Origin: an uncultured Actinomycetes bacterium
GTDB lineage: Bacteria > Actinomycetota > Thermoleophilia > UBA2241
Length of the DNA stretch: 64,000 nt
NCBI GenBank assembly: GCA_963709345.1
Contig: CAVPVX010000002.1
Coordinates: forward strand, 288,001 to 352,000
Direction of reading: 5' to 3'
Part shown: piece by piece, positions 1 through 64,000 of the stretch
Position numbering within the stretch: the first letter of the stretch is position 1
Layout: the number at the start of each line of letters is the position of its first letter
Translations under genes and position numbers: made by a program
Notes under the pieces: model-generated
What the model was told of the DNA's origin: nothing
Database searches by the model: none
Seen by the model: only the letters and a program-made list of their open reading frames with translations

Positions 1-1007
1 GCGCCGGTGCCGTAGCCCATGAGCACGTAGTCGCTGATCCAGATCGGGACCGGCGCGTCGTTCACGGGGTTGACCGCGTACGCGCCGATGAAGACGCCCG
101 TCTTGTCCTTCTCGGTGCTGAGACGCTCGATCTCGCTCTGGCGCCGGGCCTCGTCCTGATACGCCTTCACCGCATCCTGATGCTCCGGCGCAGTGAGCTC
201 ATCGACGAGCGGGTGCTCCGGCGCCAGCACCATGTAGGTGGCGCCGAAGAGCGTGTCGGGCCGCGTCGTGAACACCGTGAGCGTGTCGTCGCCCCCCTGA
301 AGCCCGAAGTCGACCTCGGCGCCCTCGCTGCGCCCGATCCAGTTCGTCTGCATCAGCTTGATCTGCTCGGGCCAGTCGATCGTCCCGAGGTCGTCAAGCA
401 GCCGCTGCGCGTAGTCGGTGATGCGCAGGTACCACTGCTCGAGGCCCTTCTTCGTCACGTCGCTGCCGCAGCGCCAGCACTTGCCCTGCTCGACCTGCTC
501 ATTGGCGAGGATCGTCAGGCAGCTCGGGCACCACCACTGCTGGCCCGTCGCCTGATACGCCAGACCTCGCTCGTGGAGCAGCAGGAAGAACCACTGCGTC
601 CAGCGGTAGTAGTCCGGGGAGCAGCTGGTGATCTCGCGCGACCAGTCGAAGGACAGGCCGATCAGGTCCATCTGACGATGGTAGTTGGCGATGTTGCGCT
701 CGGTGGTGACGCGCGGGTGCACGCCCATCTTGATGGCGTAGTTCTCCGCCGGCAGGCCGAAGGCGTCCCAGCCCATCGGGTGAAGCACGTTGTGACCCTG
801 CATGCGCTTCAGCCGCGCGACCGCGTCGGTAGGCACGTAGTTCCGGCAGTGGCCGACGCTCAGCCCGTCGCCGGAGGGGTACGGGAAGAAGTCGAGGGCG
901 TAGAACCTGGGCTTGTCGCTCTCGTCAGGCGTGCGGTAGGCGCCCGCTTCCTTCCAGAGGCGCTGCCACTTCGGCTCGATCACCTGCGGGTCGTAACGTC
1001 GGTCCAT
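1..1007 (-). CDS. leuS: Leucyl-tRNA synthetase, N-terminal part (runs off the window start)
   Basis: Manual translation from ATG at 1007: [18 protein letters not shown]...[18 protein letters not shown]...[17 protein letters not shown]...Zn knuckle CPSC...CWRC...[10 protein letters not shown]. Absent from the ORF track because it has no stop in the window. Confidence 0.97.
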
Positions 1008-1131
1008 GCGGTCCTCTCTGGCAGCGATACACGGCACGCCGGCGATCGCGGCTCGACCGGCTCACCTACGAGGGCGAGCCGCGGGCGTGCGGTTCACGAT
1101 TCTACATGAGCCGGAGGCCGGCGCCTGCGGC

Positions 1132-2559
1132 TCAGGGGCCGAAGGGCGTGTAGCTCACGACCGTCCTGCCGTCCCCCGAGTACGAGAGCGTGGTGACGCC
1201 GACGAGGTGCGGCGTGCCGGCGCGCGAGAAATCCACGAGCTGGAAGGTGTACACGTCGCGGCTGCCGGCGGCCGGCTCCGCGACCTGCCGCTCGTCCGCC
1301 GAGCCGATCGACTCGTACCCCGAGGCGCCGGCCGTGCCCGCGTCCACGAGCACGACGCTGCCCTGCCGTCGCAGGCCGGCGACGTGGTCGTTGCCGTAGG
1401 CCACGAGCAGATCGCGATCGGCCTCCTCGGCCGCGTCGATCGTCGCCAGAGCCTGACGGATGTCATGCACGAGCAGGATCTGCGGCTCCGGATCGGCCAG
1501 CTCCCACAGCGTGGCAAGCCACGCGCCGGAGGTCGCCAGTCCGTCGAGATCGGATGCGACCCGTGAAGACCGCGCCACCGGGTCGGACGCCCCGAGGACG
1601 GTCACGCCGGCGATCGTCGTCGCCGACCCGTCGAGGACCTGGTAGCCGGCGTCCGCGAAGACCCGCACAGCCGGCTCGTCCTCGTGGTTGCCTCCCACGA
1701 CGAGCACCGGCGCATCCGTCCGTCCAAAGACGCGAACGAAGAGCCGCGCTTCCTCGCCGGTGCCACGGTCGGTGATGTCGCCGGCCAGGAGCACTGCGTC
1801 CACCGGGCTGCCGTCGGCGACGGCGAGACGGGCGACGGCACGAGCGCCGAACACGTTGTCATGGATGTCGCTGGCAAGCAGGAAGCGCACCACATCGGCG
1901 CGCACCGGCCGCCTCGGCTCGAGCTGCAGCTGCGCCGCGACCGCCTCGAGCCCGTCGAAGAAGTCGTGCAGGCGGCTCAGGCTGTCGCCCTGGTCGCCGC
2001 CCGTACTGAGGGCGCGAAGCAGGGGCAGGATCTCGGGGACCTTCGTCGCCAGACCCCGATACTCGACGGACGGGGTGCGGTCGAGCGTGGAGTAGCTGAC
2101 CGCCGCCACGGCGCCCCCGATGGAGAGCGCGACCACGACACCGGCGACGCCCGCCCACACCAGGCGCCGGCGCGTCCACGCCCCGGCCACCAGAAGGCCG
2201 GCGGCCGCCCCGATCAGGACGAGCCAGGGGATTCGGCTCTGCAGGTACCGCGTGAAGGCGGCCTGCGCCCCTCCTTCCAACTGCTGCACGTCGCGGGCGG
2301 ACCCATTCTCGTCGAGGAGGGCCGCCGTCTGCGACGGCAGACGGTACGTCATGAGCACGTCCACCGGCGTCCGGTGCGTACGCAGAGAAAGCTCGCCGGC
2401 CGGCCCCAGCGGCATGATCAGCCGACCGCCGGGCCACGCCGGCTTGAGCTGGAAGGCCACCGATCCGGCCGGCACGTCGTAGCTCGACTCGGCCTGGAAC
2501 AGGAGGAGGCCGGCGATCAGGAGCGCCACCAGCGCCGCGCGCGCCACAAGGTCGAGCAT
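1132..2559 (-). CDS. Membrane-anchored calcineurin-like metallophosphoesterase
   Basis: Motifs SDIHDN, AGDITD, GGNHE and VHD, preceded by hydrophobic helices. Start uncertain (ATG 2559 versus ORF start 2667). Confidence 0.8.
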   Translation of the reverse strand: MLDLVARAALVALLIAGLLLFQAESSYDVPAGSVAFQLKPAWPGGRLIMPLGPAGELSLRTHRTPVDVLMTYRLPSQTAALLDENGSARDVQQLEGGAQAAFTRYLQSRIPWLVLIGAAAGLLVAGAWTRRRLVWAGVAGVVVALSIGGAVAAVSYSTLDRTPSVEYRGLATKVPEILPLLRALSTGGDQGDSLSRLHDFFDGLEAVAAQLQLEPRRPVRADVVRFLLASDIHDNVFGARAVARLAVADGSPVDAVLLAGDITDRGTGEEARLFVRVFGRTDAPVLVVGGNHEDEPAVRVFADAGYQVLDGSATTIAGVTVLGASDPVARSSRVASDLDGLATSGAWLATLWELADPEPQILLVHDIRQALATIDAAEEADRDLLVAYGNDHVAGLRRQGSVVLVDAGTAGASGYESIGSADERQVAEPAAGSRDVYTFQLVDFSRAGTPHLVGVTTLSYSGDGRTVVSYTPFGP

Positions 2560-2690
2560 CCGCGCGCCGCATCGCAGCGCTCTCAGGCCCGGATCGTCCG
2601 TTTGTTCGTCCACCGTGCCGCTCACCTCCGCGCCTCGTCCAGACCTGTCGCAAGCCCTCACGACCATGGTACCCGACCGGCCGGGGCAGC

Positions 2691-2718
2691 TTGCCGGAGA
2701 GGGCGGATATGCTATACT
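2691..2718 (+). promoter_or_regulatory. Housekeeping sigma promoter for tRNA-Ala
   Basis: TTGCCG (2691) N16 TATACT (2713), with an extended -10 TG, about 35 nt before the tRNA. Confidence 0.65.
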
Positions 2719-2753
2719 TTCGTGCCTGTCGGCGCCGCCGGCAGCCCTTCGGT

Positions 2754-2829
2754 GGGGGTATAGCTCAGTTGGGAGAGCGTTTGGCTGGCAGCCAAAAGGT
2801 CACCGGTTCGAGCCCGGTTACCTCCACCA
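2754..2829 (+). tRNA. tRNA-Ala (anticodon GGC)
   Basis: 76-nt cloverleaf. Acceptor stem GGGGGTA/TACCTCC with the G3:U70 Ala identity pair, anticodon arm TTTGG-CT-GGC-AG-CCAAA, T-loop GGTTCGAG, encoded CCA end. Confidence 0.98.
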
Positions 2830-4391
2830 TCTCGACCACCTCGTCGCCGCTGCCGGTTGCGGCAGCGCCCGCCCCCCGATTCCTGCTCGGCCTCGTCTTC
2901 CTCGCCGGCATCGGCTCCATGGCCAGCGAGATGTGCGCCTCTCGGCTCCTCGCGCCCTACTACGGCTCGTCGACGGTCGTGTGGGCCAACATCATCGGGC
3001 TCATCCTCGCCTCGCTGTCCGTCGGCTACTGGCTCGGTGGGCTTCTCGCCGACCGCCGGCCCTCGCCGTCCCTGCTCGCTACACTCGTGCTGGCCGCGGC
3101 TGCGTGGGTCGCCACGATCCCCTTCGTGGCACGGCCCTTCCTGGATCTGTCGATCAAGGGCATCGAGACCGTCTCGACGGGCGCCGTAGTCGGCTCGTTC
3201 GCCGCGTCCCTCGCCCTGTTCGCGCCGCCGGTGGTGCTGTTCGGCATGGTCACGCCGTTCGCTATCCGGCTCGCGGCGACCGGCGTGGCGGACGCCGGAC
3301 GCGTGGCCGGCCGGGTCTTCGCGCTCTCGACCGCCGGCAGCCTGCTCGGCACCTTCGTGCCGGCACTCGTGACCATCCCGCTCATCGGCACCCAGCGCAC
3401 CCTTATCGGCGCCGCGCTCATCCTCGCTCTGGCGGCGACGCCGCTTCTCAGCCGGCGAGTCTACGGCCTGGCCGCGGCGGCGGTCTTCGCGCTCCTGCTC
3501 GCCGTCCCCCCGGGCGCCGTCAGAGCACAGGACGGCCTGCTTCACGAGGAGGAGTCCACGTACCAATTCATCCAGGTCGTCCAGTCGGGACAGGAGCGCC
3601 GTCTCTACCTCAACGAAGGCATCGCCATCCACTCCGTCTGGCGCCCGGACACGGTGCTGACCGGCGGCGAGTGGGACATGTTCCTCACGGCGCCCCCGCT
3701 CCTCGGACGCCCGGCCACCTGCGTCGCGACGCTGGGCAACGCCGCCGGCACGACGGCCCGGGCGTTCGGCGTCTACTACCCCACCGCGGATATCGACGGC
3801 ATTGAGATCGACCCGGCCGTGAGCGCCGTCGGCCGTCGCTACTTCGGCCTCGATGACAACCCCCGGCTCACGGTCCACACCGCCGACGCGCGGCCGTTTC
3901 TCAAGACGAGCGGGAGGCGCTACGACCTCATCCTGATCGACGCTTATCGTCAGCCGTACGTGCCGTTCTACCTGGCCACGCGCGAGTTCTTCCGTCTGTG
4001 CCGTGAGCGGCTTACGCCCGGCGGCATCGTCGCGCTCAACGTCTCCACGGTGCCCGGCGACGACCGCTTGGCGGAAGCGGTGGCGGGGACGCTGCGAAGC
4101 GAGTTCCCGCAGGTCGTGACCTGGCAGGCGCTGCGCTTCAACCAGTTCGTCGTGGGCCTCACGGAGCCGCAGACTCGCGCCACCCTGGCCGCACGACTCC
4201 AGGATGCCCCCGCCGATCTGCTTCCGCTCGCCGAGCTTTTCGCCCGCGACCTGCGCGAGGCCGCCCCGGCGTCGCGCCCGTGGACCGACGACCGCGCGCC
4301 GGTAGAGTGGATCACCGACAGGATGATCGCCGCCTATGCCCTGCAGGGAGCGACAGCGAGCGAGGACCTCCTCCCCACCGCGCCCCGCTGA
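2829..4391 (+). CDS. Fused membrane domain / spermidine synthase-like SAM-dependent transferase
   Basis: TM helices with RLLAPYYGSSTVVWANIIG and FALSTAGSLLGTF, then a class I SAM fold (LGNAAGT, IEIDP, DARPFL, DLILIDAY). Start codon unresolved (see findings). Confidence 0.85.
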   Translation: MSTTSSPLPVAAAPAPRFLLGLVFLAGIGSMASEMCASRLLAPYYGSSTVVWANIIGLILASLSVGYWLGGLLADRRPSPSLLATLVLAAAAWVATIPFVARPFLDLSIKGIETVSTGAVVGSFAASLALFAPPVVLFGMVTPFAIRLAATGVADAGRVAGRVFALSTAGSLLGTFVPALVTIPLIGTQRTLIGAALILALAATPLLSRRVYGLAAAAVFALLLAVPPGAVRAQDGLLHEEESTYQFIQVVQSGQERRLYLNEGIAIHSVWRPDTVLTGGEWDMFLTAPPLLGRPATCVATLGNAAGTTARAFGVYYPTADIDGIEIDPAVSAVGRRYFGLDDNPRLTVHTADARPFLKTSGRRYDLILIDAYRQPYVPFYLATREFFRLCRERLTPGGIVALNVSTVPGDDRLAEAVAGTLRSEFPQVVTWQALRFNQFVVGLTEPQTRATLAARLQDAPADLLPLAELFARDLREAAPASRPWTDDRAPVEWITDRMIAAYALQGATASEDLLPTAPR

Positions 4392-4459
4392 GGCGGGCGA
4401 CCGCCCGCCACGACGGCGTCTTCGGCCTCGCCCGATGCCCTCGGCGCCCGTCGCGCCGG

Positions 4460-4485
4460 GTTTAGCTGCGGAGTCTGCCGGAAAC
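4460..4485 (+). promoter_or_regulatory. Possible SigB/SigF-type stress promoter
   Basis: GTTTAG-N14-GGAAAC upstream of the anti-sigma factor antagonist gene. Confidence 0.4.
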
Positions 4486-4554
4486 TAACGAGACACGTGC
4501 AGTGAGCGCCCACGAACGGTGCTCGATGCAACCCGTTGGTGGAGGGAGACGCGT

Positions 4555-4914
4555 ATGGAAGACAAGCCGCAGTTCCGCGTCGAGTACGAGAAACCGGCCG
4601 ACGACGTCGGCGTGGTCATGCTCGAGGGCGAAGTAGACATCTATTCCGCGCCGGAGTTCAAGGAAGTGCTGGTCGGTGGCATCGAAGGCGGCGCGAAGCG
4701 GGTGATCGTCGACCTGTCCAGGGTCACGTTCATCGACTCCACGGCCCTGGGTGTCCTTGTGAGCGGTGCGAAACGCGTGCGCCCTCGCAACGGCAATCTC
4801 GACATCGTGTGCACCGACGAGAACATCATCCGCATATTCGAGATCACCGGCCTAGACCGCATCTTCGGGATCTTCCCGAGCAGGGGTGAGGCCATGAAGG
4901 CGGCGTCCCCTTGA
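4555..4914 (+). CDS. Anti-sigma factor antagonist (STAS, RsbV/SpoIIAA-like)
   Basis: GEVDIYSAP...VDLSRVTFIDSTALGVL...FEITGL with the phospho-Ser motif. RBS GGAGG at 4541. Confidence 0.92.
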   Translation: MEDKPQFRVEYEKPADDVGVVMLEGEVDIYSAPEFKEVLVGGIEGGAKRVIVDLSRVTFIDSTALGVLVSGAKRVRPRNGNLDIVCTDENIIRIFEITGLDRIFGIFPSRGEAMKAASP

Positions 4915-4987
4915 GAGACGGGACGCCGGGACGACACCGAGAGACGACCGCCGGCAGGTCACGGGGCGGTCGTCGGGGGCGATCAAG

Positions 4988-5371
4988 ATGGAGTTGCGCA
5001 GCTCGAGAAAGCTTCGCGGCAGCGGACTCCACGACGTGGCCGACGTGATGCTGAAGACGAAGACATATGGAGTCGGGCGGATCTGCAGGGTTGATGGATG
5101 CGGGACGCGCCTCTCGGCCTACAACCCGTCGAGCGTGTGCGCGTTGCACGGTGGGGCCTGGCAGGAGGAGTATCACCGCAGCGCGCGCAGGGCGAGCCGG
5201 CGCGAAGAGATCATGCGCCGCTGCGCGTTCGAGCCGTGCGGCCGTGAGTTCGTCACCACGAACCCCGCGAAGAAGTACTGCTGTGACGCCTGCCGCATGA
5301 AGGCCTTCCAGGCACGGGTCATGACGGCCCGGCGCATGGGCGACGTCAGCGCCCAGCGCCGCGCGAGCTGA
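4988..5371 (+). CDS. Small double zinc-finger protein (C-terminal finger CGNR-like)
   Basis: CRVDGC...CALH and CAFEPC...KKYCCDACR, Arg-rich. Confidence 0.65.
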   Translation: MELRSSRKLRGSGLHDVADVMLKTKTYGVGRICRVDGCGTRLSAYNPSSVCALHGGAWQEEYHRSARRASRREEIMRRCAFEPCGREFVTTNPAKKYCCDACRMKAFQARVMTARRMGDVSAQRRAS

Positions 5372-5423
5372 CCCGACGACCGAACCGCCGCCGAAGACCG
5401 CCCGCGGGCCCGGCCGCCAGGAT

Positions 5424-5915
5424 TCAGACCGGCCTGGGCGTATCCAACGTCTCCGCGGGAAGACCGCTCGGGGGTATCACCGGCAGCGGCCCCGCCATCA
5501 CGCTCTGCACTGCCGAGTCCACCGAGTCGAAGACGGGGATGACGTTGTGCAGCCCCACCACGCCGAAGACTCGCCTCACCTGACCCCCGGGACGCGCCAG
5601 CAGCAACTCCCGCCGCTTCGCTCTCTGCGCGCGGCTGAGCTTGAGCAGGAACGCCACGAAGCTGGAGTCGATGAACGTCGTCGAAGCGAGGTCGATAACA
5701 AGATGCTGCTGGTGATAGAGCGGCCCGAGGCTCCGTCGCAAATAGCGGTCGATGTCGGGCACGGTGTCCAGGTCGAACTCGCCCGCCAACTCGAGTACCG
5801 GCGGCACACCCTCTCCAGTGTCGGCGGCCGGCGACCGCAACCGCACCATGCCCGGCTGCGCCGCCGGTCGATCGATGATCACTCTCTGCCCCACACTGCC
5901 CTGCCTCCCCACCAT
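5424..5915 (-). CDS. STAS domain protein (anti-anti-sigma-like)
   Basis: LAGEFDLDTVP...IDLASTTFIDSS...VRRVFGVVGL. Start uncertain. Confidence 0.8.
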   Translation of the reverse strand: MVGRQGSVGQRVIIDRPAAQPGMVRLRSPAADTGEGVPPVLELAGEFDLDTVPDIDRYLRRSLGPLYHQQHLVIDLASTTFIDSSFVAFLLKLSRAQRAKRRELLLARPGGQVRRVFGVVGLHNVIPVFDSVDSAVQSVMAGPLPVIPPSGLPAETLDTPRPV

Positions 5916-5999
5916 GCAGCACGCCCGGCGCCTCAGTGCAGCGAAGCGCCATCCGATGAACCAGCCCCCTGTGTCCCGGTCATGCGTTGAAGACGCTAG

Positions 6000-6173
6000 G
6001 CGACACGGGCTCCGCTGTAAAGGCTTTTTGAGTGAGGTTCGGCAGCTTCGCCGCTGAGGCTCTTGGGCACACTGAGGGAGTGGCGCAGACCCTCGACCAT
6101 TCGTTGAGGAAGTCTCAGGTACGACTTGAGGCCGTCGCCCGCACCCCGTCCGGGCGCGGCAGGCCCACGTCGC
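6000..6173. ncRNA. Candidate ~175-nt structured non-coding RNA, family unassigned
   Basis: Nested long-range complementarity found by eye across the secF-STAS intergenic region (see findings). Confidence 0.35.
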
Positions 6174-6191
6174 TCGCAGAGCCGAGAGCCG

Positions 6192-7160
6192 TCAGGCCTG
6201 CTCGCTCCGCGCTGCCGCCCTGAGCTTGCGATACTGCGGCTCGCGCTCCTTGAGCACCGTCACGATCGGGCTCGCGACGAAGATCGACGAGTACGCTCCT
6301 GCGAGGATGCCGACGAGCAGCGCGAAGGCGAAATCCTGGAGCGTGCCGCCGCCGAAGACAAGGAGTGCAACGACCGGCAGCAGCGTCGTCAGAGTGGTGT
6401 TGAAGGAGCGCGTCAGCGTCCCCCATAGCGAGATGTTGACCATGTCGCCGTAGGGGATGCGGTTGAAGCGGGGCTCGTTCTCCCGGATCCGGTCGAAGAT
6501 GATGACCGTGTCGTAGAGGGAGTAGCCGAGGATCGTGAGCACTGCCGCGATGGTCGCCGTGGTCACCTCGTGACCGGTGATCGAATACACGCCGACCACG
6601 ACCAGAAGGTCGTGGATCTCGGCGCCCACCGCCCCGATGGCGAATCGCCACTGGAAGCGGATGGTGACGTAGACGAGGATGAGCAGAAGGGCAAGGGTGA
6701 CGGCCTTCAGTGACGAACTCACGACCTGCCGCCCGAAGGTGGCGCCGACAGTCTGCAACGAGAAGACCTCGGCGCCGCCGGTGGACGCGATGGTATATTG
6801 CTCGTCCAGCGTAGCCTTGAACGCGTCCTGCTGGGGCGGCGTGAGCACCGCTGTCTGGATCTGGAAGCCCGCGAGACCGCTGCCGGCGATGTCGGGTGTC
6901 TCCTGGATCTGAGCCTTGGGGTACCCCGCTTCAGCGACCACGCGGCGTACTTCGGCAAGGCTCGGCGACTCCTCGAAGGCAACGGCGATGCGCGTGCCCT
7001 CGTTGAACTCGAGGCCGTAGTTGAGGCCCTGCACCGGGTTGCCGCCGCCCTTCACGAACAGGCTGACGAGCCCGGCTGCGATGACGATGGCGGAGAAGGT
7101 GAACCACCACGCCTTGTGGCCCATGTAGTCGAACGAGTAGATGCGGCGGAAGATCTTCAC
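6192..7160 (-). CDS. secF: Protein translocase subunit SecF
   Basis: GLEFNEGT, HDLLVV, LTILGYSLYDTVIIFDRIRE, TLTRSFNT, GAYSSIFVASP. Confidence 0.96.
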   Translation of the reverse strand: MKIFRRIYSFDYMGHKAWWFTFSAIVIAAGLVSLFVKGGGNPVQGLNYGLEFNEGTRIAVAFEESPSLAEVRRVVAEAGYPKAQIQETPDIAGSGLAGFQIQTAVLTPPQQDAFKATLDEQYTIASTGGAEVFSLQTVGATFGRQVVSSSLKAVTLALLLILVYVTIRFQWRFAIGAVGAEIHDLLVVVGVYSITGHEVTTATIAAVLTILGYSLYDTVIIFDRIRENEPRFNRIPYGDMVNISLWGTLTRSFNTTLTTLLPVVALLVFGGGTLQDFAFALLVGILAGAYSSIFVASPIVTVLKEREPQYRKLRAAARSEQA

Positions 7161-7164
7161 GGCG

Positions 7165-8808
7165 TCATCTCCGCTTCTTGTGCTTGCGCGAGGTCGAGGC
7201 GCGGCGACCGCCGCCTGCCGGCTTGCCGGACTTCGCGGCGACCGACGCCGCAGACCCGGCCTCTGCCACGGCGGGAGCGCCAGACGCGGACGTGGCGCCG
7301 CGGCGGCGGCGAGAGGCCGACAGCCGGTCGTCGGCCAGCGCGCCTTGGTCGACGTCGATCTGGCCGGCGCGCACGCCCACGAGGGACGGCCGGTTGAAGA
7401 AGGCGAAACTCGAGAGCACGCCCAGCATGGCGCGGGTGAAGAGGACCGCGGTGAGCATGCTCATCAGCACGCCGAGGATCAGCGTGAGCGCGAAGCCCTT
7501 GGGCTGAGCGGTCGCGAAGAAGAAGAGGACGAGCGCCGTCATGACGATGAGGGCGTTGGCGTCGAGGATGGTCTTGAAGCCGCGGGCGTAGCCCGAGCTG
7601 ACCGCCGAGCGCACCGTCTTGCCGCGGCGCACTTCTTCCTTGATGCGCTCGAAGATGACCACGTTCGCGTCGGCGGCGACGCCGATCGTGAGTATCATGC
7701 CGGCGATGCCGGGAAGCGTGAGCGTCACGGGGATGACGCTGAAGAGCCCCCAGAGCAGGATGCCGTAGACGATGATCGCGAGGTCGGCGACCAGCCCGAG
7801 GACGCGGTAGTAGAACACCATGTAGATGAGCACGAGGCCGAGACCGAGGAGACCCGCAAAGAGGCCCTGGTTCAGCGAGTCCTTGCCCAGCGTCGCGGAG
7901 ACCTGCTGCTGGAACGCCGGCTCCAGCTTGACCGGGAGCGCGCCGGTGTTGAGGACGAAGGCAAGATCCTTTGACTCCTGGACGGTCATGTTGCCGCCGC
8001 TGATCTCGGCCCCGCCGCTGATGCCGTCGCGAAGACCCGGATCGGTGTAGTCGATCATCGGGTCCGATTCCATGACGTTGTCGAGGACGATCGCGAACGT
8101 CTGCGGCTCCTGCTTGAGCAGCCCGCTGCGGAACAGCTCTCGGGTGACCTGCTGAAACTGCTTGCTGCCCTCGCTCGTGAAGTCGATGAGGACGTTGGGC
8201 TTGTTCGTCTGGCCATCGAAGCCCGCGCGGGCGCTCTTGACGGCCGCCCCCGTCATGACCGGCGGCCGCGCGTACACGAACCACTGCTCGGGGATACCGT
8301 TCTCCGTGTCCGCTTCGCTCACCACGAGCGAGTACCCCTCGCTCGTGCCCTCCGCCTCGAGTTGGTCGATCTCGGCCTTGGACGCTCCTTGGACCTTGAG
8401 CTCCTGGAGGGCGGCTTCCTTGCTCTCGACCGGACCCACCGGCCGCGAAGCCGGGTCGTCCTTGAAGAACTCGAGTTGGGCCGTCTTGCCGATCACCTTG
8501 AGCGCCTGGTCGGCGTCCTCGATGCCGGGAAGCGCTACAGAGATCTGGTCGGCGCCCTGCTTCTGGATCTGGGACTCCGTGACGCCCAGCCCGTTGACGC
8601 GCCGGTCGAGGATCGCGACCGTCTGGTCGAGTTGCGTCTGGCTGGGCACGTCGCCCTCGGACGTCTTGGCGACGTACACGATCTCGAGGCCGCCCTGCAG
8701 GTCGAGACCCAGCCGGGTCTTCACGCTCGGCGGGATGATGAAGTACAGCGAGACCGCCACGAGGGCGGCCATGCCGATCAGGATAATGGCGTTTCGGTGT
8801 TTTCTCAC
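7165..8808 (-). CDS. secD: Protein translocase subunit SecD
   Basis: LGLDLQGG, RRVNGLGVTE, GALPV, TLTLPGIAGMILTIGVAADANVVIFERIKEE. Confidence 0.97.
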   Translation of the reverse strand: MRKHRNAIILIGMAALVAVSLYFIIPPSVKTRLGLDLQGGLEIVYVAKTSEGDVPSQTQLDQTVAILDRRVNGLGVTESQIQKQGADQISVALPGIEDADQALKVIGKTAQLEFFKDDPASRPVGPVESKEAALQELKVQGASKAEIDQLEAEGTSEGYSLVVSEADTENGIPEQWFVYARPPVMTGAAVKSARAGFDGQTNKPNVLIDFTSEGSKQFQQVTRELFRSGLLKQEPQTFAIVLDNVMESDPMIDYTDPGLRDGISGGAEISGGNMTVQESKDLAFVLNTGALPVKLEPAFQQQVSATLGKDSLNQGLFAGLLGLGLVLIYMVFYYRVLGLVADLAIIVYGILLWGLFSVIPVTLTLPGIAGMILTIGVAADANVVIFERIKEEVRRGKTVRSAVSSGYARGFKTILDANALIVMTALVLFFFATAQPKGFALTLILGVLMSMLTAVLFTRAMLGVLSSFAFFNRPSLVGVRAGQIDVDQGALADDRLSASRRRRGATSASGAPAVAEAGSAASVAAKSGKPAGGGRRASTSRKHKKRR

Positions 8809-8883
8809 AGGCTCACAGTATGCGGGGTCCCAGAAGGGGCCGTCAGGCGGTAGAGCGTATCCGACGCGGTGGAGACGCGCAAC

Positions 8884-8918
8884 TTCGCGGCCGGAGGCCG
8901 CCGGCCTCCGGCCGCGAA
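8884..8918 (-). terminator. GC-rich hairpin downstream of ftsZ
   Basis: TTCGCGGCCGGAGGCC-GCC-GGCCTCCGGCCGCGAA, perfect 16-bp stem. Confidence 0.65.
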
Positions 8919-8941
8919 ACTACGGCGTCGTCGAGTCACTC

Positions 8942-10030
8942 TCAGTGATCGCGCAGGAAGCTGGGGATGTCCAGGACGTCGTCGTCGACGTCGAATGACG
9001 GCTTGGGCTCCTCGTTGAAGAGCGGCGTGCCCTTGGGCTCCGGCGCGGCCGTCGCGCGCGGCGCCGGCTGCTCCCCGCCCAGCGGGCGGTCGAAGCCGGT
9101 GGCGATCACCGTCACACGGACCTCGTCGCCCAGCGACGGGTCGATGACGGCGCCGAAGATGATGTTGCAGTCGGCGTCGGCGGCGCTGTTGATGATCTCC
9201 GCGGACTCGTTGATCTCGAAGAGACCGAGGTCGCTCCCGCCGGTGATGTTGAGCAGGATGCCGCGGGCGCCCTCCACGCTGGCCTCGAGCAGCGGCGAGC
9301 TGATCGCCGCGCGCGCCGCCTCGACGGCGCGGTTCTCGCCGCCGGCGACGCCGATTCCCATGAGGGCGGAGCCGGCGTTCTTCATGATCGTGCGCACATC
9401 CGCGAAATCGAGGTTGATGAGGCCGGGCACCGTGATGAGGTCGGTGATGCCCTGCACGCCCTGGCGGAGCACGTCGTCGGCGACCTTGAACGCCTCGATG
9501 ACGGAGGTGCGCCGCTCCACGACCTGCAGCAACCGGTCGTTCGGGATGATGATCAGCGTGTCGACCTTCTCGCGCAGCTCGTCGATGCCCTCGGAGGCCA
9601 GGCGCGCCCGGCGCTTGCCCTCAAAGGCAAACGGGCGCGTCACGACGCCCACGGTGAGCGCCGCCAGTTCCTTGGCAAGCTCGGCGATGACGGGGGCGGC
9701 GCCGGTGCCGGTGCCGCCGCCCTTGCCGGCGGTCACGAAGACCATGTCGGCGCCCTTGAGCGCGTCGCGCAGCTCGTCCTTGCTCTCCATCGCCGCCTGA
9801 TACCCGATGGTCGGGTTGGCCCCGGCGCCGAGACCGCGCGTGATCTTGCTGCCGATGTGGATCTTGACGTCGGCGTCGCACATCTGCAGCGCCTGGGCAT
9901 CGGTGTTGACGGCGATGAACTCGACGCCGCGGAGCCCTGCGTCGACCATGCGGTTGACGGCGTTGGTGCCGCCGCCGCCCACACCGACGACCTTGATGAC
10001 GGCGAGGTAGTTCGCTGACGCGTCGATCAT
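8942..10030 (-). CDS. ftsZ: Cell division protein FtsZ
   Basis: [24 protein letters not shown] tubulin signature, C-terminal LDIPSFLR. Confidence 0.99.
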
Positions 10031-10080
10031 CGTGGTGACCCTCCTGTCGTGGTCGAGACTCGCCGTCGAGACCTCTGGCG

Positions 10081-10105
10081 AACCCTCAAGCCCCGCTTGA
10101 GTGTT
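10081..10105. promoter_or_regulatory. Palindromic operator upstream of ftsZ (FtsR/MerR-type site-like)
   Basis: AACCCTCAAG-CCCCG-CTTGAGTGTT, 10-bp arms with one mismatch. Resembles, from memory, the inverted repeat before actinobacterial ftsZ. Confidence 0.6.
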
Positions 10106-10206
10106 GCTCCCTGCTCGCGTTCCTCACGCGGAAAACAGGCCGATATGCAGCGATCCCTGACGATCTCCAACGGACGGGAAGACCTAATACCCCGACCGTT
10201 CACATA

Positions 10207-10235
10207 AACATACTGACGCCCCGGAAGGGTGTCAA
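10207..10235 (-). promoter_or_regulatory. ftsZ promoter
   Basis: Minus strand TTGACA-N17-TATGTT. Confidence 0.7.
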
Positions 10236-10300
10236 ACAGGGGCGTTGCGTATGCGTTCATCCCCACGGTCTCCAGTGATGGTCGAGGATGCCCTCGAGCA

Positions 10301-11194
10301 TCAGTCGAGGACCGGTCTGGCCAGGACTCTGTCGGGCGTCGAGACGTCTATGAAGGTGCACTGCTTGCCCTTCGACGCGTACTGCGCCAGCACCGCGCGC
10401 AGGGCGACGGCTTTGGCGACCGTCCTGCCGCCGTCGCCCCACAGCGCCCTGGGCCCGCCGGCGAAGCGCAAGGTGATCCTTCCGTCGGCGCTCTGGACGG
10501 CATCGAGACGGGAGCGGAGAGACCCGGGCAGCGCCGCGACGACGCGCAGCCTGTCTTCGAGCCCCGGATCGCTCGCGACCGTCCCGGGTCGCACGCGACC
10601 GGCGACCGGCGTGCGCGGCAGATCGAGTGCCGCGTCACGCGGCCCGCGGATCAGCGTCGCCTGCGGAGCGGATGAGCTCGTCGCCGCGCCGGCAGAGGCC
10701 TCGTCCGAGGCGACGCTCGCAGCCGGTGACGGCGTCGCCGATGCCTGTGCGGCAGGCGTCGCCCCTCCGGCCTTGCCGGCCGTGACGCCCGTCTCGCAGA
10801 TCACGTGTCCCTTTCCGTCGATCACGTACCAGCGCTTCCCGGACAGCGCGTAGACGGCCGGGTCGTACTCGGTCACTGCGACCTTCAGGGTGCCGGGGAA
10901 GTCGCGGTCGACAGTGACGCCGGCCACGTAGCAGAGAGACGACAGCGTCTCGCGAACGTCGCCCGCCGTCACCGTGAACAGGTTGTGGCCCCGGAATTCC
11001 CGGCGCAGCAGGCGCGCGACGCGCTTCTCCGGGACGAGCTTCGTGCCGCTCACCGTGATGCGCACGATGTCGAACGAGGAGGAGCTGCGCCCGAGGGCGT
11101 ACACGACCGTGGGCAGCGCGAAGATCGCGACCGTGAGAAGCACGGTCGGCAACAGACGTAGTCGCGGGCGGCGAGACCCGCCTGCCTTGGGCAT
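10301..11194 (-). CDS. ftsQ: Cell division protein FtsQ/DivIB (POTRA domain)
   Basis: N-terminal TM helix, POTRA-like ITVSGT...VDRDFPGTLKVAVTE, C-terminal IDVSTP. Lies between murC and ftsZ. Confidence 0.85.
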   Translation of the reverse strand: MPKAGGSRRPRLRLLPTVLLTVAIFALPTVVYALGRSSSSFDIVRITVSGTKLVPEKRVARLLRREFRGHNLFTVTAGDVRETLSSLCYVAGVTVDRDFPGTLKVAVTEYDPAVYALSGKRWYVIDGKGHVICETGVTAGKAGGATPAAQASATPSPAASVASDEASAGAATSSSAPQATLIRGPRDAALDLPRTPVAGRVRPGTVASDPGLEDRLRVVAALPGSLRSRLDAVQSADGRITLRFAGGPRALWGDGGRTVAKAVALRAVLAQYASKGKQCTFIDVSTPDRVLARPVLD

Positions 11195-11229
11195 GGCGCC
11201 GGACCTTGGTCGGGGGAACCTACCCTCGA

Positions 11230-12645
11230 CTATTCGGCGCCGGCAGGTGGTTCCCCTTGCGCGGCGAGCGCGGCCAGCAGGTTCTCGCCGGCCCGAAAGA
11301 CGTCGCCGGCGCCGAGCGTGAGGACGAGGTCGCCGCCGCGCACGCGAGGGGCGAGACTGGCGACGACGTCGCCGAGCCGCGGAAGGTACGAGACCGGCCC
11401 GCCGGGGCGCTCGGCAAGGTACGCATCGACGACGAGCTTGCCGGTGATACCCGGCTCAGGCTCTTCTCGAGCGGGGAAGATGTCGGTGACGATCGCCTCG
11501 TCGGCCAGGGTGAGAGCGCGCCCGAACTCGCGCTGCAGATAGCGCGTGCGCGAGAACAGGTGCGGCTGGAACACGGCGATGACGCGCCGGTGCCGGCCTT
11601 GCTTCGCGGCGGTGAGGGTCGCGGTGATCTCCGTCGGGTGATGCGCGTAGTCGTCCACCACAAGCACGCCGTCATGCTCGCCCACGCGCTGGAAGCGGCG
11701 CGCGGCGCCGCTGAACGTCAGCAGATGCGGCGCCGCGTCCCTCGGCGCGACTCCCGCATGACGCAGAACCGCCAGCGCCGTGAGAGCGTTCAGGACGTTG
11801 TGTGCGCCGGGCAGGCGAAGCTCGACGACGGCGAGCGTCTTCCCGTCGCCGTCCAGCACCGCGAACTCGCTGCCGCTGTCGTCCACGCGGCGCACGTCGG
11901 CGCGCAGGTCGCCCTCCTCGATGCCGACGACAACGACCCGGGCCGGCGTGTGCGCCGCGAGTTCCTCGCCCCCACTGCCGGCGACGAGGACCAGGAGGCC
12001 GTCGGCCGGCAGCAGCGCCGCGAAGCGGCGGAAGACATCGCGGACGTCGTCGACGCAGCCGTAGTTGGCGTGATGGTCCAGTTCGACGTTGGCGACGATC
12101 GCGACCTCGGGCCGCAGGTACAGCAGGCTGCCGTCGCTCTCGTCGGCCTCGGCCACCAGCCACTCGCCCTGGCCCATCCCGGCGTTCGAGCCGACGTCGT
12201 TGAGCTCTCCGCCCACGAGAAAGGTCGGGTCGAGCCCGCACTGGCGCATGACGTGCGAGATCATCGACGAGGTCGTGGTCTTGCCGTGCGTCCCGGCCAC
12301 CGCGATCCCGCGCCGCATCGCCATGACGCGCGCGAGCATCTCGGCGCGGCGCAGTACGGGAAGGCCGGCGCTGCGCGCCGCGCGCAGCTCGGGGTTACCC
12401 TCCGGGATCGCCGACGAGATGACCACCAGCGCCGCGTCGCCCAGGTTGGCGGCAGTGTGGCCGATGGAGACCGGCACGCCGGCGTCTTCGAGGTGTCGCG
12501 TGTACCGCGACGTCTTGAGGTCGGAACCGCGGACGTCGACGCCGAGCGCCGCGAGCACCATGGCGATGCCGCTCATTCCGGCGCCCCCGATGCCGATGAA
12601 GTGGACCGGCTGGGGGAAGTCCCTCGCGGGTTCGTTGCTCATCAC
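11230..12645 (-). CDS. murC: UDP-N-acetylmuramate--L-alanine ligase
   Basis: HFIGIGGAGMS, GTHGKTTT, EADESDGS, DDYAHHPTEI, FQPHLFSRT. Confidence 0.98.
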   Translation of the reverse strand: MMSNEPARDFPQPVHFIGIGGAGMSGIAMVLAALGVDVRGSDLKTSRYTRHLEDAGVPVSIGHTAANLGDAALVVISSAIPEGNPELRAARSAGLPVLRRAEMLARVMAMRRGIAVAGTHGKTTTSSMISHVMRQCGLDPTFLVGGELNDVGSNAGMGQGEWLVAEADESDGSLLYLRPEVAIVANVELDHHANYGCVDDVRDVFRRFAALLPADGLLVLVAGSGGEELAAHTPARVVVVGIEEGDLRADVRRVDDSGSEFAVLDGDGKTLAVVELRLPGAHNVLNALTALAVLRHAGVAPRDAAPHLLTFSGAARRFQRVGEHDGVLVVDDYAHHPTEITATLTAAKQGRHRRVIAVFQPHLFSRTRYLQREFGRALTLADEAIVTDIFPAREEPEPGITGKLVVDAYLAERPGGPVSYLPRLGDVVASLAPRVRGGDLVLTLGAGDVFRAGENLLAALAAQGEPPAGAE

Positions 12646-12649
12646 GTCC

Positions 12650-13744
12650 TCATCTCTTCAGGATGCTCTCGATCTCGTCGGCGACGCGCCGGGCCGCGTC
12701 AGGCCTGCCCAGCGCGGCGCTGGCGGCCGCCATGCCGCGCAGCCGGTCCGGATCGCCGAGCAAGTCGCCGACGAGCCCGCGGAGCAGATCGCCGCTGAGC
12801 TCGTCGTCGTTCACCAGGAGCGCGCCCCCGGCCTCGACCATCTCCCGCGCGTTCTTGCGCTGGTGATCGGCGGTCGCGTAGGGATACGGCACCAGGATCG
12901 CCGGCCGCCCGAGGGCGGCGAGCTCGGCGACGGAGCCGCCCGAGCGCGCGACCACCAGATCGGCCGCGGCCATGGCCGCGGCCAGGCGGTCAGTGTAGGG
13001 CACCAGGCGGTAGCGCTCAAACCGCTCGCCGAGAGCGTCGAGCTCGCTGCGCACGTCGTCGGCGTTCTTCGGCCCGCAGACGTGGACGAGCTGGAACTCC
13101 ATCTCCTTGCCACCGAAAGCGTCGACGCAGGCGCGGTTGATGCTCCGCGCGCCCTGGCTGCCGCCGAACGCCAGGACGACCGGCAGGCCGGAGTCCAGAC
13201 CGAAGGCGGAGCGCCCCTCGCCCGCAGTGACGTCGAGCTGGCCGGGCCCCAGTGGCCGCCCGGTCACGACGTACCGCGGGGGCTCGAGACCGGCGATCGG
13301 GAAGCTCAGGCAGAAGCGCTTGACGAACGGCCGCAGAAGACGGTTGGCGACGCCGAGGTGGGCGTCGGCCTCGAGCGCCAGCCCGGGCACACCGTGGGTG
13401 GCGGCCAGCGCGACGACCGGGCCGCTGGCGAATCCGCCGCCGCCGACGGCGACGTCGGGACGCACCTCCTTCAGGATCCGGCGGACCCGCGGCACGGCGG
13501 CCGCCAGCAGGCTGAAGGTGCGCGCGTACGCGCGCGCATCGAGACGCCGCTCGAACCCCTTGAGCTCGAGCGCGTAGGTGGTGTACCGGTCTCCGACGCG
13601 CTCGACCTGCGACGGGGTCGTGACGAGAACGACGTGAGCGCCGCGCGCCTCTGCCTCAGCCGCGACGGCGAGCGCCGGCTGAAGGTGCCCCCCGGTCCCC
13701 CCCGCGGCCAGCAGAACGGTCGCGCCGCTCAGCGCTGACGGCAA
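12650..13744 (-). CDS. murG: Lipid II GlcNAc transferase MurG
   Basis: AGGTGGH, GGGFASGP, GGSQGA, ARSGG, DHQRKNA. TTG start after RBS GGAG. Confidence 0.95.
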   Translation of the reverse strand: MPSALSGATVLLAAGGTGGHLQPALAVAAEAEARGAHVVLVTTPSQVERVGDRYTTYALELKGFERRLDARAYARTFSLLAAAVPRVRRILKEVRPDVAVGGGGFASGPVVALAATHGVPGLALEADAHLGVANRLLRPFVKRFCLSFPIAGLEPPRYVVTGRPLGPGQLDVTAGEGRSAFGLDSGLPVVLAFGGSQGARSINRACVDAFGGKEMEFQLVHVCGPKNADDVRSELDALGERFERYRLVPYTDRLAAAMAAADLVVARSGGSVAELAALGRPAILVPYPYATADHQRKNAREMVEAGGALLVNDDELSGDLLRGLVGDLLGDPDRLRGMAAASAALGRPDAARRVADEIESILKR

Positions 13745-15103
13745 TGTGACTCCTTCGGTTGGTGGCGATGTTGAGCAGGATACCCAGCCCGGCGAGCACG
13801 ACCAGCATGCTGGTGCCGCCGCACGAGACGAGCGGAAGAGGCACACCCGTGAGCGGCAGCAGCCCCAGCGCGGCGCCGACGTTGATGCAGGCCTGGCCGA
13901 TGATGATGGCGGTGATCCCGGTAGCCAGCAGCTTGCCGAACGTCTCCTTGCACATCAGCGCGATGCGGAAGCACATCCATGCGAGCGCCACGTACAGGGC
14001 AAGCAGGACGAGCAGGCCGACCAGGCCGAGCTCTTCCCCGATGATACCCGTGATCATGTCGGTGGTCTGCTCCGGCAGAAAGCCGAACTTCTGCACCGAG
14101 TTGCCGAGCCCGACGCCGAAGACCCGGCCGGAAGCGATCGAGATGAGCGACTGCGTCGCCTGGAAGCCGCTTCCCTGCGGGTCCTTCCAGGGGTCGAAGA
14201 ACGTCACCAAGCGGTCGAGACGGTACGGCTCCACGGCGATGAGCGTAAGCACGGCAAGGATGCCGGCTACGGCCAAGCCGAACAGGTAGCGGATGGGGGC
14301 GCCGGCCGCGACGAGCACCGCGACGACGCCGCTTGTCAGTACGAGCGTCGTGCCCAGATCCGGCTCCAGCATGATGAGGGTGGCCGCCGGCAGGATCCCG
14401 ACCGCGATCAAGAACAGGAACCCCTTCACCGTCCGCACCTGCCGGGTCGCCGCACGATGAGTGTCGCAACGAGCATCACCGCGGCGAGCTTGGCGAACTC
14501 ACTGGGCTGCACGCCCTGCCCGCCGACCATCAGCCACCGCCGCGCCCCGTTGATGCTCGTGCCGATGCCGGGGATGAGGACGGCGACGAGTGCGGCCAGC
14601 ACCAGGCCGGCGAAGACCGGCGCCGCGCGCCGGTACCAGGCGTAGTCGACGCGAGAGAGGAACCACATGGCGCCCACGCCGATCCCGGCCCAGGCGATCT
14701 GCCGTCCGAAGAAGTAGAAGCTGCTGCCGTACTGGAAGTACGCCTGGGCCGCCGACGCGCTGTAGGCCATGACGAGGCCGTAGGCGACGAGCAGGAAGGT
14801 GACGAGCATCAGGGCGCGCCGCTCGGGGACGCCGGGGGCGAGCATGGCCGGAGACGACCGGCGCGCCGTACGCTTCGGCGCCGGCGCGCGGCGGTCACGG
14901 GCGACCCCGCCGCCGCCGGGAGCGCCGCGTCCCGATGCGCGCCGGTCCGCCGAGCGCCGCCGTCCCGGCGCCGCCGCGGCGGTACTCCTGCGGCGGTCCG
15001 AGGAGCGTCGCTCGCGCCCGGAGTCACGGTGCGGCGTGCCCTCCTCGGCCCAGTCGAGGTGATCCAGTCCGACGTGCTCGACGCCCCTGTCCGACGACCT
15101 CAC
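13656..15103 (-). CDS. ftsW: FtsW (SEDS family), split by a one-base frameshift near 14440
   Basis: N-half has NGARRW and QPSEFAK (14426..15103). C-half has EPDLGT, GFQATQS, TDMITGIIGEELG and GVPLPLVS (13656..14438). Confidence 0.92.
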
Positions 15104-15109
15104 AGGTCC

Positions 15110-16531
15110 CTAGCTCCTCGCTCGCAACTCGCTCACCAGCTTGAGGAACTCTTCGCCCCGCTCCTCGTAGTCCCTGTACTGGTCCCAGCTGGCGCACGCG
15201 GGGCTGAGCAGGACGACATCGCCGGGCGAAGCGGAAGAGGCGGCGACGGCGACGGCCGTCTCCAGATCGCCGCAGCGCACGTACGCGGTGGCGCGCGACC
15301 CGGCCGCGGCCGCCCGGGCGGCGAACGCCGCCTCGAGCCGCGGGGCCGTCGCGCCGACGAGCAGCACCTGCCGAACCCGGCCTTCGGTGGCCGCGGCGAG
15401 CTTGTCGTACTCGGCGCCCTTGTCGTAGCCGCCGAGGATGAGATGCACGCCACCGGAGTAGGCGGTGAGCGCCTTCAGCGTGGCGTCGACGTTGGTCGCT
15501 TTGGAATCGTTCACGTACGTGACGCCGCCGACGACGCCGCCGACCTGCAGCCGGTGCCGCACGCCCTCGAAGCCGCGGAGGGTCGCCGCCGCCGCGCTCA
15601 CGGAGGCGCCGGCGGCGCACGCCGCCGCCGCCGCGGCGAGCGAGTTCAGCAGATTGTGGTCGCCGCGCAGCGCCAGCTGGTCGCGGCGGCAGAGCCGCCG
15701 GCGTTCGCCGCGCACGAGCAGCCAGAGCACGTCGTCCTCACCGACCCCCGCGACCAGCGGATCTCCCCGGGGACCCTCCAGGCGTCCCGGCACGGCGGAG
15801 AACCAGCCGCGCGAAGCGCGGCCCGTCAGCCGCCCGCCCGCGGACTCCTCGAGCACGCCGTCGTCGTCGGCGCAGAGCAGCGCCGTGTCGGCGGCTCGCT
15901 GGGACTCGAAGATCCGCAGCTTCGCGTCCACGTAGCGACGGTAGGTGACGTGGCGGTCCAGATGGTCTTCGGTCAGATTCAGCATGACCGCGACGTCCGG
16001 GCGGAACCGATCGACGTGCTCGAGCTGGAAGCTCGAGAGCTCGGCGACCACCGTGGCATCCGCGGCGATCACGCCGGGCATCGCCGCCAGGGCGTGCCCG
16101 ATGTTGCCGCCCACCGCCACGGGCAGCCCGGCGTCGCGGAAGATCGCTCCCGTCAGCTCGGTGGTGGTCGTCTTGCCGTTGGTGCCGGTGATGCCGACGA
16201 TGGTGTTGGTCAGGAAGCGGCTCGCGAGTTCCACCTCGCTCCACAGGGATACGCCGCGACGGAGCGCCTCTCGCACGATGCGGCTCTCGTTCGGGACCCC
16301 GGGGCTCTTGACGAGCAGGTCGGCCTCCACCGGCAGCTCTGCCGTCGCTCCGGTGTCCACTTCAACGCCGGCGGCGCGCAGGACGGCGACGGTGTCGTCC
16401 TCCGGCGGCGCGCCTTCGTCGAGCCCGACGACCCGCGCCGCCGGCAGCTCACGCCGGGCGAGGAGCGCCGCCGGGCGGCCGCTCCGGCGCAGGCCCAGGA
16501 CGGCGAGACAGCGTACGTCCTCGAGTTCCAT
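15110..16531 (-). CDS. murD: UDP-MurNAc-L-Ala--D-glutamate ligase
   Basis: KSPGVP, TGTNGKTTT, ELSSFQL, DHLDRH, NDSKATN, LSPACASWDQY. Confidence 0.97.
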   Translation of the reverse strand: MELEDVRCLAVLGLRRSGRPAALLARRELPAARVVGLDEGAPPEDDTVAVLRAAGVEVDTGATAELPVEADLLVKSPGVPNESRIVREALRRGVSLWSEVELASRFLTNTIVGITGTNGKTTTTELTGAIFRDAGLPVAVGGNIGHALAAMPGVIAADATVVAELSSFQLEHVDRFRPDVAVMLNLTEDHLDRHVTYRRYVDAKLRIFESQRAADTALLCADDDGVLEESAGGRLTGRASRGWFSAVPGRLEGPRGDPLVAGVGEDDVLWLLVRGERRRLCRRDQLALRGDHNLLNSLAAAAAACAAGASVSAAAATLRGFEGVRHRLQVGGVVGGVTYVNDSKATNVDATLKALTAYSGGVHLILGGYDKGAEYDKLAAATEGRVRQVLLVGATAPRLEAAFAARAAAAGSRATAYVRCGDLETAVAVAASSASPGDVVLLSPACASWDQYRDYEERGEEFLKLVSELRARS

Positions 16532-16542
16532 CCTCCCCGCCC

Positions 16543-17529
16543 TCAGAAGGTCGCGTAGTACGCCGCGAAGCCCGCCCCCGCGAAGATGGCGGCGACGATC
16601 CAGAAGCGCACGATGATCTTCGTCTCGGACCAGGCCTTCAGCTCGAAGTGATGGTGCAGAGGCGCCATGAGCAGGACGCGCCGGTGGAAGAGCTTGAACG
16701 AGATGACCTGCGCCGCGACCGAGCCCGCCTCGATGACGAACAGGCCGCCGATGATGAGCAGCGCCAGTTCGGTCCGCGTCATGACGGCCATGCCGGCGAT
16801 GGCGCCCCCGAGACCCAGCGACCCGGTGTCGCCCATGAAGACGTCGGCCGGAAACGTGTTGTACCAGAGGAACCCGAGCGAGGCTCCACCGACGCATCCG
16901 GCGACGACCATCAGGTCGGTGATGCCCGGGTCGCTGGTGTTGCGGCCGATGATGAAGGCGATGCCGGCGAGCGCGACGAGCACGATCGCGGACGCGCCGG
17001 CGGCCAGCCCGTCGAGCCCATCGGTGAGGTTCACGGCGTTCGAGAATCCCGCGAGAGTCAGGAAGATGAGCGCGTAGAAGCCGATCGTGCCCAATTCGAG
17101 CTTGAACGAGCTGAACGGGACGTCGACACGCGTGTCGAGGCCGACGAAGTGCAGGGCGACGAACCCGACGAACAGCGACAGGAGCAACTGCAGGAGAAGC
17201 TTGTAGCGCGCCGACAGACCCAGGGAGCGCTTGCGCACGATCTTGATCCAGTCGTCGGCAAACCCGATCGCGGCGTTGCCCAGAGCCGCGATGAGCACGG
17301 TGAGGGACGCCACCGAGAAGCGGCTGAAGACGAGGTACGGGATGAGCACCGCGAACCAGATGAGCGCGCCGCCCATCGTCGGCGTGCCCTCCTTCGTCTT
17401 GTGCCCTTCCGGCCCCTCCTCGCGGATGTTCTGCCCGAACTCGTTCACGCGCAGCCAGCGGATGAAGGCCGGACCGATGACGAGCACCAGCACCATGGCC
17501 AGCACGCTGGCCCCCATGGCTCTAAGCAC
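16543..17529 (-). CDS. mraY: Phospho-MurNAc-pentapeptide transferase
   Basis: GTPTMGG, GFADD, NAVNLTDGLDGL, FMGDTGS, APLHHHFE. Confidence 0.98.
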   Translation of the reverse strand: MLRAMGASVLAMVLVLVIGPAFIRWLRVNEFGQNIREEGPEGHKTKEGTPTMGGALIWFAVLIPYLVFSRFSVASLTVLIAALGNAAIGFADDWIKIVRKRSLGLSARYKLLLQLLLSLFVGFVALHFVGLDTRVDVPFSSFKLELGTIGFYALIFLTLAGFSNAVNLTDGLDGLAAGASAIVLVALAGIAFIIGRNTSDPGITDLMVVAGCVGGASLGFLWYNTFPADVFMGDTGSLGLGGAIAGMAVMTRTELALLIIGGLFVIEAGSVAAQVISFKLFHRRVLLMAPLHHHFELKAWSETKIIVRFWIVAAIFAGAGFAAYYATF

Positions 17530-18892
17530 GGTCTCCCCCTTCGCTCTCGAGCAGCGCGTCGGCGACGCGCTCCATCCGCATCAGCCGTGAGGCCTTGACC
17601 AGCACGGCGCTACCCCGTGGGACAACCTCCTCGAGCGCCGCCACGCACTCGTCCACCGACGCGAACCAACGCTCTCCGGCCGCGCCGGTGAGATAGTCGC
17701 GGCCGAGCTCGCCGACTGCCACGAGGCGCACCCCGGCGGCCGCGCAGTGTTCGCCGACGGCGCGGTGGTAGGCGCTCGCCCCGGCGCCGAGCTCGTACAT
17801 GTCGCCGAGCACCGCGACCGGAAGCCGGCCCCCGGCGATGCTCACCAGGTGGTCGATGGCGGCCAGCATCGCCACAGGGTTGGCGTTGTACGCGTCGTTG
17901 AGGACGAGACCGCCGCCGGGAAGCTCGGCCACGGAGCCGCGAAGGTCGCTGAAGGCGACCCGGCCGGCGCCCGCTCTGGCCTCGTCGAGCCGGAACCCCA
18001 GCTCCAGAAAGGCGGCGAGGGCCGCCAGGGCGTCACGGAGGTAGTGAGCCCCGGTGAAGCTGAAGTCGAAGGCGCCGCGGCGCCCGAATGCGTCGATGAG
18101 CGCGTGCGTCCCCTCTCCGCGCCGCTCCTCCGCCACGACGTGGACGTCGGCCTCCGGCGCGCCGAAGGTGACGACGCGGCCGCGATGCCGCCGCACATGG
18201 CGACTCAGCAGCGGCTCGTCCGCCGGCACGACGACCGTCCCCCTGTCCAGCTCCTCGACGAGCTCGGCCTTCGCCGCCGCGACGTCCTCGATCGTGCCGA
18301 CAAGCTCCAGGTGGACCGGGGCGACGTTGGTGATGACGCCGACATCGGGCAGCGCGATACGTGCGAGCTCGCGGATCTGGCCGGCGCCCCGCATCGCCAT
18401 CTCGACAACGGCGACCTCCGTCTCCGGCTCGATGGCAAGGAGCGTGAGGGGGACCCCGATCTCATTGTTCAGATTGGCGTCGGTCGCGACCACGCGAGCC
18501 ACCGGGCGCAGCAGAGCCGCCAGGATGTCCTTGGTGGACGTCTTGCCGGCGCTGCCGGTGATCGCGACGACCTTGACGCCGGAGCGCCGGCGGACGGCCG
18601 TGGCGAGACGCTGCAGCGCCGTGAGGCCGTCGCCGACGACGATGCGCGATACCGAGGCGCCCAGACCGACGGCGGTCTCGTCGCGCACGACGACGGCGCC
18701 GGCGCCGGCCGCAGCGGCCGCGGCGGCGTAGTCGTCGCCGTCAAACGTATCTCCACGCAGGCCGATGAACAGGTCGCCGGGCGACAGCGTGCGCGTGTCT
18801 GTGCACACGCGCGTGACCACGGCGTCCGGATCAGCCGCCTCGAGGCGGCCGCCGCAGACGGCCGCCACCTCGCTCAGTGGCAGCGGGATCAT
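17522..18892 (-). CDS. murF: UDP-MurNAc-tripeptide--D-Ala-D-Ala ligase
   Basis: DTR, TGSAGKTSTK, NNEIGVP, NDAYNANP, GDMYELG, VKASR. Confidence 0.97.
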   Translation of the reverse strand: MIPLPLSEVAAVCGGRLEAADPDAVVTRVCTDTRTLSPGDLFIGLRGDTFDGDDYAAAAAAAGAGAVVVRDETAVGLGASVSRIVVGDGLTALQRLATAVRRRSGVKVVAITGSAGKTSTKDILAALLRPVARVVATDANLNNEIGVPLTLLAIEPETEVAVVEMAMRGAGQIRELARIALPDVGVITNVAPVHLELVGTIEDVAAAKAELVEELDRGTVVVPADEPLLSRHVRRHRGRVVTFGAPEADVHVVAEERRGEGTHALIDAFGRRGAFDFSFTGAHYLRDALAALAAFLELGFRLDEARAGAGRVAFSDLRGSVAELPGGGLVLNDAYNANPVAMLAAIDHLVSIAGGRLPVAVLGDMYELGAGASAYHRAVGEHCAAAGVRLVAVGELGRDYLTGAAGERWFASVDECVAALEEVVPRGSAVLVKASRLMRMERVADALLESEGGDRA

Positions 18893-18896
18893 GCCG

Positions 18897-20408
18897 TCAC
18901 CCCCCTCCGCCGAGCTCCGCCAGCAGTTCCTCGGCGACGGTGTGGTCGTCGAAGGCGATGCGCCGGTCACCGATGATCTGGCCCTGCTCGTGGCCCTTAC
19001 CGGCGATGACCACGGCGTCGCCCTCCCGGGCCTCCGTCAAAGCAAGCCGGATCGCCCGCCGCCGGTCCGGCTCGAGAACCACCGTGGCGGCGCGCTCCTG
19101 CGGCACGCCGGCGACGATCTCGTCGATGATCGCAAGCGGCTCCTCGCCGCGCGGGTTGTCGGAGGTGATGAAGGAGCCGTCCGCGAGCCGCGAGCCGATC
19201 CCTCCCATGAGCGGCCGCTTGCCGCGGTCGCGATCGCCGCCGCACCCGAAGACGACGAGGACGCGGCCCGGGGTGACGGCGCGAACGGCAAGGAGAGCGT
19301 TTTCGAGCGAGTCCGGTGTGTGCGAGTAGTCGACGATCACGCTGAAGGGCTGACCCGCGCGAACGGCCTCGAAACGGCCGGGGACGCCCTCGGTGGCGCC
19401 GAGTCCTTCGATCACCGCCGCGAGAGGCAGGCCCAGACCGAGCGCGGCGGCGGCGGCGGCCAGTGCGTTGTCGACGTTGAAGCGCGCGGCCAGACGCAGG
19501 TCGAGCCGCTCCTCGACGCCGAGCCGTCGGCACAGCAGCGTGAACGCCGAGCCGTCGGCGCGAAGCTCGAGATCCGTGGCGCGCACGTCGGCCGCCGGCG
19601 CCGTGCCCCGCTGGTCGTCGGCGACCGCGTAGGTCCACAGGTCGTCGCCGTACGCGGGCCGGCAGTCCGCGACGAGACGCCGGCCGAACTCATCGCCGAC
19701 GTTCAGCACAGCGACCGCCGCTCCGTTGCGCTCCTCATCCGGAAGAAAGAGGCGCCGCTTAGCGCCGTAGTAGTCGTCCAGATCCTTATGGAAGTCGAGG
19801 TGGTCGCGCGTGAGGTTGGTGAACACGACCGCGTCGAAGTCGATACCCGCCGACCGCTCCTGGGAGAGCGCGTGCGAGCTGACCTCGAGAGCGCAGGCGC
19901 GGTCGCCGGACGCGACCATCTCCGCGAACATCCGCTGCAGATCGAGAGACTCGGCCGTCGTGAGCTTGACCGCATGCTCGACGCCACCGATGCGGTTCGC
20001 GACGGTGCCGAGAAGGCCGCTGGGAAGACCGGCCGCGGTGAAGACGCCGGCGATGAGGTGCGCCGTCGTCGTCTTGCCGTTGGTGCCGGTGACGCCGGCG
20101 ACCCGCAACTCGCGGGAGGGCTCACCGAACCAGCGCGCGGCCATGAGCGCCATGGCCCGTCGCGCGTTGGGCACGATCGCCTGCGGCAAGGCCACCTCCG
20201 CCTCGCGCTCGCAGACGAGCGCCGCGGCGCCCGCTTCGGCGGCCGCAGCGGCGAACCGGTGACCGTCGTGCCGGAGGCCGGGCATGCAAAAGAAAAGCGT
20301 GCCGTCGGCGACGTCACGCGTGTGGTAGGCGAGGCCCCGGATCTCGGTGGCCGAGTCGCCGCGCACGGTGGCTCCGGCGACCCCCTGCACCAGCTGGCTC
20401 AGCTTCAT
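18897..20408 (-). CDS. murE: UDP-MurNAc-dipeptide--diaminopimelate ligase
   Basis: TGTNGKTTT, EVSSH, DHLDFH, FGCGGDRD, DNPR (meso-DAP-type motif), GKGHE. Confidence 0.97.
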   Translation of the reverse strand: MKLSQLVQGVAGATVRGDSATEIRGLAYHTRDVADGTLFFCMPGLRHDGHRFAAAAAEAGAAALVCEREAEVALPQAIVPNARRAMALMAARWFGEPSRELRVAGVTGTNGKTTTAHLIAGVFTAAGLPSGLLGTVANRIGGVEHAVKLTTAESLDLQRMFAEMVASGDRACALEVSSHALSQERSAGIDFDAVVFTNLTRDHLDFHKDLDDYYGAKRRLFLPDEERNGAAVAVLNVGDEFGRRLVADCRPAYGDDLWTYAVADDQRGTAPAADVRATDLELRADGSAFTLLCRRLGVEERLDLRLAARFNVDNALAAAAAALGLGLPLAAVIEGLGATEGVPGRFEAVRAGQPFSVIVDYSHTPDSLENALLAVRAVTPGRVLVVFGCGGDRDRGKRPLMGGIGSRLADGSFITSDNPRGEEPLAIIDEIVAGVPQERAATVVLEPDRRRAIRLALTEAREGDAVVIAGKGHEQGQIIGDRRIAFDDHTVAEELLAELGGGG

Positions 20409-20487
20409 CGCGGCGGATTCTAACAGACCGGCCACCCCCCTTCACCCGCGCCGGGCACGCCCGGCGGCGGCGTGGCAGCATGACCGC

Positions 20488-22230
20488 TCACGGCGCGATC
20501 TCCAGGTGCTGGAGGGAGAAGCGCATGATCTTCTGTACCGCCGGCGCGGCGGCGTCGCCGCCGTACATGGGCGTGCCGTCGATCGCCACCAGCACGACGA
20601 GACGAGGCCGGTCCGCCGGCGCCATGCCGACGAACGAGGCAACGTAGACACCTTCAGCGTAGCCTCCGCCACCGGGAAGCGACATCTCGGCGGTCCCCGT
20701 CTTGCCGGCCACCTTGTAGCCGGGGATCCTCGCCTTGGCGCCCGTGCCCTTGTCGACGGCGGTGGTCAGCATCGAGCGCACGTCCCGCGCAACACTCGCG
20801 GGTATCACGCGGCGCTTCTCGCGCTCGTCGTACACCGTGGCGCCGACCTGGCCGACGAGCCTCGGCTTGACGGCCACACCGTTGTTGGCGACCGTCGAGA
20901 ACGCCGCCGCCATCTGCAATGGGGTCACGGCGATCCCCTGGCCCATCGGGATGTTCACGATCGACGTCCCGGACCACTGCTCCGCGCGCGGCACGGTCCC
21001 GCCCGCCTCGCCCGGGAACTGCACCCCGGTCGGCGCGCCGAAGCCGAAGGCGTCCATCCACTTGAGCAGCCTCGTCTGGCCCATCTTCCTGCCGATGGTC
21101 ACGGCGCCGACGTTGCTCGACCACTGCAGGATCTGACGCACGGAGTAGGTGGCGGTGCCGCGCGGGTGCGACTCGTTGATGGTGACGTCGTAGAGAGTCA
21201 TCGTCGGAGGCAGGGTGAACGACGTCTCGGGCGTGACGAGCCCGTCGGCGAGCGCTCCCGAGATGGTCACGAGCTTGAAGATCGACCCCGGTTCGTACTG
21301 GTCGGTGACGGCGCGGTTGCGGTCGGCGTCGGGATCCTTGCCGTAGCCGTGGAACCCGTCCTTGGTCACGTTCGCCATGGCGAGGATCTCGCCGCTGCGC
21401 GGGTCCATGACGATCGCCGTCGCCGCCTTCGCGTACGAGCTGCGCACAGCGCGCTCGAGCACGTCCTCGGCGGTGTACTGGATCTCGGCGTCGAGCGTGA
21501 GCCGCACGTCGGCGCCGGCCACGGGCTCCGCTTCGGGGACGGTCTTGAGGGCGCGACCCGCGGGGTCACGGACGATCATCTCGCTGCCGGCGACGCCCGA
21601 AAGCTCCTTGTCGTAGAGCAGTTCCACACCGGCCAGTCCCTGATTGTCCACCCCGGCGAGCCCGAGGACCTGCGCGGCCGTGCCCTTGAGCGGATAGGCG
21701 CGCTCCTCCTCGGCGTACGCACCCACTCCGGGGAGTTCAAGCGCCAGCGCGACCTTCGCCAGATCGGGGTCCACCTTGCGCGCCACATAGGCGAAACCGC
21801 CGTCCTTGACGGCGAGAGCCTTGCGCAGCGCTCTACGATCGCGCCGGCGTTCGATCTGCAGCGCTTCGCACAGGTCGGCGGCCGCGTCCGCCGCGTCCTC
21901 GATCAGGTAAGGCGTGGCGTAGACGGTCTGCTGCGGCGTGCCCACCGCCAGCTCCCGCCCGTTGCGGTCGAGGATCGCGCCTCGATGGGCGGGGAGCTCG
22001 ACGCGCGCGGTCTGCTGTTGCTGGGCGATGCGCGTCAGGTGCTGTGACGAGGAGGCCAGCGCCACGGCCTTGCCGCCGACCAACACGAGAAAGACGATGA
22101 AGACGAAGCGCAGGAGTCTGATACGCCCGTCCAGACCGCCCGCGCCGCCGCCGGTGGCGCGGGCGACTGCGGACAGACCGCCGCCGCGCCGGCGGGCGGG
22201 GCGCCGACGTCCTCTGGCGGACCCGGCCAT
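20488..22230 (-). CDS. ftsI: Division class B penicillin-binding protein
   Basis: RGAILDRNG, EPGSIFK (SxxK), SSN, KTGT. Position in the dcw cluster. Confidence 0.93.
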   Translation of the reverse strand: MAGSARGRRRPARRRGGGLSAVARATGGGAGGLDGRIRLLRFVFIVFLVLVGGKAVALASSSQHLTRIAQQQQTARVELPAHRGAILDRNGRELAVGTPQQTVYATPYLIEDAADAAADLCEALQIERRRDRRALRKALAVKDGGFAYVARKVDPDLAKVALALELPGVGAYAEEERAYPLKGTAAQVLGLAGVDNQGLAGVELLYDKELSGVAGSEMIVRDPAGRALKTVPEAEPVAGADVRLTLDAEIQYTAEDVLERAVRSSYAKAATAIVMDPRSGEILAMANVTKDGFHGYGKDPDADRNRAVTDQYEPGSIFKLVTISGALADGLVTPETSFTLPPTMTLYDVTINESHPRGTATYSVRQILQWSSNVGAVTIGRKMGQTRLLKWMDAFGFGAPTGVQFPGEAGGTVPRAEQWSGTSIVNIPMGQGIAVTPLQMAAAFSTVANNGVAVKPRLVGQVGATVYDEREKRRVIPASVARDVRSMLTTAVDKGTGAKARIPGYKVAGKTGTAEMSLPGGGGYAEGVYVASFVGMAPADRPRLVVLVAIDGTPMYGGDAAAPAVQKIMRFSLQHLEIAP

Positions 22231-22652
22231 CAGCGGCTCGCCGCGACCTCGACGATCTTGCCGGCCTTGCCGGCCTTCAAGTAGATCACGTGCGAGGCGT
22301 CGACGAGGCCCAGTTGATTCTCCGCGACGTGCCGGATGCGGACCGTCGAGGCGAGTCGAGCCAGGTCCTCCTGGAGTTGGGCGTTCTCGGCGGTCACGCG
22401 GCGCTCCCCGCGCACCACAGCGTCCGTCTGCAGGCTCTTCTGCACGACGGCGAAGCTCAGGGCGACGCGTCCCACCGCGAGGATCGTCAGGGACGCGACG
22501 AAGATGATGAAGACGCGCGTGAGCCGCGAGCGTTGCGCCGCGCGGCGGCGCGTGGCCGGTGCCCGGTAGGCGGCCGGGCGCACGGGTTCGTGCCCGCGCC
22601 CGGGATCACGGCTCGGAGCCACCTGTCGAGCCTGCTGGGCGGCGGCCGCCAT
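22230..22652 (-). CDS. ftsL: Cell division protein FtsL-like
   Basis: TM helix plus coiled coil (ENAQLQEDLARL...AENQLGL), between rsmH and ftsI. Confidence 0.75.
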   Translation of the reverse strand: MAAAAQQARQVAPSRDPGRGHEPVRPAAYRAPATRRRAAQRSRLTRVFIIFVASLTILAVGRVALSFAVVQKSLQTDAVVRGERRVTAENAQLQEDLARLASTVRIRHVAENQLGLVDASHVIYLKAGKAGKIVEVAASR

Positions 22653-22713
22653 GATCACACCGCCTTGCACGGGGCCGTCGCGGGCCGCGCATCGCTGACC
22701 GGGACCCGGCGCA

Positions 22714-23646
22714 TCAGTCCTCGAGTCTCACCGCGACACGCAACTTCGCCGACGTACTCCGTGGGTTGGCCTCGGTCTCCGCGGACCGCGGCGTCACGGG
22801 CTTGCGCGTCAGGACGCGCAGCGTGGGCTCGTGACCGCAGACGCACATCGGAAGGCCCGGCGGGCAGATGCACCCGGCGGCGTGACCCTTGAAGAAATCC
22901 TTCACCATGCGATCTTCGAGCGAGTGGAAGCTCATCGCCGCCAGACGACCGCCCGGACGCAACACGCGATACGCCTCCTCCAGGCCCCGGGCCAGCGAGC
23001 CGAGCTCGTCGTTCACGACGATGCGGAGAGCCTGGAAGACCCGGCGCGCGGGGTTGCCGGCGCCGAAGCGAGCCGGCGTCGGGATCGTGCCCTTGACGAT
23101 CTCGACCAGCTCACTGGTGGAGGTGAACGCCTGCTTCTTGCGCGCCCGCACGATTCCGCGTGCGATGTTGCGCGCGTAGCGCTCCTCCCCGTATCGCCTG
23201 AAGACGCCGGTGAGCTCGACCTCGGGCAGCGTGTTGACCAGATCGGCGGCCGTGACCTCCAGTTCGGGGTCCATGCGCATGTCGAGCGGCGCGTCATAGG
23301 CGTAGCTGAACCCACGCTCGCGTCGGTCGAGCTGCATCGAGGACACGCCGAGATCCATGTAGACGATGTCGGCGGACGCCGACTCGCGCGCCGCGAGCAC
23401 GTCGGCGAAGTTGCCGTGGTAGAGCTCGCAGGCGCAGGGGGCGGCGAGAGAGACGTCGCGGAAGTACTCGGCGACGCTCGGGTCGCGATCGACGGCGATC
23501 AGCCGGCCTCTGGCGCCGAGCGCCGCGGCGACCGCCTCGGCATGCCCGCCGGCTCCGAAGGTGCAGTCGATGGCGACCTCGCCCTTCGCCGGTCGCAGCA
23601 GCTCGAGCAGTTCGTCGAGAAGCACCGGGGTGTGGGCGAGGGCCAT
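22714..23646 (-). CDS. rsmH: 16S rRNA m4C1402 methyltransferase
   Basis: HTPVLL, DCTFGAGGH, DLGVSSMQLD, PLDMRMD, FHSLEDR, NPRSTSAKLR. Confidence 0.98.
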   Translation of the reverse strand: MALAHTPVLLDELLELLRPAKGEVAIDCTFGAGGHAEAVAAALGARGRLIAVDRDPSVAEYFRDVSLAAPCACELYHGNFADVLAARESASADIVYMDLGVSSMQLDRRERGFSYAYDAPLDMRMDPELEVTAADLVNTLPEVELTGVFRRYGEERYARNIARGIVRARKKQAFTSTSELVEIVKGTIPTPARFGAGNPARRVFQALRIVVNDELGSLARGLEEAYRVLRPGGRLAAMSFHSLEDRMVKDFFKGHAAGCICPPGLPMCVCGHEPTLRVLTRKPVTPRSAETEANPRSTSAKLRVAVRLED

Positions 23647-23647
23647 C

Positions 23648-24097
23648 TCATACTCGCTGAGTTGCATCATCATCTGCGGTAGCATCGGCCTCCTCCTCAA
23701 GGTGGGCCAACTGGTCTGTCCAGGCTGCGCGGTCCCAGATCTCCAGGTGATCGGCGACCCCGATGACCGTCACGTCCCTGGTGATACGGGCGTAGTCGAG
23801 ATGCTTGACGGGAAGCGTGACCCGCCCCTGCCGGTCGAGCTCGGGGAAGAACACCGCGGTCGCGGCCAGCCGCCGCTTGACGTTGCGGCGCGCCGCCGTG
23901 CCGGCGGTGGTGACCTCCACGTCCTCTTCCAGACGACGCTGGAACTCGTCGGGGCTGTACCCGCCGAGGCAGCGTTCGTTCTCCTGCGTGACATAGACAC
24001 CGTCGGCGAAGGCGGAGCGAAGCCGTGCGGGGATGGCGACGCGGTTCTTCGCATCGAGCGTGAAATCGAACTCCCCCACAAGGATCGGCCGCTGCAT
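23648..24097 (-). CDS. mraZ: dcw cluster repressor MraZ
   Basis: LDAKNRVAIP and LDRQGRVTLP SpoVT-AbrB repeats, GVADHLEIWD. Confidence 0.96.
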   Translation of the reverse strand: MQRPILVGEFDFTLDAKNRVAIPARLRSAFADGVYVTQENERCLGGYSPDEFQRRLEEDVEVTTAGTAARRNVKRRLAATAVFFPELDRQGRVTLPVKHLDYARITRDVTVIGVADHLEIWDRAAWTDQLAHLEEEADATADDDATQRV

Positions 24098-24100
24098 GGT

Positions 24101-24157
24101 CGCCACTGTACCCCACTTCTCCCCATTACACAATACTTCTGGGCCATTATGCCCCAC
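24101..24157 (-). promoter_or_regulatory. MraZ-binding direct repeats
   Basis: Minus strand GTGGGG, ATGGCC, GTATTG, ATGGGG, GTGGGG, GTGGCG at about 10-nt period immediately upstream of mraZ. Confidence 0.75.
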
Positions 24158-24455
24158 TCACCTGCATCCGACACCCACCGGAACGTCCCCCGGGGGGCGT
24201 GGGGAGAGACGGCATCGGGAGGGGCGTGAGCCGATGGCACGAGGAGCGGCGTAGCGAGAGGCGAGGGCCACGGCGCACGGAGCGGCGCCGGAGAGACCGC
24301 GCCGGACGGCGCGTGCGGAGACATCCGAGGAGGCGAAAGCGGCTGAGGATGCCCCCGGCGGTGTCGCCGCGCCGGACGGCGCGCGGAGCCGCCGTGGCGC
24401 AGGAACGGCGGTGGACGCGGGGGGCTCGAGCGAGCCGGGGCGACGCCGCAGCGCG

Positions 24456-25070
24456 CTACTGCGTCGGCACCAGGATCTTGTCGCCGACCACGAGCGTGCT
24501 CGCGGCGAGGTCGGGGTTGAGCTCCTCGAGCTTGTTCACCGAGGTGTCAAAGCGCTCGGCGATGCTGGTGAGCGAGTCGCCGCTCTTGACCGTGTACTTC
24601 TTGGTGACGGCCTTGGCAGAGCCGCCCTTGGTCTGCGTCGCCGAGGGCGTGGGCGTGGGGTCTGCGCCGCCGATGACGCCCGACTGAGCGGCGATGCCGA
24701 TGAAGGCGATGACGGCGATGAGGAACACGACGGGGGCGGCGATTCGCGCCACGATGCGCGCCGGTGCAGGCGCCGCGGCAGGGCGCGGCCGGGCACGCGG
24801 AGCCTTGACCGCCGAGCCCACCGGCCGCGGGGACTCCGACCCCGCCGGCGCGGCCGGCGCGGCCGCGCGCCGCGGCGGTGCCTGGCCGGCCCCGCCCGCG
24901 GGCGCTCCCATCGACTCGAGGCGTTGGAGCGCCGCGTCGGGATCAGCGTCGCCCGGCGAGGCGGCGGGGCCGGGTTGTGCGGCCTGCTGCTGCCGGGATC
25001 GCGACTGCTTCGCGTCGGCGCTCGTGGATCGGCGCCGGCGTGGTCGCTTCTGGGGGGCGTCGTCCGTCAT
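24456..25070 (-). CDS. Membrane protein with C-terminal LysM domain
   Basis: Pro/Ala-rich N-terminus, TM helix, YTVKSGDSLTSIAERF...LEELNP...LVVGDKILVP. Confidence 0.88.
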   Translation of the reverse strand: MTDDAPQKRPRRRRSTSADAKQSRSRQQQAAQPGPAASPGDADPDAALQRLESMGAPAGGAGQAPPRRAAAPAAPAGSESPRPVGSAVKAPRARPRPAAAPAPARIVARIAAPVVFLIAVIAFIGIAAQSGVIGGADPTPTPSATQTKGGSAKAVTKKYTVKSGDSLTSIAERFDTSVNKLEELNPDLAASTLVVGDKILVPTQ

Positions 25071-25981
25071 AGTCCGTCCCGAAGATCGCTGCGCATAGAT
25101 TCGGCGGCCGCGGCCGCAGCCCTTTGGTGGTCGCCGCCGCCGCCCTGCCACGCGTAGATGATCGAGCGTGAAGCGTTGACGACGTAGCCCGCCGCGTCGC
25201 CGGCGGCGATGCCCGCGAGCGCGTCCGCGCCGGCGCCCTGAGCGCCGTAGCCGGGCACCAGGAGGAACGCGCTCGGCAGCGCCTCGCGCACCAGCCGCAG
25301 CGACCCCGGCGCCGTCGCGCCCACGACGGCGCCTACATCACTGTACCCCTGTTCACCGACGTGCCCCGCGCCGAGCCGCGCCACGAGGTCGGCGACACGC
25401 AGGTAGAGCGGCCTCCCGCCGACCTCGACCTCCTGGAGCAGGCCGGCGCCGGGATTGCTCGTGCGCGTGAGGATGAAGACGCCGCGGCCGGCGGCGCAGT
25501 GTTCCACCAGCGGTTCCAGCGAGTCCTCGCCGAGATACGGGCTGGCGGTCACAGCGTCGGCGGCGAGACCGGCGACGGGCGCCGTGAATCCGGGGGCGCC
25601 GCCGAAGGCGGCGCGCCCGTAGGCGGCGCCCGTGGAGGCGATGTCCCCGCGCTTCACGTCGAGGATCACCGGCAGGTCATGCTCGCGCGCGCAGCCGATG
25701 ACGGCGGCGAGCGCCCGCCAGCCGGCGGCGCCGTACTGCTCGAAGAAGGCCGCCTGCGGCTTGACGCAGGCGGCGACGCCGGCGACGGCGTCGATCACGT
25801 CGCGACAGAACCTCTCGAAGCAGGCGGCCACAGCCGCGTCGTCGCCGAGCTCGGCCGCCTGTGGCCGGTACGCGTCGACCAGCGCGGGCGGCATGCGCTC
25901 GAGGACGGGATCGAGGCCGACGCAGACGACACTGCTGCGCGCGCGTACGGACGCTGCCAATCTGTCTGAGAAGTGGTGCAC
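25067..25981 (-). CDS. pyrF: Orotidine-5'-phosphate decarboxylase
   Basis: CVGLDP, KPQAAFFE, DVKRGDIAST, RTSNPG, LVPGYGAQG, NASR. Confidence 0.96.
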   Translation of the reverse strand: MHHFSDRLAASVRARSSVVCVGLDPVLERMPPALVDAYRPQAAELGDDAAVAACFERFCRDVIDAVAGVAACVKPQAAFFEQYGAAGWRALAAVIGCAREHDLPVILDVKRGDIASTGAAYGRAAFGGAPGFTAPVAGLAADAVTASPYLGEDSLEPLVEHCAAGRGVFILTRTSNPGAGLLQEVEVGGRPLYLRVADLVARLGAGHVGEQGYSDVGAVVGATAPGSLRLVREALPSAFLLVPGYGAQGAGADALAGIAAGDAAGYVVNASRSIIYAWQGGGGDHQRAAAAAAESMRSDLRDGL

Positions 25982-26109
25982 GTGATGCCCCCTGGAATCG
26001 AGCGTCCATGGTACCCGAAGGGGCGCCACGGGAACAGCTCCGAGCCCGGAGGAGGCGGCGCCTGCCCCAGCGAAGAGCAAGCGCGCGTAGCGCGCGCCGC
26101 CCGATCCCC

Positions 26110-26784
26110 TCAGCCCGGCGCTCCCGCGACCGTGCCGGGCGGCGCCGGGGCGCCTTCGCCGCGGGCGCCCGCGCCGCCCGCGCTCTCCGTCTGCTGCCGG
26201 GCCTGGAACTGGCGCACGTTGCGGCGGATGGTGGCGATCTTGGCGCGCACGTAGTCGGTGGCCTCGTCGTCGTGGCGCGCGCCGTCACCGGCGGCCTCCG
26301 ATTCCGCCTGCATCTCGCGAAGGACCCCCATGAGCTGCGCGTCGTCCATGCGCGACAGGCTGTCGAGATCCCACTTCATGGCCTTGCTGGAGCTCCCGTG
26401 CACCGCGTCCAGCTTGGCGCGCACGACGGGGTTGAAGACCGCTCCCGGATCGACCTTGGCGGTGATCGCGTCGACGTCGCTGATCATGTCGTCGATGCTG
26501 GCCCCCGGTTTCGGGATGATCGTGATGCGGCCGTCGGGATCCTCCACCACGCGGTCGATCGACAGGTAGGCTTTCAGGAAGCCCTCCGTGAACGCCACCG
26601 GTACGGTCACCGCATAGGCGATCACCTGCAGGACCTCGGCGGCGAACTGCGTGAACGTCCCCGTGTGGAGATAACTGTCCTCGATGAGCCCGAGGAGCAT
26701 GGACTTGAGGTACGGATCGGCGCGACCGTCACTAGGCCTGCCGCCCGGACGCGGCGTATTCCGCTTGTCGACTGGGTCGCCCAT
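26110..26784 (-). CDS. Hypothetical protein
   Basis: 224-aa ORF from ATG after GGAGAGAG, protein-like composition, no recognised motif. Confidence 0.65.
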   Translation of the reverse strand: MGDPVDKRNTPRPGGRPSDGRADPYLKSMLLGLIEDSYLHTGTFTQFAAEVLQVIAYAVTVPVAFTEGFLKAYLSIDRVVEDPDGRITIIPKPGASIDDMISDVDAITAKVDPGAVFNPVVRAKLDAVHGSSSKAMKWDLDSLSRMDDAQLMGVLREMQAESEAAGDGARHDDEATDYVRAKIATIRRNVRQFQARQQTESAGGAGARGEGAPAPPGTVAGAPG

Positions 26785-26895
26785 CTCTCTCCACCCCGTA
26801 TCGGCAGGCGGCGACGGAACTTGATGGACGCCGGACCGCCCGTTGGCGAGCCCGCGCGCATCCGGTACGCTGAAGGCCACCGACCGGGGGGACAC

Positions 26896-27735
26896 GTGGA
26901 CGCGGAGCAGCTCATCATCGACGGTAGCGGCGCTCTCGACGCCTTCGTGCGCGCCGCGGCCGCGGCGCCGGAGGCGGCGGCGCTCTTCTGCGACATCGAC
27001 GGGACCATCTCGCCGATCGCGCCGCGCCCCGCGGAAGCGAAGGTGCCGGAGCGCTTCCGCGATCTGCTGGCGACGCTCGTCGAACGGCTGGGCCTCGTCG
27101 CCTTCGTGAGCGGCCGGGCACAGGACGACGCACGCCGCATGATCCGGATGGACGGGGCCGCCTACGTGGGCAATCACGGCCTCGAGACCACCCGGCCCGA
27201 CGGCACGGTAGAGGTCGAACCGCAGGCGGAGCGGTACGTGACCGGCATCCGTGAGGTCGCGGAAGCCGCCGCCCGCGAACTCGACTGCGAGACGCTCGGC
27301 GTGATCCTCGAGGACAAGCGCACGGTGCTCGCCGTGCACTACCGCCTGGCTCCCGACCACGCCGCCACCCGCCACGAGATCCTCACGCGAGTCGTGGAAC
27401 CGGCGCGCGCCCGCGGCCTCGCCGTCGCCACTGGGCACTTCGCCTTCGAGATCCGGCCGCCGCTGCCGTTCAGCAAGGGGACAGCCGTGAAGCGGTTGCT
27501 GGCCACCGGCGACTACCTGACGGCGCTGTGCTGCGGCGACGACCTCACCGACGTCACCGCGTTCGCGGCGATCCACGACTGGAGTGAGCACGACGCCCGG
27601 CGCCGGGCCTGCGCCGTGGCCGCCGTCACCGGCGAGACGCCGCGACCCGTGCTTGAAGCGGCCGACGTTCGCGTGGACGCGACTGCGGGCATGTACGCGG
27701 CGCTCGCGCAGTTGCGCGCCGCTCTCGGAGACTGA
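26896..27735 (+). CDS. otsB: Trehalose-6-phosphate phosphatase (HAD IIB)
   Basis: DIDGTISPI, VSGR, GNHGLE, EDK...VHYR, EIRP...KG, GDDLTD. Confidence 0.9.
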   Translation: MDAEQLIIDGSGALDAFVRAAAAAPEAAALFCDIDGTISPIAPRPAEAKVPERFRDLLATLVERLGLVAFVSGRAQDDARRMIRMDGAAYVGNHGLETTRPDGTVEVEPQAERYVTGIREVAEAAARELDCETLGVILEDKRTVLAVHYRLAPDHAATRHEILTRVVEPARARGLAVATGHFAFEIRPPLPFSKGTAVKRLLATGDYLTALCCGDDLTDVTAFAAIHDWSEHDARRRACAVAAVTGETPRPVLEAADVRVDATAGMYAALAQLRAALGD

Positions 27736-27741
27736 GCCGCT

Positions 27742-28515
<774 letters not shown>

Positions 28516-28609
28516 GGCTGACCCTCCTCGACCATGGGTGGACTGGCTGGCCTCACTCTATCGCAGGACGGCAGGCGGCGGGCTCCGGCGGAGCGGCCGC
28601 CGCCGGCCC

Positions 28610-30925
28610 TCAGCCGCGCAGCTTGCGGAGCGGCGCGACGCTGGCCATGAGCCGGCGCTCCGAACCGTCGTTCTCGAAGCGGATGACGACAATGCCGCCG
28701 CTCTGCATGGCCAGCACCGTGCCTTCGCCGAGCGTAGCGTGGAGCACGCGGTCCCCGGAGGTGAAGAACTGCTCCACGACCTCCTCGTCGAGCCCCTTCT
28801 TCTCGAGACCGGTGAAGCGGCGACCGGAGCCGAGCGCACCGCCGGACTCGTCGTCGAAGTCGCCCCGGCGGCCCTGACGGCCACCCCAGCCGCCGGCATC
28901 GCGGCCGTAGCCGCCGCCGCCCACGGCGCCGCCACCCCAGCGGTCGCCGCGGCCACCGGCGCCGGAGCGGCCGCCTATGGCCTGCCGCTCGGTGAGATCG
29001 GTGGGGATCTCGTCGAGAAAACGAGACGGCAGGTTGTACTGCGACGCCCCCCACAGGCTTCTCGCGCGCGCGTGCACGAGGTACAGGCGGTCCATCGCGC
29101 GCGTGATCCCGACGTAGGCCAGGCGGCGCTCCTCCTCCACGTTCTGCTCGTCGAGCGAGCGCTGGTGCGGGAAGACGCCCTCCTCCATCCCGGCGATGAA
29201 CACGACCGGGAACTCGAGCCCCTTGGCGTTGTGCAACGTCATGAGCGTGAGCAGCGCGCTGGTGTCGGCGTAGGCGTCGGTGTCGGCATAGAGCGAGATC
29301 TCCTGGAGGAAGCCGTCGAGACTGGGCTCGTCGGCGCGCTTGTCGTACTCGGCGGCGACCCCGACCAGTTCCTCGATGTTCTCGAGGCGGCCCTCCGCCT
29401 CGAGCGTGTTCTGCGTCTTCAGGGCGGCTTCGTAGCCGCTCTCCTCGATGACGCTGTGCACGACGTCGGCGACGGGGCGGCCGGCGAGCCCGGCCTGCAG
29501 GGCTTCGATGATCCGCGCGAACGCCAGCAGGCCGTTCACCGCGCCGGCCGACAGCCCGGGCACGTCGCCGGCGCCTCGCAGGGCGGTCCAGAGACTCTCC
29601 CCCACGCTCGCCGCGTGCGCCTGCAGGCGCTGCAGGCTGGTCGCGCCGATGCCGCGCTTCGGCTGGTTGACGATGCGCAGCAGGCGCTGCGAGTCGTCCG
29701 GGTTCACGAGGATCGTCAGGTACGCGATGACGTCGCGGATCTCGGCGCGCTCGTAGAACTTCGGCCCGCCGATGACCTGGTAGGCGATCGCGTAGCGGCC
29801 GAACTGCTCCTCGAGCACCCGGCTCTGGGCGTTGGTCCGGTAGAGCACGGCCACCTCGTCCGGCCGGTAGGGCCTCTCGGCGCCGACCTCTCCCTCGAGG
29901 AGCTTCTGCACCTCGCTGGCCACGAACTGGGCTTCGGCGCGCTCGTCGTTGACCTCGACCACCTGCACCAGGGCGCCGGCGCCGCGCGGCGTCCACAGGT
30001 TCTTCCCCTTGCGCTTGCGATTGTGGGTGACCACGGCGTTGGCGGCGTCGAGGATCGGCTGCGTGGAGCGGTAGTTCTGCTCAAGGCGGATGATCTCGGC
30101 CTCGGGATAGTCGCGCTCGAACTCGAGGATGTTGCGGATGTCGGCGCCGCGCCAGGAGTAGATGCTCTGGTCGTCGTCGCCGACGACGGCGAGGTTACCG
30201 TGCGCGCCCGCGAGCAGGTTGGCGAGCCGGTACTGGGCGTGGTTCGTGTCCTGGTACTCGTCGACGAGCACGAAGCGGAACGCCTGCTGGTAGTGGTGCA
30301 GCCGGTCGGGGTAGCCCTCCAGGAGCTGCACCGTCTTCATCAGCAGGTCGTCGAAGTCCATCGCGTTCATCTCCGCGTGGCGCTTCTCGTAGAGCTCGTA
30401 CACGTCGGCCGCCACCTGGGCGAAGCGGCCGCCCTTCTCGCGAAACTCGGGCGGACCGAAGAGCTGATTCTTGGCGTCGCTGATCTGGCGGCTGACCGAC
30501 TCCGGCGGGAAGCGCTTGGGGTCGACGTTCAGCTCCACCATGCAGCGCTTGATGAGCCGGCGGCGGTCGTCCTCGTCGTGGATCGTGAACGTGCTCTTGT
30601 AGCCCAGTCGCTGGGACTCGCGACGCAGCAGACGCGCGCACATGCTGTGGAAGGTGCTGACCCACATGGTGCGCGCGACCGGCCCCACGAGGCCTTCGAT
30701 GCGCTCCTTCATCTCGCCGGCCGCCTTGTTGGTGAAGGTGATGGCGACGATCTCGTCCGGGCGCACGCGATGGACCTTGACGAGGTAGGCGACTCGATGC
30801 GTGAGCACGCGCGTCTTGCCGGAGCCGGCGCCGGCGAGGATAAGCAATGGGCCGTCGACGTGCGTCACGGCCCTGCGCTGCTCCTCGTTGAGGCCGGCGA
30901 GCAGTTCCGCGCCCGCGTCCGCCAT
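28610..30925 (-). CDS. pcrA: ATP-dependent DNA helicase PcrA/UvrD
   Basis: AGAGSGKT, TFTNKAA, DEYQDTN, GDDDQSIY, QNYRST, HNAKGLEF, EERRLAYVGITRA, C-terminal Tudor-like domain. Confidence 0.96.
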   Translation of the reverse strand: MADAGAELLAGLNEEQRRAVTHVDGPLLILAGAGSGKTRVLTHRVAYLVKVHRVRPDEIVAITFTNKAAGEMKERIEGLVGPVARTMWVSTFHSMCARLLRRESQRLGYKSTFTIHDEDDRRRLIKRCMVELNVDPKRFPPESVSRQISDAKNQLFGPPEFREKGGRFAQVAADVYELYEKRHAEMNAMDFDDLLMKTVQLLEGYPDRLHHYQQAFRFVLVDEYQDTNHAQYRLANLLAGAHGNLAVVGDDDQSIYSWRGADIRNILEFERDYPEAEIIRLEQNYRSTQPILDAANAVVTHNRKRKGKNLWTPRGAGALVQVVEVNDERAEAQFVASEVQKLLEGEVGAERPYRPDEVAVLYRTNAQSRVLEEQFGRYAIAYQVIGGPKFYERAEIRDVIAYLTILVNPDDSQRLLRIVNQPKRGIGATSLQRLQAHAASVGESLWTALRGAGDVPGLSAGAVNGLLAFARIIEALQAGLAGRPVADVVHSVIEESGYEAALKTQNTLEAEGRLENIEELVGVAAEYDKRADEPSLDGFLQEISLYADTDAYADTSALLTLMTLHNAKGLEFPVVFIAGMEEGVFPHQRSLDEQNVEEERRLAYVGITRAMDRLYLVHARARSLWGASQYNLPSRFLDEIPTDLTERQAIGGRSGAGGRGDRWGGGAVGGGGYGRDAGGWGGRQGRRGDFDDESGGALGSGRRFTGLEKKGLDEEVVEQFFTSGDRVLHATLGEGTVLAMQSGGIVVIRFENDGSERRLMASVAPLRKLRG

Positions 30926-30926
30926 C

Positions 30927-31550
30927 TCAGACCCCCGCCACGTTGAGCAGGAGACTCAGCCCGAAAGCGACGGCGCCGGCGAGCACGAGCTTGACCACGG
31001 AGGCGATGAGGCGCCCGCGCGACACCTTGCCGAGGTACACACCGAGCAGAACGAGCTCGAGAGCCGCGACGCCCCACGCGGCGGCGAACGCGGCGGCGAC
31101 CCCGATCGCCGGCTGCAGAAGGAGGGGTATGCACATGATCAGCCCACCGATCGCAGAGGCGAAGCCGGCGACGGATGCGACGGCAAGGGCCGCGTAGCGC
31201 GCCGCCGAGCCGATGTCGGTGCTTCCGAGCCGCGAGAGGGTGGACTCCTCGAGCTCGCGCAGCTCCCGGGCACGCTCGGCCTGTTCCGAGAGATACGAGC
31301 CGTAGAAGCCCGAGACGCCGAGACTGAGCGACGCCGCGGCGATCACGCCGACGAGCGAGCGGGCATCGGCGACGCCTCCGAAGTACGCCCCTGTGACGAT
31401 ACCGAGGGAGGTCAGTACACCGTCGAACGCGTTCATGGGCAAATACCGCCGCGCGATCTCGCCGACGTCGGCGATCTCGTGATAGCGCCGCAGCGTCGAG
31501 AAACGGCGGCGCGCGCGCGCGGCGATGCCTGTGCCGGCCGGGGGGCTCAT
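30927..31550 (-). CDS. VIT1/CCC1-family membrane protein (TIGR00267-like)
   Basis: RRYLPMNAFDGVLTSLG...GVSGFYGSYLSEQAER, about five TM helices. Confidence 0.75.
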   Translation of the reverse strand: MSPPAGTGIAARARRRFSTLRRYHEIADVGEIARRYLPMNAFDGVLTSLGIVTGAYFGGVADARSLVGVIAAASLSLGVSGFYGSYLSEQAERARELRELEESTLSRLGSTDIGSAARYAALAVASVAGFASAIGGLIMCIPLLLQPAIGVAAAFAAAWGVAALELVLLGVYLGKVSRGRLIASVVKLVLAGAVAFGLSLLLNVAGV

Positions 31551-31582
31551 TGATCGCTCACACGGCTGTCAGCGACGAGACG

Positions 31583-31891
31583 TCAGCGCAGCCAGCTCGA
31601 GCTGGCGTCCTGGGGAGTCTCGACCTCGTCGATGAGGTGCTTGCCGGTCGAGACCTTGTCGATGGAGTGGATGCTGCCGCCCGACTCCTGTACGACCTCG
31701 GCGACGTCCTGGAAGTCGACGTCGTCGCCTTCCAGCGTGATCTTGATGTTCTCCACCTTGTTGTCGATCTCGATCAGTGTGATGTCGACGCCGTGCACGC
31801 CCTCGAGGTCGCCGAGCTTGTCGGCGAGGACGAGCATGGTGGGCTGATGTGGCTTGAGCACGTCGAGCACGAGACGCCGGACCTCGCTCAT
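31583..31891 (-). CDS. DUF211 family protein
   Basis: RRLVLDVLKPH...GVDIT...KITLEG...GGSIHSIDKV...VETPQD. Confidence 0.85.
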   Translation of the reverse strand: MSEVRRLVLDVLKPHQPTMLVLADKLGDLEGVHGVDITLIEIDNKVENIKITLEGDDVDFQDVAEVVQESGGSIHSIDKVSTGKHLIDEVETPQDASSSWLR

Positions 31892-32145
31892 GTGGTGATC
31901 ACGCTCCGTTCACGGGTGGACTCAGAGGGCAGCAATCGTAGCATACCCGCATGCCGCTACCGGCCACCCGCTGGGGTGACGCTCACCGCTCCGGGCCCGG
32001 GCCGGCGAGCGCCTCCCGGCACGTCTGCGCGAAGTACCCATGGACAACGGGACCGGTGCCCCATGCCACCACGCCGTTACCGCGCCGATGACCTGCACTG
32101 AGGGCGCGGGACCGTGCCCGGAGGGACAGGGCTAGGAGGCAGGGG

Positions 32146-32397
32146 ATGTCAGGCGTTGCGACCGGCTACACGCTGGTGCTGGCACAGGAAGATCCGCATG
32201 GCGAGCCTGCTCGCGACTACATCGTGACCGACGGCGGCGTCCTGTACGCGACGAGCGACGGCGGGAACACCTGGCGCTTCTACGGACTCGTCGATCCCGA
32301 GGCGTTCCTGCTCGATCTCGGCTTCATGGATGCGTGGGAGCTCGTCGACGCCGACGCGGACCGGCTCTCGCACCGCGGGCGCTTCCTCGCCGCGTGA
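32146..32397 (+). CDS. Small hypothetical protein with a single Asp-box motif
   Basis: RBS AGGAGG, motif TSDGGNTW. Confidence 0.55.
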   Translation: MSGVATGYTLVLAQEDPHGEPARDYIVTDGGVLYATSDGGNTWRFYGLVDPEAFLLDLGFMDAWELVDADADRLSHRGRFLAA

Positions 32398-32419
32398 GAC
32401 GCGGCGCAGGCTGACGACG

Positions 32420-33271
32420 TCAGATTCCGGCGCCCTCGTCGAAGCGCAGCAGTTCCGCCAGCATCGCCTGCGTCTCGCGCAGGGCCTGCTCGCGCTTTCC
32501 GCTCCGCTCGGGGTGGATCTCGTCGAGCTCCTTCTCCATCTCGATGATGCGCGCCACGAGGCACTTGATCGCCTCGGCCACCGGGTCGGGAAGGTGCCGG
32601 TAGTCGATGTCCGGGATGCCCACACGCTGCCCCTGGAGCAGCACGGGCCGGCCGGGGTTGCCGACCACCGTGGAGTTCTTCGGCACGTCGCTGACCACGA
32701 CGCTGCCGGCGCCGACCTTGGCGTTGTCGCCGACGGTGATGCCGCCGAGCACCTTGGCCCCGGCGCCGAACACGACGTTGTCGCCCACCGTCGGGTGCCG
32801 CTTGCCGGTCTCCTTGCCGGTACCGCCGAGCGTCACTCCCTGGTAGATCGTGACGTTGTCGCCGATCTCGGCGGTCTCGCCGATGACCACGCCGGAACCA
32901 TGGTCGATGAACAGGCCGTGACCGATCTCGGCGCCGGGGTGGATCTCGATACCGGTGACCAGCCGGTTGAACTGGCTGACCCAGCGCGGCAGCAGCGGGA
33001 CGCCGGCTTCGTGGACCCTGTGCGCGAGGCGATGCAGCCACAGCGCGTGCAGCCCGGGGTACGACGTGATGATCTCGAGCTTCGAGGTGGCCGCCGGGTC
33101 GCGCTCCTGGACGGCCTTGACGTCGCTGCTGATCTCATCGACCGCCGTATGGACGTCCCGGGAGAGACCGCCGACCACGCCGTTCACGGAACGACAGCCG
33201 CTCGCGCGCCTGCCGAGAAACCAGCATCCGGCGACACCCAGGCCCGCCAGGGCCAGCAGCTTGCGGATCAC
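32420..33271 (-). CDS. cysE: Serine O-acetyltransferase
   Basis: [42 protein letters not shown] start after GGAGGT. Confidence 0.95.
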
Positions 33272-33341
33272 AGCCGTCACCTCCCTTTCTCGTCAAGCGC
33301 GAACCCGCACAAGCCGAGCCACGCTCTCGCGCGGTACGGTA

Positions 33342-34142
33342 TCACGCCTCGTTCATGCTGCCGGTGCGGAAGCCGTCGAGGTCGAGTGCGACGTAGGTGA
33401 ACCCAGCGGCGTGCAGCCGGCGGGACAGCTCGCCGCGCAACGCGACGGCTCGCGGGACGTCCCGCGACTCCACCTCGACCCGCGCCACGGCGCCGTGATG
33501 GCGCACGCGCGACTGCGCGAACCCGAGGTCGCGGAGCGCCGACTCCGCCGCGGCGACGACGGAGAGCTTCTCGACGGTGATCGGGTCGCCGTAGGGGATG
33601 CGCGAGGCCAGACACGCGCGCTGCGGCGCATCCCAGGTGACGAGGCCGAGCTCGCGCGCCAGTCTCCGCACCTCGGCCTTGCCGATGCCGGCCGCGAGCA
33701 GTGGCCTGAGCACGCCGCGCTCCTCCGCCGCGCGCGTCCCCGGACGATGGTCGCCGGCGTCGTCGGCGTTGGCCCCGTCGACGAGCGTCGCGCAGCCTCG
33801 CTCGGCGGCGACGCGAGCCATCGCGTCGAGCATCCCCGCCTTGCAGAAGAAGCAGCGGTCACGGGAGTTCGCGACGAAGCGCGCATCGTCGAACGCGTCT
33901 GTGGCGACGACGACGTGCTCGGCGCCCAGGCTTCCGGCCACGAGCTTCGCGGTGGCCAACTCCTCACTCAGGTACAGCGGAGAGACCGCGGTGAACGCAA
34001 GCACCTGCTCGGGGCCCAGCGCGCGGACCGCCGCGGCAAGCACCAGGCTCGAGTCCACGCCGCCTGAGAAGGCGACGCAGGCGCGGTCGACGCCGGCGAA
34101 CTGCGCCAGAAGCCTCGTGAGGACGTCGTGCTCGTCAGACAT
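33342..34142 (-). CDS. larE: ATP-dependent sulfur transferase, LarE family
   Basis: PP-loop AFSGGVDS, RCFFCK, DGANADD...RPG, ACLASRIPYG, RVRHH, GFRTGSMN. Confidence 0.9.
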   Translation of the reverse strand: MSDEHDVLTRLLAQFAGVDRACVAFSGGVDSSLVLAAAVRALGPEQVLAFTAVSPLYLSEELATAKLVAGSLGAEHVVVATDAFDDARFVANSRDRCFFCKAGMLDAMARVAAERGCATLVDGANADDAGDHRPGTRAAEERGVLRPLLAAGIGKAEVRRLARELGLVTWDAPQRACLASRIPYGDPITVEKLSVVAAAESALRDLGFAQSRVRHHGAVARVEVESRDVPRAVALRGELSRRLHAAGFTYVALDLDGFRTGSMNEA

Positions 34143-34920
34143 CGACATCCAGCGGGGCCGTGATCGTCGCCTGCTCCCCGCAGACGGGGCATGCCGGCGC
34201 GCGCGCGACCTCGACCTCGGTGAAGGTGAGCGCCCCTCCGTCGAACTGCAGGAGCCGGCCGTAGAGCGGCTCCCCGACACCCGTCAGGATCTTGATGACT
34301 TCGAGCGCCTGGATCGCGCCGATGACGCCGGGGATCGGACCGAGGATGCCGGCCTCGGCGCAGCCGATCACACCGGCCGGCGGCGGAGGCTCCGGGAAGA
34401 GGCACCGATAGCAGGCGGTCTCGCCGCCCTTGATGGTCATCGCCAGCCCGCTGAGGCGCAGCACGGCGCCGTCGACCAACGTCTTCTCGAGGACGACGCA
34501 GGTGTCGTTCAAGAGATACCGGGTGGGGAAGTTGTCGACCGCGGTGACGATGACGTCGTAGCGCCGGAGCAACGCCGCGGCGTTCGCGGCGACGAGGCGC
34601 TCCGCGCTCGGCTCGAGCTCGATCTCGGGATTGAGCGCCGCCAGACGCTCCGCGGCGACCGCGGCCTTGGGGCGCCCCAGATCGGCCGTCGTGAACAGGA
34701 TCTGACGCTGCAGGTTCGAGAGCTCGACCACGTCGTCGTCGACCACACCGATGCGGCCGACACCCGCGGCGGCGAGATAGTAGAGGATCGGCGCTCCGAG
34801 CCCGCCGGCACCGACAACCAGCGCCGAGCCGGAGCGGAGGGCGGCCTGGCCACGATCGCCGAGCTCCTCGAGGACGAGCTGGCAATCGTACCGCCGGCGC
34901 TCGTCACCGCCGATCAGCAC
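34135..34920 (-). CDS. ThiF/MoeB-family adenylyltransferase
   Basis: GAGGLG, VELSNLQRQ, DNFPTR, CYRC, catalytic-type CAEAG, CPVC. Confidence 0.92.
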   Translation of the reverse strand: MLIGGDERRRYDCQLVLEELGDRGQAALRSGSALVVGAGGLGAPILYYLAAAGVGRIGVVDDDVVELSNLQRQILFTTADLGRPKAAVAAERLAALNPEIELEPSAERLVAANAAALLRRYDVIVTAVDNFPTRYLLNDTCVVLEKTLVDGAVLRLSGLAMTIKGGETACYRCLFPEPPPPAGVIGCAEAGILGPIPGVIGAIQALEVIKILTGVGEPLYGRLLQFDGGALTFTEVEVARAPACPVCGEQATITAPLDVDV

Positions 34921-34993
34921 GGCGCGCGCCCGGGGAGGAGTCGCCGGCCGGGGCAGTGCGCGGTCTGGCCGGCGGCGGACCCGCGGCTCCGGC

Positions 34994-35938
<945 letters not shown>

Positions 35939-35993
35939 GCCGTCTCCTCGCCGTCGCGCCGCGATCCGCATGCAGCGGTCCGCGCCGATGTCG

Positions 35994-36437
35994 TCAGATG
36001 TGGTACATCGGCGCGGCGCCGCACAGCTCGTCCTCGCGCCGGAGAAGATCGCCGATCGAGGTGCCGTCGAGGACCTGCTCGAGCGCCTGCTTCGCCTCGA
36101 TCCACACCGACGAAGCCCCGCAGGTGTCGACCTGATCACAGCGACCCTGGGTGCACTCCGCCGGCGAAGGCACACCGTCCAGCGCCGCCACGACCTGCAG
36201 GACGGTGATGTCGTCGGCGGGCCGGGCGAGCGAATACCCCCCGGATGCTCCGCGCCGGCTGCGCACGACGCCGGCGCGGCGCAGCGCCGCGAACACCTGC
36301 TCGAGGAACTGGAGCGGCATGTCCCGGCGCTCCGCGATGTCGCCGAGACGGACCGGCCGGCCGGACCGTGACTGTTCGATGCGAGCCAGTTCGACCAGAG
36401 CGCGCACCGCGTATCTGCTCTTCATCGAGATGTTCAA
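35994..36437 (-). CDS. Rrf2-family regulator (CymR/IscR-like)
   Basis: [25 protein letters not shown], Cys-rich C-terminus. Heads the cys operon. Confidence 0.92.
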
Positions 36438-36462
36438 CCCGAAACGCTCCTCTGCACGTCCG

Positions 36463-36512
36463 ATTCCCGATAATTCCAGTCAAGATTACGGACTCCCGGC
36501 ACTCACTGTCAA
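36463..36512 (-). promoter_or_regulatory. Promoter with overlapping Rrf2-type operator
   Basis: Minus strand TTGACA-N18-TAATCT, overlapping the AT-rich imperfect palindrome AATCTTGACTGGAATTATCGGGAAT. Confidence 0.65.
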
Positions 36513-36526
36513 CACCGCGCCCCCGG

Positions 36527-36979
36527 TCAGATCTGGTAACGGCGCACAAGCAGGCCGGCCACGGCCGTCAGCACCAGCGTGATCGCTGCCGCCCAGACGA
36601 TGCGGTAACCCACGATCCAGAAGACGCCGGCGCCGAGCGCGATGAAGATCAGCGAGTCCTCGACGACGGCGTGCACCATGCTGAGGAACGTGCTCATGAT
36701 GAAGACCTGCCGGCGACCGAGGTCGTGCCGACGCACGTCGCGCACGATCACCCCGCCGCCGTAGGCGAGCCCGAAGAGGAAGCCGATGAGCGTAGGCGCC
36801 GCCGACCGCTCGTCGAGTCCCACGTGCCTCACGACGCCCGCCCAGGCGCGGACCACCGCACGAAAGATGCGCGTCCCCTCGAAGATCTCGAGAACGACCA
36901 TGATCGGCACGACGATGAGGAAGACGCGAAGCAGCAGGTCGGCCGACCCCGCAACGAAGGTGCGCAGCAGGTCGTCCAT
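36527..36979 (-). CDS. Nucleoside-recognition (Gate) domain membrane protein
   Basis: GFLFGLAYGGGVI, HAVVEDSLIF. Confidence 0.75.
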   Translation of the reverse strand: MDDLLRTFVAGSADLLLRVFLIVVPIMVVLEIFEGTRIFRAVVRAWAGVVRHVGLDERSAAPTLIGFLFGLAYGGGVIVRDVRRHDLGRRQVFIMSTFLSMVHAVVEDSLIFIALGAGVFWIVGYRIVWAAAITLVLTAVAGLLVRRYQI

Positions 36980-36981
36980 GC

Positions 36982-37473
36982 TCAGAGCCAGCCCATCAAC
37001 AGATTGGCCGTCGCTGCGGCAGCGAGTCCCGCGACGACACGCAGGGCGCCGAAGGCGAAGCCGTTCATCCCGGCCCTGTGGAGCACGGCGCCCTCGACCA
37101 CGAGGTTGTGCCCTATGAGGATCGCGATCGCCAGCACGGTGATCTGCCGGGCGTCGAGGTCGAGCGCCTGCATCGAGCCGACGGCCGCGTAGATGTTGAG
37201 CAGATAGCCGACGACCAGCGGGACGGCGGCGTCGCCGGGCAGGCCGAGGGCCTGCATGACCGGCCGGGCGGCCGTGGCCAACCATCCGATGACGCCGAGG
37301 TACTCGAGAACCAGCGTGATGCCGTATGCCGGGATCATGACTTTGGCGAGATCCCAGAACGTCTGCAGGCCGGAGACCAGGCCGAGGCGCAGATCCCGCC
37401 GCACGAGGGCGCCGAGGCCCTCCGGCGGGGGCGGGAGCGGCGTTCCGGGTGCGGTGTCGGTCGAGTCGGGCAT
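36982..37473 (-). CDS. Nucleoside-recognition (Gate) domain membrane protein
   Basis: PVMQALGLPGDAAVPLV, NIYAAV, HNLVVEGA. Partner of the downstream gene. Confidence 0.75.
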   Translation of the reverse strand: MPDSTDTAPGTPLPPPPEGLGALVRRDLRLGLVSGLQTFWDLAKVMIPAYGITLVLEYLGVIGWLATAARPVMQALGLPGDAAVPLVVGYLLNIYAAVGSMQALDLDARQITVLAIAILIGHNLVVEGAVLHRAGMNGFAFGALRVVAGLAAAATANLLMGWL

Positions 37474-37622
37474 GCGCCGGGCATTCTCGCACGAGCGCAC
37501 CCCCGCGTCACAGCGCGAGGCACATGCGCCGACAACGTCACCGGGGACGGAGGGCAAACGTCACCTCCGGCGGCAGCGCGTCACCCTTGAGGCTCACCGG
37601 GCACGGGGCGCACGATGCCCAC

Positions 37623-38135
37623 ATGCTCATGACCGGACACCGCATCCTCCTCGTCATCGCCCTGGTGGCCGCGGCCGTCACCGTCGTCGCCGTACTGCTG
37701 TCGGCCTGCGGAGAAGCCGACGTGCCGGCTCCGCGGGTCGCTCCCTCCGACACGCATCTCGCCTCCCTCTCGCCCAGGCCATCGCCGACGGCAAGCCCTG
37801 CGGATGCAGCGGACCGCCTCGAGGCGGTCCGCACCGTCGAGCTCTACTGCCGCCTGGTGGACCGCGGTCAGTTCGCCCGGGCGGGACTGCTGTGCTCCCG
37901 CCCTGATCTGCTCACGCGGAGGGAGCTCGCCTCACTTCGAGCCTTCCGCTTCCGCTCGGCGCGCGTCCATGCCGCTCCGGACGCGCGCACGCTCGTTCTG
38001 CTCACTCGCGTACGCGTGCGCGCGGGCCGAGGTTGTCCGCTGCCGGACGGCCTCGTCACGCTGTTCTTCACCCTGGGGAGGGTCCACACGGGCGTGGAGG
38101 GATGGCTCATCACCGCCATCGCCACGAGCCCATAA
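37623..38135 (+). CDS. Putative lipoprotein
   Basis: Hydrophobic signal with lipobox LLSAC. Confidence 0.65.
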   Translation: MLMTGHRILLVIALVAAAVTVVAVLLSACGEADVPAPRVAPSDTHLASLSPRPSPTASPADAADRLEAVRTVELYCRLVDRGQFARAGLLCSRPDLLTRRELASLRAFRFRSARVHAAPDARTLVLLTRVRVRAGRGCPLPDGLVTLFFTLGRVHTGVEGWLITAIATSP

Positions 38136-38155
38136 CCCTCGAGAAAGGGGTCCGA

Positions 38156-39304
38156 ATGAAGAGACGACAAAGGGTACTGTGGACGGCGGTGGGGCTGGCC
38201 CTCGCCGCCTGCGCCGCCGCGGCCGTATCGGCAGGGGCCGCAAACGGCGGCAGGCCGGCCGGCGGCGGTGACCCACCATCCGGCCCGGCGGCCGCCGCCA
38301 TCGGCTATCTGCAGGCCCGCGCGGCCGCCGTCACGGCCGTCGACCCGCGAGCAGTACTGGACGGCTGGGTCGCTCCCGGAAGCGGTCTGGCGGACACCGA
38401 GACGCTCATCGCCCGCGGGGCCGCCCGGCGCGCCCGGCAGCTCGGCCACTCCATCGAGTCCGTCGCCTGCGACGTGGAACTGCTCGGCGAGACGCCGTCG
38501 GCCGACGGCAGGTCGGCGACGGTCATGGTCCGCGTGATCACGACCACAACCTGGCGCGCCGCGTCGGGCGCCGTCGACGAGGAAGCCAGCGGCATCGACC
38601 ACACCCTCAGCGTCAGACTCGCCGATGGGTCGTGGTCCGTGGCCGCCGACGTCTACAGCGACGTGCTACGGCCACACTATCTGGAGGCCGCCGGCGGCTC
38701 GGCGGCTCGAGTGCGACGCGCCGGACGCGCGCTCGAGCGCGCCTCCGCCTCGATGCGTCTTCCACGCGCGGGCCGCGTGGCGCGAGCTGCCGCGCCCCGG
38801 CGGTACAGGGCGATCGTCAAGTACGACCGCGCAACGACTCAAGCCTACGCCGACAAGTACGCGCTCTCCTACAACCCCACCTACGTCGGTTTCGGCGCCG
38901 ACTGCGCCAACTTCGCCTCCCAGTGCGCCGACGCCGGCAAGATGCCGCAGACGCCCGGCGTCTGGGATACCGGCTGGTGGTACAACAAGCGTGGCACATC
39001 CTCGCCGAGGGACGACGCCTACAGTCTGAGCTGGATCAACGTCACCAAGCAGATCGCATTCTGGAACGGCCGCCGGACCGACTGGGCGAGCTCGATCAGC
39101 ACGCTTGCCCGCGGTGATTTCGTCTACTACGACTGGACCGGCGACGGCTTCTGGGACCACGTCGCCGTCCTGGCCGGCACGAACAGCGCCGGGCAGAAGG
39201 TCATCGACGCGCACAGCACCGACTACCGGCGCGTGTTCTGGAAGCTCGGCACATCGTCGACGCGGTACAGGTTCGCGAGGACGCGGCCGGAGTGGGTCGT
39301 CTGA
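38156..39304 (+). CDS. Secreted amidase_6 (CHAP/NlpC-like) domain protein
   Basis: Signal peptide, YDRA...YADKYA...DCANFASQC...GDFVYYDW...DHVA...DAHS. Confidence 0.85.
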   Translation: MKRRQRVLWTAVGLALAACAAAAVSAGAANGGRPAGGGDPPSGPAAAAIGYLQARAAAVTAVDPRAVLDGWVAPGSGLADTETLIARGAARRARQLGHSIESVACDVELLGETPSADGRSATVMVRVITTTTWRAASGAVDEEASGIDHTLSVRLADGSWSVAADVYSDVLRPHYLEAAGGSAARVRRAGRALERASASMRLPRAGRVARAAAPRRYRAIVKYDRATTQAYADKYALSYNPTYVGFGADCANFASQCADAGKMPQTPGVWDTGWWYNKRGTSSPRDDAYSLSWINVTKQIAFWNGRRTDWASSISTLARGDFVYYDWTGDGFWDHVAVLAGTNSAGQKVIDAHSTDYRRVFWKLGTSSTRYRFARTRPEWVV

Positions 39305-39448
39305 GCGCGGGCTGAACGGAGCCGGCGACACGCCGACGGAACACGGCATGCCACGCCGGGCGAGATCCGGCTGAGCGGCTCCACGACACGGCTGGCCGCG
39401 GCTGAGAGATGGTGGACTCGGCTGCGGCCGGCCGCGTCGAGCGGCGGA

Positions 39449-40813
39449 TCAGTCGAACCCCGGCGCCGCGTCGTGCGCCGCCATGTCGGCGTCTGTCTCG
39501 CGGCGGCGGATCTGCGCCACCGCGCCGTCGCGTGTAACGGCGAACGCCGCCGCCCGCGGGCGCGCGTTGTACGGGTTCATCATCTCCAGCGTGTACGCGC
39601 CCGTGTCGAGGAAGGCGACCACATCGCCCACAGACGTCGCCGGCGGAAAGAGCCGGTACGGCGAGTCGCCGTCGCCGGCGAAGACGTCGCCGCCGTCGCA
39701 GAGCGGGCCGGCCAGCCGGAACTCGGCCGTCGGCTCCTCGTCGGCTCGCGACGCGACGATGGTGCGGTAGTACCAGTGGTAGTTCGTGTGCTCGAGCAGC
39801 GTGTTGAAGCCGGCGTCGACCGTGAGCCAGCGCTCGTCCCCGGTCCGCCGGCCGGCTCCGTCGCGACGGCCTTTGGTCTTCTCGTTCTCGACGCGGGCGA
39901 CGACGACGGCCGCGGTCGCCGCGACCGACCGGCCCGGCTCCAGGAAGAGCGCGAGGTCGGGACGCCGCGCCTTCAACTCGCCGCCGATGACCGCCGCGTA
40001 GTCCGCGGCCGTAAGCTGCGAGCAGAAGTAGTCGCTCGGGTGGCACGTGACCGGCGCCTCACGGTACGGCACGGCGAATCCTCCACCGGCGTTCAGGAAG
40101 CGCATACGCACGCCCTCAGCCGCCTCGACCGCGGCGATGATGTCCAGAGCCGCGCCGACCGCCTGCCGGTACGGCTCAACGCTGGTGATCTGCGAGCCGA
40201 CGTGCAGGTGCAGGCCTGCCGGCTCGAGCGCGGGATCGTCGGCGGCGAGACGGAACGCCGCGACGGCGTCGTCGCGGTCGATGCCGGCCTTCCCGCCGTG
40301 GGCCGTCTCGAGACCCGGATGCGTGAGCGTGGAGACGTGTACGTCGATGCGCGGAGCAACTGGAGCGACCCGCCCGAGTGCGGCGGCGACCCCGGCAATA
40401 CGACGCAGTTCGCAGATGGAATCGACCATGAGGGCGCGCACGCCGCAGGCGACTGCGCGTTCGATCTCAGCCCTGGTCTTGGCGACCCCGTTGAAGATGA
40501 TGCGCCGCGGCTCGAACCCAGCCGCGAGGGCCTTTTCGAGCTCGCCGCCGGCGTTGACCTCGACGCCGGCGCCCTCGTCGCGGACGACGTTGAGGAACCA
40601 GCGATTGGAGCAGGCCTTGCTGGCGAAGAAGACTTCGGTCGCCGCGTGCTGCGCCCTGAAGGCGTCGATGAGACCCCTCACGTTGGCGCGGAGCCGGCGC
40701 TCGCTGAAGACGAAGAAGGGCGTCTCGCGCTCCTCGGCCAGCGCCACCAGATCGACGTCTTCAAAGCAGAGGCGTCCGTCCCGGACGGTGAGCAGTGGAT
40801 CGGTCGCCGGCAT
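39449..40813 (-). CDS. Fold-type III PLP decarboxylase, D-ornithine/D-lysine decarboxylase (DokD)-like, LysA family
   Basis: FFASK (PLP Lys), HVGSQ, GGGF, EPGR, GPLCDGGD, GAYT...YNARPR. The N-terminal GRLCFEDVDL and the CDGGD motif match Salmonella DOKDC as recalled, not LysA (CESGD). Confidence 0.8.
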   Translation of the reverse strand: MPATDPLLTVRDGRLCFEDVDLVALAEERETPFFVFSERRLRANVRGLIDAFRAQHAATEVFFASKACSNRWFLNVVRDEGAGVEVNAGGELEKALAAGFEPRRIIFNGVAKTRAEIERAVACGVRALMVDSICELRRIAGVAAALGRVAPVAPRIDVHVSTLTHPGLETAHGGKAGIDRDDAVAAFRLAADDPALEPAGLHLHVGSQITSVEPYRQAVGAALDIIAAVEAAEGVRMRFLNAGGGFAVPYREAPVTCHPSDYFCSQLTAADYAAVIGGELKARRPDLALFLEPGRSVAATAAVVVARVENEKTKGRRDGAGRRTGDERWLTVDAGFNTLLEHTNYHWYYRTIVASRADEEPTAEFRLAGPLCDGGDVFAGDGDSPYRLFPPATSVGDVVAFLDTGAYTLEMMNPYNARPRAAAFAVTRDGAVAQIRRRETDADMAAHDAAPGFD

Positions 40814-41228
40814 GGTGCCTCCTGGTTGTCGTCTGCCCGGTCAGAGAAGTATACTGCGCCCGCTTTGTCCCACCGGCTACAGGAGCTACGTGAACCGAGT
40901 GGTAGACGCAAGCCCTCACGATCATCGTCGCATCGCCTTCTCGGGCGGCAAGGTGCACGACTTCTAATACCCTTCTCCCCGACGCGCGTCCGACGACGAC
41001 ACCCGCGCGCCGCCTCGACGGTCGGTATCGACACGCCAAGATCCGTTCGGCCACGCCGGCCCGGCCCTCGTGATCACCACGGCGTCTTCGAACCGCACCA
41101 GCCCCGGATCGCCTCGGTCTTCGAGTCGGCCGGCCGGGCATGATCACCGATAAGGTGGAGCACGATGATGATTCCTTCGCAAGCGACGATACCCGAGGCT
41201 CGATCGCCTTGGGCGGAGCGCTGAGCCG

Positions 41229-42332
41229 ATGGCGGCTCTCCCCCGGCTGACGCTCGATCTCGACGCCGTCGCCGACGCGACACGGCGTCTCGCCGCGGAC
41301 CTGCACGCCCGCAGGCTGACGCTCTGTGGCGTCACCAAGTGCGTCGATGGCGAGCCGCGGGTGGGGCGGGCGCTGCTCGAGGCCGGCTGCGCCGGACTCG
41401 CCGACAGTCGCCTGCCCTCGCTGGCGCGACTCGCCGCAAACGCACTGGGGCCGCTCACGCTGATCCGGGCGCCACAGCCGCACGAGCTGGATGCCGTGGC
41501 GCAGATCGCCGACCGGGTGCTGCTCAGCGACCCGGGCGCCACCCGCGCGCTCGGAGAGCGCGCCCCCGGCGCCCCCATACAGATCCTTCTCACTGTCGAC
41601 CTGGGCGACCGCCGCGAAGGCGTCCTTCCGGACGCGGCTCCGGAGATCGCGGCCAAGCTGGCCGTCCTGCCCGGCGTCGAGCTGGCGGGCATCAGCGTCA
41701 ACTTCGCCTGCCTCTCGGGGCAACTGCCCTCGCAGGAGCTGTTCCGGCAGGCCGAGGACGTCCTGGCCGGCATCGCCGAGTGGTGCGCCGCCGAGCCCGT
41801 CCTGTCGCTCGGCGGCACCTGCGTCGTCCAGCATATCGACGGCTACACGCCCCGCTTCGCCACCGAGATCCGTTCCGGCGGCGGGCCGATCTACGGCTAC
41901 GACTTCGTCAGCGACGCCAGTATTGCCGGCCTCGAGCGCGCCGACCCCGTGCTCACGGCGGCCGTGCTCGAGTGCTACCGCAAGCCGCCGGCGCCGTCGT
42001 GCCCCGGCGGTCTCGACGCCTTCGGCCACGTGCCGGAGGTCGAGTTACCCGACCGGGACGCCTGGTACGCGATGCTCGCCGTGGGCAGGCGCGACATGGA
42101 GCCGCAAGGGCTCCGGCCGCTCCTGCCGGGCGCGTACCTCGCCGGCGCGACGAGCGACGTGAGCGTGCTGATCACGCCCGAGCCGCTGCGGCCCGGCGGC
42201 GAGGTGGAGTTCGCAGTCGACTACGACGCGCTCGTGCGCGCCGTCACGTCGCCGTTTGTCGCCGTGGAGTACGTCGGCCGCGGCGAGGCGGCGCCCGCGA
42301 CCGGCTCGGGCGTCTCGAAGGGAGACTCATGA
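41229..42332 (+). CDS. Alanine/ornithine racemase-family PLP enzyme (Orr-like)
   Basis: GVTK (PLP Lys), LADSR, DLGDRREG, NFAC, KP...DAFGHVP. Stop overlaps the next ATG (ATGA). Confidence 0.88.
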   Translation: MAALPRLTLDLDAVADATRRLAADLHARRLTLCGVTKCVDGEPRVGRALLEAGCAGLADSRLPSLARLAANALGPLTLIRAPQPHELDAVAQIADRVLLSDPGATRALGERAPGAPIQILLTVDLGDRREGVLPDAAPEIAAKLAVLPGVELAGISVNFACLSGQLPSQELFRQAEDVLAGIAEWCAAEPVLSLGGTCVVQHIDGYTPRFATEIRSGGGPIYGYDFVSDASIAGLERADPVLTAAVLECYRKPPAPSCPGGLDAFGHVPEVELPDRDAWYAMLAVGRRDMEPQGLRPLLPGAYLAGATSDVSVLITPEPLRPGGEVEFAVDYDALVRAVTSPFVAVEYVGRGEAAPATGSGVSKGDS

Positions 42333-43785
42333 CCAGCCACGCCGACGGACGCTACGTCGGGCCGAGGCGGCCGCTCCGGCTCCTGGAGGCGGCCGACGTG
42401 GAACGCATCCATCAGGCCTCGCTCGACGTGCTCGCCGAGACAGGCGTCATGTTCCACTCGCAGCGGGCGCTCGACGTGCTCGAGGCCCACGGCGCCACGG
42501 TGGACCGCGAGACGACCGTCGCCCGCATTCCCGCAGCGGCCGTCGCCGAGGCGCTCACTACTCTCCCCGCCGGATTCACCCTCGGCGGGCGCACCCCCGA
42601 GTTCGATCTCCCCCTCGACGGGGAGCACGCCTACCTCTGCTCCGACGGCTGCGCCACCTTCGTGCGTGAAGCCGACGGCACGGTGCGGCCGAGCGTCAAG
42701 CAGGACGTCTACGACGCGGCTCGCGTCGTCGACGGCCTGCCCAACCTCTCGGCCACCTCGGCGCTCGTCTCGGCCCAGGACACGCCCGAGGAGAGCCGCG
42801 TCCTGCACGAGTTCGACGCCTGCGTGCGCGCCTCGCGCAAGCACAGCGTCGTCGTCAGCATCAAGGACGCCGCCGAAGCCAGGCCGCTGATCCGCATGGC
42901 GGAGGCGATCGCGGGCGGGGCGGCGGAACTCAAGGCTCGCCCGGCCTTCTCGGTCGTCCTCTGCACGGTGAGCCCGCTGCACCAGGAGCGCTTCGGCATG
43001 GAGCTCGCCTTCGAACTGGCCGAGGCGGGCATCCCGATCTGCTCTACCCGATGCCGATCCTCGGCGCAACGGCGCCGGTCACGCCCGCCGGCGTGGCCGT
43101 CGTCAACACCACCGAGATCCTCGCCGCGGTCACCGCCGTGCAGCTCGCCTGCCCCGGCGCGAAGATCGTCCACGCCGGCGGCCCGACCTCGCTCTTCATG
43201 CGCACGGGCGCCTACTTCGCCAACGTCCCTGAGGCCCTGCTCCTGCGCGCCGCGCAGGCGCAGATGGCCTCGTTCTACGGAATGCCCGCCGGCCTCGGGT
43301 GGGGCGGGACCAAAGCCAAACAGCCTGAAGCTCAAGCTGCCTACGAGAACACGCTCGGCATGGTGCTCGAGATGGCGGCCGGCGCGGACTTCCTCTTCGG
43401 CGCCGGCCTCCTCGACAGCGTGCAGCAGATGTCGCTCGAGGAGCTGGTGATCGCCGACGAGGTGTTCGGCATGGTCACGCACCTGCTGCGCGGCGTCGCG
43501 GTCGACCGCGAGACTCTGGCGGTCGACCTCATCAAGAAGCTCGGCTTCCGCGGCGACTACCTGTTCGAGCCGCACACACGCGATCACGTGCGCGAGCTGT
43601 GGCGGGCGCGCCTCGGCGAGACCGGCACCTACGAAGGCTGGAAGAGCGCGAGCAGCCCGCGTCTGGAAGACAAGGCGCGGGCCGTCGCCGATGGCCTCCT
43701 CGCCGCCCCCGCACCCGAGTTCCCCGCGGACCTGGACCGCGAATTCAGCGAGATCATCGCCGCGGCCGAGTCCGGCCGCGTCTGA
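42329..43785 (+). CDS. Non-pyrrolysine MttB-family methyltransferase (one base missing near 43040)
   Basis: RIHQASLDVLAETGV, TVSPL, MPILGATAPVT, QMASFYGMP, GAGLLDS, ETLAVDLI. About 485 aa if repaired. Confidence 0.88.
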
Positions 43786-43796
43786 AAGGATCCACC

Positions 43797-45261
43797 ATGG
43801 CATACGCAGACAAGTGCTACGTCGGCAAGCGAGTGAAGCTCGAGCTGCTCGACGAGACCGAGATCGGGCAGATCCACGAGGCGACCCTCGACGTGATCGA
43901 GAGCGTCGGCGTCAAGTTCCACTCGCAGAGCGCGCTCGACATCCTCGAGGCCCACGGCGCGACCGTGGACCGCGAGACGACGGTGGCGAAGATCCCGGCC
44001 GCCGTCGTCGAGCAGGCGATGAGCACCGCGCCGCACGAGTACACCCTCGGCGCGCGCAACCCCGAGTACGACCTGCCGCTGGACGGTGAGCACGTCTACA
44101 TCAGCTCCGACGGCTGTGGCGTCTTCTACCGCGACCCGACCACCGGCGAGGTGCGCTCCTCGCGCAAGGAGGATCTCGAGAACTGCGCCCGGGTCGTGCA
44201 GGCGCTCGACAACGTCAGCGCCACGAGCGCCGTGGTCAGCGCCCAGGACTGCCCGACCGAGACACGCGTGCTGCACGAGTTCGACGCCTGCGTGCGCAAC
44301 TCCGAGAAGCACAGCATCGTCGTCAGCATCAAGGAGGACTGGGAGGCGCGCAGCCTGATCAAGATGGCCGAGGCGATGGCCGGCGGCAAGGAAGAGCTGA
44401 AGCGCCGGCCGATGTTCACCACCATCATCTGCACCGTGAGCCCGCTCCACCAGGAGCGCTACGGCATGGACCTCGCGCTGACTCTCGCCGAGGCCGGCAT
44501 CCCCGTGAGCCTCTACCCCATGCCGATCCTCGGCGCGACGGGCCCCATCACGATCGCCGGCTCGCGCCGTGGTCAACAACGCCGAGTTCCTGAGCGGCGC
44601 CGTGCTCGTACAGCTCGCCCACCCGGGCGCCCCCGTGATGCACGGCGGCGGCCCCACGGCGATGTACATGAGCTCCGGCGCCTACGCGAGCAACTCGCCG
44701 GAGGCCCTGCTGCTGAGAAGCTGCCAGGGCCACATGGCCGATTTCTACGGCGTGCCGGCCTGGTACGGCGCCGGCGCCACCACCGCCAAGGAACCCGGCA
44801 TCCAGAGCGCCTACGAGAACGCCCTGGCGATGTTCATGGCGTACTCCAACGGCGCCGACGTCACGTTCGGCACCGGCCTGCTCGACGGCTCGCGCATCCT
44901 CTGCCTCGAGAACATGGTCGTGGACGACGAGATCATCGGCATGGTCAAGCGCATCCTCACGGGCATCGAGGTGAGCGATGAGACGCTGGCCGTCGATCTC
45001 ATCAAGAAGATGGGCTTCAACGGCAACTACCTCTTTGACAACCACACTCGAGCGCACGTGCGCGAGCTGTGGCAGGCCAAGCTCGGCGAGACCGGCAGCT
45101 ACGAGGCCTGGAAGACCGCCGGCGCGAAGAGCACGACCGAGAAGGCCCAGGACAAGGTGGCCGAGATCCTCGCCGCCGACCCCGTGCCGTTCCCGGCCGA
45201 CCTCGGCGCCGAGTTCGACGCGATCATCGCCGCGGCGGCGAAGGAGGCCACGGCCCGCTAG
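43797..45261 (+). CDS. Non-pyrrolysine MttB-family methyltransferase (one extra base near 44565)
   Basis: IHEATLDVIESVGV, TVSPL, GATGPITIAG, FYGVP, GTGLLDG, ETLAVDLI. Close paralog of the upstream gene, about 487 aa if repaired. Confidence 0.88.
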
Positions 45262-45448
45262 AGACCGCGCCGCGCGACGAGGGCGGGCACGGCGGGAGCC
45301 GAGTGCCGAGCTGCAGCCGCCGGATCGAGGTCGTCGTGAAGGAGCGGACCCGGCTGACCCTCCCCGCCGGGGCTGCGATTGCGGTAGCATGAGGCGCGGG
45401 CGGCGCTGCCGCCCGCGCCTCGCGCGCACCCCAAGCCGGAGCGACGCC

Positions 45449-47521
45449 GTGACCGCCACCAGAGTCCGCGAAGAGGGCTTCAGCAAAGACGCCGACAAGC
45501 TCATCCGCAGGCTCAGCCTGGTCGCCCTGCTGCTCTCGCGCCGCGGGCAGCCGGTGACCGTCGCCGAGATCCGCAGCCGCGTAGAGGGCTACCCGATGAT
45601 GACGGAGGAAGCCTTCAAGCGACGCTTCTACGAGGACCGCCGCGAACTCGAGGGGCTCGGCATCGTGATCGCCGCGGATGACGGCGCGAGCGGCGGCGGG
45701 CCGGAGCTCTACAGCCTGCCCGCCGACGCCTACTACCTCGCCCCCGTCGAGCTCACCGGTGACGAACTGGCGGCGCTGGCCGCCTGCCTCGCGGTGCTTG
45801 AAGACCGCTTCGCCTATTCCCAGCCCATGCGCCTGGCGCTGCTCAGCCTGGCACAGGGCCGCCCGGACCTGCTCGGCGAGGCGGAGACGCCGCCGCTCAC
45901 GGTCGTCCCCGAGACACGCGCACCGGCGACGGCGTTGCCGAAGCTCCAGGCGGCCGTCGCGGAGCGGAAGACCGTCAAGTTCAGGTACTACGCCATCGGC
46001 CGCGACCAGGAGATGGAGCGCGTCGTCGACCCGTACGGCCTGCAGCTCGTCGCCGGCGAGTGGTACCTCGTCGGCCGTTGCCATCTGAGGGACGCCCGGA
46101 GGACCTTCCGCCTCTCGCGGATCCGCTCGCGCGTCACGCACGCGACCAGAGCGCCGCACGACTTCGTCGTCCCCGGCGGCTTCGACCTCGCAGCCTATCG
46201 CGACCGCCCCTCGTGGCAGCTGGCGGAGCCTCGCGGCGCGGCGCGCGTCCGCGTGTCCGCGGCGATGGCGTGGTGGGTCCAGGCGCACTGGGCCCACTGC
46301 GGGTCCGTGACGCCGCTGGACGACGGCGCGATCGTCTACGAGACCCCCTACGCCGACGCGAGACCGCTGCTCGGCTGGGTGCTCGGTCTCGCCGACGAGG
46401 CGGAGCTCCTCGAGCCGCCGGAACTGCGCGCCGAACTCGGCGAGCGCCTTGAGCGGCTCGCCGGCATGCTGGCTGCGCCACCTGCTCAGGCGCCGGCCCG
46501 GCCGGCCGGCGGCGCGACCGATCCCGGACGGCGGCGGCGGCGCCCCGCCGACGACTGGCGTGTCGAGGTCGACCGCTTCACCCGACTCACGGCGCTGACG
46601 AGCTACCTCCTGCGCCGCTGCGCCGGCGACGAGGCCGTGTTCGACCTCGCCGAGATCCGGTCCGCCCTCGGCGTCGGCGCCGACGAACTGCGCGCCGACG
46701 TGCGCCTGCTCAACCTCGTCAACTTCGGCGCCGACGGAGCCTTGCTCTTCGCCGAGTTCGAGGGCCGGATGAAGCTGCGCGTGACCTGCGACCTGGCAGG
46801 CCCGGCGCTGGCGCGCCCCGCCCGCCTCTCGCCTCTTCAGGCCGACACGCTGCTGCTCGCGATCGAGCTCGTCGGCGGCCAGGTCCCGACCGCCTCCGGC
46901 GGCGCCCTCACCTCCGCCGCCGCGAAGCTCTGGGCCGCACGCGGAGAAGGCGCGTCGACCCTCGCGAGCGGTGACCTGCTGGTGCCCGCCGGCGACGTCC
47001 TCACCACCGTCAACTCGGCCGTCGCCGCGCGCCGGCTCCTCGAGATCGAGTACTGGACCGAAGGCACCGACCGGGTCACCAGGCGGACCGTGGAGCCCTA
47101 CCTGCTGGTGCACAGCCGCGGTGAGTGGTACTACGTCTGTTGGTGCCGCACCGCAGGGGGCACGCGTGTGTTCCGCGTGGCGACCACCAAGAGCGCCCGC
47201 CCGCTCGACCAGACGTTCACCCCCAGGCCCGAGGTGGAGCTGGATGTCTATCGCCGCGAAGGCATCCCCACGTCCCGCAGCTACGCGCCTCACACCGCGA
47301 CGGTGTGGTACAGCCCCGCCGTCGCCCGATGGATCGCCGAACGCCAGCCGGTGCGCCTGCTCGCCGACGGCGCCTGCCTCGCTCCTCAGCCTTACGTCGA
47401 CGAACGCTGGCTGGCCGGCCACCTGCTGCGCTTCGCCGACCAGGCGTGCCCGCTCGACCCGCCCGAGGCGACGGCCGGCGTCCTCGCCACTGTCGAGCGC
47501 CTGCGGGAGCGCTACCGGTGA
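45449..47521 (+). CDS. pafBC: Fused PafBC transcriptional regulator (two HTH-WYL-WCX modules)
   Basis: PafB-like AFKRRFYEDRREL...VDPYGL...EWYLVG...FRLSRI, then PafC-like RFTRL...DVRLL...VEPY...WYY...RVFRV. GTG start after GGAG. Confidence 0.88.
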   Translation: MTATRVREEGFSKDADKLIRRLSLVALLLSRRGQPVTVAEIRSRVEGYPMMTEEAFKRRFYEDRRELEGLGIVIAADDGASGGGPELYSLPADAYYLAPVELTGDELAALAACLAVLEDRFAYSQPMRLALLSLAQGRPDLLGEAETPPLTVVPETRAPATALPKLQAAVAERKTVKFRYYAIGRDQEMERVVDPYGLQLVAGEWYLVGRCHLRDARRTFRLSRIRSRVTHATRAPHDFVVPGGFDLAAYRDRPSWQLAEPRGAARVRVSAAMAWWVQAHWAHCGSVTPLDDGAIVYETPYADARPLLGWVLGLADEAELLEPPELRAELGERLERLAGMLAAPPAQAPARPAGGATDPGRRRRRPADDWRVEVDRFTRLTALTSYLLRRCAGDEAVFDLAEIRSALGVGADELRADVRLLNLVNFGADGALLFAEFEGRMKLRVTCDLAGPALARPARLSPLQADTLLLAIELVGGQVPTASGGALTSAAAKLWAARGEGASTLASGDLLVPAGDVLTTVNSAVAARRLLEIEYWTEGTDRVTRRTVEPYLLVHSRGEWYYVCWCRTAGGTRVFRVATTKSARPLDQTFTPRPEVELDVYRREGIPTSRSYAPHTATVWYSPAVARWIAERQPVRLLADGACLAPQPYVDERWLAGHLLRFADQACPLDPPEATAGVLATVERLRERYR

Positions 47522-47790
47522 TCGCCGCCGACCCCGCCTACGCAGCGTACCTCGCGGGCTGGGCCTTCTTCGCCTACGGGCCGCAGTTCGTCCTCTGCCT
47601 CCTGTTCGCCTGGTGGGCGGCGCGCCGCGCCGGCGGTGACCGGCTGAACTGGATGGCGGTGGGCTTCCTCTGGTCGCTTGTCCCGTTCGCCGGGGTCGTC
47701 GTCATGTGGTGGCTCTGGCGCGGCGCGGAGAAGCGGAGGCCGGCGCGCGACACGTCGACCGGCGCCGACGGACGGACCGCCACACCGTGA
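47518..47790 (+). CDS. Small Trp-rich membrane protein
   Basis: 90 aa, hydrophobic helices, GTGA overlaps with both neighbours. Confidence 0.7.
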   Translation: MIAADPAYAAYLAGWAFFAYGPQFVLCLLFAWWAARRAGGDRLNWMAVGFLWSLVPFAGVVVMWWLWRGAEKRRPARDTSTGADGRTATP

Positions 47791-49073
47791 ACGAGGCGCC
47801 CTGGGTCGCCTGCGGCGCGGCGCGCCTCGGCGTGCCCCGCGCCGACGCCTTCGAGCCGCCTGCGGAGCGCGTGCCGCTCCCGGACCTCGAGGCGGCTCTG
47901 GCGCCGGCGCTCGCCCGGCCACTCGGCGCGCCGCGCCTGCGCGAGCTGGCGCGCGGCGCACAGTCGGTGGTCGTGACCATCCCCGACGCGTCCCGACCTT
48001 GCCCGAGCCCACCGGTACTCGAGGCTCTGCTGGGCGAGCTTGAGGCGGCCGGCGTTTCCGCGAACGCCGTGACGGTCGTCGTCGGCTGTGGTCTGCATGC
48101 AACGACGGGTCCGGCCGGCCGCGAACTGCTCGCCGGCCGTGAGCTCGCCGGCCGCGTCGAAGTGATCGACGCCCAGGGCATCGAGTCCGAGGTCGCCGAC
48201 CTGGGCACGACCGGCGACGGCACGCCGGTACGCATCGCCCGGCGCGTCGCCGCCGCGGATCTCGCGATCACCGTCGGCATCGTCGAGCCGCACCTGTACG
48301 CCGGCTTCTCCGGTGGCGTCAAGGGCGTCGCCATCGGCTGCGCCGGTCACGAGACCATCGCGTGGACACACCGCCCCGCCTTCATCTCGGCGCCCGGCGT
48401 CACGCTGGGCAGGCTCCGCGGCAATCCGTTCCAGTCGACACTCCGCGAGATCGCCGCACGCACGCCGCTCGGCTGGGGCGTCAATCTCGTCGTAGACGAC
48501 GGCGGACGCGCCGCCGGCGTGTACGCCGGCGATCCGGCCGCCGTCCAGGAAGCCCTGGCGAGCGTGCACGCCGGCGCGTGGCTGCGCTCCGTCGCGGGCC
48601 GCTTCGACGTCGTCGTCGCCGGCGTGTGCCGGCCCAAGAGCGATAACCTGTACCAGGCGAGCCGGGCGGCTACCTCGATCGGGCTCGCCGCCCGGCCGGC
48701 CGCCACGGAGGGCGGCCTCATCGTGATCTGCGCCGACCTGCCCGACGGCGCCGGGCGAGGGCCGGGAGAGCTCAACTTCCTGGCCGTCCTCGAAGCCGCC
48801 GCTTCGCCGGCGGAGCTCACGGCTCGCGGGCTTCGTGAGCCGCTCGGACCGGGTGGCCAGCGCGCCTTCGTCGTCGCCCGCGTCCTCGAACGGCGGCGCC
48901 TCGCCGTCGTGGGCGCCGGCGACCCGGCGTTCCTCGCGCCGCTCGAGCGCCTCGGCGTGGCCGCGTTCGACTCTGTGGACGCCGCTCTCGCCGCCGAGGA
49001 CCGGCGGCTCGGTCACCGCGCGCGAGTGCTGGCGGTGGCGGACGCGCTCACCACCACGGTGTCCGTGGTCTGA
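47787..49073 (+). CDS. LarA-family nickel-pincer racemase/epimerase
   Basis: PDASRP, GCGLH, EPHLYAGFSGGVK, NLYQASRA. Confidence 0.85.
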   Translation: MNEAPWVACGAARLGVPRADAFEPPAERVPLPDLEAALAPALARPLGAPRLRELARGAQSVVVTIPDASRPCPSPPVLEALLGELEAAGVSANAVTVVVGCGLHATTGPAGRELLAGRELAGRVEVIDAQGIESEVADLGTTGDGTPVRIARRVAAADLAITVGIVEPHLYAGFSGGVKGVAIGCAGHETIAWTHRPAFISAPGVTLGRLRGNPFQSTLREIAARTPLGWGVNLVVDDGGRAAGVYAGDPAAVQEALASVHAGAWLRSVAGRFDVVVAGVCRPKSDNLYQASRAATSIGLAARPAATEGGLIVICADLPDGAGRGPGELNFLAVLEAAASPAELTARGLREPLGPGGQRAFVVARVLERRRLAVVGAGDPAFLAPLERLGVAAFDSVDAALAAEDRRLGHRARVLAVADALTTTVSVV

Positions 49074-49142
49074 CGTTCACTTCCTTCACCCGAGGTTTAG
49101 CCGCCGGTAAGAATTCAGGCAGGACCCCAGAGGAGGTGAGCC

Positions 49143-50288
49143 ATGAACGGCATGCGGATCGGTCGACTGTTCGGCATCGACGTGGCCATCCATCCGAGTT
49201 GGTTCTTCGTTCTCGTCCTCGTCACCTTCACGCTCGCCACGAGCTTCTTCCCCGTCGGCTACCAGGATTGGGGGCCCGTCGCGACTTGGGGCGCCGCCCT
49301 GTCCGCCACACTCCTCCTGTTCGGCTCCGTGCTGGCGCACGAGTTCGGCCACTCGCTCGTGGCGCGGTCGCAGGGTATCCCCGTGCGCGGCATCACGCTC
49401 TTCCTCCTCGGGGGCGTCGCGAGCCTCGAACGGGATCCGGACACCCCGGGCCGCGAAGCCTGGATGGCGATCGCCGGTCCGCTGGTCAGCGTGGCGATCG
49501 CAGCAGGCTCCCTTGGTCTGGCTCTCGTCCTGCCCGGCCCCGAGCAACTGGTGGCCGTGCTCCTGTACCTGGGGCTGGCAAATGCCGTCCTGGTCGTGTT
49601 CAACCTCCTCCCCGGCTTCCCGCTGGACGGCGGGCGCGTGCTCCACGCCCTTCTCTGGTGGCGGTCGCACAACCTCCTGCGCGCAACGAAGCAGGCGGCG
49701 GTCGTCGGCCAGGTCTTCGCCTGGGCGTTCATCTCCCTGGGCGCCCTCCAGTTGTTCGGCGGTGGAGGCTTCGGCGGTGTCTGGCTGGCGCTGATCGGCT
49801 GGATGATGATCCAGGCGGCGCGGGCGACTGCCGGCCAGGCGGAGCTCGAACATGATCTCGCCGGCGTGCCTGCAAAGCGCCTCATGACCCGCCCGGCCGG
49901 CTGGCTCCCGCCGTACGTGACTGTCGAGTGGGCGACCCACGACCGGTTCACCGACTACGAGTCCCGCTGCCTCCCAGTCGCCGGAGACGGGATCGACGCC
50001 GACTACGACGGGCTGGTGTGCGCCGCAGATCTCGAACGTTCGCCCCGCGACCGCTGGAATCTCGACCGCGTACGCGACGTGATGGTGCCGGCCGAGGCGC
50101 TCCCGTCCGTGTCCCCAGACGACGACGCCACCGCCGTCCTTCGAGCTATGCGCGATCGCTCCGCCGACCGCGCCGTCGTGGTCGACGAGGAGGGTCACCT
50201 GCTGGGGTTCATCGACCGGGCGGCGGTCGCGCGCTACACGCGCTACCCGCATCGCCGGCACGAGACGCCCGCTCCCAAGGCCGCCTAG
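49143..50288 (+). CDS. Site-2 protease (M50) with CBS pair
   Basis: HEFGH, AGPLVS, FNLLPGFPLDGG, C-terminal VRDVM...VVDEEGHLLG. Confidence 0.93.
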   Translation: MNGMRIGRLFGIDVAIHPSWFFVLVLVTFTLATSFFPVGYQDWGPVATWGAALSATLLLFGSVLAHEFGHSLVARSQGIPVRGITLFLLGGVASLERDPDTPGREAWMAIAGPLVSVAIAAGSLGLALVLPGPEQLVAVLLYLGLANAVLVVFNLLPGFPLDGGRVLHALLWWRSHNLLRATKQAAVVGQVFAWAFISLGALQLFGGGGFGGVWLALIGWMMIQAARATAGQAELEHDLAGVPAKRLMTRPAGWLPPYVTVEWATHDRFTDYESRCLPVAGDGIDADYDGLVCAADLERSPRDRWNLDRVRDVMVPAEALPSVSPDDDATAVLRAMRDRSADRAVVVDEEGHLLGFIDRAAVARYTRYPHRRHETPAPKAA

Positions 50289-50315
50289 CCTGTCCGCCCT
50301 CCGGAGGCCGCGATC

Positions 50316-52958
50316 TCAGGGTAGTCTGATGGCGACGACGGCGCAGTCGTCGGCGAGCACCCCGCCGGAGTACTCCTTGACCGTCTCCAGCAGGGCGTCG
50401 GCCAGGTCCTGGCTGTCGAGCAGGATGTTGGCGCGGATGGCCTGCCTGAGCCGCGCCTCTCCGAACAACACCTGGTCACGCCGGGCCTCGGTGATGCCGT
50501 CGGTGTACATGACGACGCACGAGCCGTCGGGCAGGACGGCCCGGTTGGTGGGATACGTGGCGCCGCGGAAGATGCCTATCGGGACGTTGCCCTCTTCCGG
50601 CATCGGGAAGTCGCCGTGACCGGCCAGCACGATCGGCCGCGGATGGCCGGCGACCGCGTACTCGAACATATGCCTCGCCACGTCGATGTAGGCGACGACG
50701 ATCGTGACGAACGGCTGGTTCGGGGTCTGCGCGATGACCGCGGCGTTGAGCCGGGAGAGGGCTTCTCCCGGCGACCCCTCCGCCGCATACGCGCGCAGCA
50801 TGTAGCGAACGACGGCGGACTGGGCGGCGGCGCCGAGGCTCTTGCCGCACACGTCGCCGACGATGACCATGAGGCGGCCGGGGCCGAGCGTCACGAGGTC
50901 GTAGAAGTCGCCGCCGACACGGGCTGCGTCGGTGGCGGCCCGGTAGTGGACGCCCACCTCGATGCCGGGTATCGCCGGCGGCTCCATGAGCAGCGCCTGC
51001 TGGAAGGTCTCGGCGATCGCGTGCTCGCGCTGGTACGCGATCGCGTTGTGGAGGCTGGCGCTGAGCTGCGCCGCCAGCGTGGCGATGAGCAGGCGGTCCT
51101 CGTCGTCGAAGCCGCCCTGCAGCTTGTCGGCGACAACCAGTACCGTCTGCTGCGGCGCCGCGTCGCCTTCGAGCGTCGCGAACAGCAGCCCGCCGCTCTC
51201 CCCCACCGGCGCCACGGCCACGTCGCCGCCGGCGAAGCTCTCGTCGTCAGGCATCGCCAAGGCGACGCCACAGCGCTCGAGCAGGTCGGCCTCGGCGGCC
51301 GCGAGAACGTTCGGCGAAGCCGTCCCGGACACGGCCAGGGAGCGCACCGCGAGGTATTCGCCGCCACCCGTCACGACGGCGGCGGCGCGCACGTGCAGCA
51401 GATCGAGTGAGCCGCGCGTCACCTCGTCGAGGACGTCCTGCAGGTCGGCGCGGTCGAGCCGCTGGTTGAGCTCGACCGCGAACGACTGCAGACGCTGCAA
51501 GCGCCGGGCCAGGCGGTCGCGCCTCTCGGTGGTGGCCCGCTGCTGGTCGAAGAGGCGCGCCTTGTCGATCGCGAGCGCGGCGAATCGGCAGATCGTGCGC
51601 GCGAGCTCGACCTCCTCGTCGCTGAAGTCGCGCCCCTCGCGGTGATCCATCAGATAGACGAGCGCGAGCACGCGGTCGCGGATCCTGAGCGGGATGAGGA
51701 GCTCGGCGTGATGCCCCAAGCGCTGCATGTACTCGCGCTCCGCGTCGTTCAGGCGCGGATCGCCGGTCGAGGTCACCATCACCGGCCGGCGACTGTTGAT
51801 GGCCAGAGCGCTCGTGGCGTAGTAATCGATGGGGTACTCGCAACCGAGGGCCTCCTGGGTCTGGAAGGCGCCGTCGTCGTAGTTCACGAGCGAGCGTATG
51901 ACTCCGGCATCGGCATCCACCTCGTAGATCTCGCAGGCGCGCATCCCCAGCGTGTCGAGCAGGCGCGTGACGACCGCCTCCAGCACTTCACTCATGTCGA
52001 TGCTCTCGGCGAAGTCGAGGCTGGAATCGCGCACCAACTCGAGGTCGCGGCGACGCCGGTTGAGCTCGAGCATGAGGCGCACGTTGTCGACCGTGACGCC
52101 GACGTAGCGGGCAAGGCCCTCGGCGAGCGCGACCTGCTCGCCGCTGTACTCGCCGTAGTCCTGCGGCCGGTTGTAGATCATGACGCCCACCTCGCGCTCC
52201 AGCGCCCTCAGGGGCAGGAGGAGCACGCGCTCTAGACGGATGTGCGCGGCCAGCGGCGCCAGCGGCGCGGCGTCGGCGGAGCTGAAGTCGCGCGTCAGGG
52301 CAGTGTCGGCATGGATCGCCTGCACCGCGAGAGGAACGTCGGCGTACGGCGCCACGATGGCTCGCGCGTCGATCCCCATCCCGAAGCCGGCGCGCCCCAC
52401 CCACTTTCTACCCTCGATGAGCAGCAGGAGTCCGTTGGTGGCGTCGAGCTGTTCACCGAGGCGTTCCAGCGCGTACTCGAGCAACTCGTCGAGGTCGTCG
52501 CGGGACCGGCCGCTGCCGAGGATGTCGGCGCCCGCCTCAGAGAGTTGAGCGCGGAGGATCGAGTGCTCGCTGATCGTGGCGAGCCTCTTGATGAGATACG
52601 AGAGCATGACCAGGGCGCCGCCCACGATCGCCCCATACAGGAGCACGAGGACGCCGTCCGAGTCCAGTCGTGCCTCCCAGAACAGGACGAAGGCCTGCAA
52701 CGCCAGCGTCACCGCGACCGCGAACGCCACCGCGCGTTCGTTGACGGCGAGCGCCAGGAAGACGAGAGGCACCACGTAGAGGCCGTTCATGAACAGGCCG
52801 GCCACGGACATGTCGAACACGAAGGCCGCGGCGATCCCGGCCGCCCCCGCGATGCCGCAGAGTACGGGATGTCGGCGCAGCCAGCCGATGGTGCGGAGCA
52901 GCCGCGGGTGGCGCCGCCGCTCCTGAGCGAACGAACCCTTGGTCTCCGCGACCGGCAT
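50316..52958 (-). CDS. Membrane multi-GAF SpoIIE/PP2C phosphatase (RsbU-like)
   Basis: TM segments, GAF domains, VGGDFYD, GDVCGK, AGHP, YTDGITEA, DDCA. Confidence 0.92.
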   Translation of the reverse strand: MPVAETKGSFAQERRRHPRLLRTIGWLRRHPVLCGIAGAAGIAAAFVFDMSVAGLFMNGLYVVPLVFLALAVNERAVAFAVAVTLALQAFVLFWEARLDSDGVLVLLYGAIVGGALVMLSYLIKRLATISEHSILRAQLSEAGADILGSGRSRDDLDELLEYALERLGEQLDATNGLLLLIEGRKWVGRAGFGMGIDARAIVAPYADVPLAVQAIHADTALTRDFSSADAAPLAPLAAHIRLERVLLLPLRALEREVGVMIYNRPQDYGEYSGEQVALAEGLARYVGVTVDNVRLMLELNRRRRDLELVRDSSLDFAESIDMSEVLEAVVTRLLDTLGMRACEIYEVDADAGVIRSLVNYDDGAFQTQEALGCEYPIDYYATSALAINSRRPVMVTSTGDPRLNDAEREYMQRLGHHAELLIPLRIRDRVLALVYLMDHREGRDFSDEEVELARTICRFAALAIDKARLFDQQRATTERRDRLARRLQRLQSFAVELNQRLDRADLQDVLDEVTRGSLDLLHVRAAAVVTGGGEYLAVRSLAVSGTASPNVLAAAEADLLERCGVALAMPDDESFAGGDVAVAPVGESGGLLFATLEGDAAPQQTVLVVADKLQGGFDDEDRLLIATLAAQLSASLHNAIAYQREHAIAETFQQALLMEPPAIPGIEVGVHYRAATDAARVGGDFYDLVTLGPGRLMVIVGDVCGKSLGAAAQSAVVRYMLRAYAAEGSPGEALSRLNAAVIAQTPNQPFVTIVVAYIDVARHMFEYAVAGHPRPIVLAGHGDFPMPEEGNVPIGIFRGATYPTNRAVLPDGSCVVMYTDGITEARRDQVLFGEARLRQAIRANILLDSQDLADALLETVKEYSGGVLADDCAVVAIRLP

Positions 52959-53127
52959 CAGCCCCCCTGGTCGGCCGGAGCGGGACGAGCCCGCGAGAGA
53001 CCCCATACTACTACCGCGTTGGGAGCGCGACCAGTACGGCCGGCGCGCGACCCAGCGGGCACTGCGCACGCCGGGTCGCGCGCTGGTCGCGCCCCTCGTT
53101 CATCGGCCGCCCACCTGCTTCGGCGGG

Positions 53128-53236
53128 CGGCGCCGGTCAGTCACCCGCGCCGGCGCCGGAGCGGCGTCGGTCAGTCACCCTCGGAGGCGCCGGGACGGCG
53201 CCGGTCAGTCACCCTCGGAGGCGCCGGGACGGCGCC
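53128..53236. repeat. 34-bp tandem repeat, about 3.2 copies
   Basis: Unit CGGCGCCGGTCAGTCACCCTCGGAGGCGCCGGGA at 53128 (degenerate), 53162 and 53196, partial at 53230. Confidence 0.9.
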
Positions 53237-53774
53237 TCCAGGCCTGCAGGCCCGCCCAGCCGGCGCCCGCCACGACGGCCACGCCGATCCCGATGCCCAG
53301 GCCGATTCCGAGGGCGGCGGCGGCCAGGGGACCGAAGAGCACGCGGCCTCCCTCGCCGACCTCGACGCGCCGGGCCAGCGCCACGCCCACGGCGCCGCGC
53401 TCGACGCGCACCGCCGGAGCCACCGCCGCCACGCAGGCGCTCTTGTCCAAGGTCACGTCTCCCGCCGCGACCACCCACTGGACCGCGCTCTTGTCCAGGT
53501 GCAGGTTGCCGAGAGAAGGCGCCGCGACCGCCGCCGACAGGTGCAGCGACGTGTCGCCTCCGGAGATCAGCGCGACCGAAGCGCTCTGGTTCAGTTGCGC
53601 GCCGCCGCGAGCGGTCGTGGCCAGAGACGCGCTCTGCTCGAGACTGACGTCGCCGGCCCGGACCATGCCTATCAGCTTGTTGTGAATCGTGACCTCGGCA
53701 TCCTCACCAGGAGCCTCCGCCGAGCCGCCGGCCGCGTCGGCCGCTCCTTCCTTCAGAACGTCTTCGTCACCCAT
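53205..53774 (-). CDS. Hypothetical protein with 16-aa repeats and a C-terminal membrane anchor
   Basis: GDVSLEQSA, GGAQLNQSA, GDTSLHLSA, GNLHLDKSA, GDVTLDKSA repeats. RBS GAGGAG. Confidence 0.7.
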   Translation of the reverse strand: MGDEDVLKEGAADAAGGSAEAPGEDAEVTIHNKLIGMVRAGDVSLEQSASLATTARGGAQLNQSASVALISGGDTSLHLSAAVAAPSLGNLHLDKSAVQWVVAAGDVTLDKSACVAAVAPAVRVERGAVGVALARRVEVGEGGRVLFGPLAAAALGIGLGIGIGVAVVAGAGWAGLQAWRRRPGASEGD

Positions 53775-53972
53775 GGTGCTCCTCTCGTCGCTTCTCCAGA
53801 GGAGCATTCCACAGAGCGGCGAGGGCTACGCACGTGAGCGGACGCCGACCGAAGCCGGGGCAGGGATCGCACGAGCGTCACGGCCCGCTCCCCGCACCGA
53901 CCGTCGCCGCGTTGCGCAGGCGTCGCATCACCCTGCGCCACAGCGCCTGCGGAGGCGCCAAGCCCCCCGCAG

Positions 53973-55427
53973 TCAGCGGCGCAGCTCAGCGTCTGCCGCC
54001 GCGAGAATCCTCGTGAGCTCGGCGGCCTGGGCCTCGTCGAGCGGCTCGGGCCGGTACTCGCGCCACAGCCCCTCGGCCCTCTCGCGCGCGACCTCGACCG
54101 GGTCGCGGAACGCGCCGCCGGGGCCGGCCTCATGAGTGATCGCCGGCGTCACCGCTCCGCGCATGTGCCGGCGCGTGTGCCTGTTGCCGAGGAAGTGGCC
54201 GCCGGGACCGACCTCGGCGATGGCGTCCAGGGCGATCTCCTCGTCCTCGAAGCCGATGTCCATCACGGAGTAGCGGGCGCGGTGATAGATGTCGTCACCG
54301 AGGATGAGGTGCTCGGGATAGAAGAGCGTGTAGACGTTGACGAGCCCGATGCTGGGCATCAGGTCCGACCCCTCCTGCGCGGCCTGCGCGAGGTCGAGCG
54401 CTTCCTCGACGCCGGCTTGCCAGGTGCCGGGCGCCGGCGAGTCGGTACCGCAGGCGGCCGACTCGGCGGGCACCCCCCAGTGGTGCGCGAGTTCCGTGCC
54501 CAGGGCTCGAATGCGGCCGTCGAGCGGGAAGCTGACGAAGTTGCCGGAGCGCGGGTCGGCAAAGCTCTGCATGGTCGAGTGCAGCACCGGCGCACCGGGG
54601 CTGGCCAGCTGCAGGACGACGGTCGCGGCGACCAGCTCGGCCGAGCCGAGGGCGAAGGCGCCTGCCTTGGTGGCCGGCGCGGTGGTGCCGAGCGTCGGCA
54701 TGGTGACCCACGTGACGGGCACGCCGGCGGCGGCGAACACGAGTGCCGCCTCGATCGCGTCCTTGTCCACCACGAGCGGCGAGATGGTGCCGATGAGGTC
54801 GCTCATGACAGGGCGGCGGCGTAACTCCTCGGCGCTGCCGGCGATGACCGTCGCCATCTCCACGGCGTAGCGGGCTTCGCGCTCGCCGTTGACCATCCCC
54901 TGCAGGTGCTTGACGGTGTTGTTCCAGCCGGCGTCCAGCTCGTGTAGTTGCGCCGTCTCGCCGCAGTCCCCGGCGCTCACGGTCGGCCACCAGAACGAGA
55001 TGCTGGAGAGGTAGTCTTGCAGCCGGGAGACGTCGGCCAGGTCGGCCTTCGTCGACTGGCGCCGCTCGCGCGTCGCGAAGTCGATGATCTCGACGCCGCA
55101 GCCGTCGGTGGTGCAGTACGTGCGGCCGTCCCCGACGGCGATGTCGCACGAGGCGTCGCGAGCGCCGAGGGGGAAGCTTCGCGGCGCCGTCGCCATCGCG
55201 TCGAGCACGAGGCTCGGCGGGAGCTTCGCGATCTGCTTCTCGCGGTCGACCCGAGCCCCATTCTCGGCGAGGACGTCGAGCGCCTTGTCGCTCTGGAAGC
55301 GGACGCCCACGCCCTCGAGGATGTCCAGCGTCGCCTGCTTCAGGCGGTCGAGTCGCTCATCGGAGTGATAGCTGAAGGTGAACGCCGGCTCGAACGGCGC
55401 GATGGACAGACGGTCGATGGGTGCCAC
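53973..55427 (-). CDS. Non-pyrrolysine MttB-family methyltransferase (intact, divergent paralog)
   Basis: KQATLDILEGVGV, TISPL, GTTAPAT, HHWGVP, EVGPGGHFL. GTG start after AGGAGG. Confidence 0.9.
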   Translation of the reverse strand: MAPIDRLSIAPFEPAFTFSYHSDERLDRLKQATLDILEGVGVRFQSDKALDVLAENGARVDREKQIAKLPPSLVLDAMATAPRSFPLGARDASCDIAVGDGRTYCTTDGCGVEIIDFATRERRQSTKADLADVSRLQDYLSSISFWWPTVSAGDCGETAQLHELDAGWNNTVKHLQGMVNGEREARYAVEMATVIAGSAEELRRRPVMSDLIGTISPLVVDKDAIEAALVFAAAGVPVTWVTMPTLGTTAPATKAGAFALGSAELVAATVVLQLASPGAPVLHSTMQSFADPRSGNFVSFPLDGRIRALGTELAHHWGVPAESAACGTDSPAPGTWQAGVEEALDLAQAAQEGSDLMPSIGLVNVYTLFYPEHLILGDDIYHRARYSVMDIGFEDEEIALDAIAEVGPGGHFLGNRHTRRHMRGAVTPAITHEAGPGGAFRDPVEVARERAEGLWREYRPEPLDEAQAAELTRILAAADAELRR

Positions 55428-55549
55428 GAGGCAGCCTCCTGGTCGCGGTCGCCCATTCATACCAGACCCTCCGCCTGCTCACCAGAGAGGCGATCCTTTC
55501 GAGGCTTTCGCCAGATCCCGCACGAGATTCGCAAAGACGCGGGCGACGG

Positions 55550-56188
55550 TCATTCCTCACCGCGCGTGACGTAGCGACGGCGTATCAGATACTGGGCAAG
55601 GGGGATCGACAGCCAGGCGTACTGCACAGCCTCCGTCCCCAAGGGCAACAGGACCAGTGAACCCAGGAAGATGAGGGCGACCACGAGGCCACGCCAGATG
55701 GAGAACCTGGTACTGCGTTCTGACACATGTGGCGAGCAGAGACGGTGACCCAGCAGGGCGTAGGCCGCAAGGCCGGAGGTCGCGAGGCCGACCAGCGCCA
55801 GCGTGACCGCATAGACGGCGACGGCGAGAGGCTGGTCGCCGCGCTCCCCGACGAGCGAGGACGTGAAGGGCTGGACGACGATGAACAAGAGCACCAGCAT
55901 ATTGAGCCAGATGAGGCGGGCGTCGTACCGCTCGATCACCGAGAACAGCCGGTGATGGACCACCCAGTACGTGCCGATCACGAGGAAGCTGATCGCGAAG
56001 CTGAGAAAGGAGGGCAACAGGCCGGCGAGCTCCGCGGCGAGATCGCCGCTCGCCGGCACCTCGAGCTGGAGCGCGAGCAGGGTGATGGCGATGGCAAACA
56101 CGCCGTCGCTGAATGCGGCGATGCGCGCCACCTCCCTCGACTGGTCGCGCGCCGACTCCCCGGTGACTGATGCTCTCTCTGCCATCAC
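55550..56188 (-). CDS. TMEM175 (DUF1211) potassium channel family protein
   Basis: RIAAFSDGVFAIAITLL, SFLVIGTYWVVHH, PFTS. Confidence 0.92.
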   Translation of the reverse strand: MMAERASVTGESARDQSREVARIAAFSDGVFAIAITLLALQLEVPASGDLAAELAGLLPSFLSFAISFLVIGTYWVVHHRLFSVIERYDARLIWLNMLVLLFIVVQPFTSSLVGERGDQPLAVAVYAVTLALVGLATSGLAAYALLGHRLCSPHVSERSTRFSIWRGLVVALIFLGSLVLLPLGTEAVQYAWLSIPLAQYLIRRRYVTRGEE

Positions 56189-56296
56189 GCCCTATCTTGC
56201 GCCCCCGAGGCTGAATCCCTGCCTGTCGCCGCGGACCCGGGCGGCGCTGCCGTGCCCGTTTGATCGTGAAGATCCTGTGCGCGTCTCGTCCGCCGC

Positions 56297-56323
56297 GCTA
56301 AGACTCGAGCCCGCCCCTCGTCT
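56297..56323 (+). promoter_or_regulatory. Putative ECF sigma promoter
   Basis: GCTAAG-N15-TCGTCT, the same bipartite motif as upstream of the ECF gene. Confidence 0.5.
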
Positions 56324-56374
56324 GTATGGTCGAGAGGCACGGGACCGCCGTGCCGAGAATGCTCGGAGGCCCAC

Positions 56375-56818
56375 ATGAAGAAGCTGCTCATCCTCTTGGT
56401 CGTCGTCGCGATGGTGCTGGTCGTCGCCCCCGCGGCCTTCGCCGGCAACGGCAACGGCAACGGCGGCGGGAACGGCGGCGGCAAAGGCGGCGGCTCCAAG
56501 GCGACCGTGGTGAAGTACTCCCTGAGCGGCACGGTCACCGCGGTCGGCGCCGACTCGATCACCCTGACCGTCGTGAAGGGCAACAAGGCGGCCCGTGCCT
56601 ACAAGGGCCAGACCGTCACGCTGAACGTGACGGCGGCGAGCCTCCTCTACGAGCGCACAGCCGATCGCGAGCTCGTCGCGGCCACCCTCGCGGACTTCGC
56701 CGCCGGCGACCGCGTGAACTCCTCGGGCACCCTCGACCGCTCCAACGCGGCGGCGCCGGTCTTCACCGCCAAGCGCGCAACCATCGCGCTGCCGGTCGGC
56801 ACCTGCCTCGTCCCCTGA
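56375..56818 (+). CDS. Secreted small OB-fold-like (DUF5666-like) protein
   Basis: Signal peptide ending AFA, Gly/Asn linker, GTVTAVGADSITL...DFAAGDRV. RBS GGAGG. Confidence 0.75.
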   Translation: MKKLLILLVVVAMVLVVAPAAFAGNGNGNGGGNGGGKGGGSKATVVKYSLSGTVTAVGADSITLTVVKGNKAARAYKGQTVTLNVTAASLLYERTADRELVAATLADFAAGDRVNSSGTLDRSNAAAPVFTAKRATIALPVGTCLVP

Positions 56819-56830
56819 TCCAGCGAGCGC

Positions 56831-56873
56831 GATGCGACGGCGGCGGCCGCATTCCGGCCGCCGCCGTCGCATC
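56831..56873 (+). terminator. Perfect 19-bp hairpin after the secreted protein gene
   Basis: GATGCGACGGCGGCGGCCG-CATTC-CGGCCGCCGCCGTCGCATC. Confidence 0.75.
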
Positions 56874-56936
56874 TCTCCCCCGCCGCGGGACCGCACACGG
56901 GCGACATCCGCGCCGTCGGTCTGTTACCTTCCCTCC

Positions 56937-57974
56937 ATGGAACAATCCGGTCCCACCGCCGCAGGGCGCCCCCTCCTCATCGCCAACCCCGCCGCCGGGC
57001 ACGGCCGCACCGGCCACGCCCTCCCGCACCTCGTCGCCGCCGTGCGCGACGCCCTCGGCGACCTCGAGGTCGCCGAGACCCGCCGCCGTGGGGACGCGGA
57101 GCGGCGTGCCGCCGCGGCAGTCCTGGAGCGGCGGCCGCTGGTCGTCGGTCTCGGCGGAGACGGCACCCTGAACGAGATCGCCAACGGGCTGCTGGCGGGG
57201 GTGCCGGAGCGGCCCGTGGACGCGGAGCGGACGGGACCTGCTTCAGGCGCCTCCGCACGCGGCCTGCCCGCACTCGGCATCGTCGGCACAGGCACCGGCG
57301 GCGACTACGGTCGATCGCTGGGCATCCCACACGAGCTCCGCGCGTACCTCGCCGCCCTCAGGGGCGGCGCGGAGCGCGCCGTCGACGTCGGGCGAGCCCG
57401 CTACACGGGGCCGGACGGGCGGCCGTGCCGGCGGTACTGGCTCAACGTCCTCTCGGCCGGCATCGGCGGGCTCGTCGACCACTACACCGCGTCTGCGCCG
57501 GCGCTCCTCGGAGGCCGCCTCGCCTACGCGCAAGCGACCGTCCGCGCGATCGTCGTGTGCCGGCGCCTCAGGCTGCGCTGCCGGTACGTCACCCTCGACG
57601 GCGCACCGCGGGAACGCGTGCTCGACGCCCACGCCGTCGCCGTCTGCAACGGGCGCACCTTCGGCGGAGGCATGAACATCGCGCCCATGGCCCGGCTCGA
57701 CGACGGCGTGCTCGAAGTCGTCACGTTCGAGACCCGGACCCGGGCACGGCTCATCGGCCGCTTCATGACCGTCTACGCCGGGACGCACCTCGACGAACCC
57801 GGAATCAGCCACTTCAGGTGCCTCTCGCTGGAACTCGAGCCGGAGACGAAGGCGGACCGCCGGCCACGCGCCGGGCTCTTCCCCCTGGACGTCGACGGTG
57901 ACGCGCTGGGAGACGTACCTCTGCGGGTGGACGTGGCGCCCGCGGCGCTGCGCGTGCGAGCGCCCCTCCCCTGA
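56937..57974 (+). CDS. Diacylglycerol kinase-family lipid kinase (YegS/BmrU-like)
   Basis: NPAAG, GGDGTLNE, GTGGD, NGRTFGGGM, DDGVL, DVDGD. Probably leaderless (TGnTACCTT 6 nt before ATG). Confidence 0.92.
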   Translation: MEQSGPTAAGRPLLIANPAAGHGRTGHALPHLVAAVRDALGDLEVAETRRRGDAERRAAAAVLERRPLVVGLGGDGTLNEIANGLLAGVPERPVDAERTGPASGASARGLPALGIVGTGTGGDYGRSLGIPHELRAYLAALRGGAERAVDVGRARYTGPDGRPCRRYWLNVLSAGIGGLVDHYTASAPALLGGRLAYAQATVRAIVVCRRLRLRCRYVTLDGAPRERVLDAHAVAVCNGRTFGGGMNIAPMARLDDGVLEVVTFETRTRARLIGRFMTVYAGTHLDEPGISHFRCLSLELEPETKADRRPRAGLFPLDVDGDALGDVPLRVDVAPAALRVRAPLP

Positions 57975-58015
57975 TCCCCGCCGTCGCGGCTACACGCCGA
58001 GACGCCCGGACCGGT

Positions 58016-59557
58016 TCAGTCGCCGGGACGCCCCCCGATACTCGGGCCGTCGACGGTACCGGAGCCTCCGCCGCTCGTACCCGCGCCCGTCCCGGCGCCT
58101 CCGGGTCCCGAGCCGCCACCGGTGCCCATGCCGGACCCGCTGCCGGTGCCGGCGCCCGAACTCGAGCCGCCTTCGGACTTCGGCCCTGTGCCGGCGGAGC
58201 CGCCGGCGGCACCCGCATGTGGCGCGGCGGTCCGACCGGCCGAGCCTCCCGTTCCGGCGCCGGACTTCGCGCCGCCCTCACCCGCGCGGGAGGACCCGCC
58301 GCTGCCGCCGCTCCCCGCGCGGCCCACAGCGGAGCCGGGACGCGACCGCTCACCGTCACCCGCCCTCTCGTCCGGGCGCGAGGCCTGACGCCGCCGCTCC
58401 CGCGAGAGAGCGCCCGACGCGTCGCCCTGGGCCGCCGCTCCGCCCGCGCCCGCTTGGACGGATCCGGATGCCGCAGGCCGCGCGGAGCCGCCGGGCGGAC
58501 CACCGTCCATGTGGCGAACTTCGTATCCGGCAACGCCGGCCGCGCCGACGGCCACCGTCGCCGCGGCGGCCACGGCGACCGCCTTCAGGCCGGCCGCGGC
58601 CCCGATCTTGGCCAGCAGCCCCGCGCCTGCGGCGCCGGCGGAGCCGCAGGCCGCGCCGGTCGCCGCGCCGCCGGCGACCGCTCCCGCCGACCCGCCGGCC
58701 GCACTCACGGCGCCGGCGGCGCCGAGACCGGCGGCGGGAATGGCGACTCCCGCCACCGACGCGGCGGCGAACGTCGCCGCGAGACTGAGCTTCGCCGGCA
58801 AGGCCACCTGCGAGACGAGCAGGCCGAGCCCGACGGGCGCGACACCCCAGAGGGCGACGGTGTGCCGGCAGTCGGGACAGCTGCGCGCATGCTCGAGCAG
58901 CCAGGCGCGTCGCTCGTCGCTGAGGCCTCCACCGACGCTCCCCGCGAGTGCCTCGTCGGCGACCGAGCAGGCCGCCGGAGCGGCGACGGATTCATCGCCG
59001 GCGGCCATGAAGATGCGGCGGAAGCCCTTGCGGGCGCGAGAGAGCAGGACGTCGGCCGATCCCCGCGTGACGCCGAGCACCGACGCGGTCTCGCCCACGC
59101 TGAGGCCGTGGACGTCGCGCAGCACGAGCGCGACCTGCTGGCGCTTGGGCAGAGAGCGCAGCGTCGCATCGACGCGGCCGGCGAGCTCCGCGCGCTCGTA
59201 CTCGTCGACCATCGCAGCGGGTTCGCGCTCGGCGTCCATAGCGACCACGGGGCGGCGCTTGCGCGCGCGCAGGTGGTCGAACGACGCGTTGACGGTCACG
59301 CGGTAGAGCCATGCCGCGAGGCTGGATTCGCGCGCGTTCGGGGGAGGGCTGCGGAACACCTTGATCAGCACCTCCTGTGTCACGTCCTGCGCATCCTGAG
59401 GGTCGTCCACGATCCGCAGCGCCAGGTTGTAGATCGGCGCCGCGAAGTCGCCGTGCAGGGACTCGAAAGCCTCTCTCCGGCCGGCGCGCAGCCCGGCGAG
59501 GAGCGACTCCTCGTCGGCGAACCCTTCGGGGACGCTCGCTTGTGGCTGCCAAGCCAT
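58016..59557 (-). CDS. ECF sigma factor fused to a zinc finger and a Gly/Ala-rich extension
   Basis: Region 2 (DAQDVTQEV, WLYRVTVN), region 4 (LRDVHGLS...LLSRAR), HARSCPDC, hydrophobic segment, low-complexity tail. Confidence 0.88.
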   Translation of the reverse strand: MAWQPQASVPEGFADEESLLAGLRAGRREAFESLHGDFAAPIYNLALRIVDDPQDAQDVTQEVLIKVFRSPPPNARESSLAAWLYRVTVNASFDHLRARKRRPVVAMDAEREPAAMVDEYERAELAGRVDATLRSLPKRQQVALVLRDVHGLSVGETASVLGVTRGSADVLLSRARKGFRRIFMAAGDESVAAPAACSVADEALAGSVGGGLSDERRAWLLEHARSCPDCRHTVALWGVAPVGLGLLVSQVALPAKLSLAATFAAASVAGVAIPAAGLGAAGAVSAAGGSAGAVAGGAATGAACGSAGAAGAGLLAKIGAAAGLKAVAVAAAATVAVGAAGVAGYEVRHMDGGPPGGSARPAASGSVQAGAGGAAAQGDASGALSRERRRQASRPDERAGDGERSRPGSAVGRAGSGGSGGSSRAGEGGAKSGAGTGGSAGRTAAPHAGAAGGSAGTGPKSEGGSSSGAGTGSGSGMGTGGGSGPGGAGTGAGTSGGGSGTVDGPSIGGRPGD

Positions 59558-59578
59558 GAGTGGTGACTCCACCCCCAT

Positions 59579-59606
59579 AGACGACAATAGATGCCCTGAC
59601 CTTAGC
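59579..59606 (-). promoter_or_regulatory. Putative autoregulatory ECF promoter
   Basis: Minus strand GCTAAG-N16-TCGTCT directly upstream of the sigma gene. Confidence 0.55.
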
Positions 59607-59663
59607 ATCCGACTGTGAAGCACTTGTGCGCAGGCCGCCAGTGGGCAGACCAGCCGGCGTCCC

Positions 59664-62156
59664 TCAGTCCGCGAAGGCGAAGCCCTTGTCGCGGAAGAGG
59701 CGCATGCAGGCGTCCGCGACCCGGTCGTCGTAGCGGACCCCGCGGCCGCCTTCTATCTCCGCCAGGGCCGGCTCGAGACCGACGGCCGGCCGGTACGGGC
59801 GGTGCGAGGCCATGGCCTCCACCACATCGGAGACGGCGATGATGCGCGCAAACCGCCCGATCCCTCTTCCCGCCAGACCGCCCGGGTAGCCGCTGCCGTC
59901 CAGGCGCTCGTGGTGCTGCAGCACCGCGTCGGTCACCTCCGCCGGCAGCCCGGCAGGCTCGAGCAGCTCGCGGCCGCTCTCGCAATGGCACTGGATGATC
60001 GCGTACTCGGCCTCACTGAGGCGCGCCGGCTTGCTGAGGATCTCCGCCGGCACCGCGATCTTGCCGATGTCGTGGACGGTAGCGGCCAGTCGCAGCAGCC
60101 TGAGGTCGGCTCCCTCCATCCCCATCTCGGAGCCGATCGCCGCGGCCAGCTGGGCCACTCGTCGCGCGTGACCAGCGGTGTACGGGTCGCGGGTGCTCAT
60201 CGCCCCCGAGAGGGTCTCCACCGTGCGTTCCATCGCCTGCTCGAGCCGGGCGGCGTCGAGAAGCCGCTCCTCGATCGCGACCCGTCGCTCCTCCTCGACG
60301 GCGGCGGCCCTGCCGAGCACGCACAGCAACTCGAGCTGGCTCTCCCGCAGCGCCACGTCGACGGTGAAGAGGCAGCTGAGCGACGCGACCCCCAGCCCAC
60401 TCACAACGATCGGAAAGCCGATGAAGCAGCGCAGCCCGTGGCGGCGGATGAAGGGGCTCGTGTGCGCGAACGCGGACTGGTCGAAACCGTGGATGACATG
60501 TACGTGATCGTCCGTCCGTCCCATCACGTCCGCGCAGGCGCGGCCCTCCGCCGAGGTCACACGAGGCATGTCGCCGGGGATGTTCCAGCCCACCTCCGCG
60601 ACCAGGTCGTCACCGCAGCGGCGCGTGTAGAGCACGAAGTCGGCGCCGGTGACCTCGGCGGCCGCGCGACACACCTGCGTGAGATTGTCGTTCACGTTGG
60701 GACCGAAGGTCAGAAAGGCGTCGCTGACCGTGTGCAGGTTCTGGTCGTCGGCCAACGAGATGAGGAGCCCCGCCAGCTGGTCGGCGACGAGATGCAGCAG
60801 GTAGAGATCCTCGTCGCCCCACCCCGAGCCTCCCCCAGGGGCGTCACGCTCACGCGCGTCGGCGCCGAGTATGAGGCACCCCGCGAGCGTCTTCTCCTGA
60901 GCTATGGGCACGGCCATGACGGCGCCAAGCCCGGCCCGCGCCAGGGACGCACGCTCGGCAGCCGCCTCCGGGGGAAGATCGGCGCTCGACCAGACGATGC
61001 CCGAGTCTCCTTCCTGAAGGCGCTCACGGAGCCACGAGAGATCCGCGAAGTCGATGGGAGCGTCCTCCTCGACGACGCGGCCGCTCTCGCGCCGCCACAC
61101 GCGCGCCCGGGTCGTGGTGACGCCGTCGGGCGCCAGCTCATGGAGCCCGATGCGGTCGGCGCCGATGTGCCCGCCGACCTCGGACAGCGCGTAGTCGATC
61201 ACCGCCGCCGCCGTGTCGCGATTCGCGTTGACAAAACGGGCGGATATGGAACTCACAAGGATCTCGAGGTCGAGGCGCCGGCGGAGCGCATCCTCGGCGA
61301 GCTTGCGCTTGGTGATGTCGCGGCCAACGCCGAGCACGCCGCGAAGCTCTCCGCCGTCGGCCAACAGCGACTCGAAGACCCACTGGACGACGCGCTCGCC
61401 GCCGGGGGTGGCCAGGGTCATCTCGCGCGTCGCGCTGAAGGGCGGGCTCATGAGTTCTGCGAACAGCCCCTCGGCCTCGCGCTTGAACTCCTCGGGCGCC
61501 ATCTGGTGCACGGCCGCAAGGTCCCTGCCCTCGATCTCGGCCGCCGTCATTCCCAGAAGGCGCAGCAACGACGCCGAGAGGAAGCGGATGCGCCCGTCGC
61601 CGTCCAGCCGCACCACGAACTCACTCGGACTCTCGAGGAGCATGTCGAGGATCTCCTGCCGGCTCGCGTCGTCGGTGCGTTCACTCTGGGGGGTGGCGTC
61701 GACGATGAAGACGGTCCAGGCGGCGACGGCCACCCCGGCGGCCTCACCCAAACGTTCGCCGCCCCGGTCAGGGACTCCGCCAGGCAGCCCCGGGGTGAGC
61801 ACAGGGCTCGCGACCACGCTCACCCAGACCGGGTCACCCGCGGTCGTGACCAGGTACTCGTCGAAGGCAAGCGTGCGGGGCGCCTCGCCGGTCGCCACGG
61901 CCTCGCTCCCCGCGCGCTCGCGCCACCCCGGCATGTAGTCCTCCCAGTCGGCATCGAGCACCTCATCCCCCGAGGCCCCGAGAAGATCGAGGAAGGGGCG
62001 GTTGGCGGCGAGCAGCACCGCGTCGGCAGTGAGGACGCCGAGAGGCTGGCGATACGGGAGGTAGCCGACGACCTCGACCAGTTGGCGCAACTGGGCGCGC
62101 ACCTCGTCGGGTACGCGCCCGTTCAACCAGTCAATATGCTGCAGTCGCGAAGCCAT
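59664..62156 (-). CDS. PAS/GAF-containing HD-GYP phosphodiesterase
   Basis: DPYTAGH, HDIGK, HHERLDGSGYP, RPYR, with PAS (GRDITKRK) and GAF domains. Confidence 0.92.
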   Translation of the reverse strand: MASRLQHIDWLNGRVPDEVRAQLRQLVEVVGYLPYRQPLGVLTADAVLLAANRPFLDLLGASGDEVLDADWEDYMPGWRERAGSEAVATGEAPRTLAFDEYLVTTAGDPVWVSVVASPVLTPGLPGGVPDRGGERLGEAAGVAVAAWTVFIVDATPQSERTDDASRQEILDMLLESPSEFVVRLDGDGRIRFLSASLLRLLGMTAAEIEGRDLAAVHQMAPEEFKREAEGLFAELMSPPFSATREMTLATPGGERVVQWVFESLLADGGELRGVLGVGRDITKRKLAEDALRRRLDLEILVSSISARFVNANRDTAAAVIDYALSEVGGHIGADRIGLHELAPDGVTTTRARVWRRESGRVVEEDAPIDFADLSWLRERLQEGDSGIVWSSADLPPEAAAERASLARAGLGAVMAVPIAQEKTLAGCLILGADARERDAPGGGSGWGDEDLYLLHLVADQLAGLLISLADDQNLHTVSDAFLTFGPNVNDNLTQVCRAAAEVTGADFVLYTRRCGDDLVAEVGWNIPGDMPRVTSAEGRACADVMGRTDDHVHVIHGFDQSAFAHTSPFIRRHGLRCFIGFPIVVSGLGVASLSCLFTVDVALRESQLELLCVLGRAAAVEEERRVAIEERLLDAARLEQAMERTVETLSGAMSTRDPYTAGHARRVAQLAAAIGSEMGMEGADLRLLRLAATVHDIGKIAVPAEILSKPARLSEAEYAIIQCHCESGRELLEPAGLPAEVTDAVLQHHERLDGSGYPGGLAGRGIGRFARIIAVSDVVEAMASHRPYRPAVGLEPALAEIEGGRGVRYDDRVADACMRLFRDKGFAFAD

Positions 62157-62374
62157 CGTTCCCTGTATCGGCTGAAGGATGCCCGAAGATAACTCCGCGA
62201 CGTCTATTCGCTCGCGCGCGCTGCGGGCAGGAACGGCGTGCGACGTGCGGCATGTGGGAACCATGATGACGACGCAGTGGGGCCGCGCGCCGACGGGCTG
62301 TGCCTCTCAGACCCCCCGGCACGGACCGCGACGCGCGACCCGGCTGCGCGAGACACCCTGTGGAGGGACGAGCC

Positions 62375-62509
62375 ATGGCGCACAGCGTGACTCGCAGGTC
62401 GCTTCAGGCGGGCAGCCGGCGAGCGCTCGTCATCGTGATCGCGCTCGCCGCGATCGCGCTGCTGACGCTCGCCTGGCTGCTCGTGGCGCCGGCCGTCGGC
62501 CTCGGCTGA
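62375..62509 (+). CDS. Small single-pass membrane protein (44 aa)
   Basis: RBS GGAGG, basic N-terminus, one long hydrophobic helix. Confidence 0.5.
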   Translation: MAHSVTRRSLQAGSRRALVIVIALAAIALLTLAWLLVAPAVGLG

Positions 62510-62531
62510 CAGGCCGGGGGCGGGCGGTCGT

Positions 62532-62759
62532 TCAGCCCTTGCCCGGCGGGTTGTGCTTCGGCGGGCCGCCACGCGTGCGCTCGAAGGTCCCAGGGTTGAG
62601 CTTCGTCCGAGAGATGCCGACCTTGAAGCCGCCGAAGACCCGCGTCACATCGCGCGAGCCGCAGGCGGGACACACGGCCTTGCCCTCGCGACCGGCGTGG
62701 CTGGAGACGATCTCGAAGCGTTCACCGCACTTCGCGCACGTGTACTCGTAGACGGGCAT
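62532..62759 (-). CDS. FmdB-family zinc ribbon protein
   Basis: MPVYEYTCAKCGERFE...CPACGS. Confidence 0.9.
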   Translation of the reverse strand: MPVYEYTCAKCGERFEIVSSHAGREGKAVCPACGSRDVTRVFGGFKVGISRTKLNPGTFERTRGGPPKHNPPGKG

Positions 62760-62807
62760 CAGAGCGTTATCTTACGCCATCGCCACCCCTCCCCCGCCCG
62801 GAACGCT

Positions 62808-62972
62808 TCAGTACTTGTCGGGCGCCGGGGAGCTGAACGCGGCCGTGAACTTCTGATCCACCTCGCGACTGCCGCACTTGGGGCAGACCGCCTGGGCATC
62901 GCGCTCGTCCATATGGCAGGTGGCCTCGAACTCGGCGCCGCACTCCTCGCAGACGAACTCGTAGGTTGCCAT
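62808..62972 (-). CDS. Second FmdB-family zinc ribbon protein (54 aa, not in the ORF track)
   Basis: Manual translation: MATYEFVCEECGAEFEATCHMDERDAQAVCPKCGSREVDQKFTAAFSSPAPDKY. Confidence 0.85.
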   Translation of the reverse strand: MATYEFVCEECGAEFEATCHMDERDAQAVCPKCGSREVDQKFTAAFSSPAPDKY

Positions 62973-63055
62973 TGCATCTCACCCCCTGGTGTGGACTCCC
63001 TTCACCCGATGAGTACCCCGTAGCTCGCCGCGCCTCACCGTAGGCGCGGGGTCGC

Positions 63056-63290
63056 CTACCCGAGCGTCTCCTCGCCGGGCTGCCAGTCGACCGGGCAGAG
63101 ATCGCCGGTCTGCAGGGCCTGCAGCACTGAGGGTCTCGTCGGTGTGGCGCCCGATGCTGTTGTCGTGCACGACCGCGTACTTGAGCACGCCCTCGGGGTG
63201 GCCACCGACAGGTACGGCTGCTGGTGCGTCGCCGGGACGCACCACATCGCGGCCAAGACCGCGCGGATCAGCCTCCGGCGAGGCTCGATG
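63056..63290 (-). pseudogene. 2-Cys peroxiredoxin (AhpC) C-terminal remnant
   Basis: PEGVLKYAVVHDNSIGRHTDETL in one frame and VLQALQTGDLCPVDWQPGEETLG in another. No N-terminal peroxidatic VCP motif found. Confidence 0.75.
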
Positions 63291-63544
63291 CCCGAGGGCG
63301 GCGGCGCATGGCACAGCATGTTCGGGTCACGCTTTCCGAGCACCATGTCTCGGCCGACATGGCGACGCGTAACACGTCGATCTGCGTCGTCGGCACGTAT
63401 GACAGCGGCTGACCGCGCGGGATCGACCAAGCTGTGCTGATGATCAACTACTGACCGCGCGCGGGACGACTGTAGAAGCGCGCAGAGCGTCGGAGCGGGC
63501 GGGGCGGCGGCCGGAAGAGCAGCCGCCCCGCCCGCCCGCTACCG

Positions 63545-64000
63545 TCACATCTCGGGGAACGCGCTCGCGGAAACGACCTTGGTGTATTTGCTCGCTCCGG
63601 TCCCGAGCGTGAGCGTCCAGTTGGACCAGTTGGTCGTCGTCTTCGAGTGCCTCTGCGTATAGATGTACGCCGCGTCCGACCACGATGTCGTCCAGTACTT
63701 CGTTGACGCCCTCGTCGAGAACACGAGCGGATCCACCCAGCGGCGGTATTCCGCCGGGGTGAGGAAGTCGCCGGTGTACCAGTTCCAGTCGGAGCCGGTG
63801 CAGTCCCACACCACGTACTTGCCGTCGGGGATGTTCCTGATCACGGTGCTGCCGTTCTTGCGCATGTAGACGCTGAGGACGGGCCGCTTGGGCGCCGTCG
63901 AGCGCGCGAGAACGACCATGGCGTCGCTGCCCGACTTGTTCTTGACGGTCAGCTTGGCGCGACCGCCGTTCGCCTTGCGCGCGATCACGTAGCCGTTGCG
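63545..64000 (-). CDS. Hypothetical beta-rich protein, C-terminal part (runs off the window end)
   Basis: Open frame to the window edge: LTVKNKSGSDAMVVL...IPDGKY...GSDWN. Confidence 0.65.
   Translation of the reverse strand, partial: RNGYVIARKANGGRAKLTVKNKSGSDAMVVLARSTAPKRPVLSVYMRKNGSTVIRNIPDGKYVVWDCTGSDWNWYTGDFLTPAEYRRWVDPLVFSTRASTKYWTTSWSDAAYIYTQRHSKTTTNWSNWTLTLGTGASKYTKVVSASAFPEM

Follow-up and report, generated by a model that had tools for sequence, protein, structure and literature searches.

The window analysed here, a stretch of 64,000 nucleotides, contains a compact group of four genes, in which a decarboxylase (DC) is divergent from a racemase (RAC) that is followed by two tandem methyltransferases of the MttB superfamily (MttB1 and MttB2). 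All four were found at the positions given in an earlier note on this DNA, and they are listed with their surroundings in Table 1. The stop codon of RAC (TGA) overlaps the start codon of MttB1 (ATG) at 42329-42332, CTCATGACCA (ATGA), as that note had described, and the same overlap is found in a related locus, L038. MttB2 begins after a spacer of 11 nt, with AAAGGA located 8 nt upstream of its start. As read from this layout, RAC is evidently co-transcribed and translationally coupled through the ATGA with one or two non-pyrrolysine MttBs, and DC is evidently transcribed divergently from the intergenic region that it shares with the RAC operon. An alignment of 48 distinct intergenic sequences highlights conserved blocks at 40846-40865, which contains the palindrome AGTATACT, and at 40942-40972; these probably represent an operator or the two promoters. 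Rfam gave no riboswitch match for this region, whether at the gathering score or with E<=1. In genera g252 and g255 the Gate-domain genes are found immediately downstream of DC; their products may serve as its transporter partner.

Table 1. Positions of the genes and features of the locus within the window.
Feature	Position	Strand	Description
DC, decarboxylase	39449-40813	-	454 aa; Pfam Orn_Arg_deC_N + Orn_DAP_Arg_deC; AGGAGG ribosome site upstream
Intergenic region, divergent	40814-41228	.	Two blocks kept across the family
RAC, divergent OrnR-family PLP racemase	41229-42332	+	367 aa; Pfam Ala_racemase_N
MttB1, non-pyrrolysine MttB-superfamily methyltransferase	42329-43785	+	Pfam MTTB, two pieces
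MttB2, tandem paralogue of MttB1	43797-45261	+	Pfam MTTB, two pieces
Two adjoining Gate-domain membrane protein genes	36527-37560	-	Pfam Gate; open reading frames; synteny with DC

DC has the fold of a PLP decarboxylase of fold type III. The GPLCDGGD motif pointed out earlier is present within the sequence LAGPLCDGGD, and FASKAC, GPLCD and PYN are conserved in 58 distinct orthologue sequences. A search of the PDB identified Salmonella DokD as the best solved relative (306 bits, 38.5% identity), compared with 206 bits for the best diaminopimelate (DAP) decarboxylase, and a tree places DC as the sister of the DokD clade and outside a LysA clade supported at 99%. With NCBIfam models, DC scores 372.5 bits for DokD (cut-off 700, with Salmonella DokD itself at 899) and 327.9 for lysA (cut-off 297.9). 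On these comparisons DC is assigned to the DokD clade and not to LysA, in line with the original annotation.

The racemase carries the Lys/Cys catalytic pair of OrnR (Lys37/Cys) and has equivalents of all seven of the OrnR residues K36, R129, N161, C164, R220, G222 and Y349, the roles of which are taken from PMC13397332; these residues are conserved in 46 distinct RAC orthologues. Its score on the NCBIfam Orr model is 137 bits (cut-off 480) and its identity to Salmonella OrnR is 29.5%, compared with 353 for OrnR itself and 336 for a second OrnR-like gene, more canonical in type, that is kept elsewhere in the same genome. The label of ornithine racemase, initially applied to RAC, is therefore too specific. 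The sequence places RAC on a separate, divergent branch of the OrnR family with intact catalytic residues, and this divergence would allow for a substrate different from plain ornithine.

As the earlier note had it, the methyltransferases are of the non-pyrrolysine type, with no TAG in either gene; seven paralogues from the same genome have TAG in a column that is Gly in MttB1 and Ala in MttB2. The two proteins share 58.6% identity and are sisters; MttB2 is the better conserved one and has no more than 42% identity to any other paralogue in the genome. Intact orthologues were found for both (45 distinct for MttB1, 49 distinct for MttB2), with lengths of 485 aa and 487 aa, respectively, in L038. 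Desulfitobacterium hafniense MtgB (2qne, 9yce) aligns to them with ∼235 bits. At the positions of MtgB Y97, R312, H348 and F356 the MttBs have C; G or W; G; and V or S, so that none of the four glycine-betaine-binding residues of MtgB (roles from PMC13080624) is kept in MttB1, MttB2 or their intact orthologues. These patterns argue that the MttBs are under selection and not MtgB-like. Genes of this superfamily are very dense in the genome, with 64 matches in 3.1 Mb and ∼50 loci, and seven genes for B12-binding corrinoid proteins are found no more than 0.5 kb from other MttB genes. No corrinoid protein gene was found within 60 kb of the cluster. A RACo-type activase is also encoded, along with three URO-D matches besides the top-scoring one, which is taken as HemE.

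The synteny of racemase and MttB with a divergent decarboxylase, which the earlier note proposed as a check, is kept through one Thermoleophilia family of uncultured soil and sediment actinobacteria, in at least seven genera. The complete arrangement is present in 45 of 55 loci, and six more end at contig edges and agree as far as they are visible. The racemase-MttB unit with its divergent decarboxylase was not found in 245 genomes of other families of the class, nor in 400 of the phylum. Within one locus set, an MttB follows RAC in all 18 loci with a RAC orthologue; likewise, all 18 loci of a set drawn from seven genera have RAC or a similar gene ahead of MttB. The lowest identities across these loci are ∼59-69% for RAC and 52-66% for DC. 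For 11 of the 45 complete loci, the RAC and MttB1 matches from tblastn share a boundary coordinate, consistent with an overlap of stop and start codons. The proposal of a pathway combining the three families holds as far as conserved synteny is concerned, but not as an obligate trio, with parts occurring separately in some genomes. A subclade of six genomes of the genus (G003, G006, G009, G444, G435 and G654) has RAC-MttB1-MttB2 with no adjacent DC, and whole-genome searches of G003, G006 and G009 found no DC orthologue anywhere. In genus g256 DC and RAC occur but MttB does not, another genus has only one MttB where most have two, and in one short contig (L103) DC is directly divergent from MttB1 with no RAC between them. 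In two g250 genomes the slot of the racemase, between DC and MttB1, is occupied by a different OrnR-family paralogue, 31-35% identical to RAC and 37-40% to Salmonella OrnR, the copies being 74% identical to each other. This swap looks like a non-orthologous displacement and so favours the view that the position requires a racemase. RAC behaves as the hub of the cluster, staying with the MttBs where DC is absent. Among 20 distant OrnR-family loci (30-35% identity) in other Actinomycetota, none has MttB or DC within 7 kb, and thus the racemase-MttB link was not seen arising twice.

Several known systems resemble parts of this cluster. One is the OrnR-DokD module of Salmonella (STM2358/STM2360), an ornithine racemase and a D-ornithine/D-lysine decarboxylase described in PMC13397332, which likewise combines an OrnR-family Lys/Cys PLP racemase with a DokD-type decarboxylase having GPLCDGGD. 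In Salmonella, dokD, an APC permease, the racemase and a permease follow one another on the same strand, a sigma-54 regulator is divergent from them and MttB is absent, whereas here DC and RAC are divergent, the racemase heads an MttB operon and the neighbouring membrane genes encode Gate-domain proteins rather than APC permeases; both enzymes are also distant from their Salmonella counterparts by the scores given above. Clostridium sticklandii Orr, the catabolic racemase of an ornithine fermentation cluster, belongs to the same protein family with the same conserved catalytic cysteine (PMC13397332), but RAC falls far below the cut-off of the Orr model, and Pfam scans of the gene frames of the window showed no aminomutase, dehydrogenase or thiolase genes. 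The non-pyrrolysine MttB family (MtgB, MtpB, MtcB, MtyB and a choline enzyme) shares with MttB1 and MttB2 a full-length Pfam MTTB domain without a pyrrolysine codon, and this genome also encodes the corrinoid proteins, activase and URO-D-type methyltransferases of such systems. They differ from the present operon, which has no corrinoid gene in or near it and is led by a PLP racemase, and their hosts, among the characterised members named in the available sources, include Eubacterium, Desulfitobacterium and methanogenic archaea, rather than an actinobacterium. In the catabolism of proline betaine and hydroxyproline betaine in Paracoccus and Rhodobacter, a racemase or epimerase is reportedly combined with demethylases. 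The logic is alike, in that an enzyme inverting a stereocentre and enzymes stripping N-methyl groups from an amino-acid betaine are encoded together, but that racemase is not known to be a PLP enzyme, nor are the demethylases known to be corrinoid MttB proteins. A literature search for racemase-led MttB operons found no relevant paper. What is new here is the link between racemase and MttB; the pairing of racemase and decarboxylase has a precedent in Salmonella.

The cluster suggests an undescribed breakdown route for a methylated amino acid. Our preferred reading, with a probability of roughly 0.45, is that of a catabolic gene cluster specific to this lineage, a single Thermoleophilia family, and encoding a joint pathway. 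In such a pathway, the MttBs would demethylate a quaternary (N-trimethyl) amine that retains a free alpha-amino-acid end, the methyl group going to a corrinoid protein whose gene lies elsewhere in the genome; the racemase would invert either the substrate or its demethylated product at the alpha-carbon, and the decarboxylase, where present, would convert the D-form to a diamine. The action of PLP racemases requires a free alpha-amino group. Such a pathway could plausibly act on a side-chain-methylated basic amino acid; side-chain-trimethylated ornithine or lysine would be the obvious candidates, a guess that is unlikely to be right. The contig L103 with no RAC, the lack of a corrinoid gene within 60 kb and the distant OrnR-family loci with neither MttB nor DC nearby count against this reading.

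Somewhat less probable than the joint pathway, and likewise below even chances, is the possibility that two unrelated modules happen to share one transcript, with an OrnR-DokD-type pair that would convert L-ornithine or L-lysine to the D-isomer and then to putrescine or cadaverine, and a pair of quaternary-amine MttBs for an ordinary betaine-type substrate. The MttBs would then have been placed behind the racemase promoter by insertion, in a genome that is compact and has ∼50 MttB genes. The occurrence of the decarboxylase and racemase without MttB in g256 and in Salmonella, there with APC permeases, indicates that this pair needs no MttB, and the variation between one and two MttBs is as expected of an add-on. 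The high frequency of MttB genes in this genome raises the odds of chance adjacency. Furthermore, all loci belong to one family and the PafBC, LarA, M50 and Gate neighbours are also syntenic, the first three with no obvious functional link, so that much of the conservation could simply reflect common descent. Against this, RAC keeps its MttBs in the six genomes without an adjacent DC, three of them without any DC orthologue, which is unexpected if RAC only feeds DC. The divergence of RAC while a more canonical OrnR-like gene is kept elsewhere, and its translational coupling to MttB1, also favour the joint pathway.

In this assembly each MttB gene is interrupted by one single-base frameshift: one base is missing in MttB1 near 43039-43041 (GGC ATC CCG ATC TG- CTC TAC), and one is extra in MttB2 near 44565 (GGC TCG c GCC GTG). 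It is quite unlikely that the two genes are true pseudogenes and that the operon is decaying in this organism while intact in relatives, although both genes are affected, neither break is in a homopolymer run, ∼13 of ∼51 MttB loci of the assembly look split, and ftsW, split over two frames, is the sole other split gene seen among the scanned window genes (including one set of 43 frames). Both halves lie in one open frame in L038 and most other loci, and related-strain contigs have one base more at 43038/39 and one less at 44563/64; one of these, an environmental contig of 255 nt with three mismatches, is without the extra base of MttB2. Because the frame is intact in relatives and near-identical environmental contigs, and ftsW, an essential gene, is split too, the frameshifts are most likely consensus errors of assembly and not biology. 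Each frame is wholly preserved apart from its single indel, and scattered splits in DC, RAC, PafBC and LarA of relatives assembled as few long contigs are a pattern of long-read consensus errors.

A role in pyrrolysine metabolism, with the racemase and decarboxylase supplying D-ornithine in place of PylB or removing it against a mis-built analogue, is very improbable. The genome does decode pyrrolysine (pylB, pylD, tRNA-Pyl and pylS on contig C11) and the product of PylB is a D-ornithine derivative, but PylB is present with a score above its cut-off, so no bypass is needed, and the adjacent MttBs lack TAG. The role is disfavoured by the presence/absence pattern: five PylS-positive genomes (G006, G009, G444, G435 and G654) have no DC beside the unit, G006 and G009 having none anywhere, and PylS-positive G439 and G016 have no RAC orthologue. 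The least credible alternative is that DC is the diaminopimelate decarboxylase (LysA) of the organism, for although the lysA cut-off is passed, the DokD model scores higher, the structural matches, the tree position and the motif CDGGD instead of CESGD all stand against it, and a separate LysA with CESGD (463 bits), kept in G003, G006 and G009, which have no DC orthologue, is encoded at C11:47031-48350, followed by a homoserine-dehydrogenase-like gene.

The four genes lie at the interval in the arrangement that the earlier note had read from the sequence. The window covers C2:288001-352000 of a source genome (G000) of 3.1 Mb, 69% G+C and 11 contigs. A DokD-like decarboxylase gene (DC) and an OrnR-family racemase gene (RAC) stand on opposite strands, separated by 415 bp, and RAC leads two tandem genes of the non-pyrrolysine (non-Pyl) MttB type, MttB1 and MttB2. 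Across 48 distinct family sequences, two blocks are conserved in the DC-RAC intergenic region, the first of which encloses the palindrome AGTATACT; they are candidates for divergent promoters or an operator. A riboswitch or leader RNA 5' of RAC was rejected, as Rfam gave no match and the RAC-proximal 260 nt are unconserved.

Coordinates of the cluster, its surroundings and the pyrrolysine system (window positions unless a contig of the source genome, C6, C7 or C11, is named)
Feature	Position	Strand	Remarks
ftsW, split	13659-15109	-	two overlapping frames
ftsW piece	13659-14498	-	Pfam positions 133-355
ftsW piece	14429-15109	-	Pfam positions 3-124
Two adjacent Gate-domain membrane genes	36527-37560	-	
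Secreted Amidase_6-domain protein	38033-39304	+	between Gate genes and DC
DC	39449-40813	-	454 aa; both Orn/DAP/Arg decarboxylase domains (Pfam)
First conserved intergenic block	40846-40865		
Second conserved intergenic block	40942-40972		
RAC	41229-42332	+	367 aa; Ala_racemase_N (Pfam)
MttB1	42329-43785	+	Pfam MTTB, two frames; start overlaps RAC stop, CTCATGACCA
MttB2	43797-45261	+	Pfam MTTB, two frames; 11-nt spacer with AAAGGA upstream
Three genes 3' of the MttBs	45395-50288	+	
Fused PafBC-like regulator		+	first of the three; two WYL, two WCX domains and HTH_PafC
LarA-like (lactate-racemase family) gene	47706-49073	+	
M50 protease with CBS domain	49143-50288	+	
Third non-Pyl MttB, intact	53976-55478	-	501-aa frame; MTTB 217 bits
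TMEM175-type channel gene	55553-56191		
pylB	C11:11843-12853		
pylD	C11:14136-14921		
tRNA-Pyl (CUA)	C11:14991-15063		
pylS	C11:18405-19130		
Pyl/MTTB features, example ranges	C11:11843-19130; C6:35712-37106; C7:341800-343254		

The arrangement is kept across the host family, as the synteny check proposed for it revealed. Orthologues of RAC (65-88% identical) are present in 23 of the 24 sampled genomes of the genus, and among 400 genomes sampled from the phylum the next best match is 36% identical; in a protein homologue search, all 120 matches listed were at least 69% identical to RAC. Orthologues of the MttB2 type (at least 55% identical) occur in 47 of 55 family genomes, in none of 245 genomes from the other families of the class and in none of the 400 in the phylum sample. 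Among loci with a RAC orthologue, MttB1 is directly downstream in 18 of 18, with MttB2 next unless the contig ends, and at 18 further loci from seven genera a racemase gene is just upstream of MttB in every case. A gene for DC was found at 55 loci (55-93% identical, all from Thermoleophilia or Actinomycetota MAGs). The full arrangement is present at 45 of these; six are cut by a contig end and are consistent as far as visible, three are lone DC-like genes of 55-57% identity, and on one short contig (L103) MttB1 is directly divergent from DC, without RAC. The locus sets overlap in genomes and come from one lineage, so these counts are not independent events. At 20 of 20 OrnR-family loci of other Actinomycetota (30-35% identity), neither MttB nor DC was found within 7 kb, and two paralogues of RAC (46-48% identical; L050 and L051) have no MttB or DC nearby. 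The ESM Atlas returned generic MTTB and Ala_racemase_N clusters and nothing else.

Sequence relationships place DC as a DokD-clade decarboxylase. Its homologues were drawn from 1.84 billion representatives, all of them searched, with NCBIfam labels given to the best 50 full-length proteins of the 150 listed, and a tree of 46 rows was built by a quick method, six frameshift-like or partial rows being left out. Together with the representative protein P0122, DC is sister to a clade that includes P0144, a bona fide DokD (724 bits), with an SH-aLRT of 93. This DC/DokD group is nested in a 99%-supported group whose members mostly carry CDxGD, and the true LysA sequences, including that of the same genome, form a separate clade with support of 99. 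The closest solved structures are six Salmonella DokD entries (302-306 bits, against 206 for the best DAP decarboxylase), and identity to Salmonella DokD, taken from the public record, is 38.5% for DC and 26% for the genome's own LysA. Against the NCBIfam DokD model (NF052544) DC reaches 372.5 bits, below the equivalog cut-off of 700, whereas Salmonella DokD reaches 899.4. Its score on the lysA model (TIGR01048), 327.9 bits, is above the cut-off of 297.9, yet lower than that on the DokD model. Since tree and structures group DC with DokD while its model score stays below the cut-off, it is best described as a DokD-clade enzyme and not as an NCBI equivalog. The motif GPLCDGGD, where DAP decarboxylases have CESGD, is found in DC, in the DokD PDB alignment and in P0144; it is common to a wide set of DokD-like proteins, and the motif alone is therefore not DokD-defining. 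The identity of DC as a LysA was rejected on model scores, motif and position in the tree, in agreement with the original reading of a DokD. The true LysA gene of the genome, on contig C11, encodes CESGD and reaches 463 bits; the gene after it is homoserine-dehydrogenase-like. At three loci (L099, L106 and L108, for example L108:9492-10820), a second DC paralogue of 54-55% identity is in tandem right after DC, and stand-alone copies of the 55-57% paralogue type are present at L121, L122 and L151.

According to Phillips et al. (PMC13397332), catalysis in OrnR involves Lys-36 and Cys-164, which replace the Lys/Tyr pair, and the catalytic cysteine was found in all 945 collected family members. 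In an alignment with the Salmonella OrnR of locus L152, and with residue roles from the same paper, OrnR positions 36, 129, 161, 164, 220, 222 and 349 correspond in RAC to K, R, N, C, R, G and Y, and all seven are kept in 46 distinct orthologues. The sole NCBIfam match of RAC is the Orr model (NF040742), whose cut-off is 480 bits and on which it scores 137; in the PDB it matches alanine racemase alone, and weakly. On the Orr model, a 48% identical paralogue of RAC scores 144 bits, Salmonella OrnR 353.5, and a second paralogue in the source genome (C2:180355-181401) 336. RAC is a divergent branch of the OrnR family in which the Lys/Cys pair is present. The catalytic residues thus bear out the family part of the name ‘ornithine racemase’; the ornithine-specific part is not secure because of the low Orr score and the identity of 29.5% to Salmonella OrnR.

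The MttB proteins form a large family in this genome, with 64 MTTB matches at ∼50 loci. On the Pfam profile PF06253 (500 positions), MttB1 aligns over 28-250 and 257-493, and MttB2 over 27-268 and 272-488. At the conserved pyrrolysine column, where seven full-length paralogues of the same genome carry TAG, MttB1 has Gly and MttB2 has Ala, which upholds their proposed non-Pyl nature; the same residues occur in 45 orthologues of MttB1 and in 46 of 49 of MttB2. A Pyl-type trimethylamine methyltransferase (TIGR02369) was rejected for both, neither having an in-frame TAG at that position. Selenocysteine was likewise rejected for MttB1 orthologues flagged with one TGA: the flagged codon is the stop at the end of the gene, over which the reading ran on, and no TGA occurs inside the frame. 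The two proteins are sisters, 58.6% identical, with MttB1 on the longer branch, and neither exceeds 42% identity to any other paralogue of the genome. Their nearest solved structures are MtgB of D. hafniense (236 bits) and MttB of M. barkeri (225 bits). The abstract of PMC13080624 gives Y97, R312, H348 and F356 as glycine-betaine-binding residues of MtgB; mapped onto chain 9yce with an offset of +2, these sites hold C, G or W, G, and V or S in all orthologues of MttB1 and MttB2. None of these four residues is kept, which speaks against an MtgB-type assignment. No corrinoid protein gene was found beside the cluster, with none of the 24 genomic B12-binding matches in the window and the nearest ∼60 kb away; seven other MttB loci have a B12-binding gene within 0.5 kb. 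A RACo-type activase is encoded elsewhere in the genome, as are three URO-D homologues in addition to the highest-scoring match, which we take to be HemE. The third MttB paralogue of the window lies 9 kb downstream and is adjoined by a TMEM175-type channel gene.

Both tandem MttB genes are interrupted in the assembly. One base is missing from MttB1 near 43039-43041, and MttB2 has one surplus base near 44565. At locus L038 the two genes are uninterrupted frames of 485 and 487 aa, both halves of each MttB are in the same frame at most related loci, and 45 distinct intact orthologues of MttB1 and 49 of MttB2 were recovered. The indels were compared with public read runs (X1, X2, X3 and X5 among them) from related strains, the best indexed run sharing 0.20 of the window's sampled words. 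Contigs from X2, X3 and X5 have one additional base at 43038/39, and one base fewer at 44563/64 is seen in all the cover from X1 and in part of that from X5; one contig of 255 nt has three mismatches and the single MttB2 gap. The essential gene ftsW is also split, which indicates assembly indel errors there, and murD in the window is unbroken. In relatives with few long contigs, scattered splits occur across many genes of the region. Both MttB indels are very probably errors of the assembly consensus. Rows of MTTB matches suggest that ∼13 of ∼51 MttB loci in the assembly are split into two or three frames, a larger share than among other genes of the window, and both cluster indels are within ∼10 nt of a GATC. 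This surplus could reflect real decay or motif-linked sequence errors. A genome-wide scan of ORF pairs for frameshifts gave nine cases, by a method that missed known MttB splits.

The pairing of a decarboxylase with a racemase is a known enterobacterial module; what is new is that a divergent racemase of the OrnR type is coupled to MttBs of the non-Pyl type. The Salmonella locus differs in its order of dokD, APC permease, racemase and permease, beside a sigma-54 regulator. The physiological role of the DokD/OrnR pair in Salmonella is called unknown by the authors of PMC13397332, and the present cluster offers a testable context for it. Literature searches found nothing that links the MttB superfamily with racemases, MttB with trimethyllysine, or an ornithine racemase with a trimethylamine methyltransferase.

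A PLP racemase cannot act on a substrate that lacks a free alpha-amino group, and the non-Pyl MttBs known so far need a quaternary ammonium; the simplest candidate to suit both would therefore be a side-chain-trimethylated diamino acid. To our knowledge, the substrates of characterised non-Pyl MttBs are small betaine-type quaternary amines. Those named among the literature matches listed are glycine betaine, proline betaine, carnitine, gamma-butyrobetaine and choline. A racemase at the head of the operon suggests that the substrate bears a free alpha-amino group, which, if true, would widen the chemistry of the superfamily. In the most far-reaching interpretation, MttB1 and MttB2 would be the first MttBs to act on such an amino acid, candidates being ornithine or lysine with a trimethylated side-chain nitrogen, or the corresponding D-isomers. 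RAC would be specialised for the methylated amino acid, and the DokD-like DC would convert the D-product to a diamine. We give about one chance in five to this B12-dependent conversion of trimethyl-lysine or trimethyl-ornithine into C1 units and polyamines within an actinobacterial family that decodes pyrrolysine; if true, it would add to the known fates of methylated basic amino acids in soils and sediments. For the candidate new pathway of the earlier note, the gene arrangement is confirmed, and its interpretation finds partial support.

The main rival holds that two independent modules share a transcript within a genome crowded with MttB genes. Losses and replacements within the family bear on it. 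In six genomes of the genus RAC-MttB1-MttB2 occurs without DC nearby, and in three of these, searched whole, no DC orthologue was found, LysA (34-37% identical) being the only hit. One genus (g255) has one MttB instead of two, another (g256) lacks MttB and has PafBC immediately after RAC, which is divergent from DC, and a third (g252) has only the Gate genes and DC divergent from PafBC. In two genomes of genus g250 (L132:4656-5711 and L147:4314-5324), another OrnR-family gene stands between DC and MttB1. This slot gene scores 315 bits on the Orr model and is 31-35% identical to RAC, 74% between the two copies and 37-40% to Salmonella OrnR; its sequence suggests that a member of the same protein family has displaced RAC non-orthologously. 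RAC appears as the hub of the cluster, because it stays with the MttBs when DC is missing and with DC when the MttBs are absent, and because, where RAC has been replaced, the gene in its slot is again an OrnR-family racemase. The retention of RAC where DC is missing, and the occupation of its slot by a racemase paralogue, weaken, without overturning, the view of two independent modules relative to the joint pathway.

A link to pyrrolysine, in which the cluster would bypass PylB by supplying D-ornithine or would control D-ornithine by removing it, was rejected because the pattern of presence and absence contradicts it. The pyrrolysine system is complete on contig C11, and 16 of the 20 family genomes examined for PylS have it; two genomes of 1.7-1.8 Mb (98% complete) are without DC, RAC, MttB1, MttB2 and PylS. 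Among the 12 literature matches listed for pyrrolysine in this actinobacterial group, no paper contained the word. The host family deserves attention by itself, as actinobacteria with a complete pyrrolysine system and ∼50 MttB paralogues in ∼3 Mb.

Other genes accompany the cluster. The three genes 3' of the MttBs, on the same strand, are syntenic across the family, and the Gate genes come directly after DC in genera g252 and g255, which lack the amidase. Among the reference records, 500-kb Salmonella entries filed as plasmids carry a dokD (locus L152, NZ_CP148876.1, 454469-467782; 899 bits) that is annotated as ‘alanine racemase’. The presence of folC, purF and argT in the flanks of dokD suggests that these entries are pieces of chromosome.
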